In this document: one piece after another, positions 1-23,701 of the stretch
Layout: the number at the start of each line of letters is the position of its first letter
Position numbering within the stretch: the stretch's first letter is position 1
Source of the DNA: a bacterium
Lineage (GTDB): Bacteria > SAR324 > NAC60-12
DNA: 23,701 nt
Assembly (NCBI GenBank): GCA_965233585.1
Contig: CBDDTI010000068.1
Location: 1 to 23,701, forward strand
Reading direction: 5' to 3'
Made by a program: the position numbers and the translations under genes
The notes under the pieces: model-generated
Seen by the model: only the letters and a program-made list of their open reading frames with translations
Told to the model about the DNA's origin: nothing
Database searches by the model: none

Positions 1-247
1 ATTCTATATAATAGAAAAAAAATTTAATAATAAAAATTGGAGAGATTGAAGGTAGAAAATTAGGTAGGTTTTGTGAAATTTTAAAAATGTATGGTTCCAT
101 TGCCGGGTCGGGTCAGCACTGCTGTTTTTATATCATCCTCCAAAAAAATTCAAGAGTGGTATATAATAATACTCTGTGCTGCATCCTCCAAAAAATCCAA
201 AAAAACTACGAGGTCGAAAACTAAAAAAATTCGGAGGTCGCGGGCCG

Positions 248-470
248 ATCGGGTCAGAAAATTCATTGGGACTGATCTTCATCTACTACAAGAGGTCTCA
301 GGCATATCGGGTCCGGAAATTCGTTGGGACTGATCTTCATCTACTACAAGTCCGAGGTCTCAGGCAAATCGCATCCGGAAATTCCAATACGCCAATCAAG
401 CCGATGAAAACAAGTTCAAAGACGACCACGAGTTTAAAATTCGGAGCGATCTTCATCTACAAGTCCGAGC
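248..470 (+). repeat. ~60-bp tandem repeat (2 units plus partial copies)
   Basis: GGGACTGATCTTCATCTACTACAAG..GAGGTCTCAGGCA occurs twice; GATCTTCATCTACAAGTCCGAG recurs at 449-470. Confidence 0.8.
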
Positions 471-534
471 GAATGGCCACGGCCACGCTTGTTGTAAGGA
501 AACCGACCTCTACGGATCTAAAAATAGACGCCAT

Positions 535-795
535 CGGTCTACGCGTAGATCATTTGAGTTCAATTCAGCCTGAATCGGTCTACGCGTAGACCGATTCGGG
601 CTGTTTGCTCACTACCCGCAGGCTGTATGGCACCTGTTTACAAGTACATGCAGCCTGCTTGCAGCCTGCAGACAGCCTTCCGGGATCTACGCGTAGCCCG
701 TTTGAGACTGAATTGAACTCAAATGATCTACCGACAGCCTTCTTGCAGACTGTTTGCAAGCTACTTGCAGCCTGCAAACAGCCTGTTTGCAGGGA
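535..795. repeat. GC-rich palindrome / inverted-repeat cluster
   Basis: 38-bp near-perfect palindrome at 566-603; perfect 24-bp IR at 545-568 / 708-731; TCTACGCGTAG three times; GCAGCCTGC repeats. Confidence 0.85.
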
Positions 796-1310
796 CCCCC
801 CCGGCCGAGGCGGAAAAAATGCATGAAAAAAAAAATCCGTGGGTAAATCTTGATATCAATTTTTTTTGTTTTTCAATTTTGCTAAATGTCATAAGAGTAT
901 CTTGTTAATCCGTTTCAGAAAAAATTAAATATTGTTTTACGCGCGAGCTTGCTTTTTTATTTTGAAAAATTTGATACCACTCCATAAAAAGTCTTGAGTT
1001 TATTTAAACAAATTTTATCAAGATTTCATACGGCTTGTTGTGTTGAAATCAGTTCATTTTTGTTCTTTTAATAGTTAACATCATAAATCAGAAGAAAAAA
1101 AAAATTACGGTTTGATAGTTGAAACCAAACTTTAGACGATTTAGAATTAAAAACCAATTTAATACTATTGTATGATGTTTGTTTTCTTCTATCGACTAAT
1201 TAATGTTCATCAGTTGTTTATTCTAAAACAAAGAATGTCATAATTTGTTAATTTTAATTTCGTCACAAATAATCGTTGTTTTTTGCCACCTGTTTGTAAT
1301 TTCGATGTAA

Positions 1311-1712
1311 AAAACTAATCTATTTATTTTTTTCTCAAAATATTTTTAAATGACAAAGAGACTTGTTTTTTAAAAATTAAAGGCAAGACGTTATCACCCG
1401 TTTTTTGAAATTTTTGTCTGTGTGAGGTAACGACTTGCCTTTGGATTTTGAAAAATATCAACCATCATCATTGTTTAATTTCTACTAAAATAAGAAAAGA
1501 AAAAAAGTGAACTAATCAATTTCCTACTCAAAATAATTTTTTTAAAATGACGAAGAGACTGGTTTTTAAAAATCAAAGGCTAGAAGTAATCACAAATTTT
1601 TGCATTTTTTAACTCTAAATGAGGTAGTTTCTTGCTTTTGTATTTTTTAAAAAATGCCGACTGTCATGTTTTATTAATTTCTACAAAAAAAAAGAAAAGA
1701 AGAAAAAAGTGA
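1311..1712 (+). repeat. Diverged ~200-bp tandem duplication with internal hairpin
   Basis: AAATGAC(A/G)AAGAGACT..AAAGGC..GAGGTA..CTTGC..TTAATTTCTAC..AAGAAAAGA..AAAAAAGTGA is repeated at ~1345 and ~1543. Confidence 0.75.
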
Positions 1713-2596
1713 TCATTTTTTAATTAGCTGCTATCGGAGCATGCGCGATGTTAAGATTACGAGAAAAAAAAGCACAATTAACGGATGTTTATTATCGTCA
1801 TTTATTTTGCCATGTCAAGATCATAAAAAAATTAATACCGTGTAAATAAGTCAATCTCGTCATATATTTGAAGATTTAAAAAATGGTCGCTGTTGGAGGA
1901 TGTGCCAATATCCGTTTGTAGGCTAAACTGCTATAATAACGGGTGTGTGCACTCCTCCAATTGTTAGATCTCCTCATCATCATCATTTGTTTGTATTTAA
2001 AAAATTTCCAAACAACAACAAAAAAAGGAAGAAACAATCACTGTTTGAGAGTTGCAGTCATTATGGCTAACATTTAACGTTCGTAATGAAGTTATTATGT
2101 CTGTAACTTTTAAATTGTGCCATATATCATCATTTGTCAGTTTTAATTATGCAATCGCCGCAAAGAAGAAAAAAGGATCGCAGATTTAAGGTTCTCCATT
2201 CTAGAGAAATTTGTTACTTTAAATAATTATTTCTCCGGTGGTGATCCTTAAATTAATGTCCTATTTCATCAAAAAAGAAAAAATGCTCTTATTTGAGGGT
2301 TCTGCACTCACTCAAAACGAGATAAAATGCGATTTTCTATCTGTTTTTTGTGAGTTTTAGCCAGAAAATATATTCATCATTTATTTTCGACTGTTATTTG
2401 TTTGTTAACTCAGTTGTATTTTGTTTCTCTTAATGTCAACATGTCTCATCTTTTTATTCGAAAACCTTTTGAAATAGAGGACGATAATACATAGGATGAA
2501 GAATCGAGTGAAGAAACAATAAAAGACCAATTTGAGCATCAAGAAATTGATAAGTGCGGTATTTACGATTTTTATCCTAATGCTTCGCAAACTAGT

Positions 2597-2920
2597 ATGT
2601 TGGACGGCCTTCGAACCTTTTCCCAGTTATTTAATACAATAAATACTTTATTGTGTCATTTACTATCGCCTGAATTGGTACAATTTTTTTCAGAAGAAAC
2701 TTCTCGCCGAAACTACCATAAATTTATTGCTATTATTGAAAAATATCACGGCATTAGATTGCAAATTCAGTCCCTAAATAAATCAGCTCAAATTCTGCTT
2801 AACAAGGCATTGGCCATTTCCAAAAAAGATAAACATTCCCCTTACATCTGCATTTATAAACCGTTTTTCGAAATAATTCAATTGGAGTTTAACCTTTTAA
2901 GAGTGAACATGTACATTTAA
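2597..2920 (+). CDS. Orphan ORF, 107 aa, unknown function
   Basis: ATG-initiated, helical-looking composition in an AT-rich background; no recognised motif. Confidence 0.35.
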   Translation: MLDGLRTFSQLFNTINTLLCHLLSPELVQFFSEETSRRNYHKFIAIIEKYHGIRLQIQSLNKSAQILLNKALAISKKDKHSPYICIYKPFFEIIQLEFNLLRVNMYI

Positions 2921-2941
2921 TCTTTTTCGATTTTTTATTTA

Positions 2942-3500
2942 ATGGGAAAAAGAAAAAAAAAGTCGTCATTAAAATCTAGGAAAGTGAGCAAAAAAGTAAA
3001 AACCCCTGACAAAATTTTTGTTGTAAAATCATCTCGTCCTCTTAACTTTTTGGACTCGGTTTTGTGTCATTAACCTCAATTAGGCCCGATTATTAGAGCG
3101 AAACCTTTGGCCGTGTCCCAACACCTCGCTTCAGAAGACAGGGCGACGCCCGTGATTCCAGACGTCCCGTACGTTTTCCTCGATTATCATACTATAGCTT
3201 GCGCGCTTCAATGTCTGGCTCAAACTTTGAAAAATATTGAAGTGGCTAGGGAACACGTCAACCACCTTATTCGTATCATTCTCTCTTCCAAGCCGGGACA
3301 ATTTTTCGAGTTGATTGACAAAAGTAGACAAAGATTGGACCGAATTTATCACGAGTTGGACGATACTTTTTATCCGATTTTTTTTTCTTTTAAAAGAGCA
3401 ATTTGATTTGGATCAACTAATTGAAAACGATTCCAACCCGAAATTGATCAAGAGAGGAAAAAAGATCGAGATTTCGCTTATTGGATGGCTGAAGAAGGAA
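2942..3500 (+). pseudogene. Degenerate orphan ORF truncated at the LTR junction
   Basis: ATG 2942 (MGKRKKKSS, NLS-like) is in frame with ORF 3107-3406 across one TAA (3071-3073). A probable poly-T frameshift near 3380 continues the reading to the LTR. Confidence 0.4.
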
Positions 3501-3888
3501 AGGAATGACATAAAACAGCAAGGAATATAGGTGCGAAATGATAACCGTCTCTTCTAAGTCCCTTTTTTGGTGTAACCAAGAACTGTCTCTCTATATTTCA
3601 CATACGTCTTTACTCAGTCAAAGACAAGATTGTAAGTAACTTGAGGTTCAGTGGAATTTGTACAACAGGGCTGCTTTGGCACCTCCGGGTAGTTGCCAGC
3701 ATTCACTATCTAGGTTACATTTTATGGTTTTATATGGTGTGGGCAAAAATGCACATAAGAGTCAGTACTGTGATAAAAGAAAGCAAACCATTGCATGCAG
3801 GTTAGTGAACCCACCCTTTACATGCTACAAAGGGAAAGTCACGTCCTTGCAAACCAGATGAAAGATTATTTAAGTATAAGATTTGACA
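3501..3888 (-). repeat. 3' LTR (outer 16 nt missing)
   Basis: Begins TGTCAAATC on the minus strand at 3888, directly after the PPT. Identity with the 5' LTR stops at 3501; the plus-strand TGTTATATTCCTGCCG present at 16523-16538 is absent. Confidence 0.93.
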
Positions 3889-3900
3889 GTCCCCGTCACC
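3889..3900 (-). promoter_or_regulatory. Polypurine tract (short)
   Basis: Minus-strand GGTGACGGGGAC immediately precedes the TG of the 3' LTR. Confidence 0.6.
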
Positions 3901-4061
3901 GTACTGAATCGTAAATGATTTTTTGCAAATGGAAAACCCCATACCGTGTTTAGTACAGCCATTAATTTGCCAAGAAAGAATAGGTGATCAAATCTACCTT
4001 TCTGAGAGGGTTGCCAAGCCTCCAAGTAATGGGGATACTAAGCATAGTTTCCATTTCATAA

Positions 4062-5925
4062 CTATTCAAACTGCTTTAAGACCGAATTGGGGAAAGGCGC
4101 AGTCGGGTTGCTACTAGACACAGATCCTGCATTTGGTGACATGAGAGGTAAAGAAGGTTCTTCCGGCTTAGCACAACGATAATTCTTCGTGAATTTCCGT
4201 CGAAAGAAGTAAATCATATAGACAAAGGCCCCTAATAGGATCACATAGAGTACAACAGAGAGCATATATCGTTCAACCCTAGAATACGACGCCTTGAGAA
4301 GAACTAACTTTCCGCCGAAACTCCGGTAATGAAAGAGAATTGGTTAACTCTATCCCTTCCAGACCATTTGTCAGATCGACCTCCTTGGCAATTGTCCCAA
4401 GCCACTCCTTGGCCTGGGAAAGCAAAGGTAACCGGATAATTTCATGATACCCTATCATGTCCGGTGCTCGAACAAACAGATATTCGGATGTTGATGCCTT
4501 CGGACACTCTTCAGTCAATTGAAGAAGATGGATTCCTTGTATCGATGTAATGTTCGTCTCCTTCTCACACTCAACGACCAGTTGGGTAGGTTCGGAGGTC
4601 ATGATTCGGTACAAGGAAGTAGAGATCTGAACGGCGTGCGAATGCATCTTTTTAACCCTCACATTACAAGTCCGCTCAATGTTGGAAGCACTTTGCGAAT
4701 ATAAGTTATATAAACAAAGATTCGTCAAATTCTTGGAAAGTAAGTTCATATTCGGACAGTGGTAAACTGCAGAAATCTTTTTGCAGAGTTGGAATTCAGA
4801 CGAAGTCATCTGTTTCCCAACAAGACCGTGAGTATCTAAGGCTAAATACTCAGCGGAACTTTCCACGTCCAGAATCACAGAAGAATTTCCCAAGAAAAAC
4901 GGTGCTGGTACATGTCTATATAGCTTTAAAGTGCTACCTGAGTACAATGGTAAATGCACAACTGCGTATAAATTACCCTCATTGTCACTCAGGGTGGAGA
5001 CCGGAACTTGGAACAAGATACCAGGATCCTCATGGGATGGAAGCAAATTACGTTTTCTAGCATTCGCAGCTAAATGATCGAAAGCCGATATAAGAGACTC
5101 AGGAGAAACGATCAAAGGTGAAAGCCTATTCTCCATGAGACTCATCATCCCTTGCAGAAAATCAGATAGCTCGAATCTGAAAGAATGTAACAATAATTGA
5201 ACCTGATGTTCCAAGCTATCCATCGCCTGTTTCCGAGATAAAGTAACAGATTCTTTAATTTGCAGTTGCCATTCGGAAAACTGATCCTGAATAAACTCAG
5301 TAATATTATGAATTCTGAGATCTTGTTCCTTTAATTGCTCTATAATTAATTTCTGGTTCTCCTCAGTCTGACCAATGTCAGACTTTAATTGTGCCATTTG
5401 AGCGGTGTTAAACATGGAGGTTCCAAAAGAAGCTAATCCCATAAAAGCTGCCGCAATTGCAGTAGCCGATCTGGTACGCCGTTTAAGTCTAAGGTTAGTA
5501 CTATTGGTAGAAGGAATTGCAGTAGGAAGTTGAAGTAAAGAATCCCTAAGCAAGTCTACCTGATCTCTTTGTAACTCCTTGGAGACAAATCCATCCTTTT
5601 GTGCCAATGACAACAACAAATTGATGCGATCCTGGATCCTCGTGATAGCGTACATCTCGTTCTCTTTGAATGGCGATTCGGTGTTGAATTTGTTCGAGAT
5701 TGTATTCCCCACGAGATCCATCAATACCTGAGTAGCCTGTTCGAGTCTTGGCAGAGGGATTGGAACAATGATGTGCCCATAACCACTTTCCCTAGTGGTT
5801 TCTCCGATTGCCAAGAAAAGCATCGTATTGTTGTTGGAGTGTAAATCTTGAGCTCGCCGGCCGCCCAACAATAGCATTGCCAAGAGAACTATCATCGGTA
5901 AATTTGAGAAGGTTTTGTTTTCCAT
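4062..5925 (-). CDS. env: Env, class I fusion protein of baculovirus-F/errantivirus type; 1-nt frameshift (4282-4343) separates the TM anchor
   Basis: Signal peptide MIVLLAMLLLG; furin site RLKRRTR|S; fusion peptide ATAIAAAFMGLASFG; heptad region; PLY..LKLY..P.PF and C-x7-C..C..C pattern. The TM segment MLSVVLYVILLGAFVYMIYFF-RRK is in the adjacent frame (ORF 4062-4265). Confidence 0.85.
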
Positions 5926-6089
5926 TGCTTTTCAGCTTCTCTATATCTTAACCCGGTGGGTGCTCAATGGAAAATAATGAACCCAAGACTTTTTCAACTC
6001 CAAAGAAACCTCGGTTTCTTTTATACCTTTACTTTATATCCTCTCCCCTTCCTGGAAAGAATTTTTCCCTAAGCCAGATTTCCCCCTTT

Positions 6090-6356
6090 TTACACAAACA
6101 CCTCTTGCTCAGTAACTTGTCCACGCAACTTGGTAATAAAGTACAACAACCCAAACAAAGAAAAAATAAGGAAAATCACAACAAAAATTTTCAGTTTTCC
6201 TGATCGTTTATTGCAACGGTTCAAGTTCAACCGAGTTTTGCGCATCACACTCTGCAGAATTGGAGGCCTCATTCTTCCTTCTTCTACAGAGGAGCGCAAA
6301 AAATCCGCGCACAAATTCGAGGGGGGAAGGATCGTCCGCCTTCCTCTTTCTTCCAC
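6090..6356 (-). CDS. Small overlapping ORF with one TM helix (start uncertain)
   Basis: Basic segment followed by LKIFVVIFLIFSLFGLLYFI; sits between the accessory gene and env. Confidence 0.4.
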   Translation of the reverse strand: MEERGRRTILPPSNLCADFLRSSVEEGRMRPPILQSVMRKTRLNLNRCNKRSGKLKIFVVIFLIFSLFGLLYFITKLRGQVTEQEVFV

Positions 6357-8906
6357 AGCGCCAGGTGACGTAAATGAAGCCTAGCAGACTCGCAAATAAA
6401 AGCGAGCCCACACACCACGCGAGCACAATCTTCTTGTGGTCCTCCACGTCGCCTGGTTTTCCCCAGTCCTTTGTTGCGAATCTTGGAACCCTCTCAGGTT
6501 CCGGAAAACTCAATTGATATCCTTCTTGTTGGCTTAAACGATCAAGTGCACTGAACTCCTTTTTCGGCTGTTGGACTTCTTCCTCTTCTTCTCTAAGGAT
6601 CAGTTCTTTTTTCCTCTTAAGAAGTTTCTCCATTTCCTGCTTCTCTTGCCTCACACTATCCATTACCAAGGCTTCTTCACCCGAGGTGAGTAACCTTGGC
6701 TGTTGAGGCTGCATTGGCTGGTTCACATCTTTAAGGAGGAAAACATTTAAGGAAAATTCGAACTCTATACCTTAGCGAAGTTTTTTAGGAACAAAGACTT
6801 CAAACAACAAAATTAATTCTTACCCCCATCAACTTCATTCCAAGATCCATAATTAAAACTTGGTTGGACCGCAGGTACCGGTGGTCGTTGAGTATAATTC
6901 TCAACGAGCTCCGTTGGCACTTGCCCAGTCCGGATCGCATTGGCCAACACCTGGGAAGCAAACTCGCTCTGTTGTTTAAACTTCTCATTGGCGAGTTTCT
7001 CCCGCAGAAGATCCGCCTCCAGGGTGTCCGTCAGGTTCTTATGCTTTTCCGCAGTCTTCTCCTCCGAGTCGTCCTGTTTCTTCTGGATCGCGCGGTCAAT
7101 CTGGGAGGCTGTTATGTAAGCTCCCAAACCCGCAAGACCAGTCCCAGCATACTTCCCTGCCTTTGTCCAGTAAGGATGTCGTTCGGAGAAAGTTCTCATT
7201 GCATCGCCGACCCTATTATGAAGTTTAAAGTCTTCCCTTACCTGAGGCAAGAAAGACCCCCCTTCATTGGTGATTCGCGACGCAGAACGGACATCTCCAA
7301 AGCTGGAATCCAGGGAATCCAAGGAAGAGGTTGACGATGATCTTGACAACGGTCGATCACCAGCCAAATTTCTTCTTTGCTGTGGAACAGGACGCTGCTT
7401 GTAATTGGGGATGAAGTAATTCGGAGGTTCCAATGGTGGCATGGGATGCCATCCCGAACGAGGAGCCGGTACCGGTCGTGGTACAGCTATCGCGCCTCTC
7501 GTAGGAACTCCGGAAGAACCTGGTAAAGATGCCAACGACGAAACCGATGGTGAACGTTGAATGGGGTTAGGAGGTTGGAAGGAGTCTAGCGAGGTGGTCC
7601 TGGCACGAAGATTGGTGAGAGACACTGGTGGAAGATTCGCCGCCTGAGGTCCGGAACCCGAGGTGAAACTGTGGGTCCCCGATGCACTCCCGACCCTAGG
7701 ACGTGTTTGAGTATTCATTCGGCGAATATCTTGAAGACTGAGGGTGTTGAAGACCCCAGGACCGGGCGCACCCGGCCTCGTCTTCGCCGCTCCCATGCCA
7801 GCTCCGACTCCTGTGCCAGCTCCAAGTCGCATCAAAACGTTACGACTCGGAGAAGGTGGTCCTCTCCTCGATCCACCACGTGAACTGCCAGACTTCGAAG
7901 AAGAAGATGAACCTCCCTTCTTCTTAGGTCTCTTCCCCAACTTCCTAAGAGGTGACCGCTTTCTTCTATTCGAGCGTGATGGAGGATCCGAGATGATTAA
8001 GGCCGGTTCATTCCCCGCTGGCGTATACTGCCGCCGGTAGCTCAATAGCTCCCCGAAGCTATTCACCATCTCCCATTGTCCGAAACCGTATCCGGGAGGA
8101 GGATTTTCCCTGGTGAAACAAGGGGTGTACTGCGTCGCCTCACAGTTTCTCTTGTCCTCCTCGGTGATAAATGCGCATGGGTAGGTGGTGAGCAAAGTCC
8201 GACATCTGTCCACAAGCGTTTGCTGTAGCATTGTGGTGACGATGACCTTGCCTATTTGCTCCGGCAACTTCGTATTGTCCAAGGGAATGAACATCATCTC
8301 CATCCGTTGAGACATGATATAGGAGAAGAAATCCTGTAAGTATCCATAGACCAGGGTAGAACGAGTGTAGGGTGCCTTCCGGATTACCAGATCATAGAGA
8401 ACCTGATCTAAATGTACCCCGGCCATCACCGCCCGAACGTTTTCTGGACTGAGAACGTACTCCTTGTTCGCTCTCTTGGATCTCCGAAGGACCTTCTTTT
8501 CCAATTCAAAATCATGTCGCCCATCTAACAATCAAAGTAATTAGAGCCCAGAAAATTTCAGAGAAATAGAAATTTATTTACCTAAAACTTTATTGAGGCC
8601 CAAAGCCTTGTTGTTAGTTCGAGGTGGAACACCTCTAAAATCTCGAAGCATCTTGGAGAAATAATCGAGGACACAATCACTCGGTTTGCGTCCACCTCCA
8701 AGTAGCGGTAGCGGGTAAATCGGTCTTGATGTAGTAGTCGTTGTCTCGAAGCGCGTAGGACGCTTAGGTCTGCACAAGGGAGAAGGTCGAGCACAAACGA
8801 CCCCAGTCCTATTGGAACGTCCCCCTCGCGGAATCAGACGTCTCCTCCACTTCGGTCTTGGCGTTGGAGACGCTTCCTCAGTAGACCTCTTGCGCCTCGC
8901 GTTCAT
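6208..8906 (-). CDS. Spliced accessory membrane protein, exons 8906-8582, 8524-6824, 6728-6208 (848 aa predicted)
   Basis: Two phase-1 GT-AG introns join three ORFs in frame. The product has multibasic RRKRS/RRSKR motifs, a Ser/Pro/Gly-rich middle, a coiled-coil-like part and a C-terminal TM segment IVLAWCVGSLLFASLLGFIYVTW followed by RCGRKRK. Confidence 0.72.
6729..6823 (-). other. 95-nt spliceosomal intron (predicted)
   Basis: GG|GTAAGA...TTTTCCTCCTTAAAG|AT. Its removal restores frame: ...EVDG-D-VNQPMQ. Confidence 0.75.
8525..8581 (-). other. 57-nt spliceosomal intron (predicted)
   Basis: AG|GTAAAT...CTAAT...TTGTTAG|AT. AT-rich; its removal deletes in-frame stops and gives ...NKVL-D-GRHDF. 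Confidence 0.75.
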
Positions 8907-8952
8907 CGGCCCGATTCCTGGTGCAAACTTACTAAGCAGATTCTTCAGAAAG

Positions 8953-9231
8953 TTATTCTGTTTCAGAAGCTGCTCCAGGTGTTCCGGGTCCCGCTGATTG
9001 CTCCGAATCCGATCCCATTGGCGAGGTGAAGTTTTCGTTATTCACGTGGAAGTTGAAGTTAATCGAGCCATGATTGGCCGACGGTCCTTGTGTGTTCCAC
9101 ACGTTCGAATCCGCTGAAGAATCCTGAGCAGTTGACGTCATATGCGCCATCTCTTGGTACCCCGTGTACCCTTCACCGGAAAATCCACCTCCCATGGCGT
9201 CGAACAAGAGCGGTAAAAGGAATCCAGCCAT
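8953..9231 (-). CDS. Small accessory ORF (92 aa from MAGFLLPLLF); possibly the frameshifted N-terminus of the downstream accessory gene
   Basis: Good-context ATG (AGGATGG), hydrophobic N-terminus, Gly/Ser-rich. It overlaps the open frame (from ~9042) that leads into ORF 8574-8906. Confidence 0.45.
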   Translation of the reverse strand: MAGFLLPLLFDAMGGGFSGEGYTGYQEMAHMTSTAQDSSADSNVWNTQGPSANHGSINFNFHVNNENFTSPMGSDSEQSAGPGTPGAASETE

Positions 9232-9561
9232 CCTTAAATTATTCAGTTTTGGTTGTTGTTGAAAACGAAAAGCGAACTTAAGTACCCTTACTGCTGAAGA
9301 GCAACTTTGTAAGTGAATGTCTAAGTGAAAATGAGTGATTTTTATATGAAATTTGTGGTTCCAATTCAGGAACCCCAAGATGAATACTTGGATCTGATTG
9401 GTGGAAAAAGTTTTGGCGCAAAAAATGGACAATATTTACGACGCAATTTGTCTGGCGTATTTGACAATGGGCTGCAATCTATTAGCCAAATGACAGAAAG
9501 TGATTTTGACAGCTTCCGTCTCCGTAATAGATTACAGTCAGGGATTTATTTGAATAACCCA

Positions 9562-12500
9562 CTAATGGGAAGGGGTTTGGTCGAGTTCATTGTCCCTGCA
9601 GGCTTCCAGAGGAAAAATTTCGTGAATACTGCGTTTCAATATTTTCCTGGAATTTTTGGACCTCAAAAGAACCGTTCGAACTTGACCATCTGTCCCCTTA
9701 ATTATTCGAAAAACCCTACCTAATGGCCATTGATATTGTTTCCTATTTTGCTCCTCAATTAACACCAAATCTCCGATCTTCAAGTTTGGATGTTTAGAAA
9801 ACCACCTATGTCTGGCATGAAGTTGGGTTAAATATTGTGATGTCCACAACTTCTTAAATTCTCGAGACAAATCCTGACGTTGCTCCCAACGAAGTCTCAC
9901 TTCCGAGGAGTCATCGCATTCTGTCTCAGAGAAAAAATCCTGCCATAGGCGAATACGTCTTCCAAGACAAAGCATAGAAGGCGTAATCACATCAAATGCT
10001 TCTTCAGATACGGCAAGCAGAGGGCGATCGTTAACTTGCGCCTCCGCATCCTTCATCAGGGTGAGAAAGTCGACGTAGGTCATGACTTCTGACTTATCAA
10101 GTAACTTTCTCATGGGAACCTTGATGAGTTTCACTGCCCTTTCCCAAATGCCGCCTCCGGCCGAATGAAGCTCCGTAGAGTAACTCCACTTAAACTCATA
10201 CTTGTCCGCGGCATCCTTAATGATCTCGTTATTAATGGCGATCGTTTCCTTCAACTCTTTATCGGCCTTTTTGAAGTAAAGGCCATTATCAGAGTATAAA
10301 TGGACTGGCACGCCACGAATCGACATCATGCGTCGCAGAGCAAGCAAAAAGTCTTCAGCCTCATTCGATAGAACGAGTTCCGTATGAACCGCTCTGGTAA
10401 TAAGGCAAGTAAATATGACCATATAGCAAGGATGAGTATTCCTCGCCCTTATAGTCATTTTAACTTGAAACTTTGCCGTGTAATCTACCCCAACTTTAGT
10501 GAAGGGTGGAGAATACTTTAATCTGATAGTAGGGAGAGGAGCCATGATCTGCTGACCTCTCCTCGCATTTGATTTTTGGCATTCTAAACATTTTCTCAAT
10601 ACACTTCTTATTTGAAGCCTACTAGACATAATCCAGTATTGTTGCCGCAAATGGAAGTGTGTCCAATCAACAGGAGAATGTTGATTGTCCAGATGAGTTT
10701 TTAAGATGAGTGATGTAACAAATCCATGACCTTTTGGAAGAATGATTGGAAACCTCTCAAACTCCAAAAGTGGGGCTTCAACTAATCTACCGTGCACTCT
10801 CAACACTCCCCTTTCGTCCAACTGCGGGTTTAATGGCAAAAGTTTGGAGTGTCTTGGGATATCCTGTCCCCGGTTTAGATTTTCTATTTCCTCAGCGAAA
10901 TGAGAAAATTGGGCCTGTTTGATCCAATAAAGTCGTGCACGTTGTTTATGGTGCGAAATTTTATTTGGATCTAGAATAGCTGATTTCTTACTTAGGGCTT
11001 TAATTTTCCAAATATCCACGATTTCCATGATTAACATGGTCTTCCTCAGAAGAAGATCGTGGTCTCCATAATAGTCAGCCATATTGACGACCATCATGTT
11101 TTGTGGATATTCCTCGTAAGTTTTACTTATAGTCAAATGACTATAGACAAATTGCTTCTTTACTTCCTGCAATTTATCTACTTTGGAGAAATCCACTTTG
11201 GGTATTTTCCAATCCTCTCGCGAGAGTCGCAAGAAATTTGGGCCCTGAGTCCACAAAGTTCTTTTCAATGCGCTAGGAGCACATCCACGGCTTGCAATAT
11301 CCGCTGGATTCATTTGCGTGCTCACGTATTGGAAAACATACCCAAACCCTTGAATTTTTTGTACTCGATTAGAAACAAAGGGTAACAAGGAATTTGGCTT
11401 CTTTGTTAGCCACCATAGTGTTGTTTCTGAATCAGAATAACAAAAAATCCGGTTCTTTGGAAAATTGAGTTCTTCCCTAATCATATCAGCTATCTTTGCA
11501 CACAAGAGTGCAGCCACTAATTCTAAGCGAGGCACAGAAATATCTTTTGTGGGATTAATTTTCGACTTTGCAAACAACAATGTAGATTCATAACGATTTT
11601 CCTTATTGTTAAACGTCCGTGCATATGCTGCGACTCCATGGCCCATATTCGCAGAAGCGTCGCCAAAGACATGTAACTCCGTAGAGTCATTGAACTCCAC
11701 ATGTCTAGGAAACGTAACATCTTTCAATTCAGGTAGCATTTCCAACCACCTGTGCCATTCCTGCTGCAAATTTGGGGAAAGTTTACTCTTCCAATTTATT
11801 TTCTCCTCAAAAGTACTCTTCAAGATTTTTCTTGCAAGAAGGATAAAAGGAGAAATAAGTCCCAAAGGGTCAAAAGGTCTCGCAAGCAAACTGGCTACGG
11901 AGGTTTTAGTGTCATCATTATGAATCGCCATACTGCAATAATGTCGAAAAATAAATGTATCCTGTGACGGATCCCATCTAATCCCCAAAGAAGAAGTTTC
12001 TTCGCTTAAAAACAAAGAACTTTCCTCTTTGTCAGTGGTTGTAGGTGCACGAGCCTCCTTAGGAATTCTCTTAAGGAGCTCTGGTGAATTAGTTGCCCAT
12101 TTATGGATTTTAAAATGACCTCTATCTAATAACTTACAAAGTTCTCTATACATGGTAAAGGCTTCTTCTACTGAATCACCCCCGGTGGTGACATCATCTA
12201 CATACGTATCCTTCAGGATGGTATCACACGCCCTTTTTTCAAAGGTCGTGAGGCCTGCCTCTAACAACCGGTCTTTAACAAGTCGTTGCAAGCAAGATAT
12301 GGCTTGAAAGGGTGAATCTGCCGCGCCAAAGATCAATGTTTTAAATTGATAAACTTTGGTAGTGGCCTTGGGATCGTCCGGATCCCTCCACAAGAATCTA
12401 AGATACTGTCGATCTATTGGGTCCACCTCAATTTGTAAAAACATTTTACTTATATCGCCAATAAGAGCAATTCTCCTAGTGCGAAATCTCAATTCAACAG

Positions 12501-13737
12501 CCACAATGGCCTGTTGTAGAGGTGGCCCTGGCAATAGGGAGTCATTCAGCGAAAATCCCGAAGGGGATTTCGCCGACGCATCAAACACGATGCGACATTT
12601 CGTGCTGACGCGTGTAGGATCATAGACAGCCCTATGGGGAAGGAAATATAGATCGGTCCGTCCTAAATTGCCCATTTCCTCGATCGTCTCTGTGGTCACT
12701 TCCTCAATTGTACATTGGTCAATGTAATCATTCATTGCCTTGAGGTAAGCGGCCTTTAAATCTGGATCCTTTTTCAACCTTCTCATGAGACCTTCCAGGC
12801 GGGCCTTCGCCGAGGCAATATTGTTGACCAACTTTGGTTGCTCACTTCGCCATAGAAGTCTCGTGGTGAAACGACCGGAAACTGGGTTGTATCTCAGATT
12901 CTCCGACATGCTTTCGACAGCCATAATCTCATCCACGCTGAGTTTCTCGTCAGTGTGATCTCTGGGGAGTTCTTCAATAGTCCACATCCTCTCGATATTC
13001 TTGTTAAGCTGTTCCACAGTCGTAACAAAAGTATCGATGTCCTCTTGTTGTTCTCGTAGCATCCCACAAGGTACAAGTCCGAATTTCGTCTTGATGATGA
13101 CCAAAGACTCGCCGATCTTCTGGTCAATGCCTTGTACGATTGTCCACATGTCCACGACTCCCAGGAGAATGTCCACATCGCCTCCCTTCCTCGGGATCGA
13201 TTCATTCAATTCAAGGGAATTCAGCTTCTCGCGTAAATTGCCGTCAACATGTATATTTTCATAATTGATGCTCATTATGAAAGGAACTACGAAACAATCA
13301 AAGGAAACAAAACCGAACGATGCCTTTAAATGGCATCTAACCTTCCGCGAATGTTGTACTTTTATACCATGAAGCGTGTTAATGGACAAAGTTACATTTT
13401 TATCAAGAGTTTCATGTCTTACCCCTCTCAAAGCCTTTGCAGTAATGAAAGAAGAAGTAGAACCTGTGTCCAATAGAACCCTTAATCTACCATCCTTGGA
13501 AGCTTGGTTTTGAACCATCAATGTGGGGAGTAATTGTGGTGAATTTAAATTAGGGTGTGGTAATTGAAGTTCTCCTCCCAGAGTTCTGCCTGAAAAATTA
13601 GTGAAATTATTAGAACGATGAAGGTTTGTTAAATCAAAGACTACATTAGCGTTACAAATTTTCACGGTAGGGGATTTCCATTTGTTAGAGGGCCCCCTTA
13701 CGCCCACCGGTAAGTCCGATGGGAGCCCCAAATTTTC
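9562..13737 (-). CDS. pol: Pol: aspartic protease, RT, RNase H, integrase; in frame with gag after a UAG
   Basis: VLLDTGS (PR); YFLPH..V, CRIVFDAS, DISKMFLQI, YVDD (RT); LHVFGDAS, VPRLELVAA, SDS, NPADIASRG (RH); H..C..C, GVDY, SDNG, GGIWER (IN); GDLVLI..WPLGRV C-terminus. No native ATG at the 5' end. Confidence 0.97.
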   Translation of the reverse strand, partial: ENLGLPSDLPVGVRGPSNKWKSPTVKICNANVVFDLTNLHRSNNFTNFSGRTLGGELQLPHPNLNSPQLLPTLMVQNQASKDGRLRVLLDTGSTSSFITAKALRGVRHETLDKNVTLSINTLHGIKVQHSRKVRCHLKASFGFVSFDCFVVPFIMSINYENIHVDGNLREKLNSLELNESIPRKGGDVDILLGVVDMWTIVQGIDQKIGESLVIIKTKFGLVPCGMLREQQEDIDTFVTTVEQLNKNIERMWTIEELPRDHTDEKLSVDEIMAVESMSENLRYNPVSGRFTTRLLWRSEQPKLVNNIASAKARLEGLMRRLKKDPDLKAAYLKAMNDYIDQCTIEEVTTETIEEMGNLGRTDLYFLPHRAVYDPTRVSTKCRIVFDASAKSPSGFSLNDSLLPGPPLQQAIVAVELRFRTRRIALIGDISKMFLQIEVDPIDRQYLRFLWRDPDDPKATTKVYQFKTLIFGAADSPFQAISCLQRLVKDRLLEAGLTTFEKRACDTILKDTYVDDVTTGGDSVEEAFTMYRELCKLLDRGHFKIHKWATNSPELLKRIPKEARAPTTTDKEESSLFLSEETSSLGIRWDPSQDTFIFRHYCSMAIHNDDTKTSVASLLARPFDPLGLISPFILLARKILKSTFEEKINWKSKLSPNLQQEWHRWLEMLPELKDVTFPRHVEFNDSTELHVFGDASANMGHGVAAYARTFNNKENRYESTLLFAKSKINPTKDISVPRLELVAALLCAKIADMIREELNFPKNRIFCYSDSETTLWWLTKKPNSLLPFVSNRVQKIQGFGYVFQYVSTQMNPADIASRGCAPSALKRTLWTQGPNFLRLSREDWKIPKVDFSKVDKLQEVKKQFVYSHLTISKTYEEYPQNMMVVNMADYYGDHDLLLRKTMLIMEIVDIWKIKALSKKSAILDPNKISHHKQRARLYWIKQAQFSHFAEEIENLNRGQDIPRHSKLLPLNPQLDERGVLRVHGRLVEAPLLEFERFPIILPKGHGFVTSLILKTHLDNQHSPVDWTHFHLRQQYWIMSSRLQIRSVLRKCLECQKSNARRGQQIMAPLPTIRLKYSPPFTKVGVDYTAKFQVKMTIRARNTHPCYMVIFTCLITRAVHTELVLSNEAEDFLLALRRMMSIRGVPVHLYSDNGLYFKKADKELKETIAINNEIIKDAADKYEFKWSYSTELHSAGGGIWERAVKLIKVPMRKLLDKSEVMTYVDFLTLMKDAEAQVNDRPLLAVSEEAFDVITPSMLCLGRRIRLWQDFFSETECDDSSEVRLRWEQRQDLSREFKKLWTSQYLTQLHARHRWFSKHPNLKIGDLVLIEEQNRKQYQWPLGRVFRIIKGTDGQVRTVLLRSKNSRKILKRSIHEIFPLEACRDNELDQTPSH

Positions 13738-13740
13738 CTA
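13689..13740 (-). promoter_or_regulatory. Putative stop-codon readthrough signal (UAG + 8-nt spacer + stem/pseudoknot)
   Basis: UAG GAAAAUUU GGGGCUCCCAUCGGACUUACCGGUGGGCGUAAGGGGGCCCU. GGGGCUCCC/GGGGGCCCU, CCCAUCGG/CCGGUGGG and CUUAC/GUAAG can pair. Confidence 0.7.
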
Positions 13741-16020
13741 ACTACTTTGGGGAGGGACTAAATCTTTCGACCGACCATGCAGCGATCGATGATGTCTTCC
13801 GCGACAATTATCTTGATCGCATCCCGGATGGGGACACGACGAAGCCCAATGACCTGCCTTTAAACAATTAAGGCATAGCTGAAATTCTAAAGCCTTTACA
13901 TACATGGTATCAGGTTTCATCTTTTGTGTACAATGATTAGAACTATGTCGCGGACTGTTACAAAAACAACAGGGTATCACTTCCCTTTCTCTATTGTCTT
14001 TATCACTCATCGCTGATTGGTCAGTCTTGGTTGTAGATATCACTGGTGTTGATCCTCTTCCTCTGCCCCTTCCTCTGCCTCCGCCACGACCTCTACCACC
14101 TCGAGTACCGCCTCTTCCTCTACCTGTTCCACGGCCGCCACGTGCTGCACCACCCCCCATGTTATTTGTAGCGGTTGCAGCAACCGTGTCTGTCGCCAAG
14201 ACCGTGGTTACGTCTTCTGGCTCCGACTTCTGTGAATGTTGAGCACCTCCTTTATTTCCCTTGGAATCCTTCTTCTTGCTTTTGTTATCCCCAAATTCCA
14301 TGGCTATACCAGACGGTTGGCCCAATTTGATTTTGGGGTTACTTGGATCGGCATGGTAAAAGGTCCTCGCCATAGAGACCTGCTTCTCCATCCAATCTAA
14401 CATGAAATCCAATTTATTCCTATCACTCATTTTGCCTCTCAAAGTTTCCTCCCTGTCGAGTGCCCACTGATAATCACTGCGCATTCTCTGATTGAATTTA
14501 CAGTGCAACTCGTGACAAATTGCCCTAGCGTTAAAGGTAGCTCCATCCTCGTATTGCAGAAGGCTCATCACGTAGTTGGTGGCAAATCCGAAGAACTGTG
14601 CAAGGTCCTTGTACCTATTCTCAGGGACCATCGGAAATGCAATAAGCCTCTCCCTTAGTTGACTTAGGGAGGCTTCAGTGTCACCGAAAGCTTTCTCCAG
14701 GTTCCTTTTCAATTGATCGTAACTCCCAGGTGAAAAGGTGATCTGGTGAGTGAGGTAATTCGCTGTTCCCTTGAGAGAGCTACTGAGTAAATGAAGTTTC
14801 ATGATTTTAGGAATTTTTGGATTTCTATCTACCAAACAAGTAAACATAGCATAGAACTTGTGGAACTCCAAGGGGTTACCATAAAAGTTTGGTAACTTGA
14901 CATCAGGTAGAGTGTGGTATTGGCCTGAGTAAGGCTGAGGAGCAGAAAAAAGTTCTGCACCAGTTTCCTCAATCTTCAAATGGAAACGTTGGGCCAAAGA
15001 ATCCATGTCATGGGTCATTGCCCCTGCCTGTGACTGCATGCCTGTGCCTTCTTCTTCCGCAAACCCCCTCATTAAGTTATTCATCATGAACTCCTTTTGC
15101 TGGGGAGTCAAGCTTTCGCTTTCCAGTACAAATTTAAGCATTTGCTGCCTCTGCACGTCCTTCCTTTCTTCTGAAGGCGCTCTGCTTCCCCTCCTGGTTG
15201 AGGACAAGCCTGGCACAAAGGCTCCAGCACCTTCATGCTTCTCCTCTTTTGGTTCCTTTCTCTGGCCTGCTTCAGGTTGACCTGATTCTGGAACATTATC
15301 TGCAGAGGAAGCATTAAAAGAAAGGAAAGTCTCCCCCGGTTCAGGAAAGTCTTGAAAAAGCACTGGCACGGAAACACCATCGTCTGAAAATGCAGTGTTC
15401 AGCATTTCTATCACAGGAAGCACACTTTCTCTGACCCAGTTCGTGTGTGCTTGCACAGCATGACCTAGATTCTCCCCTGACAAGAACATTAAGTACGTGA
15501 CAGTATCTAGAAACTCACGAAAAAGGGATAAGGCCATTGCCCTATAAATGTCTAAACCTTTTGTCCATCCCCTTTCTTGAGTAGTCACACCCTCCCTGAA
15601 AGACTGAAGCTTCTCTACGTAACTACAAACTAGAGCTCTTCTTGCCACCATAAACCTTTTCACTTCATCCTCGGCACAATCAGATATTAAGGCTTCTGAT
15701 GTGCCAGGATAAGCCATTCTACCGAGAGATTTATCAAGTTCTCTCAGCAGAAGGGTGACGATGGGTATTTCCCTATTGACTGGTATGTGTAACTCAAAGG
15801 GAAACCCAATTAAAAGTCTGATGAAAAGACGCATCCTATCTAGCTGTTCTTCATCACCTAAGTCTTGACCAGCGAAATAATCCTTTACCTCGCCGGCCCT
15901 GATGGCATTTCTCACGGTTTCGTAGAATGCAAGCCATTCTTGATTTCTTCTTGATCTGGCTTGCTGCTTCAGATCCATCACAGTTGGGTTATCACGTACT
16001 TCTGACCTTGTTCTTACCAT
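13738..16020 (-). CDS. gag: Gag (BEL/Pao type), 760 aa
   Basis: LPDVKLPNFYGNPLEFHKF (DUF1759-like capsid start), an RGG-rich tract, and three C-terminal knuckles: CFCNSPRHSSNHC, CLNCLKAGHWASSC and CDQDNCRGRHHRSLH. Confidence 0.95.
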   Translation of the reverse strand: MVRTRSEVRDNPTVMDLKQQARSRRNQEWLAFYETVRNAIRAGEVKDYFAGQDLGDEEQLDRMRLFIRLLIGFPFELHIPVNREIPIVTLLLRELDKSLGRMAYPGTSEALISDCAEDEVKRFMVARRALVCSYVEKLQSFREGVTTQERGWTKGLDIYRAMALSLFREFLDTVTYLMFLSGENLGHAVQAHTNWVRESVLPVIEMLNTAFSDDGVSVPVLFQDFPEPGETFLSFNASSADNVPESGQPEAGQRKEPKEEKHEGAGAFVPGLSSTRRGSRAPSEERKDVQRQQMLKFVLESESLTPQQKEFMMNNLMRGFAEEEGTGMQSQAGAMTHDMDSLAQRFHLKIEETGAELFSAPQPYSGQYHTLPDVKLPNFYGNPLEFHKFYAMFTCLVDRNPKIPKIMKLHLLSSSLKGTANYLTHQITFSPGSYDQLKRNLEKAFGDTEASLSQLRERLIAFPMVPENRYKDLAQFFGFATNYVMSLLQYEDGATFNARAICHELHCKFNQRMRSDYQWALDREETLRGKMSDRNKLDFMLDWMEKQVSMARTFYHADPSNPKIKLGQPSGIAMEFGDNKSKKKDSKGNKGGAQHSQKSEPEDVTTVLATDTVAATATNNMGGGAARGGRGTGRGRGGTRGGRGRGGGRGRGRGRGSTPVISTTKTDQSAMSDKDNREREVIPCCFCNSPRHSSNHCTQKMKPDTMYVKALEFQLCLNCLKAGHWASSCPHPGCDQDNCRGRHHRSLHGRSKDLVPPQSS

Positions 16021-16156
16021 TTTGTTAAAGCTAATGTATATATATATATATGTAATAAATTAATGTCTTAAAGTTTTTGTCTTTGATTTATCACAACTTA
16101 ATCACTAATTAAATAATAACGATGATGATTGACTTACAATTTCACCTCTGACATAC

Positions 16157-16414
16157 TCAACGTTCTCTACTGGAATTGTGTCTTGAGGGCAAATCTGACC
16201 ATAGATCATCACTCTGACAAAACCCTGGATGTAGATGATTTCTTTCACAGGCTATACACAGAATTCCTCTCTCTAACCTGATCAATCTACAAACTGGGCA
16301 GTCAAAATATCTGATACGCCGCGTCATGATATCGTAAAATCTGTCCCCACACGTAACACACGTAGCGTATCTGATCCATCTTCTTATTGGTCGATTTTGT
16401 TGTTGCTCGCTCAT
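16157..16414 (-). CDS. Upstream accessory ORF, putative zinc-binding protein (85 aa)
   Basis: ATG-initiated intact ORF between the PBS and gag. Motif CxxC-x16-CxxC-x10-CxxC-x3-H-x-H-x3-C; Arg-rich. Confidence 0.7.
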   Translation of the reverse strand: MSEQQQNRPIRRWIRYATCVTCGDRFYDIMTRRIRYFDCPVCRLIRLERGILCIACERNHLHPGFCQSDDLWSDLPSRHNSSRER

Positions 16415-16442
16415 ATTATAATTCCAGTATTAATAGAAGTAC

Positions 16443-16521
16443 AGTACCTTGGTTCAATTGGTATGATGTTTTCGCCTGCCTTCGGCCCTTAGAGGTTTGA
16501 TTTCCCGGTTAGCATGCACCA
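16443..16521 (-). promoter_or_regulatory. Primer-binding site, extended complement of tRNA-Gly(GCC)
   Basis: The plus strand reads GGTTCAATTGGTA...TCGCCTGCC...GGTTTGATTTCCCGG...ATGCACCA. These blocks are collinear with the D-arm, anticodon arm, T-arm and acceptor+CCA of eukaryotic tRNA-Gly(GCC). The CCA is 1 nt from the LTR end. Confidence 0.8.
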
Positions 16522-16522
16522 A

Positions 16523-16922
16523 TGTTATATTCCTGCCGAGGAATGACATAAAAACAGCAAGGAATATAGGTGCGAAATGATAACCGTCTCTTCTAAGTCC
16601 CTTTTTTGGTGTAACCAAGAACTGTCTCTCTATATTTCACAAACGTCTTTACTCATCAAAGACAAGATTGTAAGTAACTTGAGGTTCAGTGGAATTTGTA
16701 CAACAGGGCTGCTTTGGCACCTCCGGGTAGTTGCCAGCATTCACATCTAGGTTACATTTTATGGTTTTATATGGTGTGGGCAAAAATACACATAAGAGTC
16801 AGTACTGTGATAAAAGAAAGCAAACCATTGCATGCAGGTTAGTGAACCCACCCTTTACATGCTACAAAGGGAAAGCCACGTCCTTGCAAACCAGATGAAA
16901 GATTATTTAAGTATAAGATTTG
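16523..16922 (-). repeat. 5' LTR (outer 3 nt missing)
   Basis: Inner end reads ...GGAATATAACA on the minus strand and is followed by T-TGG (PBS). It matches the 3' LTR with 3 substitutions and 3 one-base indels. The terminal TGT seen in the other copy is absent. Confidence 0.93.
16765..16771 (-). promoter_or_regulatory. Candidate LTR TATA box
   Basis: TATAAAA on the minus strand in mid-LTR (also at 3728-3734). A variant poly(A) signal AGTAAA lies downstream at 16648-16653. Confidence 0.4.
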
Positions 16923-17219
16923 TTTTGTGTTGGCAGCATGTATATTGATGAAACGCCTGTTGATGAATGACTTTTGATCATTGAATTTTGGGTAAAAATA
17001 TCTGTAAATAGTTTGAAGAGTGTAATTATTAGATCCTTTTCATGTAGTTTATCAATTTTTATAATTTCCCTTGAATTTTTCTCAATACACGGAGGAAATT
17101 TCATTGCCATTTTTGTCGTGTAAGTGTTTGCTCAAAATTTGGTCCTCAAAATTCATTCCTTTAAGGACACCTTCCCAAAAAAAAGCATTACAGATTAGAA
17201 ATGCATGTACTTGGACCAT

Positions 17220-17880
17220 GCCAATGCATCTATTTTTTGAAAGTACTGTGTTGAACATTTCAGCACTACATGGTGCTTTTCTTTTGATAGCCCTGCCAAC
17301 TATTTCTATCAGGTTTTCATCACTCACTTTATTCATTTCTTAGCGGATCTATTAGGTTTACTTCTGAATTGCCAAACAAGCAAACCTTTATGTTGCCATC
17401 TGGTGTTAATCTAATTATGTTGCAGGAACCACATAAGTTTTCACTCATAGATGTAATGAATCCAACCCTTCCCAGAAAGCCAGGAACCCACCAGGCTTTG
17501 GAGGTGTCATTAACCTCATCTTCGTGTTTTTGTCCTTGGAAGGTTGGGCTCTACAAGCTCCTCATGTGATGCCATCTGGAAGATAAAAATTAATCAATAG
17601 ATAATACTTCTCGTTGTGTCCTCCACTGATAGGCAATCATCTAACGTCAGCAATAAAAGTCATCTGACGAATAACGTCAAATTCCTAACTTACCTTCTTG
17701 GCAGCCCGACAGGTGCAGTCAAATGGCATATACTCGGTAACTCTTAGAATGAGCTTCCTTTCATTTTACCAGTCAACAAAATCAATGACTTTGTTCTCAT
17801 TAAGACCACGTTTGGATACATTGTTTATTTTGAGCTTAAGTGGACTAGAACCATCAATGACCTTGAGTGTTTTCTCCAGG
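17220..17880 (-). pseudogene. MOCS1: Molybdenum cofactor biosynthesis GTP 3',8-cyclase (MOCS1A/MoaA) C-terminal half, non-processed pseudogene
   Basis: Minus-strand translation: [98 protein letters not shown]. Contains stops and frameshifts, plus a GT-AG intron at 17576-17693. Confidence 0.88.
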
Positions 17881-18505
17881 GTATTTCAAGATCATGAAAA
17901 AAAGTGATTTCAATCACTCACCAATCACCTGCCAAAAATAATAATTTCATTTACTCACCAATCACAATTTCGAATGGTGATTGGACCAATCACCAATTAG
18001 ATCACATAACAGTACTTTTTTGAAATAAATTTTGCTCACTATATTTCTAATGAACATTCATTTTCATAAATAGCTGTTCTTCAAAGTGAAAGTCAGTCAA
18101 TATTGACCTATTTTTCCGAAAAATATTGCCTACAATGCAGAATGGACATTTCACTATGGATGGTAAAAGGGTGTTGCACTTCATGTACAGTTCCTTCGGT
18201 TGAGGGGTTTTGATGAAACCTTGAACTATCTTGATGCCATCTGAATTGTTTAGATCAAGGATTTGATCAGCACTTGAGCTCTTCACATCGCTATGGTTGT
18301 TTTAAAAAGTTTATAAAGATATTCATAGGATGGCAATAAAATTTTTGAACATGTATTCATATGCATAATGTTATCTGATGAAGAAGGATATTGTCCACAT
18401 TTCCATTCAAAGTCTGAAACTTTATTAACTATACCATGATCTGGAGCTATAACACATGGAAACACATAATAAGACATAATTTCACCTGGTCTTCCACACA
18501 ATGGT

Positions 18506-18688
18506 CTTCCTTAGGCCTATGCAATGAGGAATGGACTAAAAATTTTGTAAAATTATTTTTCAGTCAAAAGTTATGGAGCCTTCATTGATCTTATGTAGTG
18601 ATTTTAAAGAACACCTCTACGACTTTTGACTGAAAAAATATTGTGTTAAATTTTTTAGTCCTTTCATAATTGTATGGGCCTAAGGAAG
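18506..18688. mobile_element. Fold-back MITE
   Basis: CTTCCTTAGGCC...GGCCTAAGGAAG ends. The imperfect IR continues inward (GGACTAAAA/TTTTAGTCC; TTTTCAGTCAAAAGT/ACTTTTGACTGAAAA). Confidence 0.7.
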
Positions 18689-19810
18689 GCTCCAAATGTC
18701 ATTAGTGAACAGAAACTTTTCCTCTTGTACCATGTTATCTTTATAAATAGGTCACTGTAATTTTTGTAAAAATTCTCCAGTAATGTTTTGAGAGACCTTA
18801 TTTCAATCATTTCTATATTCATCACGCACCTTCTGCATTAATTTGAACTTGATTGGTCGAGTATTTCACTTAGAATTTATTTATCAAAAACCAACTTCTA
18901 CGAGCACAACTCCCGACTACATAACAGGAAAGGAAGAAAGGAAAGAGTCCCTCTCAACCATATAATGGCAGAATTTCAAAATGCAATTACAACTTATGTC
19001 GGAATGTTCCAATTCTTGCTAGAAACGATTACTGGAGTTGTTAGGAAGCTGTTTATACCAAAAAACCACATTTCACCATACCATCATGTATTCCATTTTT
19101 AAGGTCCATGGCAAGGGGGTCATATTATGAGGTAATTATAGATAATTAAGGATAAAATATTAAACAAAAAAGATGGTCCTGCCGACATGAAGAGATATCA
19201 GTTATTTTTATGAGAGTCCAATAAGTGGTTTACGCAAAAAACACAGTGACCTGCTTTAAAAACATCACTGTAGGCAGTTGTAGGCTGATGTTTAAGGCAT
19301 CAAGTCCAGCATCTATGAATGGAAAAAATGCATTTTAGTCTCACTTGTTTTCTGCAAGTCTACACGAAGTCTGGCACGAAATAAATTGCGTTACATTGAC
19401 CCAGAGAAAAGATTTTTCCTTCTTTTTTTGTTAGTCAATAGCTCATGATTTATTAAAAGGTTGCATGATTATTTTTTCTTACCATTCAGCTAAGCTGAAA
19501 TGATGAACAACACCATTCTTTTGCCAACTTTTGAGGCTAAAAGGTCAATAGGTTGTGTTAACTAAAATCAGAATTTTCCGCTAGCGCCACCTACCGTTTT
19601 TACAAGCAAAATTGAAGTGTAACTACCAAAGTGTTCATATACTGTATTATGTACTGTACTAAGCAAGACAAAACAGCCATTTTTCAATTAAAACAATCAA
19701 CAACTTCAATATGATACCAAATGTAAGGCTATTAATGATCAAACGGATTGACATGCTGAGCAAGATAAAAAAGATCTTACCTAATAAATAAATATATACG
19801 AAAATACTCT

Positions 19811-20065
19811 AAGCACCTAAACATCTGACGGCACAAATTTGAAGAAAATCATAATTTTGTGGAAGTGTATTATTTTGTGGAGGTAGAGTCATAAAATTGT
19901 AAGATGACAGAAAATCATCAGAAATATTCATGCCACCTTTTTAGTATATCTCCACAATTTTGTGACTGTAGAGTCACAAATTTGTGGCATCAGAGTCACA
20001 ATTTTCCACACTTCCACAATTTTATGATTTTCCACAAATTTGTGCCGTCAGATGTTTAGGTGCTT
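19811..20065. mobile_element. MITE with 31-bp TIRs (PIF/Harbinger-like?)
   Basis: AAGCACCTAAACATCTGACGGCACAAATTTG...CAAATTTGTGCCGTCAGATGTTTAGGTGCTT; internal CACAA(A)TTT subrepeats. Confidence 0.8.
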
Positions 20066-20066
20066 T

Positions 20067-20514
20067 ACATTAGTAACAAAACCTCATTTGTATTTACATT
20101 CATTACATTTACAACTCAAAAGCTAAATAAAAACAAAATAAGATTATTTCATAGCTTCTTAGTGATCTTTTTCTTGTGTCCTTTTTCCTCTATTACCCTA
20201 TCTTATAAACTTTTTTTCCTGAAGAAGTGGATTCTTGGCCAGTTGACATTTTTGACTTTGACGCTTAATATATCTGCTAAAGGACCTAGTCCTAATGACT
20301 GGCTGTCAGGATGATGAGGCCATTTTCAAGGCCAATTCTTGTCCATTCTGCAAAGGAGCTGCAACATAGCAAAACCATATACATAAATATATATGAATAT
20401 ATTTTAAACATTAACAAAACTTCATTTGCATTTACATTCATTACATTTACAACTCAAATTTTCAATAAAAACAAAATAAGATTTTTTCACAGCTTCTTAA
20501 CTTATCTTTTTCTT
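20067..20514 (+). repeat. ~105-bp diverged direct repeat (~20067-20175 and ~20408-20514)
   Basis: TAACAAAAC(C/T)TCATTTG(T/C)ATTTACATTCATTACATTTACAACTCAAA..AATAAAAACAAAATAAGATT occurs twice. Confidence 0.8.
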
Positions 20515-20869
20515 CTATTGCTCCATCTTCTGAACTTTTTTCCTCTTGGACAGCTTTTGCAAGAAATCCCAGTTGAGCCATTTCCCTCTTGGCATCCTCG
20601 ATGATTAATGGGATTTGGTCCATGTTCAAGCATCCTTGATGATGGTTATTGGAATTTTATCAACATCCAAGCATCCTTGATGATGGTTAAATTCTTTTTC
20701 TCTTGGCCATCTTTTGCAAGAAATCTTGGTCAATAATGATGGTGATAATGGTGACTGCGACGGCGGTGGCCGCTATGGCAATGACAGGTCCCACTACGGC
20801 AATGATGGGGGCCGTAACGGTGAGTTCTTCTGCTTGCTGCTCTTCACAACTCTGAAACCATCTTCTGAA

Positions 20870-20961
20870 GGGTTGTCTGGATAGCTCAGAGTGGTAAGGT
20901 GATAGTTTTTATCAGAGAGATCTCGGGTTCGAGTCCTGGGGCCAACCATATCCCCAGTGTT
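20870..20961 (+). mobile_element. tRNA-derived SINE head (diverged copy)
   Basis: A box TAGCTCAGAGTGG and B box GGTTCGAGTCC, followed by CCATATCCCCAGTGTT; homologous to 23591-23701. Confidence 0.7.
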
Positions 20962-21833
20962 TTCTGGCCTCCTTTGGTAGAGATGTGGACTTCGGTTAAA
21001 AAGTTGATCAAAGATGATCAGAGCCTGCAATTCGCAAGCACCGACGGGCAGTGACACACTCAGGGGTTTGGTAGGAAAAAAAGGTTTAGAGTGGTACTTC
21101 CCAGCCATGGGCCAACTTAGGTTTCTAGCAAGCCAGGAAGTGATGGTCTTTCTGGTTGGTTGTCATGTAAGTAAGACCTGGGAATACAAAGAGCATCTGA
21201 ATGGGGGTGCTGGTTGTTGCAGGCTGTGTGGTCAGCTTTACTTGGGTGAGAGCCTAGGCTTTCTGATGATTAACTTGCTAGTAAGAGCGAGACGACAGCC
21301 GTTGTGGGATGATTGGCACCTCCTATAATTCCAGCGACTGGAACGCAACCTGTTGACCAAGGGTGAGATAATGGTCAAGTAGGGTACTGAAGAAATCCCT
21401 TGACCTCCCATGGGTCAAAAGCAAGTGGAAACACTGGGGATTACCCCCACTTCTAAAAAAAGACTCTTCTCTTCTAGGTCTGTTGTGGCAAGAAATCTTG
21501 GATGGCCAGGTGGGTACTTCTTAAAGGTAACAGACTCGCTATAAAAGATAGGGTGTACCCGTTTCAAGACATAAGTATTAATAACGGTGATGTCACAATG
21601 TGACACTAAAGAGGTTTTGTGACAACGAAAGTTGCGATTTTTGTTAAAATTAGAGGCGGGGGGGGGGGGGAGTCCATAGGGAATAACATGCAAAAAGGTA
21701 AAATAAATCATCATTGTTGATGGATCTGCTTGTTGAATTGATTTGGTAATCATATTTTTAGTTAATTTCTTGACAAAACATATATTCTTATTCTATTCTG
21801 GTTTCAATTGTTCTCCTCACCACTCTGGTAGAG

Positions 21834-22895
21834 ATGTCAATTGCTAATTTAAAAGAAATTATCTCTTCACCCCAGGCCATTTTGGATTATCTTCAGAAAT
21901 GCAAGGTAATTAGACGCACTGCAATCTACAAATGTGGCCAGCAAATGATATTGATAAAGGATTGTTGGAAGATGGATGGCTATTTCTGGAGGTGCCCATC
22001 AAGATGTTCCTCCATGAGCATTCGGGCAACATCATTCTTGGGGAAATCACGTCTTAGCACATAAACATCTGGTGGCTGAAAATTGTGTCAGTGCTCAATT
22101 TTGCGGCCTGTCTTAATTTTGTGTAATCACAAAATTAAGGCCTGCCTCAATTTTGTGTAATCATTGACACAAAATTGAGCATTGACACAATTTTCAGCCA
22201 CCAGATGTTTATGTGCATAGCCTGAATAGTTTTCTGGAGCTGGCTTATTGTTGGTCACACAAGCAATCAAACCAGAATACGGAGTTCATGACTGGTCTCT
22301 CCCAACCAGCTGTCATACAATGGTTTCAATGGTTCCGTAAATCATGCTCACGCTGGTTAATCAACCACCCTGAAAAAATTGGAGGACCAGGAATTGTAGT
22401 TGAGATTGATGAGAGCTTGGTAGCAAAGGCCAAGTATGGACGAGGACGTGAAGTGGAGGCGAGGTGGGTCTTTGGTGGCTATTGTTCTGATCAAAAAAAG
22501 GGTTTCCTTCAATTTGTGGATGAAAAGGACTCAAATACAATTTTGCCTCTGATCATGACAATATTGCTGCTGGATCCATCATACATTCTGATGGTTGGGC
22601 TGCATATGGTGGTAGCAAAATTATTGATCTACCTGTTGACCCTCCCTATCAGCACTTTGTTGTCAATCCCTCGGAACATTTTGTTGACCCTGAATCCGGG
22701 GCACACACCAATCATGTTGAGGTATATTGGCGTCATGCCAAAGAGAAGCTGAAAAGAATGTATGGTTGTCACTTCTCTCAACTTGCTTCGCATCTGGATG
22801 AATTCATGTGGTTTCAGAGATTTGGAAGAGGAGGACCAATTGCCACAATGGATTTTCTGATGGAGCAAATCGCTGACTGGTATCCAACCCCTTAA
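21834..22895 (+). pseudogene. IS1595/ISXO2 (Merlin-like) DDE transposase, disrupted by a MITE and a frameshift (~22553)
   Basis: N-terminal C..DG..WRC..C..SIR..SF zinc ribbon; GGPGIVVEIDES..GR..WVFGG. In the shifted frame: GSIIHSDGWAAY..HFVVN..FVDPESGAHTNHVEVYW..HLDEFMW..WYPTP*. Confidence 0.92.
22057..22216. mobile_element. MITE inserted in the transposase gene (termini related to 19811-20065)
   Basis: GCACATAAACATCTGGTGGCTGAAAATTGTGTCA...TGACACAATTTTCAGCCACCAGATGTTTATGTGC; flanks TTA/ATA. Removal restores GKSRL-SLNSFLE. Confidence 0.85.
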
Positions 22896-22992
22896 AGGTA
22901 ACAGACTCGCTAAAAAAGATCGGGGATACCCAGTTCAAGACACAAGTATTAATAACGGTGACATCACAGTGTGACACTATAGAGGTCGCGCA

Positions 22993-23401
22993 CCCCTGCG
23001 AATAATAAAAAAGCGATTTTTTTTTTGTCTTCTTTTTAAATTCGCTAGAACACGCAAGCCGTGGTTCACTCGTTGGTCGCGTAGTGAAGCGTGAGTAAGG
23101 GAATAATTTCCCGCTAGGCAAGCCGTGCGGAGCGAAGCGGAGCGGAGCCGGCGACCGCACCGCTGCGGGAGTCGGTTGAGGCTGCGGCGGTGCGGTCGCC
23201 GGCTCCGCTCCGCTTCGCTCTGCACGGCTCGCTTAGCTGGAAATTATTCCCCTGCGCATCCAAAACTACGAGGCCAATGGGTGAACCGCGGCTCGGACAC
23301 ACTAGCGAATTAAAAAAAAGACAATTTCAGTTAGGCAGGGTCAGGCTTGTTGCCGAGCGAAGCGAGGCAACACAAAATTGCTTTTTTATTATTCGCAGGG
23401 G
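22993..23401. repeat. GC-rich nested fold-back (possible MITE) inside the inner TTAA element
   Basis: CCCCTGCGAATAATAAAAAAGC...GCTTTTTTATTATTCGCAGGGG ends; ~300-bp imperfect hairpin centred near 23175; small hairpin TTGCC-GAGCGAAGCGA-GGCAA at 23350-23370. Confidence 0.8.
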
Positions 23402-23590
23402 AGCTCGTCGCTGGTGGGATTTTTCATGCGCCAGTGGGATATTTTTCCCGCTTGGAATTAAAAAAAAAATCGTAACTTTTGCTATGTAATCACGAAACCT
23501 CTTCAATGTCTTGCCGTGACGTCATCGTCATTAATATTCATGTATTTTTATTATTTCCATGTTTTTTTAGGGAGTCTGTTACCTTTAATA

Positions 23591-23701
23591 GGGTTGTCTG
23601 GATAGCTCAGAGCGGTAAGGCGCTAAGGTTTCGTAGGAGAGGTCCTGGGTTCGAATCCCAGGGCCCACCATATCCCCAGTGTTCTCACCCTACACTGGGG
23701 A
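23591..23701 (+). mobile_element. tRNA-derived SINE head (runs off window)
   Basis: A box TAGCTCAGAGCGG, B box GGTTCGAATCC in a CCTGG/CCAGG stem, poor acceptor and anticodon stems, then hairpin TCCCCAGTGT..ACACTGGGGA. Confidence 0.75.

Follow-up and report, generated by a model that had tools for sequence, protein, structure and literature searches.

The window (the whole 23,701-nt stretch of DNA analysed here) carries on its minus strand, in a listing of its open reading frames, all the long ORFs of an LTR-bounded BEL/Pao element (Table 1), so the "sense strand" of the initial annotation corresponds to the minus strand of the window. The element is provirus-like and has five genes, in the order LTR, primer-binding site, ORF0, gag, in-frame UAG, pol, ACC, env, polypurine tract and LTR, where ORF0 is the name we give to a zinc-ribbon-like ORF in the leader and ACC is our name for a three-exon gene between pol and env. 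Its family is assigned from the Pfam hallmarks of gag, which matches DUF1759 (E 1.7e-11), and of pol, which matches Peptidase_A17 (2e-39), DUF5641 (6.8e-22) and Integrase_H2C2 (5.8e-6); the Peptidase_A17, DUF5641 and DUF1759 matches bear out the BEL/Pao identity first proposed. The DNA around the element is probably animal, and the host is presumably an invertebrate. We compared the window copy (W) with copies named after their contigs: C640, a second full-length copy with 97.5% identity over 13,436 nt; C231, a relative that is 76% identical to the window element; C212, a third lineage whose pol protein is 59% identical; and C408.

Table 1. Features of the element, in window coordinates
Feature	Position	Strand	Remarks
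LTR-bounded BEL/Pao element	3501-16922	minus	13.4 kb
5' LTR	16523-16922	minus	part repeated in 3' LTR, 16539-16922
Candidate primer-binding site	16494-16521	minus	TGG start; ~28 nt complementary to a tRNA-like 3' end including CCA
ORF0	16157-16414	minus	85 aa + stop; leader, before gag
Candidate major splice donor T/GTAAGTCA	16130-16138	minus	proposed at motif level
gag	13738-16020	minus	760 aa from ATG; TAG end at 13740-13738
pol	9562-13737	minus	1391 codons; gag frame, directly after TAG
Candidate internal promoter	9341-9401	minus	proposed at motif level
ACC exon 1	8582-9231	minus	ATG at 9231
ACC intron 1	8525-8581	minus	57 nt, GTAAAT..TTAG, phase 1, frame kept
ACC exon 2	6824-8524	minus	567 codons
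ACC intron 2	6729-6823	minus	95 nt, GTAAGA..AAAG, phase 1, frame kept
ACC exon 3	6208-6728	minus	charged helical stretch, membrane anchor, basic tail, stop
env	4062-5925	minus	assigned as F-type class I fusion protein
Polypurine-rich tract GGTGACGGGGAC	3889-3900	minus	adjoins 3' LTR upstream; as read from the sequence
3' LTR	3501-3888	minus	TGT at start

A repeat search of the window gave direct repeats at 3512-3885 and 16551-16922, and the LTR pair is 98.4% identical, with 380 matching positions, three mismatches and three gap columns. The 5' LTR contains TATAAA at 16771-16766, and its segment 16523-16538 corresponds to the extended ends of the 3' LTRs in C640 and C408; the 3' LTR of the window copy is ~16 nt shorter at its end than the C408 LTR. 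The LTRs have ragged ends, and a search for a target-site duplication around the window element was negative. Near-identity of the LTRs had been taken as a sign of recent activity; the near-identity holds, but the activity does not follow from it, as LTR identity is not clock-like here and this LTR pair is a poor clock. No tRNA gene matching the primer-binding site was found in the assembly.

The DUF1759 match covers residues 392-531 of the gag stop-to-stop ORF, gag has CCHC knuckles at its C-terminal end, and the domain order in pol is aspartic protease (a weak match), RT, Peptidase_A17 (Pao type), integrase H2C2 and DUF5641. Gag and pol lie in one frame with a single TAG between them in the window copy, in C640 and in C231, which confirms the stop-separated gag-pol junction described initially. 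The full-length LTR transcript would be both genome and mRNA for ORF0 and gag, and occasional UAG readthrough would yield Gag-Pol, as in gammaretroviruses.

ORF0 has the pattern C-x2-C ... C-x2-C ... C-x2-C-x3-H-x-H-x3-C, that is, four CxxC/HxH-type pairs. Its match to DZR_2 (E 0.016) is below the Pfam cut-off, and the database search found no homologue. It is 55-60% identical to its C231 orthologue with every Cys/His pair kept, and non-synonymous changes are in deficit (Nd 48.3 versus Sd 38.7, p 4.4e-7); the likeness in C212 is weak (E 0.035), and the ORF is broken in a second C231 copy and in C408. The zinc-finger ORF reported before gag is thus real and conserved in C231. Judging from its sequence, it most likely encodes a small nucleic-acid-binding or regulatory zinc protein, which would be translated first from every RNA that contains the leader. 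The candidate splice donor lies between the ORF0 stop, which it follows by 19 nt, and the gag ATG; both C640 and C231 conserve it, and an AG is located ~11 nt upstream of the gag ATG.

The three exons of ACC total ~956 codons. Exon 1 is continuous in C640 (216 codons + 1 nt) and changes frame within 8953-9041 in the window copy. Four copies from three lineages have an in-frame, phase-1 intron 1, whose equivalents measure 57 nt (C640), 60 nt (C231) and 55 nt (C212). Intron 2 is absent from C231 and from the proteins P0037 and P0038, in which the ORF runs continuously across the junction into the anchor exon. These three ORF blocks with two frame-keeping GT..AG intervals, together with the continuous intron-2-less relatives, uphold the large spliced membrane protein of the initial annotation; its "regulated splicing" was an overstatement, as its basis is that in-frame GT..AG intervals are conserved and that one orthologue is intron-less. 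The two short phase-1 introns would be removed from mRNA only, so they would persist in the genomic RNA, and the loss of one of them in a sister clade would fit reverse transcription of partly spliced RNA. The candidate promoter motifs, CCAATCAG at 9401-9394 and TATAAA at 9346-9341, are separated by 55 nt and precede the ACC ATG by 115 nt, and their spacing is conserved inside a non-coding island that is 78-90% identical to C231 (flanks 30-47%); C212 has TATAAAAG at a similar position, 83 nt upstream of its ACC ATG. This conserved CCAAT and TATA pair suggests an internal promoter, and ACC could be expressed from its own promoter just past pol or from a leader-spliced RNA.

Homologues of ACC are unnamed ENA proteins only. 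Exon 2 is matched by 17 other proteins (41-84% identity), six of which cover 95-100% of the exon and are 567-611 aa long, and a search of 1.84 billion proteins returned 32 representatives at E<=0.001, likewise unnamed, 25 of them under 250 aa and none over 570 aa. In hhalign, the big ORF of C212 aligns with the ACC profile over the C-terminal module of the latter (94.9%, E 4e-8, 202 columns). ACC matched no family in Pfam, no sequence in the PDB, no known fold and no entry of the Atlas, and relatives sought in JGI metagenome contigs and GTDB genome contigs were absent. Between the window copy and C640, pN/pS is 0.006/0.39 in the first and 0.027/0.198 in the second part of exon 1, 0.018/0.17 in exon 2 and 0.036/0.216 in exon 3, a non-synonymous deficit with binomial p values from 3.9e-7 to 4e-25. 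The dN/dS check proposed for the extra ORFs therefore gives a deficit in both ORF0 and ACC, and these comparisons show that the two genes are conserved and, by their substitution patterns, under purifying selection.

The exon 2 product comprises a helical domain with four conserved Cys (residues 29-167, pLDDT about 90 in the structure prediction), an invariant R-x-K-R site, long Ser/Pro/Gly/Arg-rich disorder, a hydrophobic stretch rich in Gly/Ala, and a long helix; ACC further has Ser/Thr/Pro-rich disorder and a C-terminal membrane anchor, IVLAWCVGSLLFASLLGFI (KD 2.36), followed by a basic tail of ~55 aa. We also note that the basic clusters of ACC could be nuclear-localisation signals instead of convertase sites. 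The conserved Cys, the R-x-K-R site, the Ser/Thr/Pro disorder and the C-terminal anchor suggest the secretory route. The most likely identity of ACC is that of a mucin-like membrane glycoprotein of type I with cleavage at dibasic sites, which could act as a second envelope or cell-surface protein beside the F-type fusogen; because family, sequence and fold matches are lacking, this role is deduced from composition and topology.

The env ORF is continuous in C640 and C231 (about 620 aa) and broken in the window copy by a one-base length difference near 4290, a place at which most of the contig depth from runs X1-X4 disagrees with the window; the window copy is frameshifted in both ACC exon 1 and env. 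Its predicted features are a signal peptide, an RLKR site with a hydrophobic fusion peptide after it, long helices, a membrane anchor and a tail. PF12259 is carried by 16 of the 24 database homologues of env, and Baculo_F is matched by the env proteins of C231 (E 1.9e-14) and C212 (E 4e-11); neither the window env ORF (E up to 0.1) nor the intact, nearly identical C640 env (E up to 1) gave a Pfam Baculo_F match. With the env model, of middling confidence (pLDDT 58.8), Foldseek gave 125 matches at E<=0.001; RSV F and hPIV3 F ranked first (best E 2.1e-6), but the TM-scores to F proteins were low, at 0.2-0.35. In VIA it aligned to RSV F 8wsq_F with Z 7.0 over 352 residues; the env profile matches the PDB "fusion protein" 9w4c_A (E 5.6e-6). 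By its close relatives and predicted fold, then, env is of the F type (baculovirus F/paramyxovirus F-like), and the presence of an env gene in the element is borne out. The "small TM ORF" at 4062-4343 is rejected as a separate gene, being the C-terminal anchor and tail of the env that is continuous in C640 and C231. The extra coding units consequently number two, ORF0 and ACC, and not the three first counted.

The best overall reading, which we hold to be reasonably probable, is of a five-gene BEL/Pao provirus with selected ORF0 and ACC, in which Gag-Pol would be made by UAG readthrough and spliced ACC would serve as a second glycoprotein. ACC might instead be a selected, membrane-anchored regulatory or host-interaction protein that faces the cytoplasm or nucleus and is not a virion or surface glycoprotein, with its basic clusters as nuclear-localisation or RNA-binding signals, its P-P-N-Y as a late-domain-like signal; it might then take part in assembly or budding, help to export RNA or oppose host silencing. 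This would suit the weakly hydrophobic N-terminus, in which no 19-aa window reaches KD 1.6, the position of RRKR, RPKR, RSKR and RRKR inside long Arg/Lys/Pro-rich stretches, the few N-glycosylation sequons (five N-x-S/T in the exon translations, with exon 1 from C640 and exons 2 and 3 from the window), the PPNY motif in the W clade, and a long helix that matches generic coiled coils only. However, the compact helical domain with its four conserved Cys and the invariant R-x-K-R-S/A fit the secretory route better, the N-terminus of the C212 orthologue is more canonically signal-like, the start of the C212 ORF (the part inspected) is a Thr/Ser/Pro-rich, mucin-like stretch, PPxY is not retained in clades other than W, and ~55 aa beyond the anchor would be a long tail in a tail-anchored protein. 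We thus regard a regulatory ACC as unlikely, though still a serious alternative to the glycoprotein.

It is more doubtful still that the extra genes are passengers and neither product is needed for replication of the element, ACC having been gained as host-derived or foreign DNA and ORF0 being an upstream ORF retained chiefly for translational control of gag. Introns are unusual in a retroelement gene and easily explained by acquisition as genomic DNA, and the synonymous difference between the window copy and C640 is 5-10 times higher in ACC, with pS at 0.17-0.39 compared with 0.036 for gag, pol and env, which fits a separately exchanged module. In addition, ACC changes frame three times in C231 while gag, pol and env stay open, so it may be dispensable, or in decay in some copies; the window copy, too, has a broken ACC beside open gag and pol. 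But ACC is found at the same place in three lineages, with pol down to 59% identical and the intron 1 phase kept, it is under strong purifying selection, no cellular homologue of it was found among the 1.84 billion representatives, and ORF0 conserves its Cys/His pattern in the protein, beyond a mere open frame. That the extra ORFs are chance open frames, or a chimera that a short-read, bin-type assembly built from several repeats, is very improbable and largely refuted: although the contig is from a mixed assembly, the LTR ends are ragged without a target-site duplication, and the listed pieces of public-run contigs that cover the element have lengths of a few hundred bases and many variants, the 13.4-kb order is repeated on two independent contigs and the gene order in two further lineages, ACC exon 2 and env are matched end to end by database proteins of other assemblies, and the dN/dS deficits are far beyond chance.

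The ICTV profile of the Belpaoviridae describes elements of 4.2-10 kb with one to three genes, in which gag and pol are continuous or overlap, and the layout here exceeds that description. What is new relative to described BEL/Pao elements, on the basis of a literature search, is the two conserved extra genes besides gag, pol and an F-type env; the last is not new in this group, since the F-like protein of roo is named in PMC13524379. The undescribed lineage of belpaoviruses with accessory genes put forward in the initial annotation accordingly stands as regards its selected extra genes and its layout beyond ICTV, but its type of env was already known. Drosophila roo, too, has a BEL/Pao-type pol with an F-type envelope gene downstream. 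Reportedly it measures ~9 kb and has been described as carrying gag-pol and env only, whereas the 13.4-kb element here adds the leader zinc-ribbon ORF, the 956-codon three-exon gene and the gag-pol UAG.

Errantiviruses (gypsy group, Metaviridae) are likewise invertebrate LTR elements with a baculovirus-F/paramyxovirus-F-like fusogen, whose env has, as here, a furin-type site then a fusion peptide and presumably a subgenomic RNA, and the passages searched of PMC13524379 report no accessory genes or introns for them; their pol is Ty3/gypsy, whereas the present element has a Pao-type pol (Peptidase_A17, DUF5641). BEL/Pao elements of mosquitoes that carry a chuvirus-like glycoprotein have likewise acquired a viral glycoprotein gene (PMC13524379; reportedly also PMC7642597), but theirs is class III and gB-like, whereas env here is class I and F-type and is accompanied by a second, unrelated membrane-protein gene. 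In pneumoviruses the G protein acts beside F, much as we propose for ACC beside env. Oikopleura Tor and bdelloid rotifer LTR elements are precedents for invertebrate LTR elements that have extra ORFs (PMC5408684) or are the subject of a paper in which the term "internal promoter" reportedly occurs six times (PMC4402516). However, they are Ty3/gypsy-like with other ORF3 types, and none is reported to have an ACC-like gene with introns.

The gag-pol junction has the same single in-frame UAG as the gammaretrovirus type, conserved here in three copies, but neither a pseudoknot nor any unusually stable fold was detected past it, the RNA 3' of the UAG folding no better than shuffles (z 0.06). Among the complex retroviruses, spumaviruses have an internal promoter and accessory genes, and lentiviruses have multi-exon accessory genes. 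The element is not a member of that group, as it has a BEL/Pao pol, ACC between pol and env, and no sequence likeness to them, but it is alike in outline in its genes beyond gag-pol-env, its candidate internal promoter, and a multi-exon accessory gene whose introns would stay in the genomic RNA.

The stretches 3512-3885 and 16551-16922 share direct repeats of 89-178 nt, which combine into one long terminal repeat (LTR) pair; the alignment of the two LTRs has 380 matches, 3 mismatches and 3 gap columns (98.4% identity). All long open reading frames between the LTRs lie on the minus strand, and element coordinates (el = 16923 minus window position) are therefore used. The initial annotation assigned the element to the BEL/Pao family, and this stands: pol has the Pao-type order PR-RT-RH-IN with family-specific domains, and gag has DUF1759 (Pfam, E 1.7e-11, 44.8 bits, where the cut-off is 25.4) and CCHC motifs that can be read in the sequence of its C-terminus. 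The N-terminal ~390 aa of gag (14860-16020), upstream of DUF1759, have no Pfam match and are unusually large for a BEL/Pao gag. A primer binding site (PBS), a TGG-initiated tRNA-like complement, follows the 5′ LTR at 16521-16494, and a purine-rich polypurine tract precedes the 3′ LTR at 3900-3889; no tRNA matching the PBS was found in the assembly. The 3′ LTRs of the window and of a second full-length copy, on contig C640, begin with TGT and both 5′ LTRs are without it. The LTR end on contig C408, which carries the 3′ end of an element copy, reads ..ACA, and the window 3′ LTR stops ~16 nt short. We also note that the 3′ LTR ends at a different point in each of the window, C640 and C408. We found no target-site duplication flanking the element, and its absence, together with the ragged LTR ends, may be an assembly effect.

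Features of the element and its flank, with comparisons among copies (window positions unless residues are given; Nd and Sd, non-synonymous and synonymous differences)
Feature	Position	Strand	Detail
Ragged LTR termini inspected	3462-3531, 3856-3925, 16500-16569, 16893-16962		
ORF0	16414-16157	minus	85 aa, between PBS and gag
gag	16020-13738	minus	DUF1759 and CCHC knuckles
pol	13737-9562	minus	1391 aa; BEL/Pao hallmark domains
pol, Asp_protease_2	residues 84-134		Pfam, weak, E 0.018
pol, RVT_1	residues 417-544		Pfam, 21 bits, under cut-off
pol, Peptidase_A17	residues 610-770		Pfam, E 2e-39
pol, Integrase_H2C2	residues 1009-1059		Pfam
pol, DUF5641	residues 1283-1377		Pfam, E 6.8e-22
ACC ORF blocks 1-4, window	9435-8953, 9041-8574, 8531-6813, 6771-6208	minus	follow pol
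Putative ACC intron 1, window			57 nt; phase 1, frame kept; GT..AG
Putative ACC intron 1, C640			57 nt; phase 1, frame-keeping GT..AG
Putative ACC intron 1, C231			60 nt; phase 1, frame-keeping GT..AG
Putative ACC intron 1, C212			55 nt, GTAAGT...TTTATAG; phase 1, frame-keeping; read from sequence
Putative ACC intron 2			95 nt in window, 92 nt in C640; phase 1, frame kept
ACC exon 1, first part, window vs C640			Nd 1 / Sd 19; binomial p 3.7e-12
ACC exon 1, second part, window vs C640			Nd 8 / Sd 20; binomial p 3.9e-7
ACC exon 2, window vs C640			Nd 23 / Sd 71; binomial p 4e-25
ACC exon 3, window vs C640			Nd 14.7 / Sd 23.3; binomial p 1.3e-7
env ORF, window	5931-4279	minus	550 aa
Right-flank short dispersed repeats	20074-20499, 20904-20964, 21520-21615, 22891-22986, 23626-23686		

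The window is the entire contig C68. The assembly it comes from has 747 contigs totalling 12.0 Mb and is filed among prokaryote genomes. The C640 copy is 97.5% identical to the window element across 13,436 nt, a relative on C231 is 76% identical, and more distant relatives lie on C212 and C523. By tblastn the element proteins match 20 contigs of the assembly, with pol-like sequence on 19 and env-like sequence on 6. Because BEL/Pao elements are known from animals only (PMC2774666, in excerpt, and the ICTV profile), these 20 contigs are most likely host-animal DNA that was binned with the bacterium. Upstream of the C231 element is a second partial copy in a tandem or nested arrangement (C231:7001-23500, positions 740-2650), made up of a leader with a broken ORF0 (the small leader frame discussed below) and the first ~460 aa of gag. 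Contig C47 (23001-29355) has a BEL/Pao-like pol end followed by two membrane-segment ORFs and a decayed F-type env (38% identical); its ORF between pol and env has a short motif similar to ACC, the gene at that place in our element, but hhalign gives no support for homology (probability 4.9% over 23 columns). The right flank of the window holds three short dispersed repeat families (79-91% identical), one of them with the box-B-like motif GGTTCGA.TCC, which hints at a SINE derived from a tRNA; neither an ARAGORN scan for tRNAs nor an Rfam search gave a match in the window.

The gag frame ends in ...PPQSS-TAG and pol follows in the same frame (ENLGLPS...), and likewise in C640 and C231, so that the stop-separated gag-pol junction proposed in the initial annotation is present as an in-frame UAG in all three copies. 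The 86 nt from the stop fold with a minimum free energy of -26.1 kcal/mol, where shuffled sequences average -26.3 (z 0.06, pseudoknots being outside the model), and a crude window check of synonymous sites near the stop, in which the ungapped register fails past ~codon 45, showed no outlier. Since the downstream fold is thus no better than shuffles and the synonymous check is flat, it is from the conserved in-frame stop that we infer that Gag-Pol would be produced by UAG readthrough.

The env ORF reads, in order, a signal-like N-terminus, RLKR and then RTRS, the hydrophobic stretch ATAIAAAFMGLASFGTSMF, and long helices; the protein has a signal peptide, a furin-type site directly before a hydrophobic fusion peptide, and a C-terminal anchor. 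In C640 the RLKR is at residue 146 and the membrane anchor at 550-568. The env frames of C640 and C231 extend 70-80 residues more, through the membrane anchor (620 and 623 aa). The anchor of the window env is in a different frame, a 93-aa ORF at 4062-4343; tblastn pieces of this env meet at 4291-4319, and most contig depth in four public sequencing runs (X1-X4) has a one-base length difference from the window at 4290 (88.5/109.9, 87.1/138.3, 95/137.7 and 3.97/3.97, respectively). Of the three units that the initial annotation counted beyond gag, pol and env, the small TM ORF is therefore the frameshifted tail of env, since the C640 and C231 env proteins continue through the same anchor. The other two are borne out: ORF0 and ACC, a gene of ~956 codons in three predicted exons between pol and env, are both conserved and under selection in the dN/dS test detailed below.

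No Pfam match to PF12259 (Baculo_F) was obtained with the window env ORF (E up to 0.1) or with the intact, nearly identical C640 env (E up to 1). The C231 env, 79% identical to that of C640, matches PF12259 with 53.6 bits against a cut-off of 24.1 (E 1.9e-14), the C212 env matches with 42.7 bits (E 4e-11), and the domain is present in 16 of 24 database homologues of env. A structural model of env (22 sequences, pLDDT 58.8) gave 125 Foldseek matches at E<=0.001, with RSV F and hPIV3 F at the top (E 2e-6, probability 1.0) and low TM-scores to F proteins (0.2-0.35). VIA aligned it to RSV and HMPV F with Z 6.6-7.0 across 266-352 residues, and the env sequence profile matches a PDB "fusion protein" (9w4c_A, E 5.6e-6). 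The predicted env fold thus resembles that of the paramyxovirus/pneumovirus F proteins; an F-like env in BEL/Pao has already been published for roo (PMC13524379, in excerpt).

ORF0 resembles the Pfam double zinc ribbon at a level under threshold (E 0.016). Its C231 orthologue (55-60% identity) keeps all Cys/His pairs, and non-synonymous changes are fewer than expected (Nd 48.3, Sd 38.7, p 4.4e-7; synonymous sites saturated). What a 79-aa leader ORF in C212 has in common with ORF0 is limited to the RRW motif and the last C-x2-C...H...C (E 0.035), and the ORF0 copy on C408 has lost cysteines. No database homologue was found, in a collection that may omit ORFs this small. The sequence T/GTAAGTCA (slash, exon border) is conserved 19 nt past the ORF0 stop, and an AG lies ~11 nt ahead of the gag ATG; this arrangement is a candidate for a major splice donor or for a small leader intron.

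Four ORF blocks at the ACC place follow pol in the window. Blocks 1 and 2 are a single ORF in C640, starting from an ATG equivalent to window 9231, and the window therefore has a frame change within 8953-9041. Block 2 ends ...AAA GTT TTA G before GTAAAT and block 3 opens after ...TTGTTAG/AT (putative intron 1); block 3 ends ...GAT GGG G before GTAAGA and block 4 opens after ...CCTTAAAG/AT (putative intron 2). The intron 2 interval is absent from C231 and from two database proteins homologous to ACC (P0037 and P0038), in all of which the homologues of blocks 3 and 4 form a single ORF, with the shared ACC ending ...EPLELEPLK. This uninterrupted ORF is the key observation, and to us the decisive one, for the predicted splicing of ACC. 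Together with the in-frame GT..AG intervals and a C-terminal hydrophobic segment, it upholds the "large spliced membrane protein" of the initial annotation, which corresponds to ACC as here predicted. The three C640 exons total 2868 nt, or 956 codons. Contigs from four runs of one study were also aligned to the element, data that cannot show splicing. A high-depth contig joint from 5944 to 9828, with a shorter side of 20 letters and long loose ends, was read as an unrelated contig, and low-depth joints from 16181 to 16440 and from 16600 to 16797 (depth 2-4, one contig each) were set aside; none of the joints listed falls at a predicted ACC intron.

Among 1.84 billion proteins ACC has 32 representatives at E<=0.001, 28 at <=1e-10 and 18 at <=1e-30; exon 2 has 17 other homologues with 41-84% identity, six of which cover 95-100% and are 567-611 aa long. 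Searches of metagenome contigs from JGI and of genome contigs from GTDB found no relatives. Between the window and C640, non-synonymous change is strongly depleted in every ACC exon. The C212 element, with its own LTR pair and a pol 59% identical, has 173-aa and 1061-aa ORFs at the ACC place, the larger of which aligns by hhalign with the C-terminal module of the ACC profile (94.9%, E 4e-8, 202 columns); likeness to ACC exon 1 is weak there (E 0.019). ACC shifts frame three times in C231, where gag, pol and env are open, and is broken in exon 1 in the window, and both count against its being indispensable.

In the model of ACC exon 2 (32 sequences, pLDDT 58.1), residues 29-167 form a confidently predicted helical domain (pLDDT ~90) with four conserved cysteines, 172-426 are disordered and 429-547 are helical. 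Among the invariant columns are those of the R-x-K-R site (R189, K191 and R192), of a stretch rich in Gly and Ala (LGAG..G..GA.K) and of the motif SGW..MPP. The sole strongly hydrophobic segment (KD 2.36) lies in exon 3, and a basic tail of ~55 aa comes after it. The first part of the large C212 ORF is mucin-like and rich in Thr, Ser and Pro, and the N-terminus of this orthologue is closer to a signal peptide in look. We read ACC, from its sequence, as a probable mucin-like membrane glycoprotein of type I that is cleaved at dibasic sites and may be a second envelope protein beside F. The main rival is that ACC is a cytoplasm-facing regulatory protein, in favor of which are its weak N-terminal hydrophobicity, its few sequons and its basic clusters. 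A modelled complex of env 28-545 with ACC exon 2 residues 22-178 scored 0.00, which makes no call either way.

Comparisons of ACC with known proteins gave little. Foldseek found nothing at E<=0.001 in the PDB or in the viral library BFVD, the ACC profile found nothing in the PDB under E 0.36, and there was no Pfam family and no usable Atlas match. A wide VIA search paired only the long helix 466-537 with generic coiled coils (Z <= 7.2) and barely covered the N-terminal helical domain. We also note a GC content of 0.54 in window 7001-8000, the Ser/Pro/Gly/Arg-rich part of exon 2; elsewhere in the element it is 0.40-0.46.

In the window, C640 and C231 the sequences CCAATCAG and TATAAA stand 55-56 nt apart, ~170 nt past the pol stop and 105-115 nt upstream of the ACC ATG. 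This promoter-like island is 78-90% identical to C231 against 30-47% in its flanks, and C212 has CCTATAAAAGG 83 nt upstream of its own ACC ATG. The pattern suggests an internal promoter ahead of ACC; under the term "internal promoter" the literature search lists PMC4402516, on the Oikopleura Tor elements. A non-coding block of ~60 nt before env (el 10766-10826, window 6097-6157) is 85-90% identical to C231, and the 16-nt palindrome AGAAACC GA GGTTTCT follows it at 6004-6019. Block and palindrome are possible cis-elements for env expression. The block is more conserved with respect to C231 than is most coding sequence.

The LTRs differ at 6/386 columns in the window and 13/384 in C640. In gag, pol and env together the two copies differ by 5 non-synonymous changes in ~6,319 non-synonymous sites and by 64 synonymous changes (pS 0.036), and because the non-synonymous changes are so few, the divergence between the copies mostly arose under selection, in replicating lineages. 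The LTRs are near-identical as the initial annotation had it, but its reading of this as a sign of recent activity is not supported, since the differences do not simply count time after insertion; they may come from recombination or from copies mixed up in assembly. Synonymous divergence in ACC is 5-10 times that of gag, pol and env (pS 0.17-0.39), while the flanking spacers differ only 1-4% (pol-ACC, 14/328 aligned bases; ACC-env, 4/281), and this suggests that the ACC block (6208-9231) was exchanged between lineages by recombination.

A BEL/Pao element with an F-type env is already known. Not described before, as far as the literature searched goes, are two conserved accessory genes (one apparently with introns), a gag-pol junction marked by an in-frame stop and a putative promoter inside the element; no description of this five-gene layout was found in that literature, Repbase and GyDB being outside its scope. 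The mollusc and annelid surveys searched make no mention of env or extra ORFs for BEL/Pao, nor do the excerpts of PMC13524379 mention accessory genes or splicing. We tentatively offer the possibility, which we think rather doubtful as a whole, of a "complex" belpaovirus lineage that maybe still forms enveloped particles, in which an F-type fusogen would be joined, as second membrane glycoprotein, by a type I, mucin-like protein that convertases process and whose gene contains introns and has an internal promoter, a zinc-ribbon protein encoded in the leader would act as regulator, UAG readthrough would yield Gag-Pol, and ACC alleles would be exchanged between co-circulating lineages by recombination. 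If true, this would be an independent invertebrate reinvention of the spuma-/lentivirus gene-expression strategy.

ACC adds a protein family without known relatives beside an F-type fusogen, which bears on cell entry by invertebrate endogenous retroviruses, and the element offers a tractable case of intron survival in an RNA-replicating genome, one clade having lost an intron that another kept. A lineage that conserves five genes, an accessory gene with introns among them, would place the origin of accessory genes and layered expression outside Retroviridae and Caulimoviridae. The ICTV profile gives Belpaoviridae one to three genes in 4.2-10 kb, and PMC3118150, in excerpt, has the same size range with env in few elements; the finding would alter this picture of BEL/Pao as simple elements. 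Gag and pol are only continuous or overlapping in the Belpaoviridae of the ICTV profile, whereas in the element described here they are separated by an in-frame stop.

Follow-up and report, generated by a model that had tools for sequence, protein, structure and literature searches.

Results

A BEL/Pao element with an extra gene between pol and env

The stretch of DNA analysed here (23,701 nucleotides, hereafter called the window) carries an element of 13.4 kb on its minus strand, at 3501-16922. Its extent was delimited by the direct repeat of the LTRs, and its type was assigned by Pfam matches in gag and pol. The features outside the extra gene are listed in the 5' to 3' order of the element.

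16539-16922, minus strand: 5' LTR, repeated in direct orientation at 3501-3885 (386 aligned columns, 98.4% identity)
16160-16414, minus strand: Cys-rich ORF of 85 aa with three CxxC motifs, in the leader 5' of gag
16132-16137, minus strand: GTAAGT, a candidate leader splice donor, proposed from reading the sequence
13738-16020, minus strand: gag (Pfam DUF1759, E 1.6e-11)
9562-13731, minus strand: pol of the BEL/Pao type (Pfam)
4062-5925, minus strand: env-like gene, seen as ORFs (an intact ORF of 620 aa in the sister copy)
3501-3885, minus strand: 3' LTR, the partner repeat of 16539-16922 (LTR length 385 nt)

The pol product has matches over the cut-off, in this order, to Peptidase_A17 (E 2e-39), Integrase_H2C2 (E 5.8e-6) and DUF5641 (E 6.8e-22), as well as a match to RVT_1 (E 2.9e-4) that falls under its cut-off. 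The Peptidase_A17/integrase/DUF5641 order in pol, together with the flanking LTRs, is that of BEL/Pao elements (Belpaoviridae), and the element at 3501-16922 is a BEL/Pao LTR retrotransposon. At 13.4 kb, it is larger than the 4.2-10 kb that is usual for the superfamily (PMC3118150). The gene order is LTR, small Cys-rich ORF, gag, pol, extra gene, env (candidate F-type) and LTR. The Cys-rich ORF of the leader is identical in the sister copy described below and 55-61% identical in the more distant element C231; its only Pfam match, Double zinc ribbon (E 0.016), is weak and under the cut-off.

The env-like gene of the window is split by a frameshift near 4290 into the ORFs 5925-4279 and 4343-4062, and most of the contigs from the DNA runs are without one base at 4290. 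With the frameshift in exon 1 of the extra gene (see below), this makes the copy in the window a dead one. The env product reads as a protein with a signal-like N-terminus, an RLKRRTR sequence followed by a hydrophobic stretch, and a C-terminal transmembrane segment. The nearest Atlas clusters are those of Baculo_F and the paramyxovirus Fusion_gly (score 0.96-0.97); no match to the Pfam families Baculo_F or Fusion_gly was found at E ≤ 1, and a profile of three sequences matched nothing in the PDB. We take the similarity to F-type proteins (baculovirus F or paramyxovirus F-like) as a lead only.

Contigs of a eukaryotic host have been binned into this "prokaryotic" assembly. Actin-family matches on one of the contigs, C577, are spaced by 1.6-1.9 kb, which suggests a host that has long introns as well.

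Exon-intron model of the extra gene

The earlier note on this DNA described three ORFs on the minus strand, at 8574-8906, 6813-8531 and 6208-6726, that are separated by AT-rich gaps with GT-AG borders, the first gap of 57 nt with a CTAAT branch site and the second of 95 nt with a pyrimidine tract. The sequence bears out this description, with ORF lengths of 110 aa (with an ATG), 572 aa and 172 aa, and the model that follows from it, extended at its 5' end, is given below.

9340-9346, minus strand: TATAAAA box, a candidate internal promoter, 109-115 nt upstream of the ATG at 9231
8582-9231, minus strand: exon 1 (in the sister copy, a single ORF from MAGFLLP to the donor)
8525-8581, minus strand: intron 1, 57 nt, phase 1, G/GTAAATAAA ... 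CTAAT ... TTAG/AT, with three in-frame stops
6824-8524, minus strand: exon 2 (dN/dS 0.09 and no indels against the sister copy; AlphaFold2 models; 18 homologues)
6729-6823, minus strand: intron 2, 95 nt (92 nt in the sister copy), phase 1, G/GTAAG ... pyrimidine tract ... AAAG/AT
6208-6728, minus strand: exon 3 (dN/dS 0.15 against the sister copy; 21 homologues)

In intron 1 the GT lies at 8581-8580, the CTAAT at 8544-8540 and the AG at 8526-8525; in intron 2 the GT at 6823-6822 is followed by the pyrimidine tract and by the AG at 6730-6729. GC content is 0.26 and 0.30 in the two introns, compared with 0.48-0.52 in the exons. An AATAAA at 6212-6207 overlaps the stop codon of exon 3. When the splices were carried out by script, they gave 2547 nt, or 848 aa, with no internal stop and an Asp codon rebuilt at both phase 1 junctions, in agreement with the earlier note.

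The ORFs and borders of that 848-aa frame stand, but its start at the ATG at 8906 probably does not, since the frame of the sister copy C640 runs on to the equivalent of 9231. Exon 1 of the window is split by a frameshift near 8995, and the ATG at 8906 is internal to it. The gene probably starts at the ATG at 9231, the window equivalent of the C640 start. In the intact C640, the same model joins 649, 1701 and 521 nt into a frame of 956 aa with no stop. A 110-aa Arg-rich isoform, which the earlier note expected from retention of intron 1, needs to be revised, as it starts from an internal Met and an intact exon 1 has about 216 codons. The statement that the two downstream ORFs lack an ATG at their 5' ends needs a correction in the case of exon 3, which has an ATG five codons in.

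We determined how often such borders occur by chance. In approximately 90 nt around each gap, the GT-AG pairs that leave the frame open numbered 16 for the first gap and 36 for the second. Because in-frame pairs are so common, the case for introns rests on comparison, and it is the pairs named in the earlier note that the comparison picks out.

Comparison with sister and diverged copies

The sister copy C640 is 97.5% identical to the element of the window over 13,437 aligned columns and keeps all four splice dinucleotides; the loss of these dinucleotides from sister copies, which the earlier note had named as grounds for rejecting its proposal, was thus not seen. No indel separates C640 from the window over the three exons, and of the 185 substitutions there, 136 fall at third codon positions. 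In intron 2, on the other hand, there are 3 gap columns and 13 mismatches in 92 positions. The four exon parts have dN/dS values of 0.04, 0.12, 0.09 and 0.15 (gag, 0.04), and upstream of 8906, where dN/dS is 0.04, the substitutions are again mostly at third positions. Comparison of the two copies shows purifying selection on all three exons. Intron 1 has only 2 differences in 57 nt, fewer than the synonymous rate of the adjoining exons predicts (P ≤ 0.002), and is thus unusually conserved between these two close copies.

At the DNA level, the splice signals stay in C640, C231 and C212, and the interior and length of the introns vary. C231 has intron 1 at the same site and in the same phase, 60 nt long, with the same G/GTAAATAAA and a rebuilt Asp; C212 has it at the same site, in phase 1, with 55 nt. 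Exon 2 is 41% identical in C231 and barely alignable in C212. By this comparison intron 1 is shown to be old, being common to two diverged families. The claim that two short introns of the spliceosomal type are kept in a retroelement gene is therefore upheld by the genomic copies for which the comparison was made, with intron 1 found in two diverged families. No look-alike of either intron was found elsewhere in the assembly, and hence nothing points to an introner-like mobile origin.

Three element families have kept the extra gene, although identity among their Env proteins is no more than 51-82%. Every homologue found in the 12-Mb assembly occupies the corresponding position within a related element; a free-standing host copy was not seen in that assembly. 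At synonymous sites, the extra gene has diverged between the window and C640 5-15 times as much as the remainder of the element. The TATAAA sequence occurs at the aligned position in all four elements (C68, C640, C231 and C212), in a spacer that has otherwise diverged. This conservation suggests that the box is an internal promoter of the extra gene.

The contigs from the DNA runs (four runs of one study), which drop rare variants, list neither of the spliced joints 8582^8524 and 6824^6728 over 3400-17000. They contain a joint 5944->9828, with 26 unrelated letters between the two sides, the shorter of which has only 20 letters, and the depth over 6124-9301 is about half of that in the flanks. 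The 26-mer of this joint is absent from the assembly. The joint and the halved depth give a hint of relatives in which the cassette is different or missing. Searches of genome and metagenome contigs for related DNA elsewhere yielded no confirmed relative.

Intron 2 is missing precisely from several relatives

We also compared 90-odd database proteins. This comparison is at the protein level, with the codons at the splice sites deduced from residues. Of 28 exon-1 homologues, 5 stop earlier and 23 continue into GK or GKIH followed by a stop, such that the GK of a donor read-through is present in every one of the 23 that reach the end of the exon. All 12 exon-2 ORFs of the intron-bearing type end with GK and then 1-35 unrelated residues. 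At the other borders, the 12 library proteins that include the exon-2 start extend upstream of it by 26 residues at most, and the four exon-3 ORFs that read into the acceptor all have [K/E/I]-D, which is compatible with AG/AT.

Intron 2 is absent from C231, C212, P0012, P0013, P0036 and P0085, and exons 2 and 3 form one continuous ORF in at least six other lineages. The intron-2-less relatives that can be aligned across the site are all collinear with the predicted spliced product; the spacing from the conserved W-equivalent position to EK[LM]L is 38 residues in C231/P0013, P0012, P0036 and P0085, as it is in the spliced product. Removal of the GT-AG (U2-type) introns thus restores a single conserved frame that is collinear with the homologues lacking intron 2. 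Comparison shows that precise intron-2-less relatives exist.

The earlier note also called for a search for intron-less copies, which turned up P0085, a lineage lacking intron 2. At 70% identity, it aligns with exon 3 and with the last part of exon 2, and the alignment crosses the junction without a gap. In the exon-3 tree, P0085 lies inside the intron-bearing clade with moderate branch support (86/88), and an alternative placement was rejected (p-AU 0.030), although the group for this AU test was named after the tree had been seen; an ORF of exon 3 only serves here as a proxy for the presence of the intron. Because P0085 is without intron 2 and yet nested among intron-bearing relatives, it is apparently a processed copy that underwent an exact loss of intron 2. 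In this it gives the one indirect indication that the intron is removed from RNA. A tree of the exon-2 end, rooted on C212 to tell gain from loss of intron 2 at the base of the family, had a very long outgroup branch and poorly settled basal forks, and fits either course.

The extra protein

The exon 2 product consists of a helical domain with four conserved Cys residues, a long disordered stretch rich in Ser, Pro and Gly (about 250 aa), a Gly-rich hydrophobic segment and a coiled coil. Exon 3 encodes an acidic helical stretch, a transmembrane anchor and a basic, Cys-containing tail. Strong hydrophobicity is confined to one segment of the 956-aa model, residues 884-906. There is also a hydrophobic stretch at the N-terminus, but it is weak (Kyte-Doolittle 1.22) and contains an Asp, and for this reason a signal peptide and a type I topology are uncertain. 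The protein has 5 N-x-S/T sequons and 4 sites of the RxKR type, several of which are conserved; these could alternatively be basic clusters of the nuclear-localisation type.

Searches with the extra protein gave nothing in Pfam at E ≤ 1, nothing in the PDB by sequence, no usable match in the ESM Atlas and nothing in BFVD at E ≤ 0.001. A fold search with the whole exon-2 model returned generic long helices only (Z ≤ 6.6), and for the model of the N-domain (pLDDT 83) the highest Z was 4.5, over 51 residues, and the lowest Foldseek E was 0.94. A profile search of 1.84 billion representative proteins found only 32 matches, all of them fragments or members of the extra-protein family. The protein thus appears to be an orphan of no known family with a predicted C-terminal membrane anchor. 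Our best guess, which we hold tentatively and at somewhat less than even confidence, is that it is a type I membrane glycoprotein processed by a furin-like protease, which would act with the candidate F-type Env in particle envelopment or entry.

Discussion

We consider it highly probable that the three-exon gene at 9231-6208, with two short spliceosomal introns that are both in phase 1, is real. One could argue instead that the gaps are not introns at all, and that the ORFs are separate cistrons, remnants of a decayed gene or segments joined by translational recoding; in-frame GT-AG pairs arise easily by chance, and the copy in the window is decayed elsewhere, in exon 1 and env. Decay and separate cistrons are hard to reconcile with the fact that at least six other lineages have exons 2 and 3 as one continuous frame, which is collinear with the spliced product. 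They also agree poorly with the purifying selection on all exons, in which indels are absent although they occur in intron 2, and with a donor read-through into GK and a stop that dozens of diverged ORFs have kept. There are three in-frame stops in intron 1. Intron 2 shifts the frame and differs in length between copies (95 and 92 nt), and therefore recoding cannot bridge it. We regard this alternative as very improbable.

A different question is how the gene is expressed and why its introns persist. We propose that the extra gene is expressed from its own transcript, which would probably start from the TATA box about 110 nt upstream of the ATG, and that the host spliceosome takes both introns out of this mRNA. 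Copies of the element would descend from full-length genomic RNA with the introns still in, and the introns would persist because they were not removed from that RNA. Packaging of unspliced genomic RNA is ordinary retroviral biology. Occasional copying of a partly spliced RNA could give rise to a lineage such as P0085, which is exactly without intron 2. The earlier note had taken intron retention to imply regulated alternative splicing; a separate transcript from an internal promoter would offer a simpler route. We place more confidence in the gene model and in the introns being real than in the promoter step or the role of the protein.

The other option for the transcript is a splice from the leader to an acceptor upstream of the gene. 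The extra gene would then be spliced from LTR-driven RNA, with the leader donor GTAAGT (16137-16132) joined to the acceptor CAG (9296-9294), the short introns removed as well, and the balance of unspliced, singly spliced and multiply spliced RNA regulated. The GTAAGT of the leader fits the consensus, pyrimidine-rich CAG acceptors lie upstream of both the extra gene and env, and the one upstream of env is conserved in C68, C640 and C231. Moreover, Cer1 of C. elegans is described as making CERV from a spliced five-exon mRNA, with host splice signals kept in the genomic RNA (PMC10309623, accessible text). However, the acceptor of the extra gene is lost in C212, which has CAT for CAG, while the TATA box is kept in all four elements; we think this route possible but rather unlikely. 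It is less probable still that the element took up a host gene, promoter and introns included, by recombination or another event at the DNA level, and has carried it as a passive passenger. The gene-like build of the extra gene (TATA box, introns and AATAAA at the stop) and its GC content, above the 0.42-0.46 of gag, pol and env, would fit such an origin, as would the synonymous divergence of 5-15 times that of the rest of the element, from which it follows that the cassette has moved by recombination. Against a passenger stands the placement of all homologues in the assembly within related elements, with no free-standing copy seen there. The gene has also been kept in three families with dN/dS of 0.04-0.15, which indicates selection via the element's own replication. 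We therefore find the capture of a passive host gene quite doubtful, although the gene may have been captured in the distant past.

A more elaborate reading, which we offer as an unlikely one, is that of a "complex" belpaovirus with two envelope-type genes, an autonomous nested TATA unit, a U1-controlled switch at intron 1 and a gain of intron 2. The orphan would be a mucin-like, furin-processed anchor protein that accompanies an F-type fusion protein, by analogy with the attachment-plus-fusion pairing of paramyxoviruses. The 5' splice site of intron 1 overlaps an AAUAAA (G/GUAAAUAAA), an arrangement conserved in C68, C640 and C231, and intron 1 is far more conserved than the adjoining synonymous sites. 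On this elaborate reading, a cis-acting role would account for the retention of intron 1. The overlap would fit a switch in which U1 snRNP decides between splicing, which yields the anchored full-length protein, and a premature stop or polyadenylation, which yields an N-terminal product of approximately 218 aa; the same switch would also shield the genomic RNA from internal cleavage. As for intron 2, it would have been gained de novo in a retrotransposon gene and lost again by retro-processing in P0085.

The family comprises lineages with both introns, lineages with intron 1 only and one apparent processed derivative. This series is natural material on how an LTR element keeps, gains or loses introns. 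At this locus, moreover, a BEL/Pao element that already bears a viral-type fusion gene has a further gene for a membrane protein, an orphan that is strongly conserved. The result is a retrovirus-like "complex" layout of 13.4 kb, in a superfamily whose members are usually described as having gag-pol and only sometimes an env. ORF-based annotation splits the gene into three unrelated-looking ORFs. A search of openly accessible main texts found no report of short introns inside an accessory or env gene of BEL/Pao elements.

Some retroelements, the Penelope-like and Ogre elements, keep spliceosomal introns through retrotransposition; Arkhipova et al. (2003) is said to deal with such intron-containing elements. 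Reverse transcription of spliced RNA erases introns, and introns that survive across families thus mark RNA that escapes splicing before it is copied. Penelope-like elements are, unlike the present one, not LTR elements, and Ogre is a plant element with its intron in the gag-pol region. Complex retroviruses carry accessory genes, such as tat and rev of lentiviruses and tas and bet of foamy viruses, the latter with an internal promoter. They share with the present element an extra gene downstream of pol, expressed in their case from spliced RNAs or the foamy internal promoter while unspliced RNA is packaged; unlike here, their introns hold env or other coding sequence, the products are small regulators, the hosts are vertebrates and the viruses belong to the Retroviridae.

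Within BEL/Pao, a captured env has been described that is F-like in Roo, phlebovirus-like in nematodes (Atlas virus) and a chuvirus-like gB in mosquitoes (PMC13524379, PMC9094657, accessible portions). The present element resembles these in its gag-pol backbone and in a viral-type fusion glycoprotein, here a candidate F-type, downstream of pol; the accessible portion of PMC13524379 describes neither a second large gene between pol and env nor introns in such genes for env-bearing BEL/Pao elements. LTR retrotransposons of bdelloid rotifers carry extra ORFs, likewise additional ORFs of unclear function captured by a retroelement, although in the main text of that source, where the word intron occurs 0 times, the ORF3s are described without introns, unlike the extra gene here (PMC5408684).

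The closest known case appears to be CERV of Cer1, which we set beside the extra gene by description. According to the accessible text, Cer1, from Caenorhabditis elegans, is an LTR retrotransposon of the Ty3/gypsy type, and CERV is a nuclear RNA-export factor whose gene lies partly where env would be (PMC10309623). As with CERV, we are dealing with an orphan accessory protein, a multi-exon spliced mRNA (here predicted) and conventional host splice signals that are kept in the genomic RNA (PMC10309623). The element described here is of the BEL/Pao rather than the Ty3/gypsy type. In cerv, there is overlap of exons 1-3 with gag, and the introns are long and include coding sequence (PMC10309623), whereas the introns here are 55-95 nt long, non-coding and part of a self-contained gene. 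Finally, CERV is described as being without a membrane anchor (PMC10309623), in contrast to the extra protein, which has a predicted transmembrane anchor and whose gene adjoins an env-like gene.

The element and the assembly that holds it

Contig C68, which forms the window, belongs to a 12.0-Mb assembly of 747 contigs filed as one prokaryotic genome, in which three contigs measure 0.6-1.1 Mb, the remainder are mostly shorter than 60 kb, and GC content is 0.35-0.45. LTR retrotransposons were found on contigs such as C68, C640, C231, C212, C408 and C47, and pieces of actin-family genes, separated by kilobase-sized gaps, on C64 and C577. Contigs such as C68 are clearly eukaryotic, and eukaryotic host DNA makes up much of the assembly bin. 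The LTRs in the window delimit an element of 13,422 bp on the minus strand and, together with the Pfam domains of its first two long ORFs, identify it as a BEL/Pao LTR retrotransposon. Its features are as follows.

3501-3885 and 16539-16922, minus strand: LTR pair, direct repeats of ~385 nt, 98.4% identical
16414-16160, minus strand: leader ORF between the 5′ LTR and gag, 85 aa, Cys-rich, three CxxC pairs
16020-13738, minus strand: first long ORF, in the gag position, Pfam match to DUF1759
13731-9562, minus strand: second long ORF, pol, with Pfam Peptidase_A17, Integrase_H2C2 and DUF5641 above cut-offs and RVT_1 below cut-off
Downstream of pol and upstream of the env-like ORF, minus strand: three ORFs of an orphan membrane-protein gene, here called the extra gene
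5925-4279, minus strand: env-like ORF, 548 aa, signal-like N-terminus, RLKRRTR followed by a hydrophobic stretch

The flanks of the element (16923-17000 and 3402-3457) recur on three other contigs (C11, C593 and C435) at 91-97% identity; the element was therefore inserted within another repeat. Three pairs of direct repeats lie outside it (20904-20964/23626-23686, 21520-21615/22891-22986 and 20074-20161/20412-20499). One pair holds a motif resembling a tRNA 3′ end (GGTTCGA.TCC) and may be a SINE-like repeat; ARAGORN found no tRNA gene in the window.

The leader ORF is identical in C640, the contig with a sister copy of the element, and recurs in two places in C231, which carries a diverged relative, at 55-61% identity. 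Pfam gave a weak zinc-ribbon hint (E 0.016, below cut-off). Possibly this ORF is another accessory gene. A leader intron of ~100 nt could have as its borders a GTAAGT (16137-16132) and a TTAG directly before the gag ATG. The env-like ORF extends to 620 aa in the sister copy, with a TM segment at its end; in the window it is frameshifted near 4290, where one base is absent in most DNA-run contigs. Its nearest protein Atlas clusters were Baculo_F and paramyxovirus Fusion_gly (0.96-0.97), a result that we treat as a lead because sequence searches of Pfam and PDB gave no match.

Two introns in the extra gene

The earlier note had joined the three ORFs by two GT-AG introns (8581-8525 and 6823-6729) into a frame of 848 aa, and our recheck of the sequence bore out the coordinates, borders, phase, both Asp junction codons and the frame. 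GC is 0.26 and 0.30 in the two gaps versus 0.48-0.52 in the exons. The open frame is also kept by 16 GT-AG pairs around the first gap and 36 around the second. The GT-AG pattern by itself is weak evidence; it is the comparison of related sequences, described below, that raises the proposed pairs above chance. We conclude that the finding is real and that its core reading stands. At the intron 1 donor, G/GTAAATAAA (8573-8582, minus strand; the slash marks the splice border), the 5′ splice site shares letters with an AATAAA and with an in-frame TAA, and all nine donor letters are identical in C231. A second AATAAA (6207-6212, minus strand) overlaps the stop codon of the extra gene, and C231 has one there too.

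The second full-length copy, on C640, is 97.5% identical to the first over 13,437 aligned columns and retains all four splice dinucleotides of the extra gene, the conservation for which the earlier note had proposed to look. The exons of the two copies differ at 185 positions, 136 of them third codon positions, with no indel; in intron 2, 13 of 92 aligned positions are mismatched and three further columns are gaps. Values of dN/dS were 0.04 for the upstream part of exon 1, 0.12 for its remainder, 0.09 for exon 2 and 0.15 for exon 3. Intron 1 differs at 2 of 57 positions, fewer than expected from the synonymous rate of its neighbours (P 0.0004-0.002). The gene start and the isoforms predicted in the earlier note call for correction, and its step to regulated alternative splicing is to be taken with caution. 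In C640 the exon 1 frame extends upstream as far as an ATG that corresponds to window position 9231 (MAGFLLP...), giving a stop-free model of 649+1701+521 nt (956 aa) whose introns measure 57 and 92 nt, and in the window the upstream part of exon 1 is split by a frameshift near 8995, so that ATG 8906 is most likely an internal Met. With frameshifts in exon 1 and env, the window's copy is decayed.

Between the copies, the extra gene (9330-6210) shows a synonymous divergence of 0.19-0.62, versus 0.037 for gag, pol and env. This excess indicates that the cassette was exchanged by recombination between sublineages and that the element is a mosaic. Over 6124-9301 the DNA runs reach about half the depth seen in the flanks, and one of their contig joints has 26 other letters in place of 5944-9828; some relatives may have a different cassette or lack one altogether.

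Ages of the two introns

Homologues of the extra gene in the assembly were found only within related elements. The C231 element is 82% identical to the window's in Env, 41% in exon 2 and 51% in exon 3. Its exon 1 ends ...GAA G/GTAAATAAA, and a 60-nt segment leads to ...TTTTAG/AT, which rebuilds Asp; the site, phase and even donor sequence of intron 1 are thus the same as in the window. It is without intron 2, as exons 2 and 3 form one continuous ORF. On C212, with Env at 51% identity and an extra gene barely alignable, an upstream ORF (MLGHVLPMVMG...) is followed by a 55-nt phase-1 GT-AG segment and a 1061-aa ORF with a TM anchor at its end, likewise without intron 2. Since both families have intron 1 and neither has intron 2, intron 1 is old and intron 2 lineage-specific.

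Among 5.8 billion clusters, 18 relatives of the exon-2 ORF were found; none carries a Pfam domain and, apart from the one in the window itself, all come from ENA metagenome assemblies. Searching 1.84 billion representative proteins with a profile produced just 32 matches, all of the same family. The exon-2 ORFs of the intron-bearing type all (12/12) end in GK, the read-through of G/GTAAG or G/GTAAA, then 1-35 unrelated residues before a stop. Exon-1 homologues numbered 28, the most distant at 40% identity; in 23 of them GK or GKIH directly precedes a stop, and five break off earlier. None of the 12 representative proteins covering the exon 2 start reaches more than 26 residues further upstream, and no intron-1-less form was seen among them. 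In four exon-3 ORFs the frame continues into the acceptor as [K/E/I]-D, compatible with AG/AT. Pairing the ORFs by contigs of equal length (10091, 10422, 7808, 10814, 12351 and 28068) suggests that the same three separate ORFs lie on at least six other contigs. One 277-aa database ORF, P0094, has a pol-like start and ends in the extra protein's C-terminus (...EPLELEPLK); it derives from a C231-type element by a deletion that joined pol to the last part of the extra gene.

The search for intron-less copies that the earlier note had advised turned up forms without intron 2. The site is read through in the database proteins P0012, P0013 (nearly the C231 protein), P0015, P0017, P0036 and P0095, and in the through-reading forms checked, the distance from the conserved Trp-equivalent position to EK[LM]L is 38 residues, exactly that of the predicted spliced product. 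Most telling is P0085 (295 aa), which matches both the end of exon 2 and exon 3 at 70% identity, with a gapless junction (...SR-D-VN...). A tree of the exon-3 region separated a clade of contiguous forms from one of 16 exon-3-only ORFs, homologues not joined to exon 2 that serve as a proxy for intron 2 presence (support 99/97), and placed P0085 within the latter (86/88). Constraining the 16 together without P0085 cost 9.0 log-likelihood units (p-AU 0.030, for a group chosen post hoc, once the tree was known). On the simplest reading, P0085 lost intron 2 secondarily and precisely; a loss of this kind would be the footprint of reverse-transcribed RNA spliced at exactly the predicted sites. P0056, an exon-1 homologue from a contig equal in nucleotide size to that of P0085, still ends in GK, and this element seems to retain intron 1. 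Intron 2 was either gained once in the exon-3-only clade or lost in the other forms.

Predicted protein and expression

AlphaFold2 models of exon 2 show a confidently predicted helical domain at about residues 30-170 (pLDDT ~90 in the whole-exon model, 83 modelled alone), then ~250 disordered residues and a 65-residue helix; fold searches with these models gave no convincing match. In the 956-aa model, a single segment (884-906) is strongly hydrophobic, and a basic tail with Cys comes after it; the model also contains four RxKR-type sites and five N-x-S/T sequons, and its helical domain has four conserved Cys. From these features and the positive-inside rule, we would guess at a type I membrane glycoprotein with furin-like processing, a guess because the N-terminal hydrophobic stretch is weak.

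In the spacer between pol and the extra gene, conservation across all four elements is confined to a TATAAA box, which lies 109-135 nt before the ATG (9346-9340 in the window) and may be an internal promoter. Alternatively, the leader GTAAGT (16137-16132) might serve as donor for the mRNA in a retrovirus-like splice; the CAG acceptor upstream of the gene (9296-9294), however, is kept in only three of the four elements, and we therefore favor the internal promoter. This promoter would drive a separate extra-gene pre-mRNA, from which the host spliceosome would strip both introns. Whichever route is used, new copies would derive from full-length RNA with the introns retained.

Comparison with known systems

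Complex retroviruses and the foamy-virus internal promoter offer functional parallels to the expression of the extra gene. In the literature searched, no BEL/Pao element turned up that has another large gene between its pol and env, nor one with short non-coding introns within a gene at that place. BEL/Pao elements with captured env genes are already known (PMC13524379), and the usual size of BEL/Pao elements is given as 4.2-10 kb (PMC3118150). Cer1 of C. elegans makes an orphan accessory protein, CERV, from a five-exon spliced mRNA, using host-type splicing signals that are retained in its genomic RNA (PMC10309623). Among the cases compared, CERV is the closest to the extra gene.

Follow-up and report, generated by a model that had tools for sequence, protein, structure and literature searches.

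An in-frame stop codon between the gag and pol genes of a retroelement may mark a decaying copy, or it may be part of the way in which the element produces its Gag-Pol protein. This question is raised by a 13.4-kb BEL/Pao LTR retroelement on the minus strand of the window, which here means the whole stretch of 23,701 nucleotides that was analysed. A first-pass annotation had proposed that gag and pol share one frame across a UAG codon that is read through in the gammaretroviral manner. Re-reading of the minus strand bears out the arrangement: gag ends in ...CAA AGT AGT TAG (TAG at 13740-13738) and the same frame continues with GAA AAT TTG GGG CTC into a pol of 1391 codons. This UAG is the sole internal stop across the 2153 codons of gag-pol. 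The element comprises the following parts:

16539..16922, minus strand: 5′ LTR, a direct repeat with 3501-3885 (identity at 380 of 386 aligned positions)
13741..16020, minus strand: gag, 760 codons, from the ORF list and its translation (Pfam PF03564, E = 1.6e-11)
13738..13740, minus strand: UAG stop ending gag, in frame with pol; proposed readthrough site
9565..13737, minus strand: pol, 1391 codons (stop at 9564-9562), with protease, reverse transcriptase, integrase and DUF5641
6813..8531, minus strand: extra ORF of 572 aa inside the element, of no known family
4279..5925, minus strand: extra ORF of 548 aa, a candidate F-type envelope fusion protein by its nearest Atlas clusters
3501..3885, minus strand: 3′ LTR, a direct repeat with 16539-16922

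The two LTRs are 98.4% identical and flank a coding region with the gene order of BEL/Pao elements, namely a DUF1759-type gag, a Pao-type aspartic peptidase, reverse transcriptase (RT) and integrase. Besides the DUF1759 domain, the gag product has two CCHC knuckles and a third finger, of Cys-His type, that ends in HHRSLHG. In pol, Pfam matches were obtained to Peptidase_A17 (PF05380, E = 2e-39), RVT_1 (PF00078; 21 bits, below Pfam's own cut-off of 29.6 bits), Integrase_H2C2 (PF17921) and DUF5641 (PF18701). The 572-aa ORF has neither a Pfam nor an Atlas match, and its codon differences from the sister copy C640 are 68 synonymous and 21 non-synonymous by an ungapped count. The 548-aa ORF has no Pfam match; its closest Atlas clusters have Fusion_gly or Baculo_F (score 0.95), making an F-type envelope fusion protein possible, as a lead only. 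A putative primer-binding site 3′ of the 5′ LTR has no matching tRNA gene in the assembly. The element is probably young, active and env-carrying. Gene callers annotate such elements as two proteins, one with gag alone and a pol whose start is placed at an internal GTG.

The stop was followed through 14 BEL/Pao gag-protease junctions. Ten of them carry UAG or UGA and come from four divergent lineages of the assembly; two are fused (C683 of the same assembly and G028:C297 of another genome), in a further one pol lies in the -1 frame, and the last could not be read. The expectation that BEL elements are usually single-ORF, on which the first-pass annotation had drawn, therefore fails for this clade. 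In all ten cases the stop sits 5-12 codons past the last zinc finger. It is UAG in C68 (the window), C640 and C231, and UGA in C212, C523 (two junctions), C328, C228, C193 and C58, with pol identity to the window falling from 88% to about 35-41%. Six of the ten are uninterrupted from the finger into the protease. Among the others, C212 has a 1-nt frame change past the stop, C328 and the second C523 site have a 1-nt indel relative to sister copies, and the first C523 copy has additional stops ahead of the protease. The copies are not assembly duplicates of one locus, as their flanks, LTR positions and sequences differ.

Within the window's own family, TAG is kept in the three copies that cover the site (C68, C640 and C231). 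Among the variants listed for contigs at least 80% alike, from four runs of one study that probably represents the same sample as the assembly, none falls at 13738-13740 or in the two arms of the stem described below (13721-13729 and 13689-13697); the spacer, loop and flanks vary in these run contigs. The runs listed as carrying the element include no RNA run. The conservation of UAG expected under programmed readthrough is thus found in the family. A sense codon in other copies, which had been named as the observation that would speak against it, occurs in a minority, two short database fragments: P0120 has Cys at the position of the lineage-2 UGA, and P0012 reads on at the stop site. Since both UAG and UGA occur at one site, the comparison suggests selection for a stop as such, and the aligned copies indicate a stop that is conserved under selection rather than a nonsense mutation that arose by chance. 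Among database gag proteins with the last zinc-finger motif, 26 of 81 end 3-20 residues past it, a count made on protein sequences.

Purifying selection acts on pol downstream of the stop. The window element and its sister C640 (99% identical) differ at 56 codons, 51 synonymously and 5 non-synonymously, and in pol 33 of the 35 codon differences are synonymous. In the more distant C231 (79% identical), the frame is open throughout gag (748 codons from the first Met) and, beyond the TAG, throughout the 1391 codons of pol.

The region 3′ of the stop also has the general character that had been described for it. A GC-rich segment lies in an AT-richer setting (G+C of 0.57 in the 60 nt past the stop, mean 0.43), and a 9-bp stem starts right after an 8-nt spacer. 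The features of this region, in order from the stop, are:

13730..13737, minus strand: 8-nt spacer GAAAAUUU, with G at +4
13721..13729, minus strand: 5′ arm of the outer stem, GGGGCUCCC, pairing with 13689-13697
13714..13720, minus strand: 7-nt 5′ bulge AUCGGAC, from the alignment and the MFE folds of C231 and C212
13710..13713, minus strand: inner helix, 5′ side (UUAC), pairing with 13698-13701
13702..13709, minus strand: apical loop CGGUGGGC; 13702 is variable (C to G in C231)
13698..13701, minus strand: inner helix, 3′ side (GUAA), pairing with 13710-13713
13689..13697, minus strand: 3′ arm of the outer stem, GGGGGCCCU, pairing with 13721-13729
13667..13682, minus strand: second conserved block AAAUGGAAAUCCCCUAC, the same in C68 and C231, with variable flanks

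Two of the nine outer pairs, formed by GGGGCUCCC (13729-13721) with GGGGGCCCU (13697-13689), are G-U. The spacer GAAAAUUU, with purines at five of eight positions, is the variable part: among the variants listed, run contigs have other letters at 13733, 13735 and 13737, some of them with A instead of G at +4, and C231 reads GAAAUUUC. The core of the bulge, UCGGA, is almost invariant across lineages 1 and 2, and the block AAAUGGAAAUCCCCUAC has no variant among those listed for the run contigs.

Applied to the window, the chance test gives modest support. Stems of at least 9 bp, with at most two G-U pairs, a loop of 4-35 and a start 5-9 nt past a codon, occur at 885 of 47,202 window positions and at 56 of 2,120 in-frame gag-pol codons. 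The 60 nt past the stop fold to -21.7 kcal/mol, a value equalled or bettered by 55 of 2,130 in-frame windows (mean -10.9). Relative to dinucleotide-shuffled versions of itself, an 86-nt stretch is unexceptional (z = 0.06), and the 41-nt hairpin reaches z = -1.46, with 21 of 200 shuffles folding as well. The case therefore rests on the comparison with other copies.

In this comparison, synonymous change is reduced over the structure and the stems covary. Between C68 and C231, dS is 0.19 in the first 20 codons past the stop (2.5 synonymous differences over 14.8 sites), as against 1.36 over the final 120 codons of gag, 0.63 across PR-RT and 1.06 for the remainder of pol. Synonymous codon identity past the stop is 0.86 versus 0.64 overall, which is elevated but not extreme (164 of 2,057 windows are equal or higher). 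The fold with the best support is a nested, bulged stem-loop rather than a pseudoknot of the murine leukaemia virus (MLV) type. In the nested model of 13 pairs, all 51 of 51 cells are paired and four pairs have changes on both sides in lineages 1 and 2. Neither the pairing nor the covariation score was matched in any of 500 shuffles, and slid controls reach at most 67%, the covariation coming from four distinct sequences of two lineages in one assembly and the shuffle control ignoring their relatedness. All nine outer pairs form in the four sequences, with two compensatory changes; the four inner pairs are 100% paired, with both-side changes at two.

The first-pass annotation had named the 9-bp stem first, with an alternative hairpin, CCCAUCGG/CCGGUGGG, joined to a CUUAC/GUAAG pseudoknot pairing. 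Both the hairpin and the complementarity are present in the window. As the main fold, this hairpin-plus-pseudoknot was set aside for the nested model, in which 100% of cells are paired. It competes with the outer stem and scores well itself, with 91.5% of cells paired including the pseudoknot helix (87.5% in the hairpin helix alone). CUUAC/GUAAG counts as a pseudoknot only if this 8-bp hairpin is taken as the reference, with 2 nt left to span its stem, and by pseudoknot geometry a connection of this length across 8 bp looks too short. In the covariation model, it is better read as the inner helix nested within the 9-bp stem. The 9-bp stem thus stood, covarying and recurring in a third lineage, whereas the alternative hairpin as main fold and the MLV-style pseudoknot gave way to nested helices. 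Another MLV-like pseudoknot, between the apical loop and a downstream C-rich block, was also rejected as not consistently better than shuffles. This pairing beats shuffles in four of six copies, whereas for the remaining two copies the shuffles that do as well number 205 and 388 out of 500; the value of 205 is that of C68, with AAAUGGAAAUCCCCUAC as the partner of the G-rich loop. A search of 13550-13850 with Rfam cmscan (4227 families, which may or may not include a gammaretroviral readthrough model) yielded just two matches, both at chance level and on the opposite strand (E = 1.5 and 3.6).

Signals at the same site were found in the other lineages. Lineage 3 (C328 and C228) has UGA-GAG, an 8-nt spacer and a 12-bp stem, and the 8-nt spacing is kept in three lineages with unlike loops. 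The hairpins of lineages 2 and 3 have z-scores from -2.4 to -3.7. A covariance model of lineages 1 and 2 lands exactly on the lineage-3 stop codons, at noise-level scores: these matches score low (13.2 and 12.1 bits) and lie among unrelated ones. A covariance-model search also revealed one more, degenerate lineage-2 junction (C523:49271-49340), without new covariation. Lineage 4 (C193 and C58) has no stem and carries UGA-CAA-CUA or UGA-CAA-CCA at the homologous gag stop.

On the evidence of these aligned junctions, programmed stop-codon readthrough is the most likely mechanism for Gag-Pol, and we consider it probable. Termination at the gag UAG, with release of Gag, would be the outcome for most ribosomes. 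In a minority, a near-cognate tRNA would decode the UAG and translation would carry on without a change of frame into protease, reverse transcriptase and integrase, giving the Gag:Gag-Pol ratio that particle assembly needs. The stimulating signal would be the 3′ context, made up of G at +4, the 8-nt spacer and a GC-rich bulged stem-loop (9-bp outer stem, 7-nt 5′ bulge, inner helix of 4-5 bp and apical loop), which would be positioned at the ribosome's mRNA entrance when the stop occupies the A site. We infer the stimulating role of the stem-loop, as well as readthrough by ribosomes and its efficiency, from this arrangement.

An unlikely alternative is that the stop is conserved and Pol is made separately, from a transcript with an internal promoter or by internal initiation or reinitiation downstream, with the stem-loop serving RNA packaging, dimerisation or ribosome pausing for termination. 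The gag-pol junction of Tca2 offers a precedent, as the available part of its description reports a minor promoter there and no UGA readthrough by the junction alone in S. cerevisiae (PMC2194720). The window has an in-frame Met 17 codons ahead of the protease active site, a Met that C231 and the partial copy C58:1-700 share, but lineage 2 lacks it and reads LLPVVRVPVQ. Moreover, the 95 codons from the stop to the protease have a dN/dS of 0.41 and are in frame with gag in six of ten junctions, as expected if translation enters from gag, and in four lineages the stop directly precedes known readthrough contexts. In retroelement biology, Pol normally enters particles as a Gag fusion, which also counts against its separate production.

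It is quite unlikely that readthrough depends on the immediate context only (the stop, G at +4 and a GAR codon), with the stem conserved for its encoded peptide (GLPSD...GVRGP) or for an RNA function unrelated to decoding. The codon past the stop is GAA in the window and GAA or GAG in lineages 2 and 3, so that stop-GAR is common to lineages 1-3; the peptide GVRGP recurs at the start of the database relatives P0003 and P0004, and the window hairpin is barely more stable than its shuffles. However, the compensatory changes in the stem (CUC to UCC opposite GGG to GGA) in part alter the amino acid in one arm while being silent in the other, a pattern that pairing accounts for better than peptide conservation does. 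The spacing of the stem is kept in three lineages despite the unlike loops, and past the stop it is dS that drops, not dN.

Removal of the stop in the RNA, by A-to-I editing to UGG or by splicing, is very unlikely. A single A-to-I change would turn either UAG or UGA into UGG, structured RNA lies nearby, and the amber/W site of hepatitis delta virus is a precedent, but the conserved helices begin 8 nt past the stop and exclude it. Among the rows listed for the run contigs, no supported joint removes the stop alone; three joints span 13738-13740, each skipping 74-88 nt in single DNA contigs at a depth of 2-3, and they are flagged as not known to be a cut or as having diverged letters of the same length between. 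Finally, an inactivating nonsense mutation in a dead copy, with the hairpin a chance product of GC-rich sequence, is extremely unlikely and contradicted by the comparative data. Comparable stems do occur at about 2-3% of positions and the shuffle z-scores of the window hairpin are weak, but the stop is at the same place in 10 of 14 junctions from four lineages, copy differences are 51 synonymous to 5 non-synonymous, also past the stop, the LTRs are 98.4% identical and the stems covary. Thus, in the initial proposal of programmed readthrough rather than a nonsense mutation, the rejection of the mutation held, and readthrough itself has the standing of what we infer.

Programmed readthrough at this site can be compared with the known classes of signal, as given in the available part of one review (PMC3542737). 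The type III signal of MLV gag-pol consists of UAG, a G directly after it or a purine-rich 8-nt spacer, and a compact H-type pseudoknot. The window likewise has gag and pol in one frame across UAG, with G next, a spacer of type III character and a GC-rich structure, and the presumed purpose, setting the Gag:Gag-Pol ratio, is the same. In contrast to MLV, the supported fold is a nested bulged stem-loop without an Rfam match, the element belongs to BEL/Pao and not to Retroviridae, its sister lineages use UGA, and it is known from sequence alone. Because of the different fold and the absence of an Rfam match, convergence with gammaretroviruses is plausible.

The best structural analogy is type II, in which alphaviruses, coltiviruses and several plant viruses combine a leaky stop with an extended stem-loop about 8 nt downstream, in the same available part of the source (PMC3542737). 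The window has such a stem-loop at about that distance, lineages 2 and 3 use UGA, and all six copies of lineages 1-3 have an outer stem of 9-12 bp starting 5-8 nt past the stop. However, type II has UGA followed by CGG or CUA in the portion of the source available, whereas the window has UAG-GAA and lineages 2 and 3 have UGA-GAA or UGA-GAG; the setting is also a retroelement gag-pol and not the extension of an RNA-virus replicase or capsid. The tobamovirus (type I) context, stop-CAR-YYA according to that part of the review (PMC3542737), is found only in lineage 4, as UGA-CAA-CUA or CCA without a stem. It differs from the window, which reads GAA AAU; natural plant-virus cases are mostly UAG.

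Among retrotransposons, the available part of the Tca2 report describes this Ty1/copia element of Candida albicans as gag-UGA-pol with a potential pseudoknot and no readthrough in a yeast reporter (PMC2194720). It shares with the window an in-frame gag/pol stop and a predicted 3′ structure in an LTR retrotransposon; therefore the same architecture is not proof of readthrough. Unlike Tca2, with its internal promoter, the window element has covariation and four lineages, all from sequence comparison only. Classical BEL/Pao elements (Pao, BEL, Roo, Sinbad, Cer7 and others) are treated as a single large polyprotein ORF, as far as the accessible text of their description goes (PMC554778). The window shares with them the DUF1759 gag, Cys-His fingers, Peptidase_A17, RT, integrase and DUF5641, but its gag and pol are split by a conserved stop; its relatives C683 and G028:C297 are fused. 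Roo-like elements have been reported with an F-like env, in the part of the source available (PMC13524379), and the last ORF of the window is possibly of this kind. Within the long-gag clade proposed below, at least the window's family would have env-like ORFs.

An alignment search with pol gave no confirmed relative in 63 genome stretches, 594 metagenome stretches or 235 viral stretches. Four metagenome loci from a gag alignment scan were rejected as unrelated, having only the CCHC knuckle in common. Among 101 genomes (G000 and 100 relatives), matches were found only in G000 and G028, and the G028 copy is fused. A word-indexed protein search found two proteins among 5,359 candidates, and a full HMMER protein scan found 290 at E up to 0.001.

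To our knowledge, BEL/Pao has been studied less than the other two LTR-retrotransposon superfamilies. A full-text literature search, with the main survey of gag-pol recoding (Gao et al. 2003) outside its reach, found no paper on readthrough in BEL/Pao; that survey may mention such cases. The BEL/Pao literature found, in the parts available, assumes one polyprotein and nowhere discusses how the Gag:Pol ratio is set.

There is about an even chance that readthrough is the ancestral and general route to Gag-Pol in a large, undescribed long-gag BEL/Pao clade, with a modular recoding signal. As part of that reading, lineages would have swapped UAG with UGA, and a structural signal of 8-nt spacer and bulged stem-loop with the linear CAR-YYA, at the same codon, and BEL/Pao elements would have independently reached the solutions of gammaretroviruses, alphaviruses and tobamoviruses. 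If the readthrough interpretation is right, a conserved readthrough site would explain the Gag:Pol ratio for the whole clade. It would add an example from invertebrate hosts to structure-stimulated readthrough and would provide natural "mutants" for comparison, with three stem variants and one stem-less CAR-YYA variant. For annotation, it would be a warning against reading decay into a stop that interrupts the shared gag-pol frame of such elements.

The window, which is the complete contig C68 of a 12 Mb, 747-contig assembly, carries an element of 13.4 kb from LTR to LTR. The domains of its gag and pol are the BEL/Pao set, and the two genes are separated by a single in-frame stop codon.

Features of the element and of the sequence around it
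16539-16922 and 3501-3885, minus strand: LTR direct repeats, identical at 380 of 386 positions
16503-16521, minus strand: TGGTGCATGCTAACCGGGA, about 17 nt past the 5´ LTR, which looks like a primer-binding site (candidate)
In one frame with pol, minus strand: gag, 760 codons, with a DUF1759 domain, two CCHC knuckles and a third Cys-His finger
13740-13738, minus strand: single TAG stop at the gag/pol boundary, in the frame of both genes
Downstream of the TAG and in frame, minus strand: pol, 1391 codons, with Peptidase_A17 (E = 2e-39), RVT_1, Integrase_H2C2 and DUF5641
Interval from pol to the 3´ LTR, minus strand: two extra coding ORFs, given in the next two entries
6813-8531, minus strand: ORF of 572 aa downstream of pol and ahead of the env-like ORF, where the G+C of the window peaks (0.54)
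4279-5925, minus strand: ORF of 548 aa directly before the 3´ LTR
8953-9432, 8574-8906 and 6208-6726: smaller ORFs
20904-20964 and 23626-23686, plus strand: 61-nt repeat copies, 79% alike, with a tRNA-like box (GGTTCGA.TCC), possibly SINE fragments
21520-21615/22891-22986 and 20074-20161/20412-20499: further short repeats

No tRNA gene in the assembly matches the complement of the candidate primer-binding site. The 548-aa ORF has no Pfam match; its nearest ESM-Atlas clusters carry Fusion_gly (paramyxovirus F) or Baculo_F (score 0.95, 209 of 256 features shared), and it differs by 13 synonymous and five non-synonymous codons from its copy on contig C640. It may be an F-type envelope (fusion glycoprotein) gene, in which case the element would be an env-carrying BEL/Pao member, like Roo. 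The 572-aa ORF matches neither Pfam nor the Atlas; with 68 synonymous against 21 non-synonymous codon differences from C640, it looks like a real gene inside the element.

The assembly is filed among prokaryotes (92% complete, 2% contamination, G+C 0.35-0.45). Many of its contigs hold metazoan retroelements, and matches to BEL/Pao gag or pol occur on at least 20. Since BEL/Pao elements are not known outside animals, a large share of the assembly probably comes from a host.

The first-pass annotation described the junction as a readthrough signal resembling that of MLV, and re-reading the sequence bears out its components: ...AGU AGU UAG GAA AAU UUG GGG CUC, the 8-nt spacer after UAG, the 9-bp pairing GGGGCUCCC/GGGGGCCCU, the alternative hairpin CCCAUCGG/CCGGUGGG, the CUUAC/GUAAG complementarity and a local rise in G+C (0.57 vs 0.43). 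Judged on this one sequence, the features stand out only slightly. Stems of this kind are found after 885 of 47,202 window positions and after 56 of 2,120 in-frame codons, 55 of 2,130 in-frame windows have a fold at least as stable as that of the 60 nt downstream of the stop, and dinucleotide shuffles nearly match the fold (z = 0.06 over 86 nt, z = -1.46 over the 41 nt of the hairpin).

Fourteen gag-to-protease junctions, from copies in the assembly and from another genome (G028), were read in three frames. A stop lies 5-12 codons past the last zinc finger in ten of them, which fall into four lineages.

Stop-bearing junctions by lineage (pol identity to the window's element)
Lineage 1: C68, C640 and C231; 99.9% (C640) and 88% (C231); UAG-GAA
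Lineage 2: C212 and C523 (two sites); about 58-60%; UGA-GAA, UGA-GAG and, at the degenerate second site, UGA-A with one base lost
Lineage 3: C328 and C228; about 50%; UGA-GAG
Lineage 4: C193 and the second element on C58; about 35-48%; UGA-CAA

Among these stop-bearing junctions, six are open all the way into protease. C212 has a 1-nt frame change downstream of the stop, C328 and the second C523 site a 1-nt indel after it relative to sister copies, and the first C523 copy additional stops ahead of protease. At the other four junctions, gag and pol are fused (C683 and G028:C297), the copy is too decayed for reading (C95), or pol lies in the -1 frame with an overlap (C233, 6500-7900, minus strand), an arrangement that may use -1 frameshifting instead of readthrough.

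The C231 element is intact, with an open gag (748 codons from the first Met), TAG and 1391 open pol codons. Just upstream of it, a second, partial gag (C231:8274-9620, residues 1-456, 64% identical) may be a sign of tandem or nested copies. C68 and C640 represent distinct insertions with an LTR pair apiece and are 97.5% identical across 13.4 kb. Of the 56 codons that differ between their gag-pol frames, 51 are synonymous; in pol the figure is 33 of 35, with the TAG unchanged, and pol is therefore maintained as a translated gene. This agrees with the earlier view that the stop is no chance nonsense mutation, and a dead copy inactivated by its stop is the least credible explanation of all. Codons 728-916 (189 codons, window 13270-13840, minus strand), which span the stop, show no difference between the two copies where about five would be expected (56 over 2153); this could reflect wider constraint, gene conversion or chance.

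In four public runs of one study, possibly the very data behind the assembly, contigs with a similarity of at least 80% aligned to the junction (21, 29, 31 and 5 pieces), and none of the variants listed falls at 13738-13740. Within 13689-13732 only 13702 and 13720 are listed as variant, and many variants are listed in the spacer, the end of gag and the downstream flank.

A full HMMER scan (query of 200 gag codons, X and 200 pol codons) retrieved 290 proteins at E up to 0.001. The last-finger motif is present in 81 of the top 150: 26 end 3-20 residues past it (mode 10), including eight gag proteins of 672-865 aa, 18 continue into the protease motif and the remaining 37 are unclassified. P0006-P0010 and P0013, the closest gag relatives, have their C-terminus within 1-2 residues of the window's stop position. 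Two close pol relatives begin MGVRGP, which corresponds to a start called at the GTG within the window's stem, the kind of choice a gene caller would make shortly past a stop. Two short fragments run counter to this pattern: P0120 has Cys in place of the lineage 2 UGA and continues in frame to protease, and P0012 reads on past the stop position.

Lineages 1 and 2 align well across the 70 nt after the stop. All nine pairs of the outer stem (13721-13729 with 13689-13697) form in all four distinct sequences, with changes from G-U to U-A and from C-G to U-A and two one-sided changes giving wobble pairs; slid controls pair no more than 78%, and 15 of 500 shuffles are as good. The complementarity proposed as a pseudoknot is better read as nested: in single-sequence folds of C231 and C212, CUUAC/GUAAG forms a second helix inside the outer stem, stacked on it over a 5´ bulge of 7-8 nt whose core, UCGGA, is nearly invariant in both lineages. 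In this nested model of 13 pairs, all 51 cells are paired and four pairs have changed on both sides; no shuffle of 500 equals its score for pairing or for covariation, slid controls pair 67% at best, and both listed variant positions are unpaired.

The competing model, an 8-bp hairpin with the pseudoknot, pairs 91.5% of cells overall and 87.5% within the helix of the hairpin, shares three bases with the outer stem and was rejected as the main fold in favour of the nested model. As a pseudoknot it leaves 2 nt to cross the 8-bp stem, which is probably too short by pseudoknot geometry. An MLV-type pseudoknot between loop and downstream sequence can be drawn for lineage 1, where the apical CGGUGGG lies opposite CCUACCG, 17 nt past the stem in a block invariant between C68 and C231, but the duplex energy is better than that of shuffles in only four of six copies.

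In lineage 3 the loop is unrelated, a 12-bp stem starts 8 nt past the UGA, and a G-U pair of C328 is G-C in C228. A covariance model derived solely from lineages 1 and 2 sets its first position exactly on both lineage 3 stops, with weak scores (13.2 and 12.1 bits) that unrelated matches equal. Hairpin z-scores in lineages 2 and 3 range from -2.4 to -3.7, and no Rfam family matches the junction region.

Between C68 and C231, dS is 0.19 in the first 20 codons after the stop (small counts, 2.5 synonymous differences over 14.8 sites), 1.36 in the last 120 gag codons, 0.63 in PR-RT and 1.06 in the rest of pol; dN in those 20 codons is ordinary (0.13). Synonymous codon identity after the stop is 0.86 vs 0.64 overall (17-codon windows), a value equalled or exceeded in 164 of 2,057 windows. 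Over the whole comparison (window 9565-16020 vs C231:10462-16881), gag and pol are discordant (dS 2.3-2.6 vs 0.6-1.1, amino acid identity 66% vs 88%), which suggests recombination between lineages near the junction.

Programmed stop-codon readthrough is the most economical reading and a likely one, a judgement made with the reporter failure of Tca2 in view. Termination at the stop would yield Gag, and occasional near-cognate decoding of it would yield Gag-Pol, stimulated by a G at +4 together with the spacer and by the bulged stem-loop, which would sit at the mRNA entrance of the ribosome. Tca2 has the same architecture (gag-UGA-pol with a potential pseudoknot), yet readthrough was absent in yeast and an internal promoter was found (PMC2194720), so such a design can fail in a reporter. 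Separate expression of Pol, the foremost alternative, is improbable here. Readthrough in which the stem has no role is slightly less probable again, beside the paired changes and the low dS after the stop; removal of the stop by RNA editing or splicing is very unlikely.

Lineage 4 lacks the stem and reads UGA-CAA-CUA or UGA-CAA-CCA, a Leu-to-Pro difference that preserves the YYA pattern. In the sections consulted of PMC3542737, the tobamovirus type I signal is UAG-CAR-YYA and works on UGA too, type II signals have extended stem-loops, and type III signals combine UAG and a 3´ G or purine-rich octanucleotide with a structure such as the MLV pseudoknot. In form, the window's signal is intermediate between the extended stem-loop of type II and the UAG-G of type III, and it is no homologue of the MLV element.

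The key survey of Gao et al. 2003 reportedly emphasizes single ORFs and frameshifts, and may list in-frame stops. Full-text literature searches found no paper on readthrough in BEL/Pao, and the portions consulted of the BEL/Pao survey (PMC3118150), the Sinbad paper (PMC554778), two LTR surveys (PMC6238403 and PMC8556966) and PMC13524379 do not tie a stop codon to gag-pol expression. While the mechanism itself is of a known kind, its presence, its conservation and the diversity of its signals in BEL/Pao appear to be new.

Follow-up and report, generated by a model that had tools for sequence, protein, structure and literature searches.

A BEL/Pao LTR retrotransposon on the minus strand of the window (contig C68, the whole 23,701-nt stretch of DNA that was analysed) carried, directly inside its 5′ LTR, a degenerate, almost full-length antisense copy of mature tRNA-Gly(GCC). 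Only the eight LTR-adjacent nucleotides of this copy formed a perfect primer-binding site (PBS), and many of its departures from the tRNA were common to the subfamilies of the element. We consider it probable (roughly 0.55) that the block is a worn copy of the primer, fixed in the element by read-through capture and partly kept as an extended primer-binding region resembling that of Ty1. In element sense the leader RNA presents, right past the 5′ LTR, the complement of the mature tRNA with its CCA end first, followed by the T arm, the anticodon arm and the D arm, toward the tRNA 5′ end.

Element and assembly

The window was one contig of a 12.0-Mb assembly of 747 contigs filed as a single prokaryote genome, for which marker genes gave 92.5% completeness and 2.1% contamination. 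The 738 contigs shorter than 100 kb (8.9 of 12.0 Mb) resembled animal DNA, with tRNA-derived repeats and retrotransposons. ARAGORN detected 66 Thr(ggt), 32 Arg(tct) and 16 Lys(ctt) tRNAs on these host-like contigs, and bacterial-type tRNAs were carried by a few large contigs of the assembly.

The ~13.4-kb element of C68 (Table 1) is a BEL/Pao LTR retrotransposon. Its pol product matched Peptidase_A17 (PF05380, E 2e-39, 135.6 bits against a cutoff of 22.3 bits), PF18701 (E 6.8e-22, 78 bits) and PF17921 (E 5.8e-06, 26.8 bits); the reverse transcriptase was recognised weakly, RVT_1 scoring 21.0 bits, under its 29.6-bit cutoff. The peptidase, the integrase, DUF5641 and gag DUF1759 domains, an LTR pair, a PBS and a polypurine-tract-like sequence, all features of this superfamily, were found, but a target-site duplication was not, matching flanks being absent at C68 and C640. 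Gag was closed by a single TAG and pol continued in the same frame (13732–13740, minus strand; ...PPQSS*ENLGLPS...), which suggests that pol may be made by stop-codon read-through rather than by a frameshift. The element is unusually long (~13.4 kb) because pol is separated from the 3′ LTR by two further ORFs (548 and 572 aa), possibly an env-like or other accessory gene.

The direct repeats of C68 (3501–3885 and 16539–16922) were identical at 380 of 383 aligned bases, and LTR copies on C408 and C640 extended the U5 end to 16521–16527, giving LTR ends of TGT...ACA. The near-identical LTRs of this element (380/383) and of a relative on C231 (349/349) indicate that both were recently active. Six-nucleotide inverted repeats at the U5 end (ATTCCT/AGGAAT) could form a hairpin beside the PBS. 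In both C68 and C640 the LTRs were shortened at their outer ends compared with the inner ends, with TGT absent from the 5′ LTRs and the last 4–16 nt from the 3′ LTRs; these shortened ends (3501–3522 and 16893–16922, and those of C640) could be damaged copies or repeat-to-repeat assembly joins. Dispersed repeats were seen downstream of the element (20904–20964/23626–23686 and 21520–21615/22891–22986), one of them with a tRNA T-arm-like GGGTTCGAGTCC and probably belonging to a SINE family.

Table 1. Features of the retrotransposon and of its tRNA-like leader block (window positions)
Feature	Position	Strand	Remarks
3′ LTR	3501..3888	-	begins TGTCAAATC; in C68 the 5′ LTR has the longer U5 end
Polypurine-tract-like sequence	3889..3900	-	GGTGACGGGGAC; directly upstream of 3′ LTR; same in C68, C640, C408 and C231
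Fourth long ORF, 548 aa	4279..5925	-	from ORF list; no Pfam match
Third long ORF, 572 aa	6813..8531	-	from ORF list; no Pfam or Atlas match
pol, 1389 aa	9562..13731	-	Pao-type aspartic peptidase, reverse transcriptase, integrase, DUF5641
gag, 760 aa	13738..16020	-	DUF1759; Pfam PF03564, E 1.6e-11, 44.8 bits
Remaining 5′ leader to gag ATG	16021..16442	-	
D-arm block	16442..16461	-	CCAATTGAACCAAGGTACTG (element sense); no difference among C68, C640 and the two C231 copies
Antisense degenerate copy of nearly whole mature tRNA-Gly(GCC)	16443..16521	-	plus strand is tRNA-sense
Worn 5′ acceptor strand	about 16443-16448		part of the copy
D arm	16449-16463		part of the copy; plus strand GGTTCAATTGGTA at 16451-16463
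Anticodon stem-loop	16472-16480		part of the copy; plus strand TCGCCTGCC; GCC at 16478-16480
T arm	16494-16508		part of the copy; plus strand GGTTTGATTTCCCGG
Acceptor 3′ strand and CCA	16510-16521		part of the copy
Core PBS, 8 nt	16514..16521	-	TGGTGCAT (element sense); perfect complement of tRNA-Gly(GCC) 3′ end ATGCACCA
Spacer, 1 nt	16522..16522	-	between LTR end (CA) and PBS (TGG); same in C640, C231, C212 and C224
5′ LTR	16523..16922	-	ends ...GGAATATAACA at 16523; lacks the first three bases (TGT) seen in 3′ LTR
U5-end inverted repeat ATTCCT-GCCG-AGGAAT, 6 bp	16529..16544	-	5 nt upstream of LTR terminus; seen directly in the sequence

Match of the leader block to tRNA-Gly(GCC)

Read in element sense past the LTR, the sequence ran ...ATAACA, then T, then TGGTGCATGCTAACCGGGAAATCAAACC... 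The block lay one nucleotide inside the 5′ LTR of the minus-strand element and so comprised the PBS and the first ~60 nt of the leader. Four ordered tRNA blocks (16451–16463, 16472–16480, 16494–16508 and 16514–16521) reported in the first-pass annotation were all recovered at these positions, and its assignment of the region to a PBS was borne out, since the block adjoined the terminal CA of the LTR by 1 nt and in PBS orientation.

As references for the host gene, seven eukaryote-type tRNA-Gly(GCC) genes from contaminated MAG contigs (identified by a pattern scan and ARAGORN) served as stand-ins; the assembly contained a single tRNA-Gly(GCC) gene, of bacterial type, on C747, and none from the host. 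The best local alignment of 16430–16521 to one of the seven (L055) with CCA added scored 54 and matched in 54 of 63 columns, covering tRNA positions 7–74, in agreement with the earlier description of a mirror of nearly the whole tRNA ending in CCA. The block matched the tRNA at 54 of 74 positions and kept a spacing near that of the tRNA (79 nt for 74). At the 3′ end, 15 of 18 tRNA positions were matched, with a 2-nt insertion, and the two positions following the 8-nt core (16512–16513) varied, being GC in C68, TC in C640 and others in run contigs.

A comparison with shuffled sequence, proposed with the original description, came out in favour of the match. None of 5000 dinucleotide shuffles reached the full score of 54 (mean 15.8, sd 2.9), and none of 5000 reached the score of 35 that was left when the 3′ 18 nt of the tRNA were omitted (mean 14.0, sd 2.6). 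Among 20000 random 92-mers of the host-like contigs, three reached the full score and nine the reduced score, and the highest score among 217 further tRNA-like sequences of the assembly was 31. An nhmmer profile of the seven Gly genes, run over the 12-Mb assembly, returned tRNA-like SINEs but not the block among its matches at E<=10, a result that speaks against a strong match. The match is convincing because its place, the PBS site, was fixed in advance; it would not be clear otherwise. As a statement about sequence, an extended tRNA-Gly(GCC) match at 16443–16521 was confirmed.

The block was rejected as a tRNA gene. ARAGORN reported no gene in it, Rfam (RF00005) gave no tRNA match at the gathering threshold or at E<=10, and the minimum-free-energy fold of its plus strand (-12.1 kcal/mol) was not a cloverleaf, as had been anticipated from the mismatches and indels between the blocks.

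Another source of tRNA-like sequence at an LTR border would be an unrelated insertion, such as a retro-pseudogene, a SINE head or an antisense Pol III unit, and the host-like contigs were indeed full of tRNA-derived repeats, with a T6 run lying ~75 nt downstream of the block on the plus strand. However, the CCA end abutted the LTR with PBS orientation and 1-nt spacing, the element had no other PBS, and copies outside the element family were not found in the assembly. The B-box consensus is GGTTCGANNCC; the B-box-like GGTTTGATTTCC of the block was one changed and one extra base away from it and was more degraded in C231, and neither intact A and B boxes nor dispersed copies, as in tRNA-derived SINEs or Pol III units, were seen. 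That tRNA-Gly fragments use the site as a target, as the first-pass annotation also suggested, or are sponged by it, received no support: the first 6 nt of the tRNA, where the seed of a fragment would lie, were not matched in the lineage containing C68 (lineage A, below), at the last ~6 nt of its block. We regard an unrelated insertion or a fragment target as scarcely credible.

Relatives and conservation of the leader

All informative relatives came from this one assembly. Lineage A1 consisted of C68 and C640, which were 97.5% identical over 13.4 kb, and lineage A2 of C231, with 76% nucleotide and 88% pol amino acid identity to C68 (77% nucleotide identity to window positions 3862–6230) and LTRs identical at 349 of 349 positions. 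Lineage B (C212/C399) and lineage C (C224/C284/C328) shared 58% and ~50% pol amino acid identity, respectively, with C68. On C231, a tandem arrangement at 7432–11808 comprised an LTR, 1.8 kb of leader and gag, an LTR and the full element, with units 98.4% identical; hence this contig held two copies of the antisense-tRNA leader. No LTR pair or PBS match was found for C523 (~60% pol identity), and other BEL/Pao-like elements with LTR pairs had ordinary or unclear PBSs; that of C95 we take to be tRNA-Lys-like.

A perfect PBS for the last 18 nt of L055+CCA lay 1 nt past an LTR-like ...ACA end on C212, C399, C224 and C328, and the site on C284 matched at 17 of 18 positions. Because related elements have these perfect 18-nt PBSs, the host very probably carries an L055-type isodecoder, and tRNA-Gly(GCC) is very probably the primer of this BEL/Pao clade.

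Beyond the first 18 nt, the lineages differed. C231 retained the whole tRNA-like block (score 36 beyond the first 18 nt; reached by 0 of 5000 shuffles). Its least conserved part was the LTR-adjacent one (TGGTTTATCGTCAACGGG), where the perfect PBS bases were 4+6 nt. A comparison with relatives had been proposed as a check on the extended match; retention of the extension in C231, with the part farthest from the PBS best conserved, decided it in favour of that match. Lineage B had its 18-nt PBS and nothing significant beyond it, the scores being reached by 4393 and 4488 of 5000 shuffles; a hairpin there paired the 3′ half of the PBS with a downstream strand. In lineage C the 18-nt PBS was followed by a T-stem-like hairpin and then by ACTACCAACGATGC, a complement of the 5′ third of the tRNA, which matched tRNA positions 1–10 at 10 of 10 and ended exactly at tRNA position 1 (scores reached by 0, 41 and 47 of 5000 shuffles). 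At C224:7179, C284:16143 and C328:6287(-), the PBS itself folds into a hairpin with a T-stem-like strand lying downstream, and together with the complement of positions 1–10 this makes up an antisense ‘acceptor plus T-arm minihelix’.

Searches farther afield gave no further example. A search with an nhmmer profile built from the four leaders of lineage A returned these four and no other, and a DNA search with the leader in 100 related genomes found no relative. A pol search of 63 other genomes of the order returned one distant BEL/Pao element lacking its 5′ end, and the three matches of a metagenome pattern scan were all by chance. In viral contigs, the 18-mer PBS scan gave four loci, two of them LTR-like with an ordinary tRNA-Gly PBS and none with the extension, and a pol alignment detected no relative. 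A reference-free scan of 4311 repeat pairs for a PBS plus a downstream complement of the acceptor strand yielded 41 matches against 25 in the control, mostly satellites.

Between C68 and C231, the tRNA-like part of the leader was identical at 61 of 82 positions (74%), the rest of the leader at 267 of 442 (60%) and gag at 69%; the difference between the two parts of the leader had a Fisher p of 0.018 in this comparison of two subfamilies from one assembly. The stretch 40–80 nt from the start of the PBS, facing the anticodon and D arms, reached 82.5%, the maximum of the leader, and the longest perfect run of the leader alignment (20 nt) lay in the D-arm block. That block departs from the tRNA by one shared extra base and a mismatch, and its conservation could reflect another leader function instead. 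No RNA data set was listed for the region, and run contigs covered it in a single study. In these contigs (four runs), at least five substitutions and at least three indels fell within the 79-nt block among the 40 of 73 differences listed; the variants, among those listed, were mostly in the T-arm/acceptor part and included the two positions past the 8-nt core. Since the variation among run contigs and between subfamilies falls there, the T-arm and variable parts seem free to drift. In this small sample, the 8-nt core and the half of the block far from the PBS look constrained.

These observations bear on whether the extension has any role at present. It could be the remnant of a single read-through capture, with the short PBS alone now priming and the D-arm conservation due to chance or to some other function of the leader, for example packaging or dimerisation. 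C68 and C231 had 12 departures from the tRNA in common and had each separately lost 7–9 further matches, a decay not clearly slower than neutral; the T-arm/acceptor part varied among copies, and lineage B needs no extension. The shared D-loop departure also makes a palindrome (CAATTG), for which dimerisation is a guess. Such a remnant, however, would not be expected to be more conserved than the other leader or to hold its longest perfect run; both A subfamilies were recently active with only 8 (C68) or 4+6 (C231) PBS bases, and lineage C independently holds a complement of the tRNA 5′ end. The remnant without a role is a serious rival, which we judge possible though not probable. Recent activity with so few PBS bases, conservation of the far half and the arrangement in lineage C are the reasons for which a partly working copy is preferred, and it is likelier than otherwise that part of the copy serves to extend the primer-binding region in the manner of Ty1 and Ty3.

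Predicted pairing, origin of the copy and known systems

Cofolding with the unmodified tRNA (modifications ignored), whose numbers restate the sequence similarity, predicted pairing along the whole tRNA, with ddG values of -35.1 kcal/mol for C68 and -28.1 kcal/mol for C231. When the first 18 nt were kept and the extension was shuffled, the means were -9.3 (C68) and -7.3 (C231), and the observed values were reached by 0 of 200 shuffles. The extension of lineage C gave a net gain no better than that of shuffles (99 and 61 of 200); lineages B and C are without a net gain from the extension because their leaders fold on themselves. As in the extended PBS of Ty1, a short PBS (8 nt, perfect) faces the 3′ acceptor end, and by alignment and cofolding further leader sequence is predicted to be complementary to the T and D arms.

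For the origin of the block, we propose that in the ancestor of A1 and A2, synthesis of plus-strand strong-stop DNA ran past the usual ~18 nt into the primer, that most or all of the primer was copied, and that the resulting read-through DNA became a fixed part of the element. Capture is favoured because the order is collinear and antisense, the CCA end lies at the LTR, the spacing is near that of the tRNA and the match reaches toward position 1. Since the capture, departures would have been inherited and not refreshed from the tRNA. At present the T-arm, anticodon and especially the D-arm blocks may, less certainly, add interrupted pairing to a weak PBS. The first-pass annotation had offered pairing along the whole unfolded primer and capture of a reverse-transcribed primer as alternatives. 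Both survive in part: capture is favoured by the collinear antisense order ending in CCA, and some pairing by conservation of the far half and by lineage C. As rivals they do not stand, being compatible, with pairing along the unfolded primer probably retained in part; nor would they describe a general feature, since lineage B and two viral-contig loci have ordinary PBSs.

Extended PBSs with separate boxes are described in passages of PMC3592414 and PMC5371799, so the T-, anticodon- and D-arm boxes might also have been selected separately and only look like one copied tRNA, and lineage C carries some but not all of the segments. The match of lineage A, however, was collinear and nearly continuous over tRNA positions 7–74, included the variable region and the stem strands between the blocks, and left the tRNA spacing almost unchanged (79 nt for 74). 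A stepwise gain of this kind without capture seems distinctly improbable. The boxes of Ty1 are usually assumed to have arisen by selection for primer binding.

A reverse transcriptase that regularly copies tRNA-Gly far past position 58 would offer another role, in which the leader ensures that, at the second strand transfer, the over-long plus-strand strong-stop DNA still matches the minus strand with its 3′ end. According to parts of PMC8599865, read-through past the stops leaves cDNA non-complementary after plus-strand transfer, and HIV-like genomes are complementary up to the second stop; the complement in lineage C, moreover, ends exactly at tRNA position 1. Against such a role, the last ~6 nt of the lineage A block, which face the tRNA 5′ end, are mismatched, the departures common to both subfamilies have persisted instead of being corrected against the tRNA, and Ty1 and Ty3 are described in a portion of PMC7472051 as inheriting their own PBS and not a copy of the tRNA. 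We hold it to be very improbable. A bolder version, in which the whole tRNA is a working primer site in this BEL/Pao clade, the reverse transcriptase routinely copies tRNA-Gly(GCC) past the usual stop, and the leader both grips the unfolded primer and serves as a landing pad, appears unlikely.

The preferred reading, a captured primer copy that is partly kept for pairing, has its closest parallels in known primer interactions. The nearest reports were the Ty1 boxes, the bipartite PBS of Ty3, the extra contacts of retroviruses, and Helenus; no report of an LTR element with a PBS region mirroring a whole tRNA was found in a full-text literature search that reached few of the subscription journals. 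Ty1, as presented in sections of PMC3592414, has a 10-nt PBS and further complementary segments (boxes 0, 1 and 2.1), and the bipartite PBSs of Ty1 and Ty3 are stated in an excerpt of PMC5371799 to involve the T and D arms. Like the present element, Ty1 has, by extracts of the same two sources, a short PBS at the tRNA 3′ end followed by antisense-order segments within ~70 nt of leader. In contrast, the primer here would be tRNA-Gly(GCC) and not the initiator Met tRNA, the element belongs to the BEL/Pao superfamily, and one nearly continuous worn copy including the anticodon arm, known from sequence alone, takes the place of a few boxes.

Primer tRNAs of HIV-1, FIV and RSV contact the element RNA outside the PBS (segments of PMC5371799 and PMC7472051), and by the same partial accounts these viruses and Ty3 resemble the present case in that the primer pairs outside the PBS through the T and D arms or the anticodon region. 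The second half of the Ty3 PBS, however, lies ~4.8 kb away in U3, and the retroviral contacts are described there as short single motifs, whereas the block here is contiguous and collinear with the tRNA. Retroviral plus-strand synthesis that does not stop at m1A58 or m5Um54 runs on into the tRNA (part of PMC8599865), the same source of sequence that we propose for the block; those products are characterised there as dead ends that cannot integrate, whereas the copy here was apparently fixed and inherited by an active family.

Helenus/TRIMp3 and Cassandra are also LTR retroelements with tRNA-derived sequence, as outlined in passages of PMC10886601. The tRNA-like part of Helenus, a non-autonomous element of <1 kb, is described there as lying inside the LTR and is interpreted as a promoter for Pol III that a SINE insertion supplied; the present block, by contrast, lies outside the LTR (16443–16521 against 16523–16922), in antisense orientation, at the PBS of an autonomous 13-kb element with gag and pol, and so differs from Helenus/TRIMp3 in both the place of the tRNA-like part and the size and autonomy of the element.

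The plus strand of the block reads tRNA-like sequence, CCA and antisense U5-R, which corresponds to the layout of a minus-strand strong-stop DNA that is still attached to its primer. Ohshima and Okada reportedly proposed a strong-stop-DNA model for the origin of tRNA-derived SINEs that has this layout; the link is conceptual only, as a SINE with such a head or a U5 tail was not found in the assembly.

Primer tRNAs touch retroelement RNA outside the 8–18-nt PBS, and a worn, collinear copy of a whole primer suggests a simple origin for such contacts: a read-through copy of the primer may join the element and then be trimmed by selection. Under the bolder version, with the whole tRNA as the working primer site, primer capture would be the general source of the ‘extra boxes’ in extended PBSs such as that of Ty1, and a present-day intermediate for the strong-stop origin of tRNA-derived SINE heads would be at hand. 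PBS finders limited to matches of 12–18 nt would score the C68 family as having a poor or mismatched PBS. In BEL/Pao, which has been studied less than any other LTR superfamily, the family offers a natural test of how few perfect PBS bases may suffice when distributed pairing serves as a backup.
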